This document shows positions 1 through 64,000 of a DNA stretch of 64,000 bases, in pieces. A program made the translations under genes and the position numbers. Numbering within the stretch: position 1 is the stretch's first letter; each line of letters starts with the position of its first letter. The notes below the pieces were generated by a model. That model was given only the letters and a program-made list of their open reading frames with translations. It searched no databases and was not told the DNA's origin. Source of the stretch: an uncultured Clostridium sp. (GTDB lineage Bacteria > Bacillota > Clostridia > TANB77 > CAG-508); contig CANPNZ010000004.1 of assembly GCA_947575605.1 (NCBI GenBank), positions 21,258 to 85,257 of the forward strand, in the 5' to 3' direction.

Positions 1-711
1 GTAGAAGAAATGATAGGGGAAGAGGAAGAAGAAGAAACCATTAGGAATTGGAATACAATAGAAATAAAAGATTTATCTTTTAAATATAATAAAGAAAATA
101 AAACTAATATAAAAATACCACAATTTAGCATGAATCGAAAAGATAAAATTAGTATTGTAGGAAAATCAGGACAAGGAAAAACAACATTTTTAAATATTTT
201 AGCAAGATACCTAAGTATACCAGATAATAATTATATAATAGATGGAGAAAAGAAAAAGGGAAACTTAGACTTAGCTTATATCTCACAAGAGATAGATTTA
301 TTTGATTTAACAGTTAGAGAGAATTTATGTTTAGGAAAAGAAATTCCAGAAGAAAAATTGATGAAATACATAGAAGAAGCAGGACTTTTAGATTGGGTAA
401 AGGGACTTGAAAAAGGATTAGATACCGTAGTAGGAGAAAGAGGACTAAAATTATCAGTAGGGCAAAAACAAAGGATAAATTTGATAAGAGGAATCGTATT
501 AGACAAAGAGATGTATATTTTAGATGAGCCAACTTCAAATCTTGACAAAGAAACAGAAAAGATGATTGTTAATTTGATAGAAAAATATTTGAAAGAAAAG
601 ACAGTGATTATTGTAACACATAGAGAAGAAATAAAAAAATTATGTACAAAACATTATAAATTTGTTAATAATACAATGGAATTAGACAAAGAAGATAGTT
701 ATAGCCAATAA
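1..711 (+). CDS. ABC transporter ATP-binding domain; the gene continues upstream of the window
   Basis: Frame is open from nt 1. Walker A GKSGQGKT, signature LSVGQKQR, Walker B ILDEPTS, H-loop VTHR. Confidence 0.9.
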   Translation, partial: VEEMIGEEEEEETIRNWNTIEIKDLSFKYNKENKTNIKIPQFSMNRKDKISIVGKSGQGKTTFLNILARYLSIPDNNYIIDGEKKKGNLDLAYISQEIDLFDLTVRENLCLGKEIPEEKLMKYIEEAGLLDWVKGLEKGLDTVVGERGLKLSVGQKQRINLIRGIVLDKEMYILDEPTSNLDKETEKMIVNLIEKYLKEKTVIIVTHREEIKKLCTKHYKFVNNTMELDKEDSYSQ

Positions 712-789
712 AATTATTCTGGCAAATCTTACAAACACAAGGGAAATCTAAGAAAATGATAAAAATAATTAAAAAAATAGGAAAAATAC

Positions 790-818
790 TTGACAAGTAT
801 CAGAAAAATTAGTATAAT
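790..818 (+). promoter_or_regulatory. sigma-A type promoter for the tRNA cluster
   Basis: TTGACA (790-795), 17-nt spacer, TATAAT (813-818), about 22 nt upstream of tRNA-Val. Confidence 0.6.
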
Positions 819-840
819 AAATCTCGTCAAAAGACGAAAC

Positions 841-916
841 GGTCGCTTAGCTCAGCTGGGAGAGCATCTGCCTTACAAGCAGGGGGTCATAGGTTCGAGC
901 CCTATAGCGACCACCA
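841..916 (+). tRNA. tRNA-Val (anticodon TAC)
   Basis: 76-nt cloverleaf. Acceptor GGTCGCT/AGCGACC, anticodon loop CTTACAA, T-loop GGTTCGAGCC, encoded CCA. Confidence 0.9.
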
Positions 917-925
917 TCTTTTTAT

Positions 926-1002
926 GGCCCGGTAGTTCAGTTGGTTAGAACGCTAGCCTGTCACGCTAGAGGTCGACGGTTCGAGCCCGTTCCGGGTCGC
1001 CA
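926..1002 (+). tRNA. tRNA-Asp (anticodon GTC)
   Basis: Acceptor GGCCCGG/CCGGGTC, anticodon loop CTGTCAC, T-loop GGTTCGAGCC, encoded CCA. Confidence 0.9.
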
Positions 1003-1041
1003 TTTTTTTATATAAAATATGGCGATTCATTATTTATATAT

Positions 1042-1117
1042 GCCTTTATAGCTCAGTTGGTAGAGCAAAGGACTGAAAATCCTTGTGTCCCTGGTTCGAT
1101 TCCAGGTGAAGGCACCA
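1042..1117 (+). tRNA. tRNA-Phe (anticodon GAA)
   Basis: Acceptor GCCTTTA/TGAAGGC, anticodon loop CTGAAAA, T-loop GGTTCGATTCC, encoded CCA. Confidence 0.9.
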
Positions 1118-1124
1118 AATGAAA

Positions 1125-1155
1125 AAAGGAAAGAGTTTCGCAAACTCTTTCCTTT
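1125..1155. terminator. bidirectional intrinsic terminator between the tRNA cluster and the convergent acyl-CoA ligase gene
   Basis: Perfect 14-bp stem AAAGGAAAGAGTTT/AAACTCTTTCCTTT with a 3-nt loop, A-run before and T-run after. Confidence 0.7.
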
Positions 1156-1160
1156 ATGAT

Positions 1161-2903
1161 CTAGTCTTTCTTATTTAGCTTCATATTATCACCATATCTT
1201 TTAATTTTTTGCGTTGTTGTTTTTTCAAACTCTTTCTCTCGAATACCAAAACTCTTAATATGCTTATAATTAGGGAGTTTTTTATTAACAGCCGATACGC
1301 AATCAGAAACAACTTTCCAAATTTCTTCTTTCGTAGGGACAGAGCCTTTTAAATACTCTGTAATGGCTTCTATATTAGGATAAATTTGAGCATTAATATA
1401 GGTTTCATCATCATTTTCTTTATGAATACCTAAAACTAAAGCTTCTGAAATCAAAGGATTATCATTCAAATAATATTCTACTTCTTCGGGATAAATATTT
1501 TTACCATTTTTAGTAACAATTACACTCTTACATCTACCAGTAATATATAGATAGCCATTTTCATCTATTTTTCCTAAATCGCCTGTATGAAACCAACCAT
1601 CTATAATCGTTTGTTTTGTTTTTTCTTCATCTTCATAATAGCCAAGCATAACATTAGGCCCTTTTACAATAATTTCTCCAACCCCTTCTGCATTTGGCTG
1701 GTCAATTTTATATGCGACATTAGGAATAGGAAGACCAGCTGCATTATCTTTTTGGAAAAAGTCAGTATTACCAGCAACAAGAGGAGCACATTCTGTTAAA
1801 CCATATCCTTGTAAAGTCAATAATTTTAAATCCTTGAAGTCAGCGACAAGGTCTGGATTAGCGGCAGCAGCTCCAACAATAAACACACGAAGTCTTCCAC
1901 CAAGTGTATTTTTTACCTTTGTTCTTACAATTTTCTTTAAATAAAAAGGTAAATTAGGAAAAGGATTTCCTTCTTTTTTTCTATATTTTTCTGGTAAAGA
2001 CGTATTCATATTTTTTACAATATTTTTATGCATGTTTTCAAGTAGTAAAGGAACACATAAAATAACAGAAGGATGAAATTCACTAAGATTTTTGGTAATA
2101 TGGCGTAATCCTTCACAATGTGCAATACTAGCTCCACTATAAATTGGTAACAAAAATCCTAATGTACATTCATATGTATGATGCAAAGGTAAAATAGAAA
2201 AAAATAAATCGCTTCTTTTTACTTTTACAATACCATAAGTAGATAAAATGTTAGAGCAGATATTTCTTTGTGATAAACAAACACCTTTTGCATTTCCAGT
2301 TGTTCCAGAAGTAAAAAGTAAAATGCGTAGTTCATCTGGATTAATTTCGATTTTGTCAAATTCATCGTTTCCCTTTTCATAAGATGTTTTACCAGAAATT
2401 AATAAATGGGCTAAACAATTTTTACTTTCTTTGTTATCAAAAGGAACAAAAAGGGTGTCTGGATTTTCAACTTTTTCAATATTTTCTAGGATGGCATCCA
2501 AATTTTTTTTATCTCCTAAAATACATACTGCTTGAGAAACATTCATAAAATTAATGACATCATCTGTATGTAATTCTTTATCAATGGGAACGACAATTCC
2601 TACTATACTTGCTGCCAAATACGAAACACACCAAGAATAACTATTTTTTCCAATAACAGCAATGCGCTTGTTTTGAAATCCTTTTTCCATCAAACTTGTC
2701 CCTAAAGAAACAATGTCATTTTTAAACTGTTCATAAGTAATTACAATAATATTTCCTTTTTCATCTTTTATTTTAAAAGCGGTTCTGGAACGATAAATAT
2801 CACTGGAACGATATAACATTTCTTTGAAGTTGCTGATTTCTTCGGTTTTATGATATTTCTTTTTTAATTGTTCTGCTACTGGTAGCTTTTGTTTCATTTG
2901 CAA
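1161..2903 (-). CDS. long-chain acyl-CoA synthetase (AMP-forming ligase family)
   Basis: 580 aa. AMP-binding motif LFTSGTTGNAKG, GYGLTE, and the C-terminal ligase region HTGDLG...GR.K. Confidence 0.85.
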   Translation of the reverse strand: MQMKQKLPVAEQLKKKYHKTEEISNFKEMLYRSSDIYRSRTAFKIKDEKGNIIVITYEQFKNDIVSLGTSLMEKGFQNKRIAVIGKNSYSWCVSYLAASIVGIVVPIDKELHTDDVINFMNVSQAVCILGDKKNLDAILENIEKVENPDTLFVPFDNKESKNCLAHLLISGKTSYEKGNDEFDKIEINPDELRILLFTSGTTGNAKGVCLSQRNICSNILSTYGIVKVKRSDLFFSILPLHHTYECTLGFLLPIYSGASIAHCEGLRHITKNLSEFHPSVILCVPLLLENMHKNIVKNMNTSLPEKYRKKEGNPFPNLPFYLKKIVRTKVKNTLGGRLRVFIVGAAAANPDLVADFKDLKLLTLQGYGLTECAPLVAGNTDFFQKDNAAGLPIPNVAYKIDQPNAEGVGEIIVKGPNVMLGYYEDEEKTKQTIIDGWFHTGDLGKIDENGYLYITGRCKSVIVTKNGKNIYPEEVEYYLNDNPLISEALVLGIHKENDDETYINAQIYPNIEAITEYLKGSVPTKEEIWKVVSDCVSAVNKKLPNYKHIKSFGIREKEFEKTTTQKIKRYGDNMKLNKKD

Positions 2904-2939
2904 TTCTCTCCTTATATCCTAATTTTTTATTAAATTATA

Positions 2940-3737
2940 TCATTTATAACGATAAAACACAAAATCACTATTTAAAGTTACATTAACATTGCCATCATAA
3001 ATCGATTTTTCTTGCATTTTCAATGGAATATCTAAAAATACAGTAGTTTTAAATTCTTCCTCTAAATTATTCGTAATATAAATAGTAAAAGAAAGCTTGC
3101 AAGAAATAGAATTTAAATCCACATTACATCTTTTTAAAAGAGAACCATCATACGTAATTGGAGTAGAAGTATCCGTTATTGTATAATCAGTTTTAATATT
3201 TTCATTAACATAGCTCAGTGTAATAGGATTGGCTAAATTATTATACAAGGTTGGCGTATCTAAATTGGCTTGATCTTCAGAAGTAATCGTAAAATCTAAA
3301 GTATCTTGAATTTCATTTTCTGCTACCAAATCACTTTTAGCAAATTGATTCAATCCCTTAAAATATAGCTTGGGTTGTCCTAATGTAGGAGGTTCTAAAT
3401 ACTGAATATTGCTAATACTTACTTTTTTAAAGGTATTTTCTAAATTTTTTTCTTCGGAAGAAGAATTATTGATAAAGAGTGCAATATCAGTAAATTGATA
3501 AAGATTTTCTATCGTGAAATTAGTCACAGAACCAGTTTTATTTTTGGCATCACAACCACTAAATAATACAATTTTATTAACTTCGAAAACAGTTTTATCG
3601 TTTTTATTAGCAAAAGGTAAAATGTCTTTTTCAAAACTGCTTTTTAACACATATTTTTGAAATAGTAAATAGGCTAGTATAAATACAATGATAAATAATA
3701 GAAAAACAAGGATCGTCAAAACCTTTTTTTTATCCAT
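2940..3737 (-). CDS. hypothetical membrane-anchored or secreted protein
   Basis: 265-aa ORF with an N-terminal hydrophobic helix (KKVLTILVFLLFIIVFILAYLLF). No recognisable catalytic motif. Confidence 0.6.
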   Translation of the reverse strand: MDKKKVLTILVFLLFIIVFILAYLLFQKYVLKSSFEKDILPFANKNDKTVFEVNKIVLFSGCDAKNKTGSVTNFTIENLYQFTDIALFINNSSSEEKNLENTFKKVSISNIQYLEPPTLGQPKLYFKGLNQFAKSDLVAENEIQDTLDFTITSEDQANLDTPTLYNNLANPITLSYVNENIKTDYTITDTSTPITYDGSLLKRCNVDLNSISCKLSFTIYITNNLEEEFKTTVFLDIPLKMQEKSIYDGNVNVTLNSDFVFYRYK

Positions 3738-3850
3738 TTTTATTTCGCTCCTTTTTCAAATTTTCTTTCGTAAGATATCTATATAATAGTATAAATTTTA
3801 AATAAAAGCAAGACTTTAAATTTGAATTCAAAATTGCCACAATTTATTCA

Positions 3851-3879
3851 TTGACAAAAAAGTAGATAAAGGATACAAT
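3851..3879 (+). promoter_or_regulatory. sigma-A type promoter of the cell-wall hydrolase gene
   Basis: TTGACA (3851-3856), 17-nt spacer, TACAAT (3874-3879). Confidence 0.55.
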
Positions 3880-3950
3880 GATACTGGGGAGTTTGAAAAA
3901 TAACAATTCTTTTCCAAACTAGAGTTGAATTGAGAAAGGAAAATGAAACC

Positions 3951-5189
3951 ATGAAAGCAAAAGATAAAGGAAGAAGAACACATATGAAAATTACATTAAA
4001 AAATATCATTACTTTTTTAGGTCTTATTATAAGTTTATTATATATCGTTATATTTTATAACTATTATTTTGGAAGAAACAATGTATATGCATCAGAAACC
4101 CTAGCCAATATAGAAGAAAACCCGATTAGTCAAGCAGAAGAAATTGACATAGAAGAAATTATTAGGCAAAACACCAAAGAAGGGCAAAAAGAAGAATATA
4201 GTGTAGAAGAAGCCACCTTAGAATACATAACGAAATACAGAAATAATGCCAATTTACCAAAGGGACAAATGCAAGTGGTACAAGAAGGAAGAGAAGGAAA
4301 GCAAGAAATTACAACCAAAAGAATTTATCAAAAAGAAGAATTAATAGGAGAAGAACAAGTTGCTAGTAAAGTAACCAAAGCTTCTGTCAATAAAATTGTG
4401 GAAATTGGTACAGGAAATTATACCAGCAATTATAAAGTAAAAGTAGGAGACAAATTATATGTAACATCTGACCGATTATCTGTTATGGTAGAACCAAATG
4501 AACAATCACAAAAGATAGCCACATTAATCAAAGGCAATGAATTAAAACTATTAGCTATTGAAAACGATTGGTATCGAATATCCAGCAATAGTACCATTGG
4601 GTATGTAAAGGCGGAAAGCACGACTTACTTAGATACCAATAAAAAAGAAGAAATACCAAATACAACAACAGCACAAACCAAAGGACAATTGACTTCTAAA
4701 TTAAGCTTTGATATGGCTTTAAATCAACCAAGTGGATTAACCTTAGAACAATTTAAAAAGATTTTAACCGATAACAAAGATACTAATAAAATATTTAGTA
4801 ACAACGCAGAATACTTTTATTACATCGAAAAGCAATACAACATTAATGGCGTTTTTGTAGCAGCAGTTGGCATTCATGAAAGTGGATGGGGAACTTCACA
4901 AATTGCCAAAAATAAGAATAACTTATTTGGTTATGGTGCCTATGATTCTAACCCATACAATGGGGCTTATAGCTTTTCTGATTATTCAGAATGCATTGAT
5001 TTAATCGCTAGAGTATTTGTAAAATATTATATTAATCCAAAAGGAACTAGCATATACGGAGGCGAAAAAGCAATGGGAACCTATTATAATGGACCAACTT
5101 TAAGTGGTATCAATACCAGATATGCAACCGATAAGAATTGGGCTAATGGCGTATATAAGCACATGAAATATTTATACAATAAATTATAA
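3951..5189 (+). CDS. cell-wall hydrolase: TM anchor, G5 domain, SH3b domain, N-acetylglucosaminidase domain
   Basis: G5-like QVVQEGREGKQEITTKRIY...EIGTG. SH3b-like GDKLYVTS...WYRISSNSTIGYV. Glucosaminidase AAVGIHESGWGTS...NLFGYGAYD. ATG at 3951 preferred over TTG at 3930. Confidence 0.8.
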   Translation: MKAKDKGRRTHMKITLKNIITFLGLIISLLYIVIFYNYYFGRNNVYASETLANIEENPISQAEEIDIEEIIRQNTKEGQKEEYSVEEATLEYITKYRNNANLPKGQMQVVQEGREGKQEITTKRIYQKEELIGEEQVASKVTKASVNKIVEIGTGNYTSNYKVKVGDKLYVTSDRLSVMVEPNEQSQKIATLIKGNELKLLAIENDWYRISSNSTIGYVKAESTTYLDTNKKEEIPNTTTAQTKGQLTSKLSFDMALNQPSGLTLEQFKKILTDNKDTNKIFSNNAEYFYYIEKQYNINGVFVAAVGIHESGWGTSQIAKNKNNLFGYGAYDSNPYNGAYSFSDYSECIDLIARVFVKYYINPKGTSIYGGEKAMGTYYNGPTLSGINTRYATDKNWANGVYKHMKYLYNKL

Positions 5190-5195
5190 AAATTC

Positions 5196-5378
5196 AAGTT
5201 TCAACTTTTTGCAAGTTAAGGTTGTGATATATAATTTTTTACACTTTGTGTGTCGCAACTTCCTAAATAAAAAACAATTAGTCAGTTGCTCCAATTGCAC
5301 TCGCATAGCTCGTTTGGTCGCTTACGAAGTAGCTCAAAATTATATATCACAACCTTAACTTGCAAAAAGTTGAAACTT
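5196..5378 (+). repeat. family-B element copy 1: 97-nt conserved non-coding core (5239-5335) between perfect 43-bp inverted arms
   Basis: Arms 5196-5238 and 5336-5378 are exact reverse complements. The core shares ACACTTTGTGTGTCGCAAC, GTTGCTCCAATYGCACTC and TCGTTTGGTCGCTTA with the copies at 47.95 kb and 58.5 kb. Confidence 0.85.
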
Positions 5379-5418
5379 AAATATAAAAAAATCTTGCTAT
5401 TTTTTTGAATTTATTGTA

Positions 5419-5427
5419 TGATATAAT
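5419..5427 (+). promoter_or_regulatory. extended -10 element upstream of the 5487 operon
   Basis: TGaTATAAT at 5419-5427. No good -35 at 17-nt spacing. Confidence 0.4.
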
Positions 5428-5486
5428 GGCAAGAATGAATAGAAGGAAAAAATACCAAAAGAAGACCGATAGAAAGGGGCAAAATC

Positions 5487-5894
5487 ATGAAAAAAGGAAT
5501 GATAATTCTTACAATTATTGTGCTAATTATGGGAATATTATTGATAGCCAATAAAACCTATGCAGAAGACAAAGCAATTGATGACAAAACAGAAAGTAAA
5601 ATTGTTGAAATAAAAGACAATGCCGTTAAAACATTAGATGATTATAAAGTAAAATATGGGTCAGATACCTATGGAACCGTTGCCTATATTTTAAATCTTG
5701 TGCGAATTTATAGTATACCAATATGCTTTTTAGGAATTGCCATTGGCGCAATTCATCAATATGTAATAGGTATTAGAAAGTTGGACACATTGGAAAGAGG
5801 TATGGCATTTATTGTAACATGTGTAACACTTTTAATTATATGCCAAGTTTTACCACTAGCTTTTGCAGTGTTTGTAAAATTTGGAAGGGGGTAA
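5487..5894 (+). CDS. small membrane protein (signal peptide plus two C-terminal TM helices)
   Basis: 135 aa. N-terminal signal-like MKKGMIILTIIVLIMGILLIANKTYA and two hydrophobic segments. Good RBS. Its stop lies 3 nt before the next start. Confidence 0.65.
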   Translation: MKKGMIILTIIVLIMGILLIANKTYAEDKAIDDKTESKIVEIKDNAVKTLDDYKVKYGSDTYGTVAYILNLVRIYSIPICFLGIAIGAIHQYVIGIRKLDTLERGMAFIVTCVTLLIICQVLPLAFAVFVKFGRG

Positions 5895-5897
5895 CAA

Positions 5898-8615
5898 ATG
5901 AAAGTCTTATTTGCTGTAAGTAATGAAGAGATATCAGAGTCAATCGTAAAAAAATATCAAAAGGAATATAAACAAATTATTTCTTATAAAAATGTATATT
6001 ACTTTAACGCAATATTAAAGGAATTACAAAAAGATAAAACTTATGACAGAGTAGTTATAAGCGAAGATTTAGAAGCTTTTACACACACACAATACGACCA
6101 AATAGATAAATTTATTTTTGAAAAAATGGATAGTATCAGTGATGAAGCTTCTGATGTAAAAGGAAATGACACGCCAATCATCGTAATTTGTGCTGACAGA
6201 AGAACAAAATCAGAACCAATGCTAGTAAAATTATTTGGAATTGGCATTTATAACGCTATTATTGGAAACGATAGAAGTGTAGATGAAGTATGTAGATTGA
6301 TCAACAGACCACGTACAAAAAAAGAAGCAAAAGCCTATTATAAAATAGATAGCGAAGATGTAGGATATCAAGCTGAAAATGAAAATGATGTCAGTGAAAT
6401 GGAAATCCAAAACATAGTTGCTCATTATAAAAGATTAGGAAAAAACGAAGAACGTTATATTGATAGCTTTAATAATATAGCTGCACAATATAATGACACA
6501 CAATTAAGAATTATTACCAAATTTTTACCATTAAATGTGCGTGCTGTATTAGAAGAAAGATCTTCTAAATATCAGCAAATTATGTCTTTTAATAATGCTG
6601 TTTCTGACAGTTTACGAAAAAATAAAAACGAAGAAGAGAGCGATGGACCAAGTCAAGTATTATTAAAGTCAAAAAATAGAGATACTGTACTATCTAAACC
6701 AGTGGTAATACCATCAGCGGTTAATATGAGTGGAACCAAAAAATTAGCAAAACATAAGCCAGTAGAACCAATGAATAACTATGAACAGCCACAGGAACAA
6801 CAAGTACGACCTACTATACAACCTAATATCAGACAACCAGAGCCACAAAAAGTAGAAACCTCTGTACCAATGATAGAAGGATTAGATGATTTTGAAGATT
6901 TTGTACCAGAACCAATGACACAAGAACCAGTTAATCAAAAACCAGTGATACAAGAACCAGTGGTACAAGCACCAGTACAAGAAAGAATAGAACCAGTAAT
7001 AGAACAACCAGTAATCAAAGAGCCAGTGGTACAAGAAACCATACCAACAGAGCCAGTCATAGAAGGACTAGAAGAACCTACCACCCCAGAACCAGTACAA
7101 CCAGTAAAAAGAGGAAGAGGAAGACCAAGAAAAAATCCGATTCCAACAGAACAGCCAGATAAACCAAAAAGAGGAAGAGGAAGACCAAGAAAAAATCCAT
7201 TACCAGTACAAGAAGAAGTAGTACCAGTACAAGAACCAGTACAAGAAGAAATGGTATTACCTGGATTGGAACCACAAGAACAAACACAAATTCCAGAATC
7301 AAACTTCTTACCAGGTTTTGAAGAAGTGGAAGTACCAGCACCACAAACAGATACAACTATTGAGACAGAAAGACCAGATCCATTTTTACCGGGATTTGGA
7401 AACGAAGAGCCAGAAGAAAATAACATGGTATTACCTGGATTTGAAGACGAAGAACCAGAAGAAAACAACATCGTATTACCAGGATTCGGTGAGGAAGAAC
7501 CAGAAATACAAAAACAACCAAGTATACCACAACAACATTATGATACACCAACACCAGATCCATTTATATCACAACAAGAACTAGCACAATCAGAACCAGA
7601 GCCATTTATGCCAAATAATAATTATGAAACCAATTCTTATAACCATGATAATTATAATAGGAATTCATTTAATCCAATTAATACCAATAATCACAGAGAA
7701 TTAGAAGAAAGTTATGAAGAAATTGACTTATCAAATTTACTAACGCCAGACAAAAAAATTGTTACTTTTGTAGGAACTAGTAAAAATGGAACCTCATTTA
7801 TTGTTAATAATGTAGCAGAATTATTATCTTCTATTGGTATTAATGTGGCAGTTTTAGACACCACACAAAATAGAAATTCTTATTATATTTATACAAAAAA
7901 TGAAGAAGATTTGAGAGAAATAGCAACTCATAGTATAGAAGGACTTGCTCAAGGAGTAGCAAGAGGAATTGAAGTGCATAAAAATCTTACGGTTTACACT
8001 TCCTTACCAGACGATGAAAATACCATTAACCATGTAGACAAAATACTTGAAACTTTATTGCAAAAGCATTCTTTAATATTAATTGATACAGATTTCAATA
8101 CGCCACGTGGTTATTTCAAACAATCACAAGAAACGTATTTAGTACAAAGTATGGACATTTTAACCATACAACCACTTACCGCATTCTTAAAAGAATTAAA
8201 GGCAAAAAATATATTAGATGAAAGAAAATTAAGAATTGTTTTAAATAAAGTAGTAAAAATTAGAGGAATAAAGCCAGCAACTATTATAGGAGGAATGGCA
8301 TTCTATAATGATCCAGCCATGTCTTTTATGACAGAATTATTTGATCGAGATCGAATTAAATATGTTTCGATACCATTTGAAGAAGAAACTTATATTCGTT
8401 ATTTGGAAGGTATTATAGAATGTGAAATTTCGCAAAAAGGATATTCCAAAATATTTTTACAAACATTAAGAGAATTAGGAAATATGATTTATCCAATTGT
8501 AACATCAGCACCTAGAAATAATAAAAACTATCAACCACCATCAGCTGGAGCCAATGGAGGCGGTAATTTTTCTTCTAGTATGAATGATACCTTAAACAAA
8601 ATGAGAGGTTTCTAA
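5898..8615 (+). CDS. 905-aa multidomain protein: receiver-like N-terminus, Pro/Glu/Gln-rich linker with two AT-hooks and LPGF repeats, C-terminal ParA/MinD-like domain with a degenerate P-loop
   Basis: N-terminus has a CheY-like pattern (KVLFAV...VVISEDL...IIVICA). KRGRGRPRKNP occurs twice. LPGF(E/G)xEEPEENN occurs four times. C-terminus KKIVTFVGTSKNGTSF...VAVLDTT...LILIDTD is ParA-like but lacks the P-loop Lys. Confidence 0.7.
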   Translation: MKVLFAVSNEEISESIVKKYQKEYKQIISYKNVYYFNAILKELQKDKTYDRVVISEDLEAFTHTQYDQIDKFIFEKMDSISDEASDVKGNDTPIIVICADRRTKSEPMLVKLFGIGIYNAIIGNDRSVDEVCRLINRPRTKKEAKAYYKIDSEDVGYQAENENDVSEMEIQNIVAHYKRLGKNEERYIDSFNNIAAQYNDTQLRIITKFLPLNVRAVLEERSSKYQQIMSFNNAVSDSLRKNKNEEESDGPSQVLLKSKNRDTVLSKPVVIPSAVNMSGTKKLAKHKPVEPMNNYEQPQEQQVRPTIQPNIRQPEPQKVETSVPMIEGLDDFEDFVPEPMTQEPVNQKPVIQEPVVQAPVQERIEPVIEQPVIKEPVVQETIPTEPVIEGLEEPTTPEPVQPVKRGRGRPRKNPIPTEQPDKPKRGRGRPRKNPLPVQEEVVPVQEPVQEEMVLPGLEPQEQTQIPESNFLPGFEEVEVPAPQTDTTIETERPDPFLPGFGNEEPEENNMVLPGFEDEEPEENNIVLPGFGEEEPEIQKQPSIPQQHYDTPTPDPFISQQELAQSEPEPFMPNNNYETNSYNHDNYNRNSFNPINTNNHRELEESYEEIDLSNLLTPDKKIVTFVGTSKNGTSFIVNNVAELLSSIGINVAVLDTTQNRNSYYIYTKNEEDLREIATHSIEGLAQGVARGIEVHKNLTVYTSLPDDENTINHVDKILETLLQKHSLILIDTDFNTPRGYFKQSQETYLVQSMDILTIQPLTAFLKELKAKNILDERKLRIVLNKVVKIRGIKPATIIGGMAFYNDPAMSFMTELFDRDRIKYVSIPFEEETYIRYLEGIIECEISQKGYSKIFLQTLRELGNMIYPIVTSAPRNNKNYQPPSAGANGGGNFSSSMNDTLNKMRGF

Positions 8616-8678
8616 ATTGGGAAAGCAAATATTTCATGTCCAAATTAGAGTAGAGTAAAACAAGAGGAGGGAATAATT

Positions 8679-9818
8679 TTGATAATAGCAGTAGTTGTAA
8701 TCTTAGTTTTAATCGTATTAGGATTAGTTGCCTATAATGTAACCATACATAAAAAAATACAAAAATTTAAAAATATGAACCAAAAGATTACCAATTTATA
8801 CGTTGTACAGGACTTTATGAATGCCATAGGAGAAACATCAACTGTAGAAGAAAAAATAAAGAAAATAAATGATATATTAATTGAACGATATGAAATCAAA
8901 TACTCAACCATTGTCGTATTTGATGGGGCAGAATATCAAGTAAAAGCTTCTAATGTAGATGAAAAGCACTGGAATTCTTTAAAAGCCTTACAAAATGTAG
9001 ATATGTTCAAAGACAGTATACAATCAGCAACCCCTAAATATGTAACCGTAAACAATGAAAATGAAAGACTTCCTTATCAAGAAATGGAATTTGGAAGAGC
9101 TAAATCAGCTATCTTTTTCCCTCTTTATATCGATAATGTCTATATTGGATATTGGATATTAGAAAGTGGAACACCACATGACTTTGACAATGTAGATACC
9201 ACAGTATTAGAAGTAATTAAGGAAAATATTGTTTCTGTATTAAAAACCGTAGTCCATCAAAAAACGTTGGAATCTATTGTAAGAAAAGACTTATTTACGG
9301 GATTATATTCAGAAGAATATTTGTATGGTGAAGGAAAGAAAATTATAGACCAATATACCGTATCAACCATATGTATGTTTAAAATAATTAACATTCAAGA
9401 AATTAATAGAAATTATAGTAGAGAATTAGGAAACAAAGTAATTACCAAAATTAGTGAATACATAGCACAAAATATTGCAGAAGATTATGTATTTGTAAGA
9501 TATATGGGACCAAAATTTGTTATTGCTTTTTCAGGAGTTGAAGCAGATGGAGTAGCAGACTTCTTAAATGAAATAAAAGAAAAAATTGAAACAACACCAA
9601 TTGAATTAACCCAGCAAGAAATACAAGATTTAAATTTAGAAGTTAAGCTAGCAAGAAAGGCTTTTGATGCAACGGATAACAAACAAATAGCAATACCAAA
9701 ATTGAATTTTGTTATATCATCCTATTATAAAGGAACAGGGCTAGAAGAAGTTTTAAAGAAACAAGAAGAATATTTGGATCATGCCAGTACAATAGAAAGT
9801 GATATAACAAATTTATAA
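8679..9818 (+). CDS. membrane-anchored GAF-like plus degenerate GGDEF domain protein
   Basis: TTG start after GAGGAGGG. N-terminal TM helix. DLFTGLYSEEY and a VRYMGPKFVIAF block where GGDEF is expected, so the active site is not conserved. Confidence 0.65.
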   Translation: MIIAVVVILVLIVLGLVAYNVTIHKKIQKFKNMNQKITNLYVVQDFMNAIGETSTVEEKIKKINDILIERYEIKYSTIVVFDGAEYQVKASNVDEKHWNSLKALQNVDMFKDSIQSATPKYVTVNNENERLPYQEMEFGRAKSAIFFPLYIDNVYIGYWILESGTPHDFDNVDTTVLEVIKENIVSVLKTVVHQKTLESIVRKDLFTGLYSEEYLYGEGKKIIDQYTVSTICMFKIINIQEINRNYSRELGNKVITKISEYIAQNIAEDYVFVRYMGPKFVIAFSGVEADGVADFLNEIKEKIETTPIELTQQEIQDLNLEVKLARKAFDATDNKQIAIPKLNFVISSYYKGTGLEEVLKKQEEYLDHASTIESDITNL

Positions 9819-9885
9819 TGTTTTTTAAGTTGTAAAATAGAATAAAGGATAGGCAAGAACAAGAAATAAGGAGGAGCGATTAGAG

Positions 9886-10143
9886 ATGGAATTTGATAAG
9901 ACAATGCATTTTGAAGTCGAAAGAGAAGAAAATTTAAAATGTAGAGAAATACTAAAAGAGGTATATGAATCATTAGTAGAAAAAGGTTACAATCCAATTA
10001 ATCAAATCGTTGGCTACATTTTATCAGGAGACCCAACCTATATTACAAGTCATAACGATGCTAGAAATAAAATAAGAACAATTGAAAGAGACGAACTATT
10101 AGAAAAGATGGTAAAAGATTATATAGGATTAGAAGAAAAATAA
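9886..10143 (+). CDS. ireB: IreB/UPF0297 family regulatory protein
   Basis: 85 aa. ...[36 protein letters not shown]... is typical of UPF0297. Conserved neighbourhood with ruvX and DUF1292. Confidence 0.85.
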
Positions 10144-10144
10144 T

Positions 10145-10567
10145 ATGAGAATGTTAGGAATTGATTATGGAGAAGCTAGAGTAGGGATAGCTATAACAGA
10201 TGCCTTGAACATTACCGTACAAGGCTTAGAAACCGTACAAAGAAATGGCTCTGATAAAGTGGTTTTAAGAAGATTAGATGAAATTTTAGAACAATACGAA
10301 ATTGGGACAATTGTGGTAGGAATGCCACTAAATATGAATGGAACCATATCAGAGAGAGCTAAAATAACAGAACAATTTATCCATAAATTAAAATGTAAAT
10401 ATAATCAAATAAAAATAGAGGCTGTTGATGAAAGATTAACAACAGTTGAAGCACATAGAACGATGAACTTTTTAGATGTCAATAAGAATAAAAAGAAAAA
10501 TATAGTAGATACTATATCTGCGACTTATATATTGGAAACTTATTTGAATAAAGGCATTGCAAAATAA
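10145..10567 (+). CDS. ruvX: Holliday junction resolvase-like nuclease RuvX/YqgF
   Basis: 140 aa. N-terminal LGIDYGEARVGIA, then VVGMPLNMNGT and DERLTT, the YqgF hallmarks. Confidence 0.9.
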   Translation: MRMLGIDYGEARVGIAITDALNITVQGLETVQRNGSDKVVLRRLDEILEQYEIGTIVVGMPLNMNGTISERAKITEQFIHKLKCKYNQIKIEAVDERLTTVEAHRTMNFLDVNKNKKKNIVDTISATYILETYLNKGIAK

Positions 10568-10630
10568 ATTAAATTAGGTTATTATATTAAATATAAATAT
10601 AATGAATTAAAAATTGAAAGGAGAAAAAGA

Positions 10631-10939
10631 ATGGAAGAAAACTTTGAAGGAGAAGAACTAGATAACATAGTAATATTAAATGATGAAGAAGGAAACGAAG
10701 TAAAATTTGAATTTTTAGATTTAGTAGAATTAGATGATGAAGAATATGTAGTATTATTACCTGTTACAGAAGAAGGAGAAGAGGAAGAAGGGGAAGTTGT
10801 AATACTAAAAGTAGAAGATACAGATGATGAAGAAGCAGACGAAGAATCCTATGTAAGCATTGAAGATGAAGAAATATTAAATAAAGTATTTGAAATATTC
10901 AAAGAAAAATTCAAAGATGATTTCGATTTTGTAGATTAA
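10631..10939 (+). CDS. DUF1292 (UPF0473) acidic protein
   Basis: 102 aa, highly acidic. ...LNDEEGNEVKFEFLDLVELDDEEYVVLLP... Conserved position after ruvX. Confidence 0.8.
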   Translation: MEENFEGEELDNIVILNDEEGNEVKFEFLDLVELDDEEYVVLLPVTEEGEEEEGEVVILKVEDTDDEEADEESYVSIEDEEILNKVFEIFKEKFKDDFDFVD

Positions 10940-10965
10940 TAAACAAACAAAGGCGTGTCCATTTG

Positions 10966-11094
10966 ATGTCCATTGGGGACGGTTCTAAATGGACATCGCT
11001 GTCAAGTTGCCATAGGGGACGATCCTTTTTGGCAACTTTCTTGTTATTGAATTAAATTAGTAATGTCCATTAAGAACCGTCCCCAATGGACATT
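10966..11094. repeat. family-A hairpin repeat cluster (three TGGGGACGG-core hairpins; the outer two are inverted)
   Basis: 10966-10996 ATGTCCAT-TGGGGACGGTTCT-AAATGGACAT. 11006-11036 GTTGCCA-TAGGGGACGATCCTTTT-TGGCAAC. 11062-11094 is the reverse complement of the first. Confidence 0.85.
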
Positions 11095-11119
11095 TGATAA
11101 AAAAGAGGAGGAAAAACAA

Positions 11120-11611
11120 ATGAAAAATTTTTCAACTTGGATCTTAGTCATGTTTATGGCAATGTTTTGGATTTTGAGAATTATCGTAGCATTTACCTAT
11201 GAAATGGGAGGAAGCTTTGGCGGAATAGAACCATTTAATCAAACAATGGAAATCATACTATTATTTGTTGTTTTAGTATGTATGTTATTTATTATAAAAA
11301 GAAAAATAATAGGAGCTCTTATTTATCTACTAGCTTATGGTATGTATTTTGGGCCTAGTTTAATTACAACAATTACATCATTAAGTGAAGCAACAGCAGA
11401 AATAAGTGCATCTGCTATGGGAATGTATTTGAATGCCTTTGTATCCTTAATTGGAATTACCATTCCAGTAGCCGTATTGTTTGATTTATTATTAGATAAA
11501 AATAGAAAAGCAAATCCGAAAGATAAAAAAACAGATTGGTTTTATAAAAATGAACAATTTGACAGAAAAATGGATGATAGGGCCGATAAAAATAATTATA
11601 GAACGATGTAA
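11120..11611 (+). CDS. hypothetical polytopic membrane protein
   Basis: ATG at 11120 preceded by GAGGAGG. The longer track ORF starts inside the repeat. Four predicted TM helices and a charged C-terminal tail. Confidence 0.65.
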   Translation: MKNFSTWILVMFMAMFWILRIIVAFTYEMGGSFGGIEPFNQTMEIILLFVVLVCMLFIIKRKIIGALIYLLAYGMYFGPSLITTITSLSEATAEISASAMGMYLNAFVSLIGITIPVAVLFDLLLDKNRKANPKDKKTDWFYKNEQFDRKMDDRADKNNYRTM

Positions 11612-11649
11612 TTGATGAAGGTTGCCAATTATGTTAGAAGGAGAAAAAA

Positions 11650-12330
11650 ATGATAATAATAGGAATTGTAGCTAAACCAATAAGTCAAGGAGAGTCTTTG
11701 TGGACGAAACAAAAAATAACAGATGAATTTAGAAAAATAGTAATTGAAAATGGAGCAATAGCAATAGGAGTTTTACCAACCAACGTTAATTATAATGAGG
11801 ATATGACACAAGAAGAAAAGGAAAGATTTGATAAAATTTTGAATTTATGTGATGGATTTATATTACAAGGAGGCTGGCAAACAGGAAAACATGAAATATA
11901 TGTTGCTAAATATGCCATTGAAAATGATATTCCTTTGTTAGGAACTTGCTGTGGTATAAACAATATTTTATTTTCACAAGGAGATACAGTACAAAGTGAA
12001 AGAAATGAGTCACATAATGTTTATGATGTTAATTATAGACATGATATAGTAATTGATGAATCATCAAAATTATATCAATTACTTGGCGAGAATAAAATAG
12101 TAGGTGTTAATAGTATTCATAATGTTATGATAAAGGATATGGATGTACATCACTTTGATATAGTAGCTCATGATTTAGACGGATTTGTAGAAGCTATTGA
12201 ATTGAAAGATAAGAGATTTTGTCTTGGTTTAAAATGGCATCCAGAAATAATGGAAGAAGATAATATGAAAAATATTTTTAAAGAGTTTGTGAAAGCATGT
12301 GATAAATATAATGAAATAAAGAATGTTTAA
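11650..12330 (+). CDS. class I glutamine amidotransferase-like / peptidase C26 gamma-glutamyl hydrolase family protein
   Basis: Nucleophile elbow LGTCCGIN and C-terminal LKWHPE, as in C26/PuuD-type enzymes. Confidence 0.75.
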   Translation: MIIIGIVAKPISQGESLWTKQKITDEFRKIVIENGAIAIGVLPTNVNYNEDMTQEEKERFDKILNLCDGFILQGGWQTGKHEIYVAKYAIENDIPLLGTCCGINNILFSQGDTVQSERNESHNVYDVNYRHDIVIDESSKLYQLLGENKIVGVNSIHNVMIKDMDVHHFDIVAHDLDGFVEAIELKDKRFCLGLKWHPEIMEEDNMKNIFKEFVKACDKYNEIKNV

Positions 12331-12374
12331 AAATAGTTTTGCATACAGATTTTAGGATAGAAGGGTAGAAAAAA

Positions 12375-13526
12375 ATGTCGGTAAAAAAGATAAAAGAACT
12401 AGGAAAAGTGCATTCAAAAGAAAATTTCGAAACATTGTTAAAATTGTACAAAGAAGATATATCAATTGAGGAAAAAAGAGAAGTGGTTTCTTCAATTGGA
12501 AGGCAGAAAGATGAGGAAGCTATTTACAAATTTTTAGAAGAAAATGCATTTAAGAAAAACTATATGGATATAATTTATCAAATGTTTAGGACATGCTTAG
12601 TATATTATAAAAATGAAAAATTTAAAAAACTGTGTGATAAAATGAAATCATATTATAATAACGAGATTATGAATAAAATGTATGAATATAAAATGGCACC
12701 AAAATTTAATGCTAAAAAAGTATTTCATAAGAGTTCTATTACAAAGCCAACACTATTAGAAGGAAACAATATAGAAACAATCAAAAAAATTAAGGATGGT
12801 GATATACATTTAATATTTACTTCACCTCCATACTATAATGCACGTGAATATTCAGATTATATCAATTATCAAAAATATTTAGAAGATTTAAAAAAAGTGT
12901 TTATAGAGTGTAATAGAGTATTGGAAGAGGGTCGTTTTTTAATAGTAGATATTTCACCAGTTATTACCAAAAGACCTGGTAGAGAATATGAATCGATTCG
13001 TTATCCGATTCATTTTGACTTACACAATGTTTTGGTAGAATCAGGTTTTTATTTTATCGATGAAATAATTTGGGAAAAACCAGAACCTTCTGTGCCTAAT
13101 AGAATAGGTGGATACATTCAAACTTTGAATCCTTTGGCCTATAAACCAAATTGTGTTACAGAAAGTATAATGGTTTATCGAAAAAATTGTAATTTTTTAT
13201 TGGATTATAACATAAATAAATATACAACTAAAGAAGACTATAAAAAGAATGATAATACAATAGATCGTTCTAATATATGGAAAATTGCTCCATCCAGTAA
13301 TAAAAATCATCCAGCTATATTTCCAGAAGATTTATGTAAAAAAATACTTAAATATTATTCGTATAAAGGAGATGTTGTCTTAGATCCTTTTGCTGGAATT
13401 GGTACTTTTGGGCGAGTAGCTAATGAAATGGGTAGAATTCCAGTGTTATGTGAAATAAATGAAAAATATATTGAAATAATAAAAGGAGATAATATTTATG
13501 ATGACATTTCAAAAACAAGTAATTGA
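12375..13526 (+). CDS. beta-class N4-cytosine/N6-adenine DNA methyltransferase with an N-terminal helical (HEAT-like) extension
   Basis: Motif IV TSPPYYN precedes motif I VLDPFAGIGT (permuted beta order). HPAIFPEDL. About 130 aa of extra N-terminal helical repeats. Confidence 0.85.
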   Translation: MSVKKIKELGKVHSKENFETLLKLYKEDISIEEKREVVSSIGRQKDEEAIYKFLEENAFKKNYMDIIYQMFRTCLVYYKNEKFKKLCDKMKSYYNNEIMNKMYEYKMAPKFNAKKVFHKSSITKPTLLEGNNIETIKKIKDGDIHLIFTSPPYYNAREYSDYINYQKYLEDLKKVFIECNRVLEEGRFLIVDISPVITKRPGREYESIRYPIHFDLHNVLVESGFYFIDEIIWEKPEPSVPNRIGGYIQTLNPLAYKPNCVTESIMVYRKNCNFLLDYNINKYTTKEDYKKNDNTIDRSNIWKIAPSSNKNHPAIFPEDLCKKILKYYSYKGDVVLDPFAGIGTFGRVANEMGRIPVLCEINEKYIEIIKGDNIYDDISKTSN

Positions 13527-14376
13527 TAATACCATAGAAAAATTATTAAAAGGACAAGATTATCGTGAAGAAGTTATTAATGCGATTAATGCGGAATTTT
13601 TTGATTTTGCCATTTCATTTTTTAAGGAAATTGTAAGAGCCAAATTAGATTCCGAAGAAATAAGTCTAGAGTGGTATAAAAGATATTTTATAAATAATGA
13701 TGACTTTAGCCCAGCAGATAGTGCGATTTTTGCTGGAATGAATAAGAAAACAATCACTAATATTTATGGAACTGCTTCAAAAGAAGTAGTTTTAGATGTT
13801 GCCAATACGAATTTTGATTATCTTTCTACTTTAGTAGAGGAATTAAAACAAGATAGTTCTGATGAAATAGGAATTTCTATAAAACTTAATTATAAAGAGG
13901 TTTATGTAGAACTCAATTTAGCAGAAAGCTTGTTAGTGATTAATGCATTAGCAACCAAGAAAGCAGCTATTAGAGGAGGTGCATGGAGTTCAATTGGTAA
14001 AAAAGTGGAAAAACCTTTAGTTACTAAATTATGTATACTAAGTGGTGTTCCTAAAGAATATATGGATTCCAGTATTTTCACTAGAAATATGGAACTTGAT
14101 TATGATAGGGAAGTAGATTATAAGTTATTTGATATAGATAGGAATTATATACGTGTAGAAGTAAAATTAATGGGAAGAGGCAACCCTGAGAGTGCAGATG
14201 TAATTTATGCTAGGGATACAAGGTTATTTATTGCTGATACATTAAGTCAACAAAATAAAAATCAATTTGATAGTAATAATATTCCCTACATCGAAATGAA
14301 AAATAATAAAAATGTTCTTAGTGATTTTAAAAAAGCTTTAAGAAAACTAAAAGTTCCTTATACAAAATGTAACTAA
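13498..14376 (+). CDS. putative type II restriction endonuclease partnered with the methyltransferase
   Basis: Overlaps the MTase gene by 29 nt. RBS AAAGGAG. Candidate PD-(D/E)xK signature ..EVDYKLF..x..IRVEVKL. No other recognisable family. Confidence 0.55.
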   Translation: MMTFQKQVIDNTIEKLLKGQDYREEVINAINAEFFDFAISFFKEIVRAKLDSEEISLEWYKRYFINNDDFSPADSAIFAGMNKKTITNIYGTASKEVVLDVANTNFDYLSTLVEELKQDSSDEIGISIKLNYKEVYVELNLAESLLVINALATKKAAIRGGAWSSIGKKVEKPLVTKLCILSGVPKEYMDSSIFTRNMELDYDREVDYKLFDIDRNYIRVEVKLMGRGNPESADVIYARDTRLFIADTLSQQNKNQFDSNNIPYIEMKNNKNVLSDFKKALRKLKVPYTKCN

Positions 14377-14402
14377 ATAATCAAAATAAAGGAGAAAATG
14401 TT

Positions 14403-15347
14403 TTGAATAATAAAAAAAATAAGAAAAATGATAATCAAGAGGTATTTTCTAAAGTTTCCATCAACTGGTATCCAGGTCATATGGCAAAAACCAGAAGGCA
14501 AATAGAAAGTGATTTAAAAATAGTAGACATAGTAATAGAAATATTAGATGCAAGAATTCCAATATCCAGTCAAAATCCAGACATAGGAAATATCATAAAA
14601 AGAAAGAAAAAAATCATAGTATTAAATAAAAGCGATTTAGCAGACGAAAAGAAAAATCAATTATGGATACAATATTTCGAAAAAAAGGGTGTACCAGCAG
14701 TGCTAGTAGATTCTAATTCTGGGAAAGGAATCGACCAGTGTATCAGAAAAATAGAAAACATGATGAATATCGATAGGCAAGCACAAGTAGAAAAAGGAAG
14801 AATAGGAAGAAAGATTAGAGCCATGATATTAGGAATTCCGAATGTTGGAAAATCATCTTTTATTAATCGTATTTCAAAAAGAACCACAGCAGGAGTAGGA
14901 AATAAGCCAGGCGTAACGAAGCAAAAACAATGGATACGTATCAATGATAAAATAGAATTATTAGACACGCCAGGTGTATTATGGCCAAAATTTGAAAGTG
15001 AAGAAGTAGCATTAAATTTAGCTTATACAGGAACCATTAAAGAAGATATATTAGAAAGAGTAGATATTGCGTACTATTTAACAAAGTTTTTATTAGAAAA
15101 TGATAGAAAAAAATTATGTGAAAGATACAAAATACCAGAAAAATTAATAGAGGAGAAAATGCAACAAGAGCAACCAGAAAACGAAAATATTTATGAAATT
15201 ATGTTAGAAATAGGAAAGAAGAGAGGCTGTATTATTTCTGGTGGTAAAATAGACGAAGAAAAGACAGCAAGAATATTATTAGATGAATTCAAAAATGGAA
15301 TCATGGGAAGAATCACCATAGAATGTCCTATTGGGGACGGTTCTTAA
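14403..15347 (+). CDS. rbgA: ribosome biogenesis GTPase A (YlqF/RbgA)
   Basis: WYPGHMAKTRR. Circularly permuted GTPase motifs NKSDL...GIPNVGKSS...DTPG. The last 8 codons and the stop lie inside a family-A hairpin. Confidence 0.9.
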   Translation: MNNKKNKKNDNQEVFSKVSINWYPGHMAKTRRQIESDLKIVDIVIEILDARIPISSQNPDIGNIIKRKKKIIVLNKSDLADEKKNQLWIQYFEKKGVPAVLVDSNSGKGIDQCIRKIENMMNIDRQAQVEKGRIGRKIRAMILGIPNVGKSSFINRISKRTTAGVGNKPGVTKQKQWIRINDKIELLDTPGVLWPKFESEEVALNLAYTGTIKEDILERVDIAYYLTKFLLENDRKKLCERYKIPEKLIEEKMQQEQPENENIYEIMLEIGKKRGCIISGGKIDEEKTARILLDEFKNGIMGRITIECPIGDGS

Positions 15348-15354
15348 TGGACAT
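15323..15354. repeat. family-A hairpin overlapping the 3' end of rbgA
   Basis: ATGTCCTAT-TGGGGACGGTTCT-TAATGGACAT. The TAA stop of rbgA (15345-15347) is inside it. Confidence 0.8.
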
Positions 15355-15379
15355 ATTTTAATAAAAAAGGAAGTAACAA

Positions 15380-15790
15380 ATGGAAGAATGGATTAATATA
15401 AATAGACCAGAAGAAGAAATTAATTTATTATCACCACTAACTTGGGCCTATGTAGGTGATTGTGTATACGAATTGTATATAAGAACTAATTTGGTAAACA
15501 AAACGAATTTAAAACCACACAAATTACATATTGAAACGATAAGATTTGTAAAAGCAAAAAGTCAAGCAAAAATGTTAGAAAAATTGCAGGAGGAATTGAC
15601 AGAGGAAGAAAAAGATATTGTAAGACGTGGAAGAAATGCAGAAAGTCATCATTTACCGAAAAATGCAAATGTACAAGAATATAAATATGCTACTGCTTTT
15701 GAAGCTTTAATTGGATATTTGTATTTAACGAAAAAGTTTGGAAGATTAAAAGAGATTTTGGATCTAGTAGTTGACGAAATCAAAAAATAA
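15380..15790 (+). CDS. mrnC: Mini-ribonuclease 3
   Basis: 136 aa. LTWAYVGDCVYELYIR, RGRN, ATAFEALIGYLYL; RNase III-like catalytic domain without a dsRBD. Confidence 0.85.
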   Translation: MEEWININRPEEEINLLSPLTWAYVGDCVYELYIRTNLVNKTNLKPHKLHIETIRFVKAKSQAKMLEKLQEELTEEEKDIVRRGRNAESHHLPKNANVQEYKYATAFEALIGYLYLTKKFGRLKEILDLVVDEIKK

Positions 15791-15815
15791 TGATATAAAT
15801 AATAAGTATTGACAA

Positions 15816-15890
15816 GGCCCCTTGGTCAAGCGGTTAAGACGCCACCCTCTCAAGGTGGAATCATGGGTTCGATTCCCGTAGGGGTCACCA
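15816..15890 (+). tRNA. tRNA-Glu (anticodon CTC)
   Basis: GGCCCCT acceptor, 3-bp D stem typical of tRNA-Glu, anticodon stem CCACC/GGTGG with loop CTCTCAA, T-loop GGTTCGATTCC, encoded CCA. Confidence 0.85.
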
Positions 15891-15966
15891 AAACGTTCCA
15901 AAAACCAAAATGTATTTTTTTGTAGGAGGTTTCGCTGTAAGCCTACCACTGAAATTAGACAAAATT

Positions 15967-15999
15967 AAAACTCACTGATTTTACAAGTGAGTTTTTTTT
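15967..15999 (+). terminator. intrinsic terminator after tRNA-Glu
   Basis: 10-bp stem AAAACTCACT/AGTGAGTTTT, 9-nt loop, followed by a T-run. Confidence 0.7.
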
Positions 16000-16828
16000 C
16001 ATTTACTTGATTATTAAGTTTCTCAAAGCTAAAAACATTTCTATATCTTGCATTTACTGACTTATTAGTTATACTACTGAAAGCTAAAAACATTTCAACT
16101 TTTTTCATTTCCTACTATTATTTTCTTGTTTATATTTCTTCTAATCTTCCCTTTATTACTTAATATATGTATGTATTTATTCTATTAGATTTTACTTGTC
16201 CGCTTCTTATTGTTATTCTTACTTTAATTGTTGTTTATTTCCTCTTCAAGCATTGTTTATTCATTTACTGGAAAAGGTTTTGCTCAAAACTGAAAAACTT
16301 GTTTAAAGTCTTTCTTAATCTAAACTAATTATTGTTACTTTTTAGTATTTATTTCTTTGATTTTTTCTTTTAATGTATTAGAAACATCTTCCAACAAACG
16401 AGATATATCTATTACCATTATTTTTATATATTCTTTGTCATCATCATTATAGTATTTAATCTGTTTTAGTTGTTGCATTATTTCCCTTACTTGTTTTCAT
16501 ATTTTATCAAAAGCCTTATATATATTAACTCTTGTTTCTTCTTCCTTTATTATTCTTACCATTTCTATTACCTACTTTCTTATATTTTCACTAATTCGGT
16601 TATTCTTTATCTTAAACTTATCTTATTTCAGTTGAAAATTGTGTTTAAGAGTTGTTTATTGTTTTAGTGGGAAAGGTTACGGCTCAAACTAGAAAAATGC
16701 TTAAAAAGTGTTATGGACTGTTATTGTATTATTGATAGATTTATGCTGATATTAGTTAATTTAAGACATAAGAAAAACCAGTTAACTTAATAACTGGCTT
16801 ATATAATGTTTATATTGATTTTTATGTA

Positions 16829-17470
16829 TTATTTTTCTACTTCTATTGATACAGAACAACCATAGTCACTTTCTGAATTAAGACGAGTATGTAGTCCTTT
16901 TACATTTGTATCTAATGGTAAAGCATCTATATCTTCTGGATTAGCTCTATTTGTAGCTACATATATTAGCTTGTCTATAAGTACATTTTCCATTTTGCCT
17001 ATATCTTCATAGCTCTTTTTATTTGCTAATGAAATATATGAAAATGTGATTTTCTTAGTTTTGCCATTTAATAAAGTGATTTTTGCTACTATTTTATCAA
17101 CACCACCATCAAGCATATAAAATTTTTCTGTACTAGTAGAGTCCGAAGCTTTTTCAAATTGACTTTTATTTTTATTAAAAGCTTCTGCAATTAATGTTAG
17201 TGTTTCTTGCTCTGTAAGTTTAAGTGTAAAATCATTTGTATCAATGAAATCGTAGTATTCTTTTTCTTTGACATTATCTATAGCAGTATTGGTTTTACTA
17301 TTTTCTTGTGAAATAGGTTTTTGTGGTACATTGGAGCTGATAGAAATAATGACAGAAATAACAATTATAAATAAAAAAGCAACTAGTCCAATTTTTATTA
17401 TTTTCTTATTACCAAACATAATAACACCTCCTTTTCTTGTTATATGTGTATTAAATAAAACTAACAACAT
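16829..17470 (-). CDS. hypothetical membrane-anchored protein (island)
   Basis: 213-aa ORF with an N-terminal TM helix (IGLVAFLFIIVISVIISI). The real start is probably the internal MFGNKK. Confidence 0.55.
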   Translation of the reverse strand: MLLVLFNTHITRKGGVIMFGNKKIIKIGLVAFLFIIVISVIISISSNVPQKPISQENSKTNTAIDNVKEKEYYDFIDTNDFTLKLTEQETLTLIAEAFNKNKSQFEKASDSTSTEKFYMLDGGVDKIVAKITLLNGKTKKITFSYISLANKKSYEDIGKMENVLIDKLIYVATNRANPEDIDALPLDTNVKGLHTRLNSESDYGCSVSIEVEK

Positions 17471-17575
17471 TATAATATACTTACTTTATTTATTCAAGTA
17501 TTATTTATATTTCTTAAAGTATTGTTTTCTTATATTAAACTACCATTTTGTGTAAAATGCTCAATAGGTGATAAT

Positions 17576-17917
17576 ATGAAAGAAAACAAAGAAAATTCCT
17601 TAAAAGTTATAGGTCAAAATATCAAGCGAATACGAGTATTGAAAAATCTCACACAAGAACAACTAGCAGAAAAGCTAGATAAAAGTATAAATTTCATTAG
17701 CTTAATTGAGAGGGGCGAAAGTGGTATCAGCATTTCTACTATTATAGATATATGTAATGCACTTCAAATCAACTCTGATGAACTATTTAATGGCTTAATA
17801 GATAAGCAAGTTATTACAGATGATGAGTTTATTACTAATTCCTTAAATATGTTCAACAGAGAAGATAAGAAAATTGTTAAGGGACTTATTGAATATATCA
17901 TTAACTCTAAAAAATAA
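17576..17917 (+). CDS. XRE-family helix-turn-helix transcriptional regulator
   Basis: IGQNIKRIRVLKNLTQEQLAEKLDKSINFISLIERGESGISISTI is a classic Cro/C1 HTH. ATG at 17576 with AGGTGA. Confidence 0.85.
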   Translation: MKENKENSLKVIGQNIKRIRVLKNLTQEQLAEKLDKSINFISLIERGESGISISTIIDICNALQINSDELFNGLIDKQVITDDEFITNSLNMFNREDKKIVKGLIEYIINSKK

Positions 17918-17919
17918 TG

Positions 17920-18186
17920 CTATTGTTCTATATTGTCTAAATTGAAATTACATAGCTTTATTCCTAACGATAACCCTCTAAAAAACATTTGCTTGTCTAT
18001 ATCATTATCTAATTCGTGTGCAAGACTGCATAATTCATCTAAACTATCAAGATTTTGATTTTCTAGGTGTTCTATGAAGTCTTGTTTTGCTTTCTCTAGT
18101 TTTTCTAGGTCTTGCTTGTATTTTTTAGTAGTTGGTTCTTCTAATACTATGTCATATAAATTTAAGATAATTTCATTATCAGTCAT
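17920..18186 (-). CDS. hypothetical small acidic helical protein (island)
   Basis: 88-aa ORF with RBS AAAGGAG, convergent with the XRE gene. Confidence 0.5.
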   Translation of the reverse strand: MTDNEIILNLYDIVLEEPTTKKYKQDLEKLEKAKQDFIEHLENQNLDSLDELCSLAHELDNDIDKQMFFRGLSLGIKLCNFNLDNIEQ

Positions 18187-18349
18187 AATTTGCTCCTTTC
18201 CGTATTTTATTATGTAGCCTACACTCTAATAATAACTTAATTTGTCAAAAAATGAAATTCACCTTCTAAAATCTAAAAAATTTTTAATCTCTGTAAGTAT
18301 TGAGAAATCAACAAAAAGTTGATATGAAAAAATTTTTATGAAAAAAGTA

Positions 18350-18378
18350 TTGACGTGTATGTAAATTTATGATAATAT
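18350..18378 (+). promoter_or_regulatory. sigma-A promoter with extended -10 upstream of the HsdS-like gene
   Basis: TTGACG (18350-18355), 17-nt spacer containing TG, TAATAT (18373-18378). Confidence 0.5.
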
Positions 18379-18414
18379 GTATGTAAAATTAAATGTAAAG
18401 GAAAGGAAAAATAC

Positions 18415-18999
18415 ATGGATACTATGAAATTAGGAGAGATTTGCAAAATTTCCCGTGGGTTTAACTATGCTAGAAGTGAAGTTTGCAAAGAAAAATTTAA
18501 TTATTATTCAGCACCACAAATAGGGTATAAAAATGTTGATGAGGAAGGCTCATTTGAAGAAAGTGAAGAAATGATTTTGATTAGAAAAGAAACTGCTGAT
18601 AGATATTGGGTTAAAAGAAACGATATAATTTTACCACCAACAACTAAAAGTCCTCCTCGTGCAAAAGGAATTGCTAGTTATTTACCAGATGAGGAAGAAT
18701 TAAAAAAACTCATATACTCACAAAATGTTGTATTTATTAGATTAGAAGAAAATGCACCAATTACAAGTCTTGAATTGATTACACTACTAAATACAAAAAA
18801 GATACAAAAATCATTACTAGAAAAAGTTTACACGGATTCAGAAATAAAGTCAATTTCACTTGAAAAATTGAAAAACTTTGAAATACCAATATTAAGTGAT
18901 AGGCAAAAGAAAATTTTAACTAGATATATTGAAATTGATAAGAAATTTCATCAAGCTAAAAGAACATTAGAAGAAGAATTTTGGGAAGAAGATTTTTAA
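18415..18999 (+). CDS. half-size type I restriction-modification specificity (HsdS)-like protein, single target-recognition domain, orphan
   Basis: N-terminus KLGEICKISRG resembles an HsdS TRD start. C-terminal helical conserved-region-like segment. No hsdM or hsdR in the window. Confidence 0.5.
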   Translation: MDTMKLGEICKISRGFNYARSEVCKEKFNYYSAPQIGYKNVDEEGSFEESEEMILIRKETADRYWVKRNDIILPPTTKSPPRAKGIASYLPDEEELKKLIYSQNVVFIRLEENAPITSLELITLLNTKKIQKSLLEKVYTDSEIKSISLEKLKNFEIPILSDRQKKILTRYIEIDKKFHQAKRTLEEEFWEEDF

Positions 19000-19114
19000 T
19001 AATAAAAAAGCAAGAATTGCTGGAACAACCCTTGCTTTAACAATTTAATATAACTATGCTATGAAAGTATATACTAAACTCTAACTAATTTTATTATATA
19101 CCTTCGTTGCATAG

Positions 19115-19154
19115 TCTGTCAAGTATGGCTTTTTGTTATACTGACAGATTTTTT
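19115..19154 (+). terminator. hairpin plus T-run downstream of the HsdS-like gene (terminator, or a candidate Rep origin hairpin)
   Basis: TCTGTCAAGTAT/ATACTGACAGA stem with one bulge, 11-nt loop, TTTTTT tail, 120 nt upstream of rep. Confidence 0.45.
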
Positions 19155-19274
19155 AATGGAGGTTATTTTTTATGTTTGTAAATGAAAAATTAAGAAGATA
19201 TATTCAAGAATTAGTAGAGTTAGTTGCTAACTCAAAATACTTCCCTATGAAATTTTACATAGGAGGTGATTATT

Positions 19275-20153
19275 ATGACAGAAAAAGAAGAAAATAAACC
19301 AGTTTATTACTGCATACCTAACAAAACACTCAAACTTGATGACTGCGATAGTGTATCTTTCTTTGAGTTCCCTACTCACATTGAATCAACCAGTCGAACA
19401 TATACTCGACACTTTAGGACAAAAAAAGAGATACAAAATGAGTTGAACTACTGGAAGAAAAGAAAGAGATATGCACTTAATGAAGAACAAGAAAAAGAAA
19501 TTGCTGAAAAGATTATAGCACTTGAAAAAGAACTACAAGAAAGAAAGCAAATTCACAAACCAAGAAAGAAAACAGCAACAACAAGAATTACAAATATAAC
19601 CAGTTTAGAACGCTCAAAAAAGAGATTAGTACATTTACTATATAACAACTTTGCTGTCCCTTTCGCACTGCATATTACACTGACATACGCAAAGAAAAAA
19701 TATTCATATTCTACTGTGTGCAAAGACTTTAGTAAATTTAGAAAAAAGCTGTGCTATCGATTTAAAAAGGTGGCTTTTATAGCTATTTATGAACCTCACG
19801 AAGACAGTTCTTGGCACATACACTTGATACTGAAAAACTGCAAAGGAGTCAAAAGAGTATTACTGGAAAACTTATGGCAAAAAGGTAGAGTGGATTTGGA
19901 AAGGTTCAATGTTGAAGCGAGTCCTTATTTCTGTAAATCTGAAAGGCTTGAAAGTTATCCAGTAAATGCACGATTATACACCAAAAGCAAAAATGTTAGA
20001 CCTCCCGTTGAGCAAAAAACAGATATACAAAGCTTTAAACGAAAAGTAAATGGAATGAACTGTATATCTCAAGAGGGCAAACGATTAGTTGTCGAAGAAA
20101 AAGGTAAAAAGAGAGTTCTTAACAACTTTTTATTCCAAAAATACACAAAGTAA
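19275..20153 (+). CDS. HUH-type rolling-circle replication initiator (Rep)
   Basis: ALHITLTY (motif 1-like), SWHIHLILK (HUH), downstream Tyr candidates (SPYFCKSE / RLYTKSK). ATG at 19275 after AGGAGG. Confidence 0.65.
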   Translation: MTEKEENKPVYYCIPNKTLKLDDCDSVSFFEFPTHIESTSRTYTRHFRTKKEIQNELNYWKKRKRYALNEEQEKEIAEKIIALEKELQERKQIHKPRKKTATTRITNITSLERSKKRLVHLLYNNFAVPFALHITLTYAKKKYSYSTVCKDFSKFRKKLCYRFKKVAFIAIYEPHEDSSWHIHLILKNCKGVKRVLLENLWQKGRVDLERFNVEASPYFCKSERLESYPVNARLYTKSKNVRPPVEQKTDIQSFKRKVNGMNCISQEGKRLVVEEKGKKRVLNNFLFQKYTK

Positions 20154-20201
20154 ATGACAAAATTAAACAAGATTAAATAAAAAGAAAAGAGGTAATGAAA
20201 T

Positions 20202-20555
20202 ATGGTAGAGATAAAAACAAATCTTGGTCAAGCGGGAGAATACGAATTAAAGACATTCAAAAATAAACTTAAAAAGATAAAAAAGGACTTGGGAATATCG
20301 CAAGATACAAGTTTGAAAGATAATAATATAATAAAAAGAAAAGAAGAATTAATGATACTTTCATATATAATAAATCAAACTATTTTGTATGGTTTATCTA
20401 TTAACTGGTTTTGTGAAGAAGATTCTGATTATATATATGACGAATTATCAAACATATCAGAGAGAATATCAAAAGTAGATAGTAACTTAACAGATATATA
20501 TACAACAATAATGAAATCTATTAATAATAATAATTGTGCATTAAAACAAAATTAA
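20202..20555 (+). CDS. hypothetical protein (island)
   Basis: 117-aa ORF with RBS AAGAGG. No recognisable motif. Confidence 0.45.
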   Translation: MVEIKTNLGQAGEYELKTFKNKLKKIKKDLGISQDTSLKDNNIIKRKEELMILSYIINQTILYGLSINWFCEEDSDYIYDELSNISERISKVDSNLTDIYTTIMKSINNNNCALKQN

Positions 20556-20578
20556 GTAAAAAGAAAGGAAGAAAAATT

Positions 20579-20929
20579 ATGGTAACTTTAAGTGAAAAAG
20601 AAAGAGAAAATGAAGTAAAGAAATTTGATAGGAAAATCAAGAGAATTACACAAAATTCAAATGTAAATTGCGATGTATCTGCACAAGAAAAATACATCGT
20701 AGAAAAGAAAAGAAACATATTGGAATTGAACAATTACATACGTATATTTCACAATGCAGTAGAAAGAGGACCTTATAATCCATTTATTCCTATTGTAGAA
20801 AGAAATGCTATATTAAGAAATTTGTATAAGATAACTAGTAAATTATACTCCATAGATTATTCACTAGAAGATGAGTATAAGGCGTCTATACTAGCACATC
20901 AATGGATAGAAAGTAATAAAAATAGTTAG
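20579..20929 (+). CDS. hypothetical protein (island)
   Basis: ATG at 20579 after AAAGGAAG; 116 aa. Confidence 0.45.
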   Translation: MVTLSEKERENEVKKFDRKIKRITQNSNVNCDVSAQEKYIVEKKRNILELNNYIRIFHNAVERGPYNPFIPIVERNAILRNLYKITSKLYSIDYSLEDEYKASILAHQWIESNKNS

Positions 20930-20967
20930 GAAAAACAAAATCACTAATATAAATTGGAGGTGCTATT

Positions 20968-21117
20968 ATGCAAAGTGATGAACAAGAAAATCTACAAGAA
21001 TTATATTCAAGTGAAGATGAAATGATTATGACAGAAGATATAGAAAACCTACTAAATGAGTGGTTAAATGAATTTGAAACACAACAACAAGAAGATACAA
21101 CAAGCAAGTTTCCTTAA
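20968..21117 (+). CDS. hypothetical small acidic protein (49 aa, below the ORF-track cutoff)
   Basis: ATG preceded by TGGAGGTG. MQSDEQENLQELYSSEDEMIMTEDIENLLNEWLNEFETQQQEDTTSKFP. Confidence 0.4.
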   Translation: MQSDEQENLQELYSSEDEMIMTEDIENLLNEWLNEFETQQQEDTTSKFP

Positions 21118-21237
21118 TGGTATTAAAGAACATTGGTAGGTAAAGTAAAAATGCTTGGACTATGTATTATTACTTAAATATATAGTTCAAGCTAAATATT
21201 AAACAAAATTTCTAAAATAAGAAGGTGAATTAGTGTT

Positions 21238-21495
21238 ATGAGCGAAGTTAATTTATTAGAGGAAGAACTTTTACTTGATGACAAACAAGTTGAAATGTTA
21301 GCCTTTGCTATTAAACCAGAAGATATTAAAAATTATATCAATGAACATAAAGAAGAATATAGACCTTGGTTATTCAGTGAGTATTTTACAGAGCTTAACA
21401 GAAAATATAACTTAATTACTCAAGATTTTATTAGTAAAATGTATGAGTCAATAAGAGAACCATACACGAATCTAAAACTAATGTTAAAAAAATAA
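21238..21495 (+). CDS. hypothetical protein (island)
   Basis: 85-aa ORF with RBS AAGGTG, immediately upstream of the recombinase. Confidence 0.45.
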   Translation: MSEVNLLEEELLLDDKQVEMLAFAIKPEDIKNYINEHKEEYRPWLFSEYFTELNRKYNLITQDFISKMYESIREPYTNLKLMLKK

Positions 21496-21518
21496 ATATG
21501 AAAAGGAGATAATGAAAA

Positions 21519-23065
21519 ATGGAAGATATATGTGCATATTACCGTTATAGTTCAAAAAAACGTCAAAATGAAACTTCAATAACTGCTCAGAGGAAAATTT
21601 GTGAAGAGTGGGCAAGAGCTAATAATTACAATATTGTTAGAGAGTATGTAGATGAAGGTATTAGTGGAAAAGATAGTAATTCTCGACCACAGTTTATGAA
21701 AATGATAGAAGATAGTTCAAAAGGAATTTTCAAGAAAATAGTAGTTTACCAATTAGACAGATTTGCACGTAATCGTTATGATAGTGCTAATTATAAAGCT
21801 AAACTAAAAAAGAATGGTGTTAAAGTTCTTTCTGCAAAAGAAAATATTTCTGATGACGCTTCTCGGAATTTTAGTAGAAAGTGTGCTTGAAGGTATGGCT
21901 GAATATTACTCTGCTGAATTATCACAGAAAGTAAATAGAAATATGCTACTAAATGCAGAGAGAGGACAATTTAACGGTGGAAAACCACCACTTGGCTATA
22001 AATTAGAAATACAAGACTTTGGAAACTACAAGAAAAAGAAACTTGTCATTGATGAAAATACAGCACCTATCGTTCAAGCAATATTTAAAATGAGAGCAAA
22101 CGATATTCCAGTTGTAGAAATTATAGATTTTCTTAACAAGAATGGGTATAAGACAGGAAAAGGTACCAAATTCAATAAAAATTCACTACAAAACTTATTC
22201 AAAAATAAGAAATACATAGGAACAAATACCTTTGGCGAAAAAGAATTTCCTAATACGATACCAGCTATAATTGACATTGAAACTTTTAACAAAGTTCAAG
22301 AAGTTAGAGAAAAATACAAACATGCTCCGGGAATTAGAAAAGCAGAAGATAGATACCTACTAACTGGAAAACTATTCTGTGGAAAGTGTGGTAGCAACTA
22401 TGTGGGGGTATCACGGAAACTCTAAATGTTCAAATACATATAGATATTATAGATGTACTAAAAGAAATGAAAAGGGTTGCAAGAATAGAACTATACCCAA
22501 AGAAATAATTGAAGACAAAGTAATAAGAAAACTAAAATCTTTGTTAACGGAAAAGAACATTGAAAAGATAAGTAAGAAAATATATGATACTTGTCAAAAG
22601 GAAAATAACTCTAATGTAGTGATTAAAAACCTAGAAAAGAAAGAGAAACAACTTCACAAGAAAATAGATAACTTAATGGAAGCATTAGAAAATGGACAAC
22701 ATATAGATATGATAAGTCAAAGAATTACACAAAATGAAAAAGAACTTGAAGAAACACAAAGTCAATTTTTACTAGAAATGGCAAAAATATTCAAACTTTC
22801 TGAAAAAGAAATCAAATTTTTCTTGACCAGACTACAAGATGGTGATATACTAGACAATAGTTACAGAAAAGTGCTAGTTGATATGCTAGTTAATTCAATA
22901 CTTGTTTATGACAATGAATTAGTAGTAATCTGTAATGTTGGAAACAAGCCAATATCTTTAACTATTGACTTGATTGAAGATATAGAAAGTAATTTAGTAA
23001 CTGAACCTTTTACGTTTGTAAAACGGTTCGGTTCACCAAAGATTAAAGGAGACATTTATAAGTAA
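21519..23065 (+). pseudogene. large serine recombinase, interrupted by two +1 frame breaks, both at in-frame CGG (21864 and 22414)
   Basis: Catalytic YYRYSSKKRQ...VVYQLDRFARN, then ...DDAS|GILVESVLEGMAEYYS. Recombinase domain and zinc ribbon CGKCGSNYVGVS|GNSKCSNTYRYYRC. Coiled-coil C-terminus. Three track ORFs join cleanly. Confidence 0.85.
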
Positions 23066-23167
23066 TTGCTAAATAAATATTAGAAATTAAAAGGGAGTAG
23101 CTTTTTATTACTAATCAACAGTCGCGATATGAAAATATCTGGTTAGTAAGACTATAATAGTTAAGCG

Positions 23168-23285
23168 AGACTTTTAAAAAGAATCCTAGAGATTCTTTTT
23201 AAAAGTCTTATTTATATGATAGGAAAGTTCTCCAAACTTTCTATCATATAAACATTTTGTACACAAATTTGCTAAAGCAAATTTG
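23168..23285. other. three consecutive palindromic hairpins at the right flank of the island
   Basis: 18-bp perfect stem 23168-23208, 16-bp stem with one bulge 23213-23250, 9-bp stem 23264-23285. Confidence 0.7.
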
Positions 23286-23417
23286 CTACACGAACAAAAA
23301 TGGGACATCTAAGTTTATTTAAAAGGTTAAGAAAATTTAATCATGCCCCTTTTGTTCTTAATATTTAGTTATAAAAGTTTAAAAAATGTAAAAAATAAAA
23401 ATAAAGGAGTGGAAAAC

Positions 23418-26141
23418 ATGGAAAACAACAAATGGTTCAACCAAGAAATTGAGGAAGTAGAGAAAAAACTACAAACCAATCAAGAGAAAGGATTAGAAAC
23501 AGAAGAAGTCAAAAAAAGGCAAGAAAAATATGGATTAAATCAATTAAAAGCAGGTAAAAAGAAAACATTAGTACAAAGATTTGCCGATCAATTCAAAGAC
23601 TTTTCGATTATTGTCTTAATCATAGCAGCTATTGTATCAGGAGCAGTTGGAATTGCTGAAGGAGAAGGAATTACCGATACCATTATTATTTTAATAGTAG
23701 TTATCGTAAATGCTGTAATAGGGGTAACACAAGAATCCAAAGCAGAAAAATCGTTAGAAGCCTTGCAAAAATTAACAGACCATGCTTCCAAAGTTATAAG
23801 AAATGGGGAAGTTATTGTTATACCAGCTAAAGAATTAGTACCAGGAGATATTGTAGTATTAGATACAGGAGACTATATTCCAGCCGATTTAAGAATCATA
23901 GAAGCAGTCAACTTGAAATCACAAGAAGCATCGCTAACAGGGGAATCTGTACCAGTTGAAAAATCCATTCAAAAGATTGAAGGAGAAGAAATTGGGATTG
24001 GTGATCGTGTTAATATGTTATTCTCTTCTAGTTTAGTTACTTATGGGAGAGGAAAAGGAATTGTAGTAGAAACAGGAATGACAACAGAAGTGGGAAAAAT
24101 TGCAGGAATGATTAATAATACTGAAAAACAGGAAACACCATTACAACAAAAATTAAATAAATTAGGAAAAACATTAGGAATCGCAGCATTAGCCATTTGT
24201 GCTTTCATTTTTGTTGTTGGATTACTACAAGGAAAAGAACCAATCCATATGTTTATGACAGCTGTAAGTCTTGCCGTTGCAGCCATTCCAGAAGGATTAG
24301 TTGCTGTATCTACTATTGTTTTAGCCATTGGCGTACAAAAAATGGTGAAAAAGAATGCTATTGTAAAAAGATTACCTGCGGTGGAAACCTTAGGAAGTGC
24401 AACGGTAATTTGTTCGGATAAAACAGGAACTTTAACACAAAACAAAATGACAGTTGAAAAAATATTTATAAATGGTAAAACAGAAGATTTAGAAAGTATA
24501 AAAGAAATCAATGATGATATCAACAAATTGGTATATGCTAATATGTTATGTAATGATACCAAAATAGCAAACGATGGAACCTTAACAGGAGATCCAACCG
24601 AAACAGCGTTAGTCGATATGGCATTTAAATTAGATTTTGACCCAAGTATTTATGATAGAACCCCACGTTTAAATGAGATACCATTTGATTCTGATAGAAA
24701 GTTAATGACTACTATAAATGAACAAAATGGCAAATATATCGTTTATACCAAAGGAGGAGTTGACGAATTATTAAAAAGATGTCATTCTTATCTATTAAAA
24801 GGAGAAATTAAGCAAGACTTACAAAATTATGCGATTACCATTCAAAACCATAACGAAGAGATGGCAAAAGAAGCACTAAGAGTATTGGCATGTGCTTATA
24901 AAGAAATCGACCATAAGCCGAGTCAAGAAGAAATAGAAAACATGGAAAAAGATTTGACATTTATTGGCATGGTAGGAATGATTGACCCACCAAGAGAAGA
25001 AGCAAAAGTAGCAGTAGAAAAATGTAAAACAGCTGGTATTAAAACGGTAATGATAACAGGAGATCATAAAATTACAGCAACAGCGATTGCCAAAAAATTA
25101 GGTATTTTAGAAAAAGAAGAAGAAGCCATTACAGGATTAGAACTAGAGAAAATGTCAGATGAAGAATTAGAAAAGAAAGTTAGACAATATGCTGTCTATG
25201 CCAGAGTATCACCAGAACATAAAGTAAGAATTGTAAAAGCGTGGCAAAAAAATGGAGAAATTGTTGCCATGACAGGTGATGGTGTAAATGATAGCCCAGC
25301 CTTAAAAAAATCAGATATTGGCTGTGCGATGGGAATGGTAGGAACCGATGTAGCCAAAGAAGCAGCTGATGTTATTTTAACTGATGATAACTTTGCAACT
25401 ATTGTATCAGCCGTTGAAGAAGGAAGAAGAATTTATGACAATATACTAAAAGTAATTCAATTCTTGTTATCAAGTAATGTAGGAGAAATTGTAGTATTAT
25501 TTTTAGCCACTCTTTGTACGCCATTATTTGCTACTTGGTTTGGCGTTACTGATAGCTCTCATTTGGAAATTTTATTGCCAATTCACATTTTGTGGATTAA
25601 TTTAGTAACAGATTCCCTTCCAGCCTTAGCCTTAGCTTTTGACTCAGCTAATAGCGATATTATGAAACGAAAACCAGCTAAACCAGGTAAAGGCGTATTT
25701 ACGAAAGGAATGACTTGGCGCGTGATTTATCAAGGAACGATGATAGGATTTTTAACACTGGCAGCCTTCATGATTGGTTTAGCAACAACAAACACACCAA
25801 TTGATGGATTAACTTTAGATGAATCAAAAATAGAAGTGGGGCAAACGATGGCTTTTGTAACACTAGCTTTATCTGAATTAGTACATGTATTTAATGTAAG
25901 AGATAATAAAAAATCATTGTTCAAAACCAAAGTATTTAATAATACAAAATTAATTTGGGCGATTGTAGCATCTGCCGCTTTAATGTTTGTTATTCTAGCA
26001 ATACCAGCTTTACGAACGATATTTAGCATACCAATACTTCCAACTGCTAATATCATAGAATTAGTGTGCTTGATTTTTGCTCCTCTTGTGATTGTTGAGT
26101 TCTTTAAGTTATGCAAACTTAATACAACAAAAGATGAATAA
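23418..26141 (+). CDS. calcium-translocating P-type ATPase (P2A/P2B type)
   Basis: ICSDKTGTLTQN, MITGDHKITA, TGDGVNDSPALKKSDIG, 10-TM architecture. ATG at 23418 after AAAGGAG. Confidence 0.9.
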   Translation: MENNKWFNQEIEEVEKKLQTNQEKGLETEEVKKRQEKYGLNQLKAGKKKTLVQRFADQFKDFSIIVLIIAAIVSGAVGIAEGEGITDTIIILIVVIVNAVIGVTQESKAEKSLEALQKLTDHASKVIRNGEVIVIPAKELVPGDIVVLDTGDYIPADLRIIEAVNLKSQEASLTGESVPVEKSIQKIEGEEIGIGDRVNMLFSSSLVTYGRGKGIVVETGMTTEVGKIAGMINNTEKQETPLQQKLNKLGKTLGIAALAICAFIFVVGLLQGKEPIHMFMTAVSLAVAAIPEGLVAVSTIVLAIGVQKMVKKNAIVKRLPAVETLGSATVICSDKTGTLTQNKMTVEKIFINGKTEDLESIKEINDDINKLVYANMLCNDTKIANDGTLTGDPTETALVDMAFKLDFDPSIYDRTPRLNEIPFDSDRKLMTTINEQNGKYIVYTKGGVDELLKRCHSYLLKGEIKQDLQNYAITIQNHNEEMAKEALRVLACAYKEIDHKPSQEEIENMEKDLTFIGMVGMIDPPREEAKVAVEKCKTAGIKTVMITGDHKITATAIAKKLGILEKEEEAITGLELEKMSDEELEKKVRQYAVYARVSPEHKVRIVKAWQKNGEIVAMTGDGVNDSPALKKSDIGCAMGMVGTDVAKEAADVILTDDNFATIVSAVEEGRRIYDNILKVIQFLLSSNVGEIVVLFLATLCTPLFATWFGVTDSSHLEILLPIHILWINLVTDSLPALALAFDSANSDIMKRKPAKPGKGVFTKGMTWRVIYQGTMIGFLTLAAFMIGLATTNTPIDGLTLDESKIEVGQTMAFVTLALSELVHVFNVRDNKKSLFKTKVFNNTKLIWAIVASAALMFVILAIPALRTIFSIPILPTANIIELVCLIFAPLVIVEFFKLCKLNTTKDE

Positions 26142-26263
26142 AAATATTACAATTTAATGACAATCATTCAAGAAATGAGAATTGTATACTATAATAACAA
26201 AAAGAAAAAAATTAATGAGTTTATAGGAGGAATAGGTATGTTAAAAAATCTTGTATTACTTAT

Positions 26264-26524
26264 TTGGTTTTTATTTTTATAATGATTAGTTTATTTAGTA
26301 CGATGTGTTATGCTGCACCACTAGAAATAACAGCTTCTTCTTGTAATTTAGTAGGAACATTAAGTATTAATATAGATGCAGACTTTACACAGATAAAGGG
26401 ATATGCAGAAAAGTTGTTACCAGAAATGCCAGAAATACCAGAGCTACCTAAAGTACCAGAAAAACCTTCTGATAACTCTGAGAAAACTAGTAATGATAAA
26501 ATAGATAATACTACTTGTGATTAA
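26264..26524 (+). CDS. small secreted protein; the upstream ATG at 26238 with a strong RBS is out of frame by one T
   Basis: Signal-like VFIFIMISLFSTMCYA|AP. A repeated PE(I/L)P motif. See the finding at 26238. Confidence 0.45.
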   Translation: MVFIFIMISLFSTMCYAAPLEITASSCNLVGTLSINIDADFTQIKGYAEKLLPEMPEIPELPKVPEKPSDNSEKTSNDKIDNTTCD

Positions 26525-26563
26525 AATGAAAAAGTATAAAGATGTAAAATAGAAGTAAAAAAG

Positions 26564-26589
26564 TAGCAACAGAATTTGTTGCTATTTTT
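26564..26589 (+). terminator. intrinsic terminator
   Basis: TAGCAACA/TGTTGCTA stem, 5-nt loop, TTTTT tail. Confidence 0.6.
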
Positions 26590-26643
26590 CTATAATTGTG
26601 ATAATATAATGCTATAAAATGGAAAAACGAATAAGGAGAAAAA

Positions 26644-27048
26644 ATGGAAAAACCATCTTTATTAGAAAAAAGAGAATTTTATCAGAAAAATAAAGGTAAA
26701 TTAAGTAATATCATACAAGAAAAAATAGAAAGAGCATTTAACATAGACTATACCTATCATTCTACTACCATAGAAGGAAACACCTTATCATTAATTGAAA
26801 CAAAAGCAGTATTAGAAGATAAAATAGCCATTGGAGGAAAAAGCCTGCGAGAAATTTACGAAGTAGCCAATCATAGTAAAGCTTATAACTATATCAAAGA
26901 ATGTATCGAAAAAAAAGAGAAGCTAACAGAAGAAAAAATTAAAAATATACAACTATTCACGCAAATGATTGAAATACTAGAAGAAAAAAGGCTAGATGAG
27001 ATAAATACCATCATAAAGCAAGAAATGGAAGGAGGACAAACTAGATGA
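26644..27048 (+). pseudogene. Fic-family protein remnant (N-terminal part only; catalytic HxFx(D/E)GNGR region missing)
   Basis: YTYHSTTIEGNTLSLIETKAVLED...GGKSLREIYEVANH matches Fic N-terminal regions. The ORF ends after 134 aa and overlaps the metG ATG (ATGA). Confidence 0.6.
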
Positions 27049-28622
27049 GTAACAACAAATTTTATGTAACAACACCAATTTATTATCCAAGTGGAAGATT
27101 TCACATAGGAACAGCTTATACCACAGTATTAGCAGACAGTATGAAACAATATCATCAGCTAAAAGGGGAAGAAGCCTATATGCTAACGGGAACTGATGAG
27201 CATGGGCAAAAGATAGAAAAAAAAGCACAAGAAACGGGAAAAACGCCAAAAGAGTATGTAGATGAAATGGCAAAAATGGCAAAAGAGCTATGGGCAAAGA
27301 TGGAAATTGAATACGATGATTTTATCCAGACCACAGAAGAAAGACATGAAAAAATTGCCCAAAAGATTTTTGATCGATTCATGGAGCAAGGAGACATTTA
27401 CAAAGGGCAATATGAAGGATGGTATTGTGTACCTTGTGAAACCTTTTTTACGGAAACGCAATTAGTGGATGGAAAATGCCCAGATTGTGGTAGAGAAGTC
27501 GAATTAATGAAAGAAGAATCCTACTTTTTCAATATGAAAAAATATGCGGATCGATTATTAAAATATTATGAAGAACATCCAGACTTTATTAAGCCAGAAT
27601 ACAGAAAAAATGAAATGATAAACAATTTTATCAAACCAGGATTAGAAGATTTGTGTGTAACTAGAACTTCTTTTGATTGGGGAATAAAAGTATTAAAAGA
27701 CCCAAAACATGTTATTTATGTATGGCTAGATGCTTTAACAAACTATATTACAGCATTAGGATACCTATCCGAAGATGACACACTATTTCAAAAATACTGG
27801 CCAGCTGATTTACAAATTGTAGGGAAAGATATTGCGAGATTTCACTTAATTTATTGGCCAATTTTCCTAATGGCATTAGACTTACCACTACCAAAAACCA
27901 TATTAGTGCATAACTGGATTATGATGAAAGATGGAAAAATGTCCAAATCAAAAGGAAATGTCATTTATCCAGAAACATTAATAGAACGATATGGATTGGA
28001 TAGTGTTAGGTACTTTTTACTAAGAGAAATGCCAGTTTCACAAGATGGTATTTTTTCACCAGAAGCATTTGTAGAAAGATACAATTTTGATTTATGCAAT
28101 GATTTAAGCAATTTATTAAATAGAACGATATCTATGGTAAATAAATACTTTGGAGGAAATGTACCAGCCTATCAAGGAACACCAAATGAAGTAGATAGTG
28201 AATTAGAAGAATATACCCTATCACAGATTGAAAAATTTGATGAAAAATGGAACAACTATGAAATTGCCAATAGCATACAAGAAATTTGGAACCTAATTGC
28301 TAGAACCAATAAATACATTGATGAAACTATGCCATGGGCATTAGCTAAAGAAGAGCAAACAGAAAAATTAGAATCTTGTATGTACCATTTAATTGAAAAC
28401 CTAAGAAAAATTGCAATTTTAATTAAACCCTTTATGAAAGATACGGCTAATAATATATTGAGACAAATCGGAATACAAGAAAAAGATATGAAAAATTGGA
28501 AAAACTTGAAAGAATATCAAACAATAGAAAACACTAAGGTAATTGAAAAAGGGGAACCAATTTTTATGAGATTAAACGCAGAAGAAGAAGTAGAATTTTT
28601 AAAGAAAGTAATGAACCAATAA
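27045..28622 (+). CDS. metG: methionine--tRNA ligase (short form without the C-terminal tRNA-binding domain)
   Basis: HIGH-type motif FHIGTAYT, zinc knuckle CVPCE...CPDCG, KMSKS. Confidence 0.95.
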   Translation: MSNNKFYVTTPIYYPSGRFHIGTAYTTVLADSMKQYHQLKGEEAYMLTGTDEHGQKIEKKAQETGKTPKEYVDEMAKMAKELWAKMEIEYDDFIQTTEERHEKIAQKIFDRFMEQGDIYKGQYEGWYCVPCETFFTETQLVDGKCPDCGREVELMKEESYFFNMKKYADRLLKYYEEHPDFIKPEYRKNEMINNFIKPGLEDLCVTRTSFDWGIKVLKDPKHVIYVWLDALTNYITALGYLSEDDTLFQKYWPADLQIVGKDIARFHLIYWPIFLMALDLPLPKTILVHNWIMMKDGKMSKSKGNVIYPETLIERYGLDSVRYFLLREMPVSQDGIFSPEAFVERYNFDLCNDLSNLLNRTISMVNKYFGGNVPAYQGTPNEVDSELEEYTLSQIEKFDEKWNNYEIANSIQEIWNLIARTNKYIDETMPWALAKEEQTEKLESCMYHLIENLRKIAILIKPFMKDTANNILRQIGIQEKDMKNWKNLKEYQTIENTKVIEKGEPIFMRLNAEEEVEFLKKVMNQ

Positions 28623-28649
28623 TAGAGGAATCAAAAAAGGACGTAAGAA

Positions 28650-29552
28650 ATGGTAAAAGATAAAATTTATAAAATAACAATAGACGAAAAACATTTGAAT
28701 ACCAAAAAAGTAGCGATATTGCTATTAATTGTAGTAGTAGCAGTTGGACTTATTATGCTAGCCAAAAATTCAACTGAGATCCTAAAAAATCACAAAGTAT
28801 ATGAGCAGTATGAAGCACAATTAGGGGCATTAGCGAAACAAGAAGAAAGTAAACAAGCACAAATAGAAGAAAAAAAGCAAGAAAGAATTCCTAAGCTAAC
28901 ACAAGAAGGGAAAGAAAAGTTAGAAAATATTTATCATGCAGAAACCAGAAGAGCTTTCTTGACTTTTGACGATGGACCTTCTACGGTAACGCCAACCATT
29001 CTGGATGTTTTGAAGCAAGAAAATGTGAAAGCAACCTTTTTTGTATTAGGAGCAGGCGTAAAGGCAATGCCAGAAACCACCAAAAGAATTTATGAAGAAG
29101 GACATTATATTGCCAATCATGGGTACACGCATTCCTACTCTACCATTTATTCTTCACCACAAGCAGTATTAGACGAATTTAATCAATGTAATGAGGCAGT
29201 GAGAAATGCCATTGGCGTACCAGAATATCATTCCCATTTATTCCGCTTTCCAGGAGGACTTCCAGGTGGAAAATATGCAGAAATAAAACGACAGGCCAAT
29301 GAATTATTGTTGCAAAATGATATTTTACATGTAGACTGGAATGCACTGACAGGAGACGCTGAAACAGCCAATCCCACCATAGAATTTGAAAGGCAACGAA
29401 TCGAAGAAACGGTAGCCAATAAAAGTAGTGTTGTTATTTTAATGCATGATGCAGAAGCGAAAAAGGTTACGGCAGAAGCCTTACCACAAATTATTTCTTG
29501 GTTAAGAGAAAATGGATATGAATTTAAGAATTTTTATGATATTATGAAGTAA
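28650..29552 (+). CDS. polysaccharide deacetylase (NodB homology domain), membrane anchored
   Basis: N-terminal TM. LTFDDGPS, ANHGYTH, LFRFPGG. Confidence 0.85.
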   Translation: MVKDKIYKITIDEKHLNTKKVAILLLIVVVAVGLIMLAKNSTEILKNHKVYEQYEAQLGALAKQEESKQAQIEEKKQERIPKLTQEGKEKLENIYHAETRRAFLTFDDGPSTVTPTILDVLKQENVKATFFVLGAGVKAMPETTKRIYEEGHYIANHGYTHSYSTIYSSPQAVLDEFNQCNEAVRNAIGVPEYHSHLFRFPGGLPGGKYAEIKRQANELLLQNDILHVDWNALTGDAETANPTIEFERQRIEETVANKSSVVILMHDAEAKKVTAEALPQIISWLRENGYEFKNFYDIMK

Positions 29553-29567
29553 AAAGGAGAGAGAATT

Positions 29568-31901
29568 TTGCCTAAGAATGAAGAGAAAAACGCAAGTATA
29601 GAAGAAAAATTAGAATATTTAGGATTAGATTTAGCAAAAATACCATTAGGACTTAGGAAAGTACAGCCATTAGAATTTAGACCACCTAAATTTTATGACG
29701 AAAAACAATATAGACAATATCGCTATATTTTGCTTAAAGACATACAAATTCTATTATCACCAACCAATCGTTTAGACGAAATAGAAGAAAAATATGAAAA
29801 AGCGAGTCCATTAGCAGATTATTTAGATAGTAAAAGCCAAAAAAATATTTTAAAATATACTAAGTTTTTAAGTATGTTAAAAAAAGTAAAAATAAGTGAA
29901 ATTGAAGAAATCGAAGAAGAACAGGCAAATCTAAATAAAAAAATACCATTTAAAGTAAAATTTAAAGGAAATTACTTGTGGCAAATTTATTATTCAGAAA
30001 ATACAGATAAATACTTTATGTTAGTGCCAACAGAAGATACCAACTATGCTACCTTTTTCTTTTTATTAAAAAAACAATTAGAAAGAAAAAGAACCAATAA
30101 AATTTTTGTGCCAATTAGTAATGTGGGATATAGTCAAGAATACTTAAGAAAAGCACAATTTGCAGATATCGAGAATTACTTGTGGTTATTTACAAAAGAT
30201 TGGCCACTGGTGTATGAAGTATATGATAAAAACAATCAATTAAGCATACAAATAGTAGGAGAAACGGAAGTATACGAAAGAATAAAAAGTCCTTATCGAA
30301 TTCAATTAGAAAGTAAGGAAGAAGCCAATCGATTTTATAAATTAGTCAAAGCGATGTTTATTTTGCAAACAGAGTTACCCCATTATTTTACCTTTCAAAC
30401 AAACATTGGAAAAACGGGAGAAATTGAATTTTCGATAGAAGATAAAGTGATCGAATATGATACCCTTCCACAATGGATTAATGAAGAATGTAAGACAGGA
30501 AAGGCAAGAATACAAGAAGCGATAGAAATTATAAAAGCGAGTAAAAGAAAATTAAGAAATTTGAAAGAAGAAGTAGCCATACAAGAAATAGAATATCTAG
30601 CCAAAGAAAAGCAAATTTCTACTTTTTTAGAATGTAAAAAAACATTTTTTGGTAAATTCAAATATTATTTTAAATACAATAAAAAGAAGAATAAAAGAGA
30701 AATGCAACCAAATGAAGAAATAGAAACAGAAAATATACCAGAACAATCAGAAAACGATAAATCCGTAAAAGAAGTTACAAAAGAGGAAAAAATTAAAAGA
30801 AGAAAGAAAAAAGAAATTCCAGATAAAGAAAATTACACCATTGAAGAATTAATAGACATCTATAAAGAGTTAGAAAAATTGGAATACATACTAAAAAACA
30901 TTATGCTAGATGTCAATAGTTTAAAATTAAAAAGAAAGAATATGGCGAAAAAAATTGAAAATGCCACTTTATTCATAGAGGAAATAGATAGCCATAAAAA
31001 AAGTATCTTTGAATTTTGGAAGTATAGCAATAAAGATGCCATAGCCACCTTGCCAGAAGGAGAAGAAGAGGAAGCTAATATTACGAAAAAGAAGATTACC
31101 AAGATTTTTGATTATGAAGAAGATCTTGAAAAATTCGGAAACATGATGGATAAAATACAAAGAAAAGTATTAACGAAACAAGAGACAGATAGCATATATA
31201 TTACTTCTACCAACCTAATAGAAATAATAAACCGTGTGAAGAATAATGAAGTAGTACCAAAAGATATAACAGCTAGTTTACGAGAATTGAAAAAAGAGGC
31301 AATGGAAGAAAAGACATTAATGGAAAACGAAGAGTTTGATATTTTTGGAGGAATGGCACAAGACAAATCGAAGTTATCTAAAATTAAAAATAAAAGACAT
31401 AGAGAAATAGCAAAAGATAAATTTGTTATCTTAGATATTGCCAAGACGACAAAGCAAATAGGTTATAAATTAGCTTTAGAAAAAGTAATAGAAAATGTAA
31501 AAACTGCTTTGAAAAAAGTAGTCATTCCAGAAGATATACCAGTATATAAAGCAATTGAAAATGAATTATTAGACGAAAAACAAATCAATATTTTTAACAT
31601 CAATCCAGAAGCAGAAATGAAAGAATTTATGAAGCAAGATAAAGCTAAAATTAATTTCTATAAAATTAACTTAAAAAGAGGGGCAAGTGCCATTAGCTTT
31701 ACCAATAGTATCTTTTATGATAATCAAAATAGAACGCTGCCAATTGGACAAGATTTATCAACTAACATTTTAGTCGATGTTGCTAAATTAAATATGGAAT
31801 TGAAGAAAAAGACTACTTTTAAGGTGGTAGATTTAGGAAAGGAAAATGATTTTTCTACCCTTACAATTAAAACGATTCGTGTTTTTGAATACGACGCATA
31901 G
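29568..31901 (+). CDS. large hypothetical Lys/Glu-rich protein (777 aa)
   Basis: TTG start after AAGGAGAGAG. Long uninterrupted ORF with coiled-coil-like central part. No motif I can name. Confidence 0.6.
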   Translation: MPKNEEKNASIEEKLEYLGLDLAKIPLGLRKVQPLEFRPPKFYDEKQYRQYRYILLKDIQILLSPTNRLDEIEEKYEKASPLADYLDSKSQKNILKYTKFLSMLKKVKISEIEEIEEEQANLNKKIPFKVKFKGNYLWQIYYSENTDKYFMLVPTEDTNYATFFFLLKKQLERKRTNKIFVPISNVGYSQEYLRKAQFADIENYLWLFTKDWPLVYEVYDKNNQLSIQIVGETEVYERIKSPYRIQLESKEEANRFYKLVKAMFILQTELPHYFTFQTNIGKTGEIEFSIEDKVIEYDTLPQWINEECKTGKARIQEAIEIIKASKRKLRNLKEEVAIQEIEYLAKEKQISTFLECKKTFFGKFKYYFKYNKKKNKREMQPNEEIETENIPEQSENDKSVKEVTKEEKIKRRKKKEIPDKENYTIEELIDIYKELEKLEYILKNIMLDVNSLKLKRKNMAKKIENATLFIEEIDSHKKSIFEFWKYSNKDAIATLPEGEEEEANITKKKITKIFDYEEDLEKFGNMMDKIQRKVLTKQETDSIYITSTNLIEIINRVKNNEVVPKDITASLRELKKEAMEEKTLMENEEFDIFGGMAQDKSKLSKIKNKRHREIAKDKFVILDIAKTTKQIGYKLALEKVIENVKTALKKVVIPEDIPVYKAIENELLDEKQINIFNINPEAEMKEFMKQDKAKINFYKINLKRGASAISFTNSIFYDNQNRTLPIGQDLSTNILVDVAKLNMELKKKTTFKVVDLGKENDFSTLTIKTIRVFEYDA

Positions 31902-31962
31902 TTAAAGAACCAAAAGGTCTCCTTTGCATATAATAAATTAATAATACGCAAAGGAGGCTTTT

Positions 31963-33220
31963 ATGATGAAAAAGAAGAGACGAATATTAGTCATCTTTAT
32001 GATAGTAACCTTCCTATTTTTTGCAGATATTAATATCACATATGCATTAACTCCTAGTTCCAATCCACAATATCAAGGAATTGATGTAAGCAATTGGCAA
32101 GGATACATAGATTATCGACAGGTACGAGAAAGTGGAATCGAAGTAGTGTATATCAAATCCAGTCAAGGAAGTAATATCAAAGATGCCTATTTTGATATTA
32201 ATTACGAAAATGCCAAAGCAAATGGGCTAAAAGTTGGATTTTATCATTTTTTAACAGCAACCAATACGCGGAGAAGCGGAACAAGAAGCTCGATTTTTTG
32301 CGTCTGTTATAGCGGGAAAACAACCAGATTGTAAATTGGTTATGGACTATGAAGTATTTGGAGGTGTGAGTGTAGAAGAATCCAACAATATAGCACAAGT
32401 ATTTTTGGAAACTGTCAAAAGATTAACCAATAAAGAAGTAATTGTATATAGTGATTTGTCCAATGCACGAGATCGATTTAATAGAAATATTGCTGATAAT
32501 TATGAACTATGGATTGCTTATTATGGAGATTATAATAATTTAAGATATGTAGAAACCAGTTGGGAAAGATGGATTGGTGTTCAATATACCGATAGAGGTT
32601 ATGTACCTGGTATACGTGGTAATGTAGATAGAGATTTATATACAGAAAATATTTTCTTATCTGATACCAGTGAGATACCAAATACAGATAATCCAAATGA
32701 TGGTATTAACACAGAAACGGTTTCTTATACAGTTCAAAGTGGAGATACCTTGTCTGCTATTGCTAGTCGTTATGGAACAACAGTACAAGAATTGGTGGAT
32801 ATCAATCGATTGTCCAATCCGAATTTAATTTATCCTGGTGAAACGCTAAGAATTGCTACTAATTCTACAACACATGGTTCAGAAACAAGAGGAACAGGAA
32901 GTATTACCTATACTGTAAAAAGAGGGAATACCTTATCCCAAATTGCAGCTGCTTATGGCGTTACCGTTGCTCATATTGTGGAATTAAATAATATACAAAA
33001 TCCAAATTTGATTTATCCAGGTCAAAAATTGAGAATTACAGAGAGTAGTAATACCAATCTAAACCCAGTGATACAAAATAATTTTTATACAGTACAAAGG
33101 GGAGATACTTTGTCTGGTATTGCTAGAAGATATGGCGTTTCTGTTCAATATTTGGTTAACTTAAATGGTATTCGTAACCCCAATTTGATTTATCCAGGTC
33201 AGATGATTCGAGTTTCTTAA
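31963..33220 (+). pseudogene. GH25 lysozyme with three C-terminal LysM repeats, interrupted by a +1 break at in-frame CGG (32269)
   Basis: Signal peptide. GIDVSNWQG...VYIKSSQG...[11 protein letters not shown]|[10 protein letters not shown]...VMDYE. Three [14 protein letters not shown] LysM units. Confidence 0.85.
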
Positions 33221-33230
33221 TAGAAATGAA

Positions 33231-33266
33231 AATAGGTAAGTAAAGTATTACTTATCTATTTTTTTG
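33231..33266 (+). terminator. intrinsic terminator after the lysozyme gene
   Basis: 12-bp stem AATAGGTAAGTA/TACTTATCTATT with one G-U pair, followed by a T-run. Confidence 0.6.
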
Positions 33267-33344
33267 TAATTTAATAGATAAAGTTTGAGTGGTCCTTGCA
33301 AAATATACAAAAAATAGTAACATAATTTTGAGAGAGGATGTTGA

Positions 33345-34691
33345 ATGATGGCTTATTCTGAACAAATAAAGAAGGAAGTAAAAGAAAGATTAGCAAAAGG
33401 AGAAAAAGTAAAACAAATTAGTGAACAAACAGGAATTAGTGTAGCTACACTTTACAAATGGAAGAAAGAAATACAAGTACAAAATGAAAAGAAAAATAGT
33501 AAAGAAGAGAGAAAAGAAGTAGATAAGGAAGAGAAAATAGCAAGTAAGGAGATAAAAAGATTAATTAAATTGGGACAATTGGATAAAGCGAGTAAATTAA
33601 CAGTAAAATATCCATTAGTTCCTATTATTCAATCACAACGAGTAGCCATAGCAATAAGAAAAGGAGAGTATAAAGAAGCCAAAAGAATAGGATACCAAGA
33701 ACAATTTAAAAATAATGGACCAATTCAATCACAGATGATAACAGTAGCAATAAGAAAAGGAGAGTATAAAGAAGCCAAAAGAATAGGATACCAAGAACAA
33801 TTTAAAAATGATTCACTAATTCAACCACAAATTGAAAGTATTAGCGAAACAAAAAATTTCAATAATAAAAACGAACAAACTTCCAAAATATTAAATCAAA
33901 TAGCAACAAAACTTTATTATGGTAAAATAGATGATGATGACATAAAAGAAATAAAAGAGAGTAGGGAAATACCTGATTTTGAAAAAAATCTTATACTATT
34001 GGCTATATATGAAAAACAAAAAGATGTTGCAAAAGTAAAAAGATTAGTGCAAAATTATAAAAAAGGAAATGAAAAATCAAAAAATAATAAACTTTTTAAT
34101 ATGATTATGCAAAGAATTCAAAGCAAGAAAACAAAGATATTTGATTATGGATTTTATAGTGAGCTATTACATTGGGAAATAGATCCTGAATTAAAAGATA
34201 GATATGATAGAGAGAAAAAAGAAGAAGAAGGGTTACCTGAAGGAATTATAAAAAGAATCCAACCAACACACAGTAATGATGGAAAATATAAAACAGGTGT
34301 AACAGCACAAAATGAAAAAAAGTATCATAAAGGAGAACAAACAAGAATAACAGTTGTTAAGCATAATAGTAGATTAGAAGATAATAGAAATAATTTTAGA
34401 CAAAGAATCAAAACGGAGCCAAGAATTGATAATGAAGAAATTGCTAGAAGAGATAGAGAAATAAAGTACTTTGGTGCAGTAATGGAATATTTAAAAGAAA
34501 AAAGACGTGTTATCTATGTAAAAATGCAATCCAGTTATCCTGAGATTCAAGAAATTGGAATTTCACAATGGGATAAGATGGAAGCATTAATAGAAAAAGT
34601 AAAGGATAAGAAAGAGGATAAAGAATACTTAGAAAAGTTATATTACAAAATTTTAAGATTACAAGAAAAGGAAAACGGAATGGATAGATAA
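33345..34691 (+). CDS. hypothetical protein with an N-terminal HTH and an internal tandem repeat
   Basis: KQISEQTGISVATLYKWKK is HTH-like. The 32-aa unit IAIRKGEYKEAKRIGYQEQFKN... occurs twice. Lys/Glu rich. Confidence 0.6.
   Translation: MMAYSEQIKKEVKERLAKGEKVKQISEQTGISVATLYKWKKEIQVQNEKKNSKEERKEVDKEEKIASKEIKRLIKLGQLDKASKLTVKYPLVPIIQSQRVAIAIRKGEYKEAKRIGYQEQFKNNGPIQSQMITVAIRKGEYKEAKRIGYQEQFKNDSLIQPQIESISETKNFNNKNEQTSKILNQIATKLYYGKIDDDDIKEIKESREIPDFEKNLILLAIYEKQKDVAKVKRLVQNYKKGNEKSKNNKLFNMIMQRIQSKKTKIFDYGFYSELLHWEIDPELKDRYDREKKEEEGLPEGIIKRIQPTHSNDGKYKTGVTAQNEKKYHKGEQTRITVVKHNSRLEDNRNNFRQRIKTEPRIDNEEIARRDREIKYFGAVMEYLKEKRRVIYVKMQSSYPEIQEIGISQWDKMEALIEKVKDKKEDKEYLEKLYYKILRLQEKENGMDR
33621..33840 (+). 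repeat. 96-nt tandem repeat (about 2.3 units) inside the 33345 CDS
   Basis: 63 nt are identical between 33651-33713 and 33747-33809. The period of 96 nt is in-frame. Confidence 0.85.
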
Positions 34692-34761
34692 TATTTTGAA
34701 AAAAATCTGGACAATAAAAAAAATATGTGCTAAGATATATGAGTACATATTTTTTTAATAT

Positions 34762-34844
34762 GCCGATGTGGCGGAATTGGTAGACGCACTGGATTCAAAA
34801 TCCAGCGGGAAACCATGTGGGTTCGAGTCCCACCATCGGTACCA
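34762..34844 (+). tRNA. tRNA-Leu (anticodon CAA), long variable arm
   Basis: Acceptor GCCGATG/CATCGGT, anticodon stem CTGGA/TCCAG with loop TTCAAAA, variable arm, T-loop GGTTCGAGTCC, encoded CCA. Confidence 0.9.
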
Positions 34845-34920
34845 AAAATTATGATAAATAGGAATAATTTGTCATTAAATTTCAAATAATACAAAATAAG
34901 AATAGGGAGGAAAAAAGAAG

Positions 34921-35460
34921 ATGGAATTAAAAGGAAGTAAAACAGAACAAAACTTAATGGAGGCATTTGCCGGAGAATCACAAGCAAGAAATAAGTATAC
35001 CTATTTTGCAAGTAAAGCCAAAAAAGAAGGATATGAGCAAATAGCAGCTATATTCCAAGAAACCGCAGACAATGAAAAAGAACATGCTAAAATTTGGTTC
35101 AAATTATTACAAGGAGGAGACATTCAAGGAACAGCAGAGAACTTAAAAGCAGCAGCAGAAGGAGAAAACTATGAATGGACAGACATGTATGACAGAATGG
35201 CAAAAGAAGCCAAAGAAGAAGGGTTTGACCATATTGCTTATCTTTTTGAAGAAGTTGGAAAAATAGAAAAAGAACATGAAGAAAGATATAAAAAATTATT
35301 AGAAAATGTAGAAGATGGCTTAGTATTTAGTCGTGATGGAGATAAGATCTGGAAATGTAGAAATTGTGGACATATTGTGATAGGAAAACAAGCACCAGAA
35401 ATTTGCCCAGTATGTGCTCATCCAAAAGCATATTTTGAAATCAAAGCAGAAAATTATTAA
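34921..35460 (+). CDS. rbr: rubrerythrin
   Basis: Ferritin-like diiron motifs (E..H twice: [16 protein letters not shown]) plus C-terminal rubredoxin-like CRNCGH...CPVCAHP. Confidence 0.9.
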
Positions 35461-35470
35461 TATCCATATA

Positions 35471-35511
35471 AAAGACTGTATTCAATAAAACGAATAGAGT
35501 CTTTGTTTTTT
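35471..35511 (+). terminator. intrinsic terminator after rbr
   Basis: 13-bp stem AAAGACTGTATTC/GAATAGAGTCTTT with one mismatch, followed by a T-run. Confidence 0.6.
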
Positions 35512-35550
35512 AAAAGATGAAATTAAGAAGTACAAAAAGGAGAAAGAAAC

Positions 35551-36309
35551 ATGCCCAAATTTTTTGTAAGTAAACAAAATGTAAAAGATGATAAAATAAT
35601 AATAGTAGGTCAAGACGTAAATCACTTAAAAAATGTATTAAGAAAAAAGACAGGAGATACCATAACTATATGTAATACAGACACGGCGATCGATTATTTA
35701 TGTGAAATTCAAGAATTAGAAGAGAAAAAAATTACATGTCATATCTTACAGAAATTAGAAGCTAATGCAGAATCCCATATAAAAGTAACCATTTTACAGG
35801 GATTACCAAAGGCAGACAAAATGGAATTCGTCATTCAAAAATCCGTTGAACTGGGTGTTTACGATATTACGCCAGTAGAGATGAAAAGATGTGTTGTTAA
35901 ACTAAATGAGAAAGACAAAAGAAAAAAGATAGATAGATGGCAAAAGATAGCAGAAGTAGCAGCCAAGCAAAGTGGGAGAAATACGATTCCTAAAATAAAT
36001 GACAGTATTTCGGTTAAAAATGTTTGTAATTTATGCCAAGAATATGATATAGTAATAGTGGCCTATGAAAATGAAAAACAAAATAAATTGCGATATGAAT
36101 TAGAAAAATTAAAATTAAATGAAACACAAGCGTTAAAAATTGCGATTTTAATAGGTCCAGAAGGTGGCATCGAAGATTCAGAAATAGCATTATTACAAGA
36201 AAGCGGTGCTAAAATAGTAACATTAGGAAATAGAATTCTAAGAACAGAAACCGTAGCATTAAATATATTAAGTATTATCATGTATGAACTAGAAGATAAT
36301 ATTAGTTAG
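35551..36309 (+). CDS. rsmE: 16S rRNA (uracil1498-N3)-methyltransferase RsmE
   Basis: N-terminal PUA-like domain. LIGPEGGIEDSE and LGNRILRTETVAL are typical of RsmE. Confidence 0.85.
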   Translation: MPKFFVSKQNVKDDKIIIVGQDVNHLKNVLRKKTGDTITICNTDTAIDYLCEIQELEEKKITCHILQKLEANAESHIKVTILQGLPKADKMEFVIQKSVELGVYDITPVEMKRCVVKLNEKDKRKKIDRWQKIAEVAAKQSGRNTIPKINDSISVKNVCNLCQEYDIVIVAYENEKQNKLRYELEKLKLNETQALKIAILIGPEGGIEDSEIALLQESGAKIVTLGNRILRTETVALNILSIIMYELEDNIS

Positions 36310-36329
36310 GAGAAAGGAATGAAATAAAA

Positions 36330-37010
36330 ATGACGAAGGACTTAATAGAAAAAGAGAATAAAAAAAACAAAAAGAAAAAAATTCCCAAAGAAATATCACA
36401 AGAAATTTTAAAGAAGATATTTGGTAATTTGTTAAAAGCAGTAGGAGTTATGATTTATTTCATCATCTTAAGTTTAGCCTATGTTACCATGCAACAAGAA
36501 AGACTAATAGGTGACATTGAAGTATTTGCAGGAGCATTTTTGGTAATTGGTATCGTATTTTTAGAAAAAGCGTATAAAAAAGATAATGGTAGTATAGCCA
36601 TTACAGGAATAGAATTTTTATTCTTATCCTTACATAGTTTATCCATTATGCATATAATTACCTTGTTAAAATACGACTTTAGACTTTATTTATTAACTTC
36701 TTCTTATGTTCTATCTATTTATTTTGTATTGAAATCAATTCTATTATATACCAAAGGAAGAAAAGATTATTTAAATAGTTTAAGTGATATTTCTGAAATT
36801 GTAAAAAAGGATGAGCCAATCAAAAAAGAAGCTAGAAAAAGAGGGGAAGAAAAAGAAACCAAAATAGAAGAGCAAAAAGAGAAGGAAGAAATAGAAGAAA
36901 AAACAGAAGAAAATTTGCAAAAGGAAATGAACCAAGAGGAAGAAGTCAAAATTTCTAAGAAGAAAAAGAATAGACATAAAAAGAAAAAGTCCAAAAAGAA
37001 AAAGAGGTAA
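36330..37010 (+). CDS. hypothetical membrane protein with a Lys/Glu-rich C-terminal tail
   Basis: Four predicted TM helices followed by a low-complexity KE-rich tail. Confidence 0.55.
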   Translation: MTKDLIEKENKKNKKKKIPKEISQEILKKIFGNLLKAVGVMIYFIILSLAYVTMQQERLIGDIEVFAGAFLVIGIVFLEKAYKKDNGSIAITGIEFLFLSLHSLSIMHIITLLKYDFRLYLLTSSYVLSIYFVLKSILLYTKGRKDYLNSLSDISEIVKKDEPIKKEARKRGEEKETKIEEQKEKEEIEEKTEENLQKEMNQEEEVKISKKKKNRHKKKKSKKKKR

Positions 37011-37016
37011 GATAGA

Positions 37017-37892
37017 ATGATAAAAAGTATGACAGGATATGGCAAATCTAATTTAACGGAAAATAACAGAGAATATCAAATAGAAATAAAAAGTGTAAAT
37101 CATAGATATTTAGACATTACCGTAAAAATGCCAAGAGTATTAAGTTATTTGGAGGAAGATGTAAAAAAAGAAATAGCCTCTCAAGTAAAAAGGGGAAAAA
37201 TAGATGTTTTTATTACGTTTCAAAATAATTCAACAGAAGGCAAAGAAATAAAAATCAACCAGGAACTTGCCAAAATATATATCGAACAATTAAAAAATTT
37301 AGCCAAAGAAGAAGAAATTTCAGCCAATATAGAAGTAACAGAAATTTCAAAATTCCCAGATGTTTTAAATATACAAAATAAGCAAGAAGATGAAAACATT
37401 AAAAATGAATTATTAGGAACTGTAAAACAAGCCACCTATAATTTAGTACAAATGAGAGCCACAGAAGGCAGTAAAATAGCAGAGGATTTATTAACAAGAA
37501 TTACTACCATTCAAGAAAAAGTAAAAGAAATATCTTCACTTTCTACTGGACTTATTGACGAATATGTAGTAAAATTAGAGGGTAGAATAAAGGAAATATT
37601 AAAAAATCAAGAACTAGATGAAGCACGATTGGCACAAGAAGTGGTGATTTATGCGGATAAATGTTCTATCGAAGAAGAAGTAACAAGATTAAAAAGCCAT
37701 ATATTACAATTTGAAAAACTTTTACAGACAGAAGAAGCGATTGGAAAAAAGTTGGATTTTATCATTCAAGAAATGAATCGAGAAACCAATACAATTGGCT
37801 CAAAGGCTAATAATCTAGAAATTACCAATGGCGTGATTGAAATAAAAACGGAATTGGAGAATGTGAGAGAGCAAGTACAAAACATTGAATAG
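37017..37892 (+). CDS. yicC: YicC/YloC family endoribonuclease
   Basis: MTGYG start, DVFI.., C-terminal [19 protein letters not shown] (DUF1732). Confidence 0.85.
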
Positions 37893-37906
37893 AATGGAGG
37901 GATAAC

Positions 37907-38164
37907 ATGCAATTAGTCAATATAGGATTTGGAAATATTGTATCGTCAGAAAGAATTGTGGCGATTGTAAGTCCAGAGTCGGCACCCATTAAAAGAATGG
38001 TACAAGAGGCCAAAGACAATAAAACGGCAGTAGATGCAACCTATGGAAGAAGGACCAGAGCGGTATTGATTATGGATTCCGGTCATATTATATTATCAGC
38101 AGTTCAACCAGAAACCGTAGGAGGAAGAATTGATAAATCAATATCACAAGAATTTGATAAATAA
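37907..38164 (+). CDS. remA: RemA/DUF370 family regulator
   Basis: [28 protein letters not shown]...[18 protein letters not shown]. Confidence 0.85.
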
Positions 38165-38213
38165 TAATGACTAAGTATAATAAAATAAAGATAGAAAAGA
38201 AAGGGTGTATAAC

Positions 38214-38402
38214 ATGATTGTAAAACCAACCGTAGGTCAATTATTGACCAAAGCACAAAACAGATATGAATTAGTAATTGCAACAGCAAGAAGAGCAAGA
38301 CAAATAGCAGCAGGAGACGAGGCAAAAACAAAGGCAAAAGAGGAATCACCAGTAACCTTAGCTGCTAATGAAATAGCAGAAGGGAAGGTAACCATATGTT
38401 AG
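38214..38402 (+). CDS. rpoZ: DNA-directed RNA polymerase subunit omega
   Basis: PTVGQLLTKAQNRYELVIATARRARQI. ATG at 38214 preferred over GTG at 38205. Confidence 0.85.
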   Translation: MIVKPTVGQLLTKAQNRYELVIATARRARQIAAGDEAKTKAKEESPVTLAANEIAEGKVTIC

Positions 38403-48104: not shown

Positions 48105-49772
48105 ATGAAAATGACAGATATTGAAATAGCAAGAAGTACAAAACTAGACAAAATAGTAGACATAGCAAAAAAAGTAGGAATTGATGAGGAGGACGTAGAA
48201 CAATACGGAAAATACAAAGCCAAAATTTCTGAAAAAGTCTATGAAAACTTAAAAGATAAAAAGAATGGAAAATTAATCTTGGTAACAGCAGTAAATCCAA
48301 CACCATTAGGAGAAGGAAAAACGACCATATCCATAGCAGTAGCAGATGGACTAAGAACCATAGGGAAAAACTCAATCTTAGCCCTAAGAGAACCATCTTT
48401 AGGACCTGTATTTGGTATTAAAGGAGGAGCAACAGGAGGAGGAAAAGTACAAATAGCACCAATGGAAGATATCAACTTACACTTTACAGGAGATATTCAT
48501 GCGATTACAGCTGCCAATAACCTATTAGCCAGTCTAATTGATAATCATATTTACTTCGGAAACGAATTAGGTTTTGAAAAAATTGTATGGAAGAGATGTG
48601 TGGATTTAAATGATAGACAACTAAGAGAAGTAGAAACTGGATTATCAGGAGAAAAGAAAGTTGTTCCAAGACATGATAAATTTGATATAACCGTTGCTTC
48701 AGAAGTTATGGCAATTGTATGTTTAGCAACGGATATAAAGGACTTAAAAGAAAAATTAGGAAATATATTAATTGGCTATAACAAACAAGGAGAGCCAATT
48801 TATGCGAAACAATTAAAAGCCGAAGGAGCTATGACGGTTTTATTAAAAGACACCATCAAACCAAATTTAGTACAAACATTAGAACATACACCAGCCATTA
48901 TTCATGGAGGACCATTTGCCAATATTGCACATGGATGTAATAGTATCATGGCCACTAAATTAGCTTTAAAATTAGGTGATTATGTAATAACAGAAGCAGG
49001 ATTCGGAGCAGATTTAGGAGCTGAAAAATTCATTGACATTAAGTGTAGAAAAGCTGGTATCCAACCAGATGCGGTTGTATTAGTAGCAACCATCAAAGCC
49101 ATCAAATATCATGGTGGAGTAGAAAAAGACAAAATACAAGAAGAGAACATAGAAGGAATTGAAAGAGGAATTGACAATCTATACCGTCATATTGATAACT
49201 TAAAGAATAAATTTGGCTTAAATGTTGTAGTAGCATTAAATCGATATATACAAGATACAGAAAAAGAAATTAAATTCTTACAAGACAAATTAGCAGAAAA
49301 AGGAGTGGAATTAAGCTTAGTAGAAGGATGGGCCAAAGGAGGAGAAGGAGCAAGAGACATCGCAGAGAAATTAGTAAAATTAACAGAACAACCAGAAGAT
49401 TTCAAATATATGTATGAACTAGAGGATTCTATCCAAACAAAAATTGAGAAAATAGCTACTAAAATATATGGAGCAAAAGGAGTAGATTTTTCAGAAGAAG
49501 CATTAGCAGAAATCAAAAAGATAGAAGAATTAGGTTATGGAAATTTCCCAGTATGTATTGCTAAAACGCAATATTCTTTCTCAGATGATGCAAAAAATTT
49601 AGAATGTAAAGGAGATTACAATATTACCATTCGAGATATACAACTAAAAACAGGAGCAGGATTTGTAGTAGCGTTAGCAGGAAAAATTATGACTATGCCA
49701 GGACTTCCAAAAGTACCATCAGCAGAGAGCATTGATATTGATGAAAACGGAGAAATAGTAGGAATATTCTAA
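48105..49772 (+). CDS. fhs: formate--tetrahydrofolate ligase
   Basis: TPLGEGKTT, PSLGPVFGIKGGA.GGG, 555 aa full length. Confidence 0.95.
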   Translation: MKMTDIEIARSTKLDKIVDIAKKVGIDEEDVEQYGKYKAKISEKVYENLKDKKNGKLILVTAVNPTPLGEGKTTISIAVADGLRTIGKNSILALREPSLGPVFGIKGGATGGGKVQIAPMEDINLHFTGDIHAITAANNLLASLIDNHIYFGNELGFEKIVWKRCVDLNDRQLREVETGLSGEKKVVPRHDKFDITVASEVMAIVCLATDIKDLKEKLGNILIGYNKQGEPIYAKQLKAEGAMTVLLKDTIKPNLVQTLEHTPAIIHGGPFANIAHGCNSIMATKLALKLGDYVITEAGFGADLGAEKFIDIKCRKAGIQPDAVVLVATIKAIKYHGGVEKDKIQEENIEGIERGIDNLYRHIDNLKNKFGLNVVVALNRYIQDTEKEIKFLQDKLAEKGVELSLVEGWAKGGEGARDIAEKLVKLTEQPEDFKYMYELEDSIQTKIEKIATKIYGAKGVDFSEEALAEIKKIEELGYGNFPVCIAKTQYSFSDDAKNLECKGDYNITIRDIQLKTGAGFVVALAGKIMTMPGLPKVPSAESIDIDENGEIVGIF

Positions 49773-49783
49773 GTTGCCAAAGG

Positions 49784-49814
49784 GTTGCCAATGGGGACGG
49801 ACCTTTTTGGCAAC
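49784..49814. repeat. family-A hairpin directly after the fhs stop
   Basis: GTTGCCA-ATGGGGACGGACCTTTT-TGGCAAC, preceded by a partial GTTGCCAA at 49773. Confidence 0.8.
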
Positions 49815-49844
49815 TTTGACAAGTTTAAAATGGAGGAGCAAAAA

Positions 49845-50498
49845 ATGAAAGATAAATATAATATGACATTAGAACAGAATGTATTTTTGGCCAAAAGGAA
49901 TATTGTAGATTATATTTGGAAGAGTGCTCATTTAGAAGGAATTGACGTGACATTTCCAGAAACACAACAAATTTATGATGGTGGAAATATTGGTCGTTTA
50001 AGAGTAGATGAAATTGTAACAATCAATAATTTAAAACATGCTTGGCAATTCATACTAAGTACGATAGAGCAAAAAGCTGATTTCAATTATTTATGTAGCA
50101 TTAATGCTTTAGTAGGAAGTAACTTAGTTGAAAATGCAGGAAATTTAAGAAGTGGAGATGTTCGAATAGGTGGTACTAAATGGAAACCATTATTACCAAA
50201 CAAAAACGTATTTGAAGAGAATTTGAAGAAATTATGTGAAGTTGAAAATGGAACACAAAGAGCCATAGAGACGATGGCATATATTATGAAATCACAACTG
50301 TTTTGGGATGGAAACAAAAGAAGTGCTATGTTATTTGCTAATCAAATGATGATACAAAATGGATTAGGTATCATAACCATTCCAATTGAAAAAAGAGAAG
50401 AATTTGGAAAACAACTTATTAAGTATTATGAAACAGAAGAAATAAAAGACTTAGAAGAATTTGTTTACCATCATTGTATTGATGGTATTGAATTTTAA
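49845..50498 (+). CDS. Fic/DOC family protein with a degenerate active-site motif
   Basis: QLFWDGNKRSAM aligns to HxFx(D/E)GNGRxxR with His replaced by Gln and Gly by Lys. ATG at 49845 after GGAGGAG. Confidence 0.65.
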   Translation: MKDKYNMTLEQNVFLAKRNIVDYIWKSAHLEGIDVTFPETQQIYDGGNIGRLRVDEIVTINNLKHAWQFILSTIEQKADFNYLCSINALVGSNLVENAGNLRSGDVRIGGTKWKPLLPNKNVFEENLKKLCEVENGTQRAIETMAYIMKSQLFWDGNKRSAMLFANQMMIQNGLGIITIPIEKREEFGKQLIKYYETEEIKDLEEFVYHHCIDGIEF

Positions 50499-50550
50499 AT
50501 ACATATGAAATCAAGAATAATAAGATCTAAAAAAGACAAAGGAAGAAAAA

Positions 50551-51735
50551 ATGGGAGAAAAATTTGCAAAATTAAAAGAAGAAAATAAAATATTAGTCAT
50601 GCTAGCATTTTTTAGTATATCCATAGGACTGTGGACGAATTTTAAACAATTATGGTTACAAGACAATAACTTGGATGTAGCCAGAATAAGCCAGATTTTA
50701 AGCATATCTGGTTTATTTTGCGTGATAGCTCTTATTATATTTGCTAAAAAAGTATCACTAAAAAATATTAAAAAAGTGATTACAGTAGCTATATTTTTAA
50801 AGGCAGTCAACTTAGTGATACTAGCATTCCTAAATCATACAGGTTACAAAGCAATCATAGAAATATTAATTATTTTAGATGCCATTTTAGAAAATCTTAT
50901 TATTATTAGCATTTATCCATTGATTGTAACGATAAAAAAAGATAATCAATTATATAGTAAACGAAAATTAGTAGAATATCTATTCAGAGATATTGGAATT
51001 TTATTAGGTGGTGTATTCATAGGAAAAGCAATAGCAGGATTAACCATTAATTATAATACTTGTCTAGCTATTTCTATTGTATTTTTAGTATTAGCTTGTA
51101 TTACCATATCAAATATAAAGAGAACAGTAGTAGAAGAACAGCCAATGATGAAGATAAAAGAAAGTATTAAATATATGGTAAAAGATAAAATTCAGGGTGT
51201 CTATTTTATATATGTTTTAATTTCTGAGACAGCTATGAATACAGGACTAGGATTAAAAATGTTGATGCTTACCAATTTATTAGGATTTTCAGATGGAAAT
51301 GCAACGAATTATTTATTAATAGTAGGTCTAATGGCAGATGTAATTGGTATTTTAGCACTAAAATACTTTACTCCTAAAAATGATTATTTAACCTTAACTA
51401 TAAAATTTGGTATTAGATTTTGGTTGTATTTAATGGCGTTTTTGTCAAATGATTTAACAAGCTGTTTGATTGCTATGACTTGGTCTATTTTAATATCAAC
51501 AGCTTATGAAAATGTCACAGATGCTCCCTATGTAAATCGTGTACCCAATGAATATCAAATTATTTTTACAAATTATCGATATATTGCTAAAACAATAGGA
51601 ACTTCTATTGGATTATATTTTGCGGGTATCATGTATCCTCTAGGAATACCTTATATTCTTGGATTATCGGCATTTTTTATGTTGTTCCAAATAACATTTA
51701 CTTATTATTTAGTTTATCTAAGAAAAAAGACTTAA
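50551..51735 (+). CDS. MFS transporter
   Basis: 394 aa with about 12 TM helices in a 6+6 layout. Confidence 0.7.
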   Translation: MGEKFAKLKEENKILVMLAFFSISIGLWTNFKQLWLQDNNLDVARISQILSISGLFCVIALIIFAKKVSLKNIKKVITVAIFLKAVNLVILAFLNHTGYKAIIEILIILDAILENLIIISIYPLIVTIKKDNQLYSKRKLVEYLFRDIGILLGGVFIGKAIAGLTINYNTCLAISIVFLVLACITISNIKRTVVEEQPMMKIKESIKYMVKDKIQGVYFIYVLISETAMNTGLGLKMLMLTNLLGFSDGNATNYLLIVGLMADVIGILALKYFTPKNDYLTLTIKFGIRFWLYLMAFLSNDLTSCLIAMTWSILISTAYENVTDAPYVNRVPNEYQIIFTNYRYIAKTIGTSIGLYFAGIMYPLGIPYILGLSAFFMLFQITFTYYLVYLRKKT

Positions 51736-51895
51736 AGTTGCCATATAAAATGGCTTAATACCCGACACTTTTCTTACACCTATAAAATTAAAAAATGTCG
51801 GATATTAACACAAAATGGAAACTTATTCACAAGAACAATTGATAAAAAAGAAAACATATGATACATTTTAGGTAGAGAAAATAAAGGAGAAATAT

Positions 51896-53631
51896 ATGCA
51901 AAAGGTAATAAAGCAAGCCATAAAAAAATATAGAGGACTAATTTTAATAGTAGTCATATTTATTTGTATTAATATGTATATCATAACCCTACCTGCCAAA
52001 ATAATAGGAAATATAGTGGACCTGATGATGAATATGGAACAAAATCAGCAAGAAATTATAAGAAATATTTGCTATTTAGTAGTTGTTGCTATTAGCTATC
52101 TAATAACACGATTACCTTGGAGAGCCATTGCAACTTATACATCTAGGAGCTTTGAAAGAGAAATAAAAAACAAGATATTTTATCAATTTATCAGATTAGA
52201 AATGAAAGACTTGCAAAATATAAAAAATGGCGAGTTCATGGCTTATTTTACAAAAAATATTTCAGAAATTAGGAATTTCTTTTTTTGTATGATGTCTTAT
52301 GCTATACGAATTATTATACTTTCTATGATAGCAATTTCCACAATGATAACCAATGTCAACCTAAAATTAACACTAATAACGATATGTCCTATCATAATAA
52401 CAACTTTTATAGTAATACAAATAAAAAAACAGGTAGAGAAAAGTTTTAAAAAATCACAGCAATATTTTACAGAGCTATCTGAATATGTACAAGAAAGTAC
52501 AGATAGTGTTCGTACCATAAAAGCTTATGCTGGAGAATATCATCAATTAAAAGAATTTATGAATAAAAATAGTTTACTAAAAAGAAGTAATAATATAGTA
52601 GATATACATTCAACACTTTTATCAACTACTATTAATTTAGGATTTGGTATTTGCTATGCTCTTGCCTTGTTATTTGGAAGTAAATTAGTAGTAAACGGAG
52701 AAATTACAATAGGAGATTTTACAGCTTTTAATGGATACATCGGATTATTCTATGGACCAGTTTCTTGGTTACCAGGACTTATATCAAAATATAAAAGATC
52801 ATAAATTTCATATAAAAGAATCGATTCTATTTTTCAATTGGAAAGGGAAAAAATTAATCTAAAAAATATCGAAAATAAAGAAAATTTAGTAGGAGATATT
52901 GAAATTAAAAATTTAAGTTATAATTATCCAACTACAATAGAGGTAGCTTTAAAAAATATCAATTTGAAAATACCACAAGGAAGAACTTTAGGAATTATAG
53001 GAACCATTGGAAGTGGAAAGACAACACTGATGAGCTTATTGATGAAATTGTATACGATTCCAGATGGAAAAATAACCTTGGGGGAAAAGACATTAATGAT
53101 ATTCCAACCGAAGTAATCCGAAATAATATTTGTTATATTACACAAGAACATTTCCTATTTTCAACTACCTTAAAAGAAAATATTACATTATTTAAAGAAG
53201 GATATGAAGACGAAGAAATTATAGAAAGTACTACAAAATCTATGTTAAAAGAGGAAATGCAAGAGATGAAGAATGGGATTGATACCATAATTGGTGAAAG
53301 AGGAGTTGACTTATCAGGAGGACAAAAACAAAGAGTGATACTTTCTAGGGCTTTCTTACAAAGAAGTAATATTATTATTTTAGATGATGCTTTTTCAGCT
53401 TTAGATAATAAAACAGAGGAGAAAGTATTAGAAAATGTAAAAGAATTAACCAAAGACAAGACTTGTATTATTGTTTCAAACCGTATTTCTGATATTAAAG
53501 GGGCAGATGAAATTATTGTCTTAGAAGAAGGAGAAATCATACAAAGAGGAATCCATAAAGATTTAATTACAGAACAAGGGCTTTATCGCAAATTTTATGA
53601 AAAGCAATCTTCTCAAGAAGAAATAACATAA
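51896..53631 (+). pseudogene. ABC exporter (TMD-NBD fusion) inactivated by an in-frame TAA (52802) and a 1-nt loss in an A-run (~53086)
   Basis: The TMD ORF continues in the same frame past TAA (..KYKRS*ISYKRIDSIF..). Walker A GTIGSGKTT. After the shift DINDIP..ICYITQE, LSGGQKQR, IILDDAFS. Confidence 0.85.
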
Positions 53632-53670
53632 CCAATTCTTTTCCAACCAGATTTGTGCCTTGAGGAAGGA

Positions 53671-54926
53671 ATGAAATTAATGATGAAAAATAAAACTTTA
53701 AAAAGGACATATAATTTAGCAAAACCACATAAAAAAACCATTGCCATTGTATCCATATTATCTCTTTTAGTAGCTATCATAGAAATGGTAAGACCTTATC
53801 TAGTAGAAATTGTAATCGATCAATATTTAACTAAGGGAATGGTACAACAAGGATTTTTAACAATTACCATGATTGGTTTTATTTATCTTGCCCTAGTCAT
53901 TATTAGTAATGCTATTGATTTTATTGCCATTGCAACCACTAATATGATGGGAGAAGAAATCATATATTCTTTACGTAACCGATTATTTCGTTATACACAA
54001 AATGCTAATATTCCCTTTCATGAATTTATGTATTTACTACGTATATCAATAAATTATTTGAGCCAATTACAAGGATTGTAGAGAACATAGAAACAGTGCA
54101 AGAAGCATTTGTTTCTATTAATAAAGTATATGACATTTTAGATGAAACACAATATTTGGAGGATTTTGAAACAGGAAAAGAATTAAAGAAGCTAGCGGGA
54201 AAAATAGAATTTAAACATGTTTGGTTTGCGTATGAAGGAGAAAATTGGATTCTAAAAGATGTTAGTTTTACCATTGAACCAGGACAAAGCATCGCTTTCG
54301 TAGGAAAAACAGGTTCAGGAAAAACAACCATTACGAATTTAATCAATCGTTTTTATGACATTCAAAAAGGTGAGATTTTAATCGATGGTATGAATATTCG
54401 AGAAATCAATTTACGAAGTTTAAGAAGTCATATAGGAACAATTTTACAAGATCCATTCATTTTTGCTAAAAGTATCAAAGATAATATACGACTAAACAGA
54501 AACTTAGAAGAAGAAGAAGTAAAAAAAGCGATTGATTTAGCCTCTGCCAATGAATTTGTAGAAAATTTACCAAAAGGGATGGAAGAAGTATCAAAAGAAA
54601 GAGGAAGTTCCTATTCAGCAGGGCAAAAGCAACTGTTAGCTTTTGCTAGAGTATTTGCCCATGAACCAGATATTTTTATTTTAGATGAAGCAACCGCCAA
54701 TATAGATACCTATACAGAAAGTTTAATACAAAAATCAATTGAGAGAATATCATCCAATAAAACTTCTATTTTTATTGCCCATCGTTTATCAACCATTGTA
54801 AAAGTAGATAAAATTATTGTATTGTATAATGGGAAAATTATAGAACAAGGAAATCACAAAGAATTAGTACAAACAGGAGGCTATTATTCAAAGTTATATC
54901 ATTCTTATTATGAAAGTTTAGCATAG
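53671..54926 (+). pseudogene. ABC exporter partner with an internal deletion of most of the TMD plus a frame change
   Basis: Only about 135 aa of TMD before the frame ends at 54081. The NBD (GKTGSGKTT, YSAGQKQL, ILDEATAN, IAHRLST) resumes at about 54040 in another frame. About 150 aa are missing compared with its paralogs. Confidence 0.8.
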
Positions 54927-55067
54927 TTATTAGGAGACACTGTGCCATTGGGGACGGACCTTTTTGGCAACTATAATGTTTCGTGTTATTTAGATTGTAT
55001 GGTACATAAAAAATAAGTGAAAATTGCCAAAAAGGTCCGTCCCCAATGGCACAGTGTTCCCTAATAA
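54927..55067. mobile_element. MITE/REPIN-like 141-bp element built from two inverted family-A units
   Basis: 44-bp terminal inverted repeats (54927-54970 and 55024-55067, 42/44 matches) around a 53-bp AT-rich centre. Starts on the base after the TAG stop. Confidence 0.7.
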
Positions 55068-55088
55068 CTATGAGAGAAAGGAATACCA

Positions 55089-56828
55089 ATGAAAATGAAA
55101 GACATAAACCACAAAATATTTACAGATGAACTAAAAAGAACATTTCCAAGTTATTTTTTAGGAATGGTTTTTCATGCTATCTGTATTTATATATTATACA
55201 AAATACCAAGTATTCTGGGAAAAATCTTAGACTTATTATTAGAAGGAAACATACAAAAAGAAGTGATAATGGGTTATGTGTATAAGTTAATACTATATTC
55301 TGTTTTTATGATTATTCCCAGAATTATATATCGAGCTTTCTATTTTAGACGAGCAAGAATATCAGATACGTATTTAAGAAAAAAAGTAGTAGAACACTTA
55401 CAATATGTAAAACCAGAATACTATGATAAAGAAGAAAAAGGAGCCTACTTGGCATATTTATCAAATGAATTGTTGATGATTCGTAGATTTTTTGGCAATC
55501 AATTTTTTAACACCACAAGATTATTTATTGCTCCTATCATTGGAATTGTTATGATAGGAAAAAATGTTAATCCAATATTGGCATTAAGTGTCGTACCATG
55601 TATGCCACTTGCTGTAATTTGGATTGTTAAACTGTATCAAAAATTAGAAGAAGAAATTGAAAAAGCAAGAAAAGTAAATGTAGAACTATCCAATACGATT
55701 GAACAAAATACATCTGGGTTTTCCTTAATTAAATTATACAATGAACAACACCATCAAAAAGAGAAATTTGAAAAAATCAATTACCAACATTATTTAGCAG
55801 ATTATCGAATAGGCGTTGTAAAAAATAAAATTAGTAATGTTATCAATATTTTATATGCCACTTGTTATAGTTTAGGTTTTGTAATTGGTATTTATCTAAT
55901 ACAAAAAAATAGTATTACTGTTGGTGATTTGACAGTATATATTTCTTGTATTAGTGTAGCATTATCCGAGATAACCAATGCCATTGAACCATTATTAAAT
56001 GGCATAGCCTATTTTAAGCAATCAAAAAGAAGATATAACTATTTCTTCCATTTAGAAACTTACCGTCAAGAAGGAAAAGAATTAAAAGAAATTCAAAAAA
56101 TAGAAATCAATCATTTAACCTATCAATATGCCCAAAACATGAAACCAGCCCTTCAAGATATTACAATGCAAATAGTACAGGGTGAAAAAATAGGAATTGT
56201 GGGACAAGTAGGAGCAGGAAAAACAACTTTAATGAATATTTTAGCAGGATTTTATGAAGTACCTAAAAATACTGTAAAAATAAACGGAATCAATATACAA
56301 GAATATGATAGAGAAAGTATTTTTACTAAAATTGGATATGCCATGCAAAAAAGCATTATTTTAGATGAAAATATTAAAAATAATATTGATATGAAACAAG
56401 AAAAAAAGGAAGAAACCATTAAAACCGTGATGGCTAAATCACAATTATTAGAAGATGTTGAAAAAATGCAAGAAAAATTAGAAACCACTTTAGGAGAAAA
56501 TGGTGCTAAAATTTCAGGAGGGCAAAAGCAAAGAATTCAAATTGCACGAACCTTACTAGAAACAAGAGAAGTTAATATTTTTGATGATAGTCTTTCAGCA
56601 TTGGATAGTGAAACAGAGAAAAAAGTATTAGAAGCAATTGAACAAGAAGTTGGAAATCATACGTTAATTGTAGTTTCTAATAAAATCAGTATGATGCAAA
56701 ATATGGACTGTGTATATGTTTTAAATAAGGGACAGATACAAGCCAGTGGAAGTCATAAAGAATTATTACAAAATAACGAATTATATCAAGAGTTAAGTCA
56801 ATTAGAAAAGGAGGGTGAATTACAATAA
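55089..56828 (+). CDS. ABC exporter, fused permease/ATPase (pair 2, subunit A)
   Basis: 6-TM domain, Walker A GQVGAGKTT, ISGGQKQR, IFDDSLS. Confidence 0.9.
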   Translation: MKMKDINHKIFTDELKRTFPSYFLGMVFHAICIYILYKIPSILGKILDLLLEGNIQKEVIMGYVYKLILYSVFMIIPRIIYRAFYFRRARISDTYLRKKVVEHLQYVKPEYYDKEEKGAYLAYLSNELLMIRRFFGNQFFNTTRLFIAPIIGIVMIGKNVNPILALSVVPCMPLAVIWIVKLYQKLEEEIEKARKVNVELSNTIEQNTSGFSLIKLYNEQHHQKEKFEKINYQHYLADYRIGVVKNKISNVINILYATCYSLGFVIGIYLIQKNSITVGDLTVYISCISVALSEITNAIEPLLNGIAYFKQSKRRYNYFFHLETYRQEGKELKEIQKIEINHLTYQYAQNMKPALQDITMQIVQGEKIGIVGQVGAGKTTLMNILAGFYEVPKNTVKINGINIQEYDRESIFTKIGYAMQKSIILDENIKNNIDMKQEKKEETIKTVMAKSQLLEDVEKMQEKLETTLGENGAKISGGQKQRIQIARTLLETREVNIFDDSLSALDSETEKKVLEAIEQEVGNHTLIVVSNKISMMQNMDCVYVLNKGQIQASGSHKELLQNNELYQELSQLEKEGELQ

Positions 56829-56896
56829 AAGATGTAATAAAAAAATATGGGAAATCGTACCTTGGGATTAGTACGATATTAATTTTATGTAATATT

Positions 56897-58453
56897 TTGG
56901 GAACCATTCATCCTTTTGTTATGAAAAAGATTTTAGATGTCGATTTTGAAGATACTCATGTTCAAATCATATTAGTAACATTAGCTATGGTATATGTAGC
57001 CATCCATATTGGTTATGCCATTTTTAAAAATATAAGAAATATCCTAGTTAATCGATTAATGGCAAAAATATTAAAAGATATTCGAGAAAAATTATTTGAC
57101 AAGGTATTAAACTTTAAAATGAAAACGTTTGAAAAATATAACTCAGCTCATTTATATACTAGACTTACCGATGATGTATCTCAACTATCTACTCTATTTT
57201 TTGGGGTTTTGAATGTAGTAATCAATAATATAATCTATTTAATTTTTCTTGTGATTATGATGTTTTTTGCCGATATTTCATTAGCATGGATAGGATTTGC
57301 TACGATTTGTGCCATTGGCTTATCAACGAATCAATTTACAAAAGCATTAGGAAGTTTTAACCAAAAAATTATGAAGAAGAGAGATCAAGAAAACAAACAA
57401 TTTTCAGAGTTTTTTAATCGAAATAAATTGACTTATTTGTATCAATTACAAGAGAGAAATATAAAAGAAGTAAATCAGCTATTTCATCAGGAATTAAAAG
57501 CTAGAAAAGGATATATACTTCTTCATAGTTTTACCTATTGGATTTTGACGTTACTAGAAGCAGTTGGAATTTATGCCGTTCTTTATTATGCTTTGAACAT
57601 TCATACATCTATATCGATTGGTAATATTTACTTGATTTTATTTTATATCAAAGAAAGTAGAGGACCTTTAAATGAAATTTGTAATCAACTAGAGGAAATT
57701 CAAAATTGTATGGTATCATATCGAAGAATTCAAGAAGTATTACAAGAAAAAGACCCTGAAGAATTGACAATTGGAGAAGAAATCGATATAGTAAAAGGGG
57801 ACATTGAATTTCAAAATGTCAATATGAAATATGAGAAAGAAACAATATTAGAAAATGTATCTTTTATTATAAAAGAGGGAGCAAAAGTAACGATTGCAGG
57901 AAGAACAGGAGCTGGAAAAACTACATTAGTAAATGTATTGATGCGATTATATGAAATACAAAGTGGAAAAATATTGATTGGAAATAAAGACATTTCTAAA
58001 ATATCTACTAAAAGTCTGCGAAGCAATATTTCTTACATTTCTCAAAATCCATATATTTTTGCAGATACCGTAAGAAATAATATTCGATTGGGAAAGGAAG
58101 ATATCACAGATGAACAAATCATAGACCTTGCTAAAAGCATGGGAGCAGAACCATTATTTCAAAAGTTACCAGAAGGTTTGGATACCAAAATAAAAGCGAA
58201 TGAAATGTCATATGGAGAGTTGCAGATTCTTGCCTTTATTCGTGCCATCTTACATCATGCTAATATTTATATTTTTGATGAGCCAACGTCTAATATTGAT
58301 TTGAAGACAGAAAATATGATACAAAAAATTATTGACCATATTTCTAAGACGAGCACGGTAATTATTATTGCCCATCGAAAGTCTACGATTGCTAGTTCTG
58401 ATAAAATTATTTATTTGAAGGATGGACAGGTAGATATGATTGTTAATCGATAA
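56897..58453 (+). CDS. ABC exporter, fused permease/ATPase (pair 2, subunit B); the true N-terminus probably lies upstream at ~56825
   Basis: GRTGAGKTT, MSYGELQ, IFDEPTSN, IAHRKST. The frame is open back to 56819 but has no canonical start there. Confidence 0.8.
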   Translation: MGTIHPFVMKKILDVDFEDTHVQIILVTLAMVYVAIHIGYAIFKNIRNILVNRLMAKILKDIREKLFDKVLNFKMKTFEKYNSAHLYTRLTDDVSQLSTLFFGVLNVVINNIIYLIFLVIMMFFADISLAWIGFATICAIGLSTNQFTKALGSFNQKIMKKRDQENKQFSEFFNRNKLTYLYQLQERNIKEVNQLFHQELKARKGYILLHSFTYWILTLLEAVGIYAVLYYALNIHTSISIGNIYLILFYIKESRGPLNEICNQLEEIQNCMVSYRRIQEVLQEKDPEELTIGEEIDIVKGDIEFQNVNMKYEKETILENVSFIIKEGAKVTIAGRTGAGKTTLVNVLMRLYEIQSGKILIGNKDISKISTKSLRSNISYISQNPYIFADTVRNNIRLGKEDITDEQIIDLAKSMGAEPLFQKLPEGLDTKIKANEMSYGELQILAFIRAILHHANIYIFDEPTSNIDLKTENMIQKIIDHISKTSTVIIIAHRKSTIASSDKIIYLKDGQVDMIVNR

Positions 58454-58484
58454 ATTATTTGTTTCTACATTCTAAAACTTTTTT

Positions 58485-58582
58485 AACACTTTGTGTGTCG
58501 CAACCTACAATTTTAAGTTTTATTTGTTGGTTGCTCCAATCGCACTCGCCTAAGGCTCGTTTGGTCGCTTATGCAGTGTTAC
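58485..58582 (+). repeat. family-B element copy 3 (core only, no long flanking palindrome)
   Basis: AACACTTTGTGTGTCGCAAC...GGTTGCTCCAATCGCACTCGC...GCTCGTTTGGTCGCTTAT... Confidence 0.8.
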
Positions 58583-58642
58583 AAAAATAATACAAATTGT
58601 TTTGATTGAGAATAATAGTAAATTAATAGAAAGGAAAATAAC

Positions 58643-64000: not shown

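Follow-up and report, generated by a model that had tools for sequence, protein, structure and literature searches.

A probable new superfamily of IS4-type miniature transposable elements with a conserved structured core in uncultured gut Clostridia

We identified a short, dispersed repeat in uncultured gut Clostridia that is very probably a non-coding, non-autonomous transposon (MITE) of 110-250 bp, with IS4-type ends, a stalk that is homogenised at the DNA level and a conserved, structured core. Our verdict is that these repeats make up a new IS4-type MITE superfamily, whose unusual trait is an invariant apex on a random stalk with subfamily-specific ends. The asymmetric core of ~95 nt is the sole part of the element that is conserved across all subfamilies and species.

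The window (the whole 64-kb stretch of DNA that was analysed) holds exactly three copies of the core, each of ~97 nt and all on the + strand, at 5239-5335, 47952-48049 and 58485-58582, where the original prediction had placed them. The 19-mer ACACTTTGTGTGTCGCAAC occurs three times with 0 mismatches, against 0 occurrences expected in the window, and TCGTTTGGTCGCTTA has three exact occurrences. A covariance model built from 108 copies and run over the window with filters off scored copies 1, 2 and 3 at 111.7, 112.3 and 122.2 bits and found only these three, the next best match reaching only 17 bits. Each copy comes after the stop codon of a + strand gene (at 5189, 47909 and 58453, respectively) and has a T-run on its 5' side, as had been claimed. 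Their parts are as follows.

5185-5192, unstranded: left target-site duplication of copy 1, TATAAAAA, overlapping the stop codon of the glucosaminidase gene that precedes it
5193-5238, + strand: left arm of copy 1, its outer part being the terminal inverted repeat TTCAAGTTTCAACTTTTTGCAAGT of subfamily (a)
5239-5335, + strand: core of copy 1, with the closing helix, TTGTGTGTCGCAAC, the variable hairpin, GTTGCTCCAATTGCACTCGC, the mini-hairpin and GCTCGTTTGGTCGCTTACG
5336-5381, + strand: right arm of copy 1, the reverse complement of the left arm with a single mismatch at the outer end
5382-5389, unstranded: right target-site duplication of copy 1, TATAAAAA, the same as the left
47930-48071, + strand: copy 2, with perfect 22-bp arms (47930-47951 and 48050-48071) around the core at 47952-48049
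58479-58586, + strand: copy 3, with the core at 58485-58582 and residual arms of only ~12 bp

The 43-bp exact arms that had been noticed at copy 1 are the perfect inner part of a palindrome that extends to 47 nt on each side (5192-5238 and 5336-5382) with one mismatch, leaving 97 nt between the arms. Inside the terminal repeat, the left arm runs from a copy-specific stalk through TATAAT to the T-run, and the fold of the whole element has a predicted energy of -81.3 kcal/mol (z = -14.5). Copy 2 lies between a DUF212 gene and fhs and retains degenerate outer arm remnants out to ~47915 and ~48085. Copy 3, which has an ABC transporter gene on one side and an AraC-type gene on the other, has a lost or degenerate left arm and a perfect core with the best core score of the window copies; this may suggest that the core is selected for reasons other than mobility. 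The window also encodes an HUH Rep (REP_ORF2-G2P) at 19266-20153.

Copies of the element are widespread in related genomes. Scanning species-representative genomes with a sequence pattern gave at least 109 matching stretches, all of them in MAGs of uncultured gut Clostridia from rabbit, mouse, human and goat; at least 29 assemblies are represented among the 80 loci listed, and single MAGs carry at least 10-12 copies. With the covariance model, 113 copies were found in the window and 99 of the loci from the genome scan; the other loci added 22, including two 5'-truncated copies adjoining stop codons. Pattern and covariance-model searches beyond the window, as the original prediction had proposed, returned at least 130 further copies in at least 29 of these MAGs. 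We extracted 121 copies for anatomy and orientation counts. Only one of the 121 is located within a long ORF, the rest being intergenic, and the genes beside the copies are unrelated housekeeping genes, none of them recurring. The elements have no conserved ORF of their own, in agreement with the earlier observation that no reading frame is shared, since indels in the variable loops interrupt every frame. The element had no match by blastn among PLSDB plasmids and INPHARED phages, and the pattern scan of viral contigs gave 0 matches. The original prediction could match the core to no RNA family, and an Rfam search of the whole window likewise returned only tRNAs at the gathering threshold, while E-value scans of copy 1 and one long variant returned only spurious long-hairpin miRNA models.

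Intact copies share a common layout. From the outer ends, a stalk of 20-64 bp leads to a semi-conserved TATTAT and T-run, mirrored on the other side by an A-run and ATAATA, and then to a small internal loop, a closing helix and the core. The closing helix has 5 bp, ACACY/RGTGT and also ATAAC/GTTAT or ATGCC/GGCAT. Within it the asymmetric core reads TTGTGTGTCGCAAC, a variable hairpin, GTTGCTCCAATCGCACTCGC, a mini-hairpin of 2-5 bp and GCTCGTTTGGTCGCTTACGC; about 10% of copies carry an extra hairpin of ~50 nt between TCGTTT and GGTCGC. The unpaired core blocks are 96-98% identical over all subfamilies and species, and a decayed block was seen in one truncated copy. Where copies lie between the same gene pair in genomes with 65-88% identity in the flanking proteins, the core blocks are common to them and the sequences of the arms, closing helix and hairpin are not.

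Both helices that had been predicted, a covarying stem within the 25-nt variable segment and a helix pairing the two ends of the core, hold up, and their covariation survives the addition of roughly 110 further copies. Among 113 model-aligned copies, double changes occur at all five pairs of the closing helix, with 99% of cells paired; one of these pairs is CG in 55 copies, UA in 37 and AU in 17, and the pair that closes the hairpin is CG in 65 and UA in 42. The covariation score was 0.241, compared with 0.097 in shuffles (none of 500 reached it) and at most 0.059 when the partners were slid, a pattern that a DNA palindrome would also give.

The copies bear the marks of insertion with duplication of the target. 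The palindromes in many copies and genomes are bounded by terminal inverted repeats, formed by their outermost 14-25 bp, and these ends fall into three related types: (a), TTCAAGTTTCGACTTTTTGCAAGTG / TTCAAGTTTCGAC...; (c), GTTACTGGTCAGCC... / GTTACTGTTCAGAC; and (e), CAATGCTGTCAACTTAAGG / AATGCTGTCAACTTAAGGT / CAATGCTGTCAAC. Copy 1 of the window has ends of type (a). Perfect 8/8 direct repeats flank seven copies, compared with 0.2 expected when left and right flanks were paired at random, and examples of the duplications are ATAATGAA, TTTACTTA, ATAAATTT, AAAATCAT, TTTTTTGG and AATTTTCT. Overall, insertion duplicates 8-10 bp of the target; the length is mostly 8 bp, and up to 11 bp, with (a) and (c) ends. 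In (e) copies, with the end read as CAATG...CATTG, the duplications are of 10 bp, matching at 10/10 positions in locus L070 (GTAAATTCTC) and at 9/10 in L027 and L101.

Comparison of syntenic loci provides the corresponding empty sites. At the site of copy 1, the syntenic locus L055 contains just one TGTAAAAA, and directly after it ATTCTTGCT, the same downstream sequence as in the window. Syntenic L014 lacks copy 2 and has only 35 bp in its place, and no copy is present at the place corresponding to copy 3 in syntenic L107. The reverse is also seen: at places without a copy in the window, L055 and L014 have one, with AATTTTCT as the duplication in L055. None of the conspecific assemblies found lacks copy 1 or copy 2, and both copies are fixed in the species. 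Scans for the end motifs far from any core turned up two sequences only: L041, which is a deletion derivative, and L109, an element of 63 bp that has no core. The element is therefore short and non-coding, has terminal inverted repeats and target duplications, and occurs as dispersed copies with empty sites, which places it among the MITEs.

For subfamily (e) at least, the ends suggest that the element belongs with IS4-type elements. Locus L155 is a complete insertion sequence of 1.86 kb with the (e) end AATGCTGTCAACTTAAGGT at both termini. Its ORF of 491 aa matches the NCBIfam model transpos_IS4_1 at 122.9 bits (cutoff 115) and Pfam DDE_Tnp_1 at 5.9e-15, and the transposase carries the Y-2-R-3-E-6-K signature. 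The same (e) end is found on the AT-rich IS4-type elements L136 and L173-L175, and CAATGCTGTCAACTTAAGG is identical to the ends of all of these. Metagenomes scanned for the (e) end gave 43 stretches from very different habitats, and the core is absent from all 43. Several unrelated small MITEs also have the (e) end, with duplications of 9-10 bp (CAGAGGAACC, CATAGGGAAC, CTAATGGGAG and CCCCTTGCCC); the full-length IS4 copies in metagenome contigs are mostly without clean duplications, and the IS4 transposase homologues lie on short contigs with no tie to the host clade. Searches for a transposase-bearing element with (a) or (c) ends, the group to which copy 1 of the window belongs, found no match. 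Clustering of the ORFs in ~0.8 Mb of loci that flank the copies brought up no gene for a transposase, a recombinase or an HUH protein that recurs near them. Since these flanking loci also contained no autonomous IS4-type element from the same Clostridia genomes, mobilisation in trans in this host is something that we infer.

The nearest known systems share some of these features and differ in others. The element resembles the IS231 elements and MIC231 cassettes of the Bacillus cereus group, which belong to the IS4 family, in having a non-coding, passenger-like centre between transposase-type ends. Its ends may also resemble the IS231 repeat, CATGCCCATCAACTTAAGAA. In contrast to IS4-family elements, the element has no transposase, its centre is a structured 95-nt module rather than a gene, its stalks greatly exceed the usual IS4 terminal repeats in length, and the duplications of subfamilies (a) and (c) are mostly 8 bp. 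The duplications of ~10 bp in subfamily (e) agree with those of ~10 bp described for the IS4 family (PMC2266710). Possible likenesses to the ends of IS1, IS66 and IS6/IS26 (consensus GGTTCTGTTGCAAA, PMC6807381), and to dif/Xer sites, CIRCE, cre and the ssoA CS-6 motif, were considered and set aside as tentative or weak.

Small intergenic repeats in other bacteria offer a second comparison. Correia elements (CREE/NEMIS) of Neisseria, as well as ERIC, BOX, RUP and bcr1, are likewise intergenic units of 100-200 bp with inverted ends, duplications and tens of copies. MITEs of this type are co-transcribed with their neighbours and, by prediction, fold into long hairpins; those of Correia elements serve as substrates for RNase III, and the elements can supply promoters. 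However, Correia-type elements are conserved throughout, and especially at their ends, whereas here the apex is conserved and the stalk is random. Correia elements also duplicate TA, and both the duplication length and the transposase family differ from those found here.

The matching of the two arms is a property of the DNA. In the stretch 26-45 nt away from the core, the arms of different copies share 32% identity, compared with a random expectation of 30%, and yet within copies only 71 of 3670 arm pairs are mismatched (~98% complementary). Selection on an RNA helix should tolerate G·U and purge A·C, and the counts show no such bias: the arms have 26 G·T to 19 A·C mismatches and the variable hairpin has 49 to 45, neither ratio being significant. 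Four conspecific assemblies compared with the window at copy 1 have 100% identical flanks and ~20 differences within 55 nt, located in the 5' core block and the variable hairpin, plus two positions in the left outer arm. At those two positions, the left arm of the window is exactly complementary to its right arm, as if corrected. The degenerate 5' block is fixed in the four assemblies, which represent one strain lineage. This pattern represents patch-wise conversion, with another copy and the opposite arm as donors. At copy 2, which is present in all conspecific assemblies found, there is patch polymorphism of a similar kind.

The segment between the arms can also be reversed. Between L094 and L098, whose flanking proteins have 95-98% amino acid identity, the inner ~200 bp is inverted between the outer repeats, and in subfamily (c) the core occurs in both orientations relative to asymmetric arm spacers (L085 versus L011). 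The palindrome is thus kept by homogenisation at the DNA level, through arm-to-arm and copy-to-copy conversion and flipping of the inner segment, and recombination between the arms explains their perfect complementarity without selection on an RNA helix.

The core is oriented non-randomly with respect to its surroundings. Between co-directional genes, 62 copies are sense and 19 antisense (p = 1.8e-6), leaving ~23% of copies antisense to the neighbouring genes; 50 copies are co-oriented with the majority of their locus and 12 are not. The + strand of the window is the leading strand (GC skew +0.17), and because ~93% of genes in these genomes are co-oriented, transcription and replication are inseparable as sources of the bias. 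Given this 3:1 preference for the sense or leading orientation, the core may have a strand-specific role.

The ends are normally the best conserved part of a MITE. Here the best conserved part is the core, which a purely selfish-DNA model does not explain. One possible but unlikely answer is that the core is a family of genes for a structured RNA of ~100 nt, whose transcript would start at a promoter in the stalk or belong to a 3'UTR and would be excised by RNase III or Mini-III, with the transposon ends as a mere vehicle. Its near-invariance in at least 29 species amid saturated surroundings, its two covarying helices, the sense bias of 62:19 and the retention of the core without arms in copy 3 all favor this reading, as does a compensatory change in the added hairpin of the 50-nt-insertion variants. 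Conserved G·U pairs (GUGUG/CGCAC and UGUG/UACG) exist on the + strand only, but the minus strand folds equally well or better in 85 of 117 copies, and the variable helices have no excess of G·U over A·C.

The expected expression signals give the RNA gene a similarly mixed record. A σ70-like inward site, TTTGCA-16-TATAAT, lies at 5208-5235 in copy 1, ends ~7 nt before the core and points into the core from both arms. The site is restricted to subfamily (a), and across copies there is no enrichment of a -35 element at 16-18 nt from the semi-conserved TATNAT (score 2.74, compared with 2.73 in controls); we therefore rejected the promoter reading of the TATNAT box. The terminator reading was likewise rejected, as none was found in the element. 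The absence of an Rfam match at either the gathering or the E-value threshold, the degenerate 5' block fixed in four assemblies at the copy 1 site and the ~23% of antisense copies also speak against an RNA gene. For the original prediction of a small RNA freed from a double-stranded stalk by RNase III, which we regard as unlikely, the evidence points both ways: the fold, the constraint on the core and the sense bias favor it, and the promoter and terminator results, the G·U counts and the stalk data disfavor it.

A related and rather unlikely reading is that the core is a functional, strand-specific module that hitch-hikes on several transposon chassis, acting as a structured RNA of a kind not described before or as a lagging-strand ssDNA signal. 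As an RNA, such a module could act in processing or stability, or could bind a protein after its excision from the stalk. Purifying selection on its function would account for the near-invariance in at least 29 species, for survival without arms and for the 3:1 bias.

The inversion between L094 and L098 raises the question of whether the elements are invertons, in which the arms would be recombination sites and the orientation of the core would switch the expression of neighboring genes. Gut invertons such as the RecV switches of C. difficile are likewise asymmetric intergenic segments of ~100-200 bp between inverted repeats, a size like that of the ~95 nt enclosed here. The inversion was seen at the same site in related species-level genomes, the core of subfamily (c) occurs in both orientations relative to the arm spacers, and copies close together may point opposite ways. 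In contrast to invertons, however, the element is mobile and multi-copy with copy-specific repeats, leaving no common recombinase site, and neither a dedicated recombinase nor an orientation-dependent promoter or terminator was detected: no recombinase gene recurs near the copies, and a promoter or terminator in the core is unsupported. Copies 1 and 2 have a single orientation in all conspecific assemblies, long perfect inverted repeats flip passively, and inversion leaves the duplications and transposase-type ends unexplained. We consider this reading very unlikely.

The original prediction had also suggested a non-autonomous mobile element of ssDNA type, of which the non-autonomous and mobile parts stand and the ssDNA subtype does not, given the terminal inverted repeats, the 8-10-bp duplications and the IS4 ends. 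REPINs, the REP doublets moved by RAYTs, are likewise dispersed intergenic long hairpins with matched changes in their arms; however, REPIN arms are conserved and the loop varies, with no duplication and with dependence on HUH enzymes, whereas here the loop is conserved and the arms vary, with duplications and IS4-type ends. Elements moved by ssDNA/HUH enzymes, such as the IS200/IS605 PATEs with their Y1/HUH transposases, insert without target-site duplication and have subterminal hairpins in place of terminal inverted repeats. A REPIN- or PATE-like hairpin moved by an HUH enzyme (IS200/RAYT), or an sso-like signal for lagging-strand initiation, would fit the position of the core + strand on the lagging-strand template in ~3/4 of copies, the compensated stalk changes, the TATTAT and T-run adjoining the apex and the HUH Rep gene at 19266-20153, but is highly improbable in view of 8-10-bp duplications and IS4-identical terminal repeats that are not HUH products, the lack of a recurrent IS200- or RAYT-like gene near the copies, the lack of similarity to plasmids (including sso-bearing ones) or phages, and the existence of neighboring copies in opposite orientation.

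Returning to the MITE, we propose that IS4-type transposases mobilise the copies in trans by double-strand cut-and-paste. The stalk is free to change in sequence while conversion and flipping keep its halves identical, and the core may spread between chassis through nested insertion or conversion. Once transcribed, the element would form a duplex of ~45 bp capped by a multi-helix junction, which might serve as a Correia-like RNase III substrate or as an mRNA-end structure. The most likely route is that the core is read strand-specifically within read-through transcripts of the host. Alternatively, it may be a cis-acting site for mobilisation. We rank a role in read-through transcripts as most likely, a cis role in transposition second and an ssDNA role on the lagging strand last, with low probability.

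For genomes of this kind, the immediate gain is in annotation, where the repeats can be labeled as IS4-type MITEs and not as unknown RNAs. They break short-read assemblies of an abundant clade of uncultured gut Clostridia. They also provide a natural case of long perfect palindromes that conversion and inversion of the DNA preserve even as the sequence itself becomes random by drift. The puzzle that they pose is an internal fold of 95 nt that is far better conserved than the ends bound by transposase and is common to chassis with different ends. If the core is an RNA or ssDNA signal, transposons would have carried a functional non-coding module to operon junctions, where it would probably affect the processing of mRNA, or polarity, for dozens of housekeeping operons.

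Recombination at Family-B sites was seen in comparisons between close relatives and between conspecific assemblies. At one site shared by two close relatives, whose flanking proteins are 95-98% identical, the same element (L094:4020-4310 versus L098:1470-1760) carries its inner ~200 bp in opposite orientation between 28-bp outer repeats, GGGACATGGGGACGTAGATTATGTCCCT. In four conspecific assemblies (L120-L123, corresponding to window 5170-5500), the flanks are 100% identical to those of window copy 1, while the 5' core block and the variable hairpin differ by ~20 changes in 55 nt, together with two arm mismatches. Such differences beside identical flanks indicate a recent, patch-wise gene conversion at copy 1.

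Derivative forms of the element were also found at loci outside the window:

L109:1543-1605, coreless element with (c)-type terminal repeats, 63 bp, with a perfect 8-bp duplication, ACTACTTA
L041:116-190, copy with (a)-type terminal repeats, core and inner right arm deleted
L048:5391-5527 and L103:6226-6368, two 5'-truncated copies, each starting directly after a host stop codon

A second repeat family in the window, built on the hairpin unit TTGCCAATGGGGACGGACCTTTTTGGCAA, is probably the "family A" of the original prediction. The unit occurs singly or as inverted pairs (31-49 nt) flanking a 53-66-nt centre, and lies at four places:

10966-11093, family-A repeat
49778-49815, family-A repeat
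54922-55072, family-A repeat
63458-63537, family-A repeat

In other genomes, Family-B copies are often enclosed, as their outermost layer, by GGGACAT/GGGGACG motifs related to family A (for example at loci L004, L013, L064 and L094), and the two repeat families thus nest. At the locus syntenic with the surroundings of copy 2 (L014), fhs is followed by one MITE and then by a uvrA-like gene, the counterpart of which lies at 63560 in the window, so that a ~13.7-kb segment (window ~49780-63540) is extra in the window. This segment carries a Fic-like gene, a permease, several ABC exporter genes and an AraC regulator, and has a family-A unit at both borders, in direct orientation and 95% identical. 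It may be an island that was inserted or recombined at the family-A repeat.

Other genes in the window include the following:

5898-8615, ORF a short distance downstream of copy 1, encoding a protein of 905 aa
12375-14376, N4/N6 DNA methyltransferase (PF01555, 4.9e-42) and adjacent CfrBI-type restriction endonuclease (PF09516, 7.4e-36)
19266-20153, 295-aa ORF (context ~16800-26100), Pfam REP_ORF2-G2P, 2.6e-11

The 905-aa ORF contains imperfect tandem repeats with a 15-nt period, seven copies being in register at 6860-7051, followed by more short direct repeats to ~7510; together, these code for proline/glutamate/glutamine-rich stretches. The methyltransferase and endonuclease are a predicted type II restriction-modification pair. 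REP_ORF2-G2P stands for the protein with which filamentous phages and plectroviruses carry out rolling-circle replication. Next to the ORF matching it are several short ORFs and a small one of XRE type (17522-17917); the region ~16800-26100 may be an integrated inovirus-like prophage.

Many Logan short-read contigs of the window species (among L114-L118 and L124-L129) stop inside copy 1 or copy 2 or at their borders, de Bruijn assemblies being systematically broken by the palindromic repeat.

The IS4-type end CAATGCTGTCAACTTAAGG borders several further small MITE families, mutually unrelated and with 9-10-bp duplications, in metagenomes from termite gut, sediment and other sources (loci L131, L139, L146, L161, L170; L142, L147, L162; L133; L135/L152; L172). 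Apparently, this end type has been reused widely as a MITE chassis.
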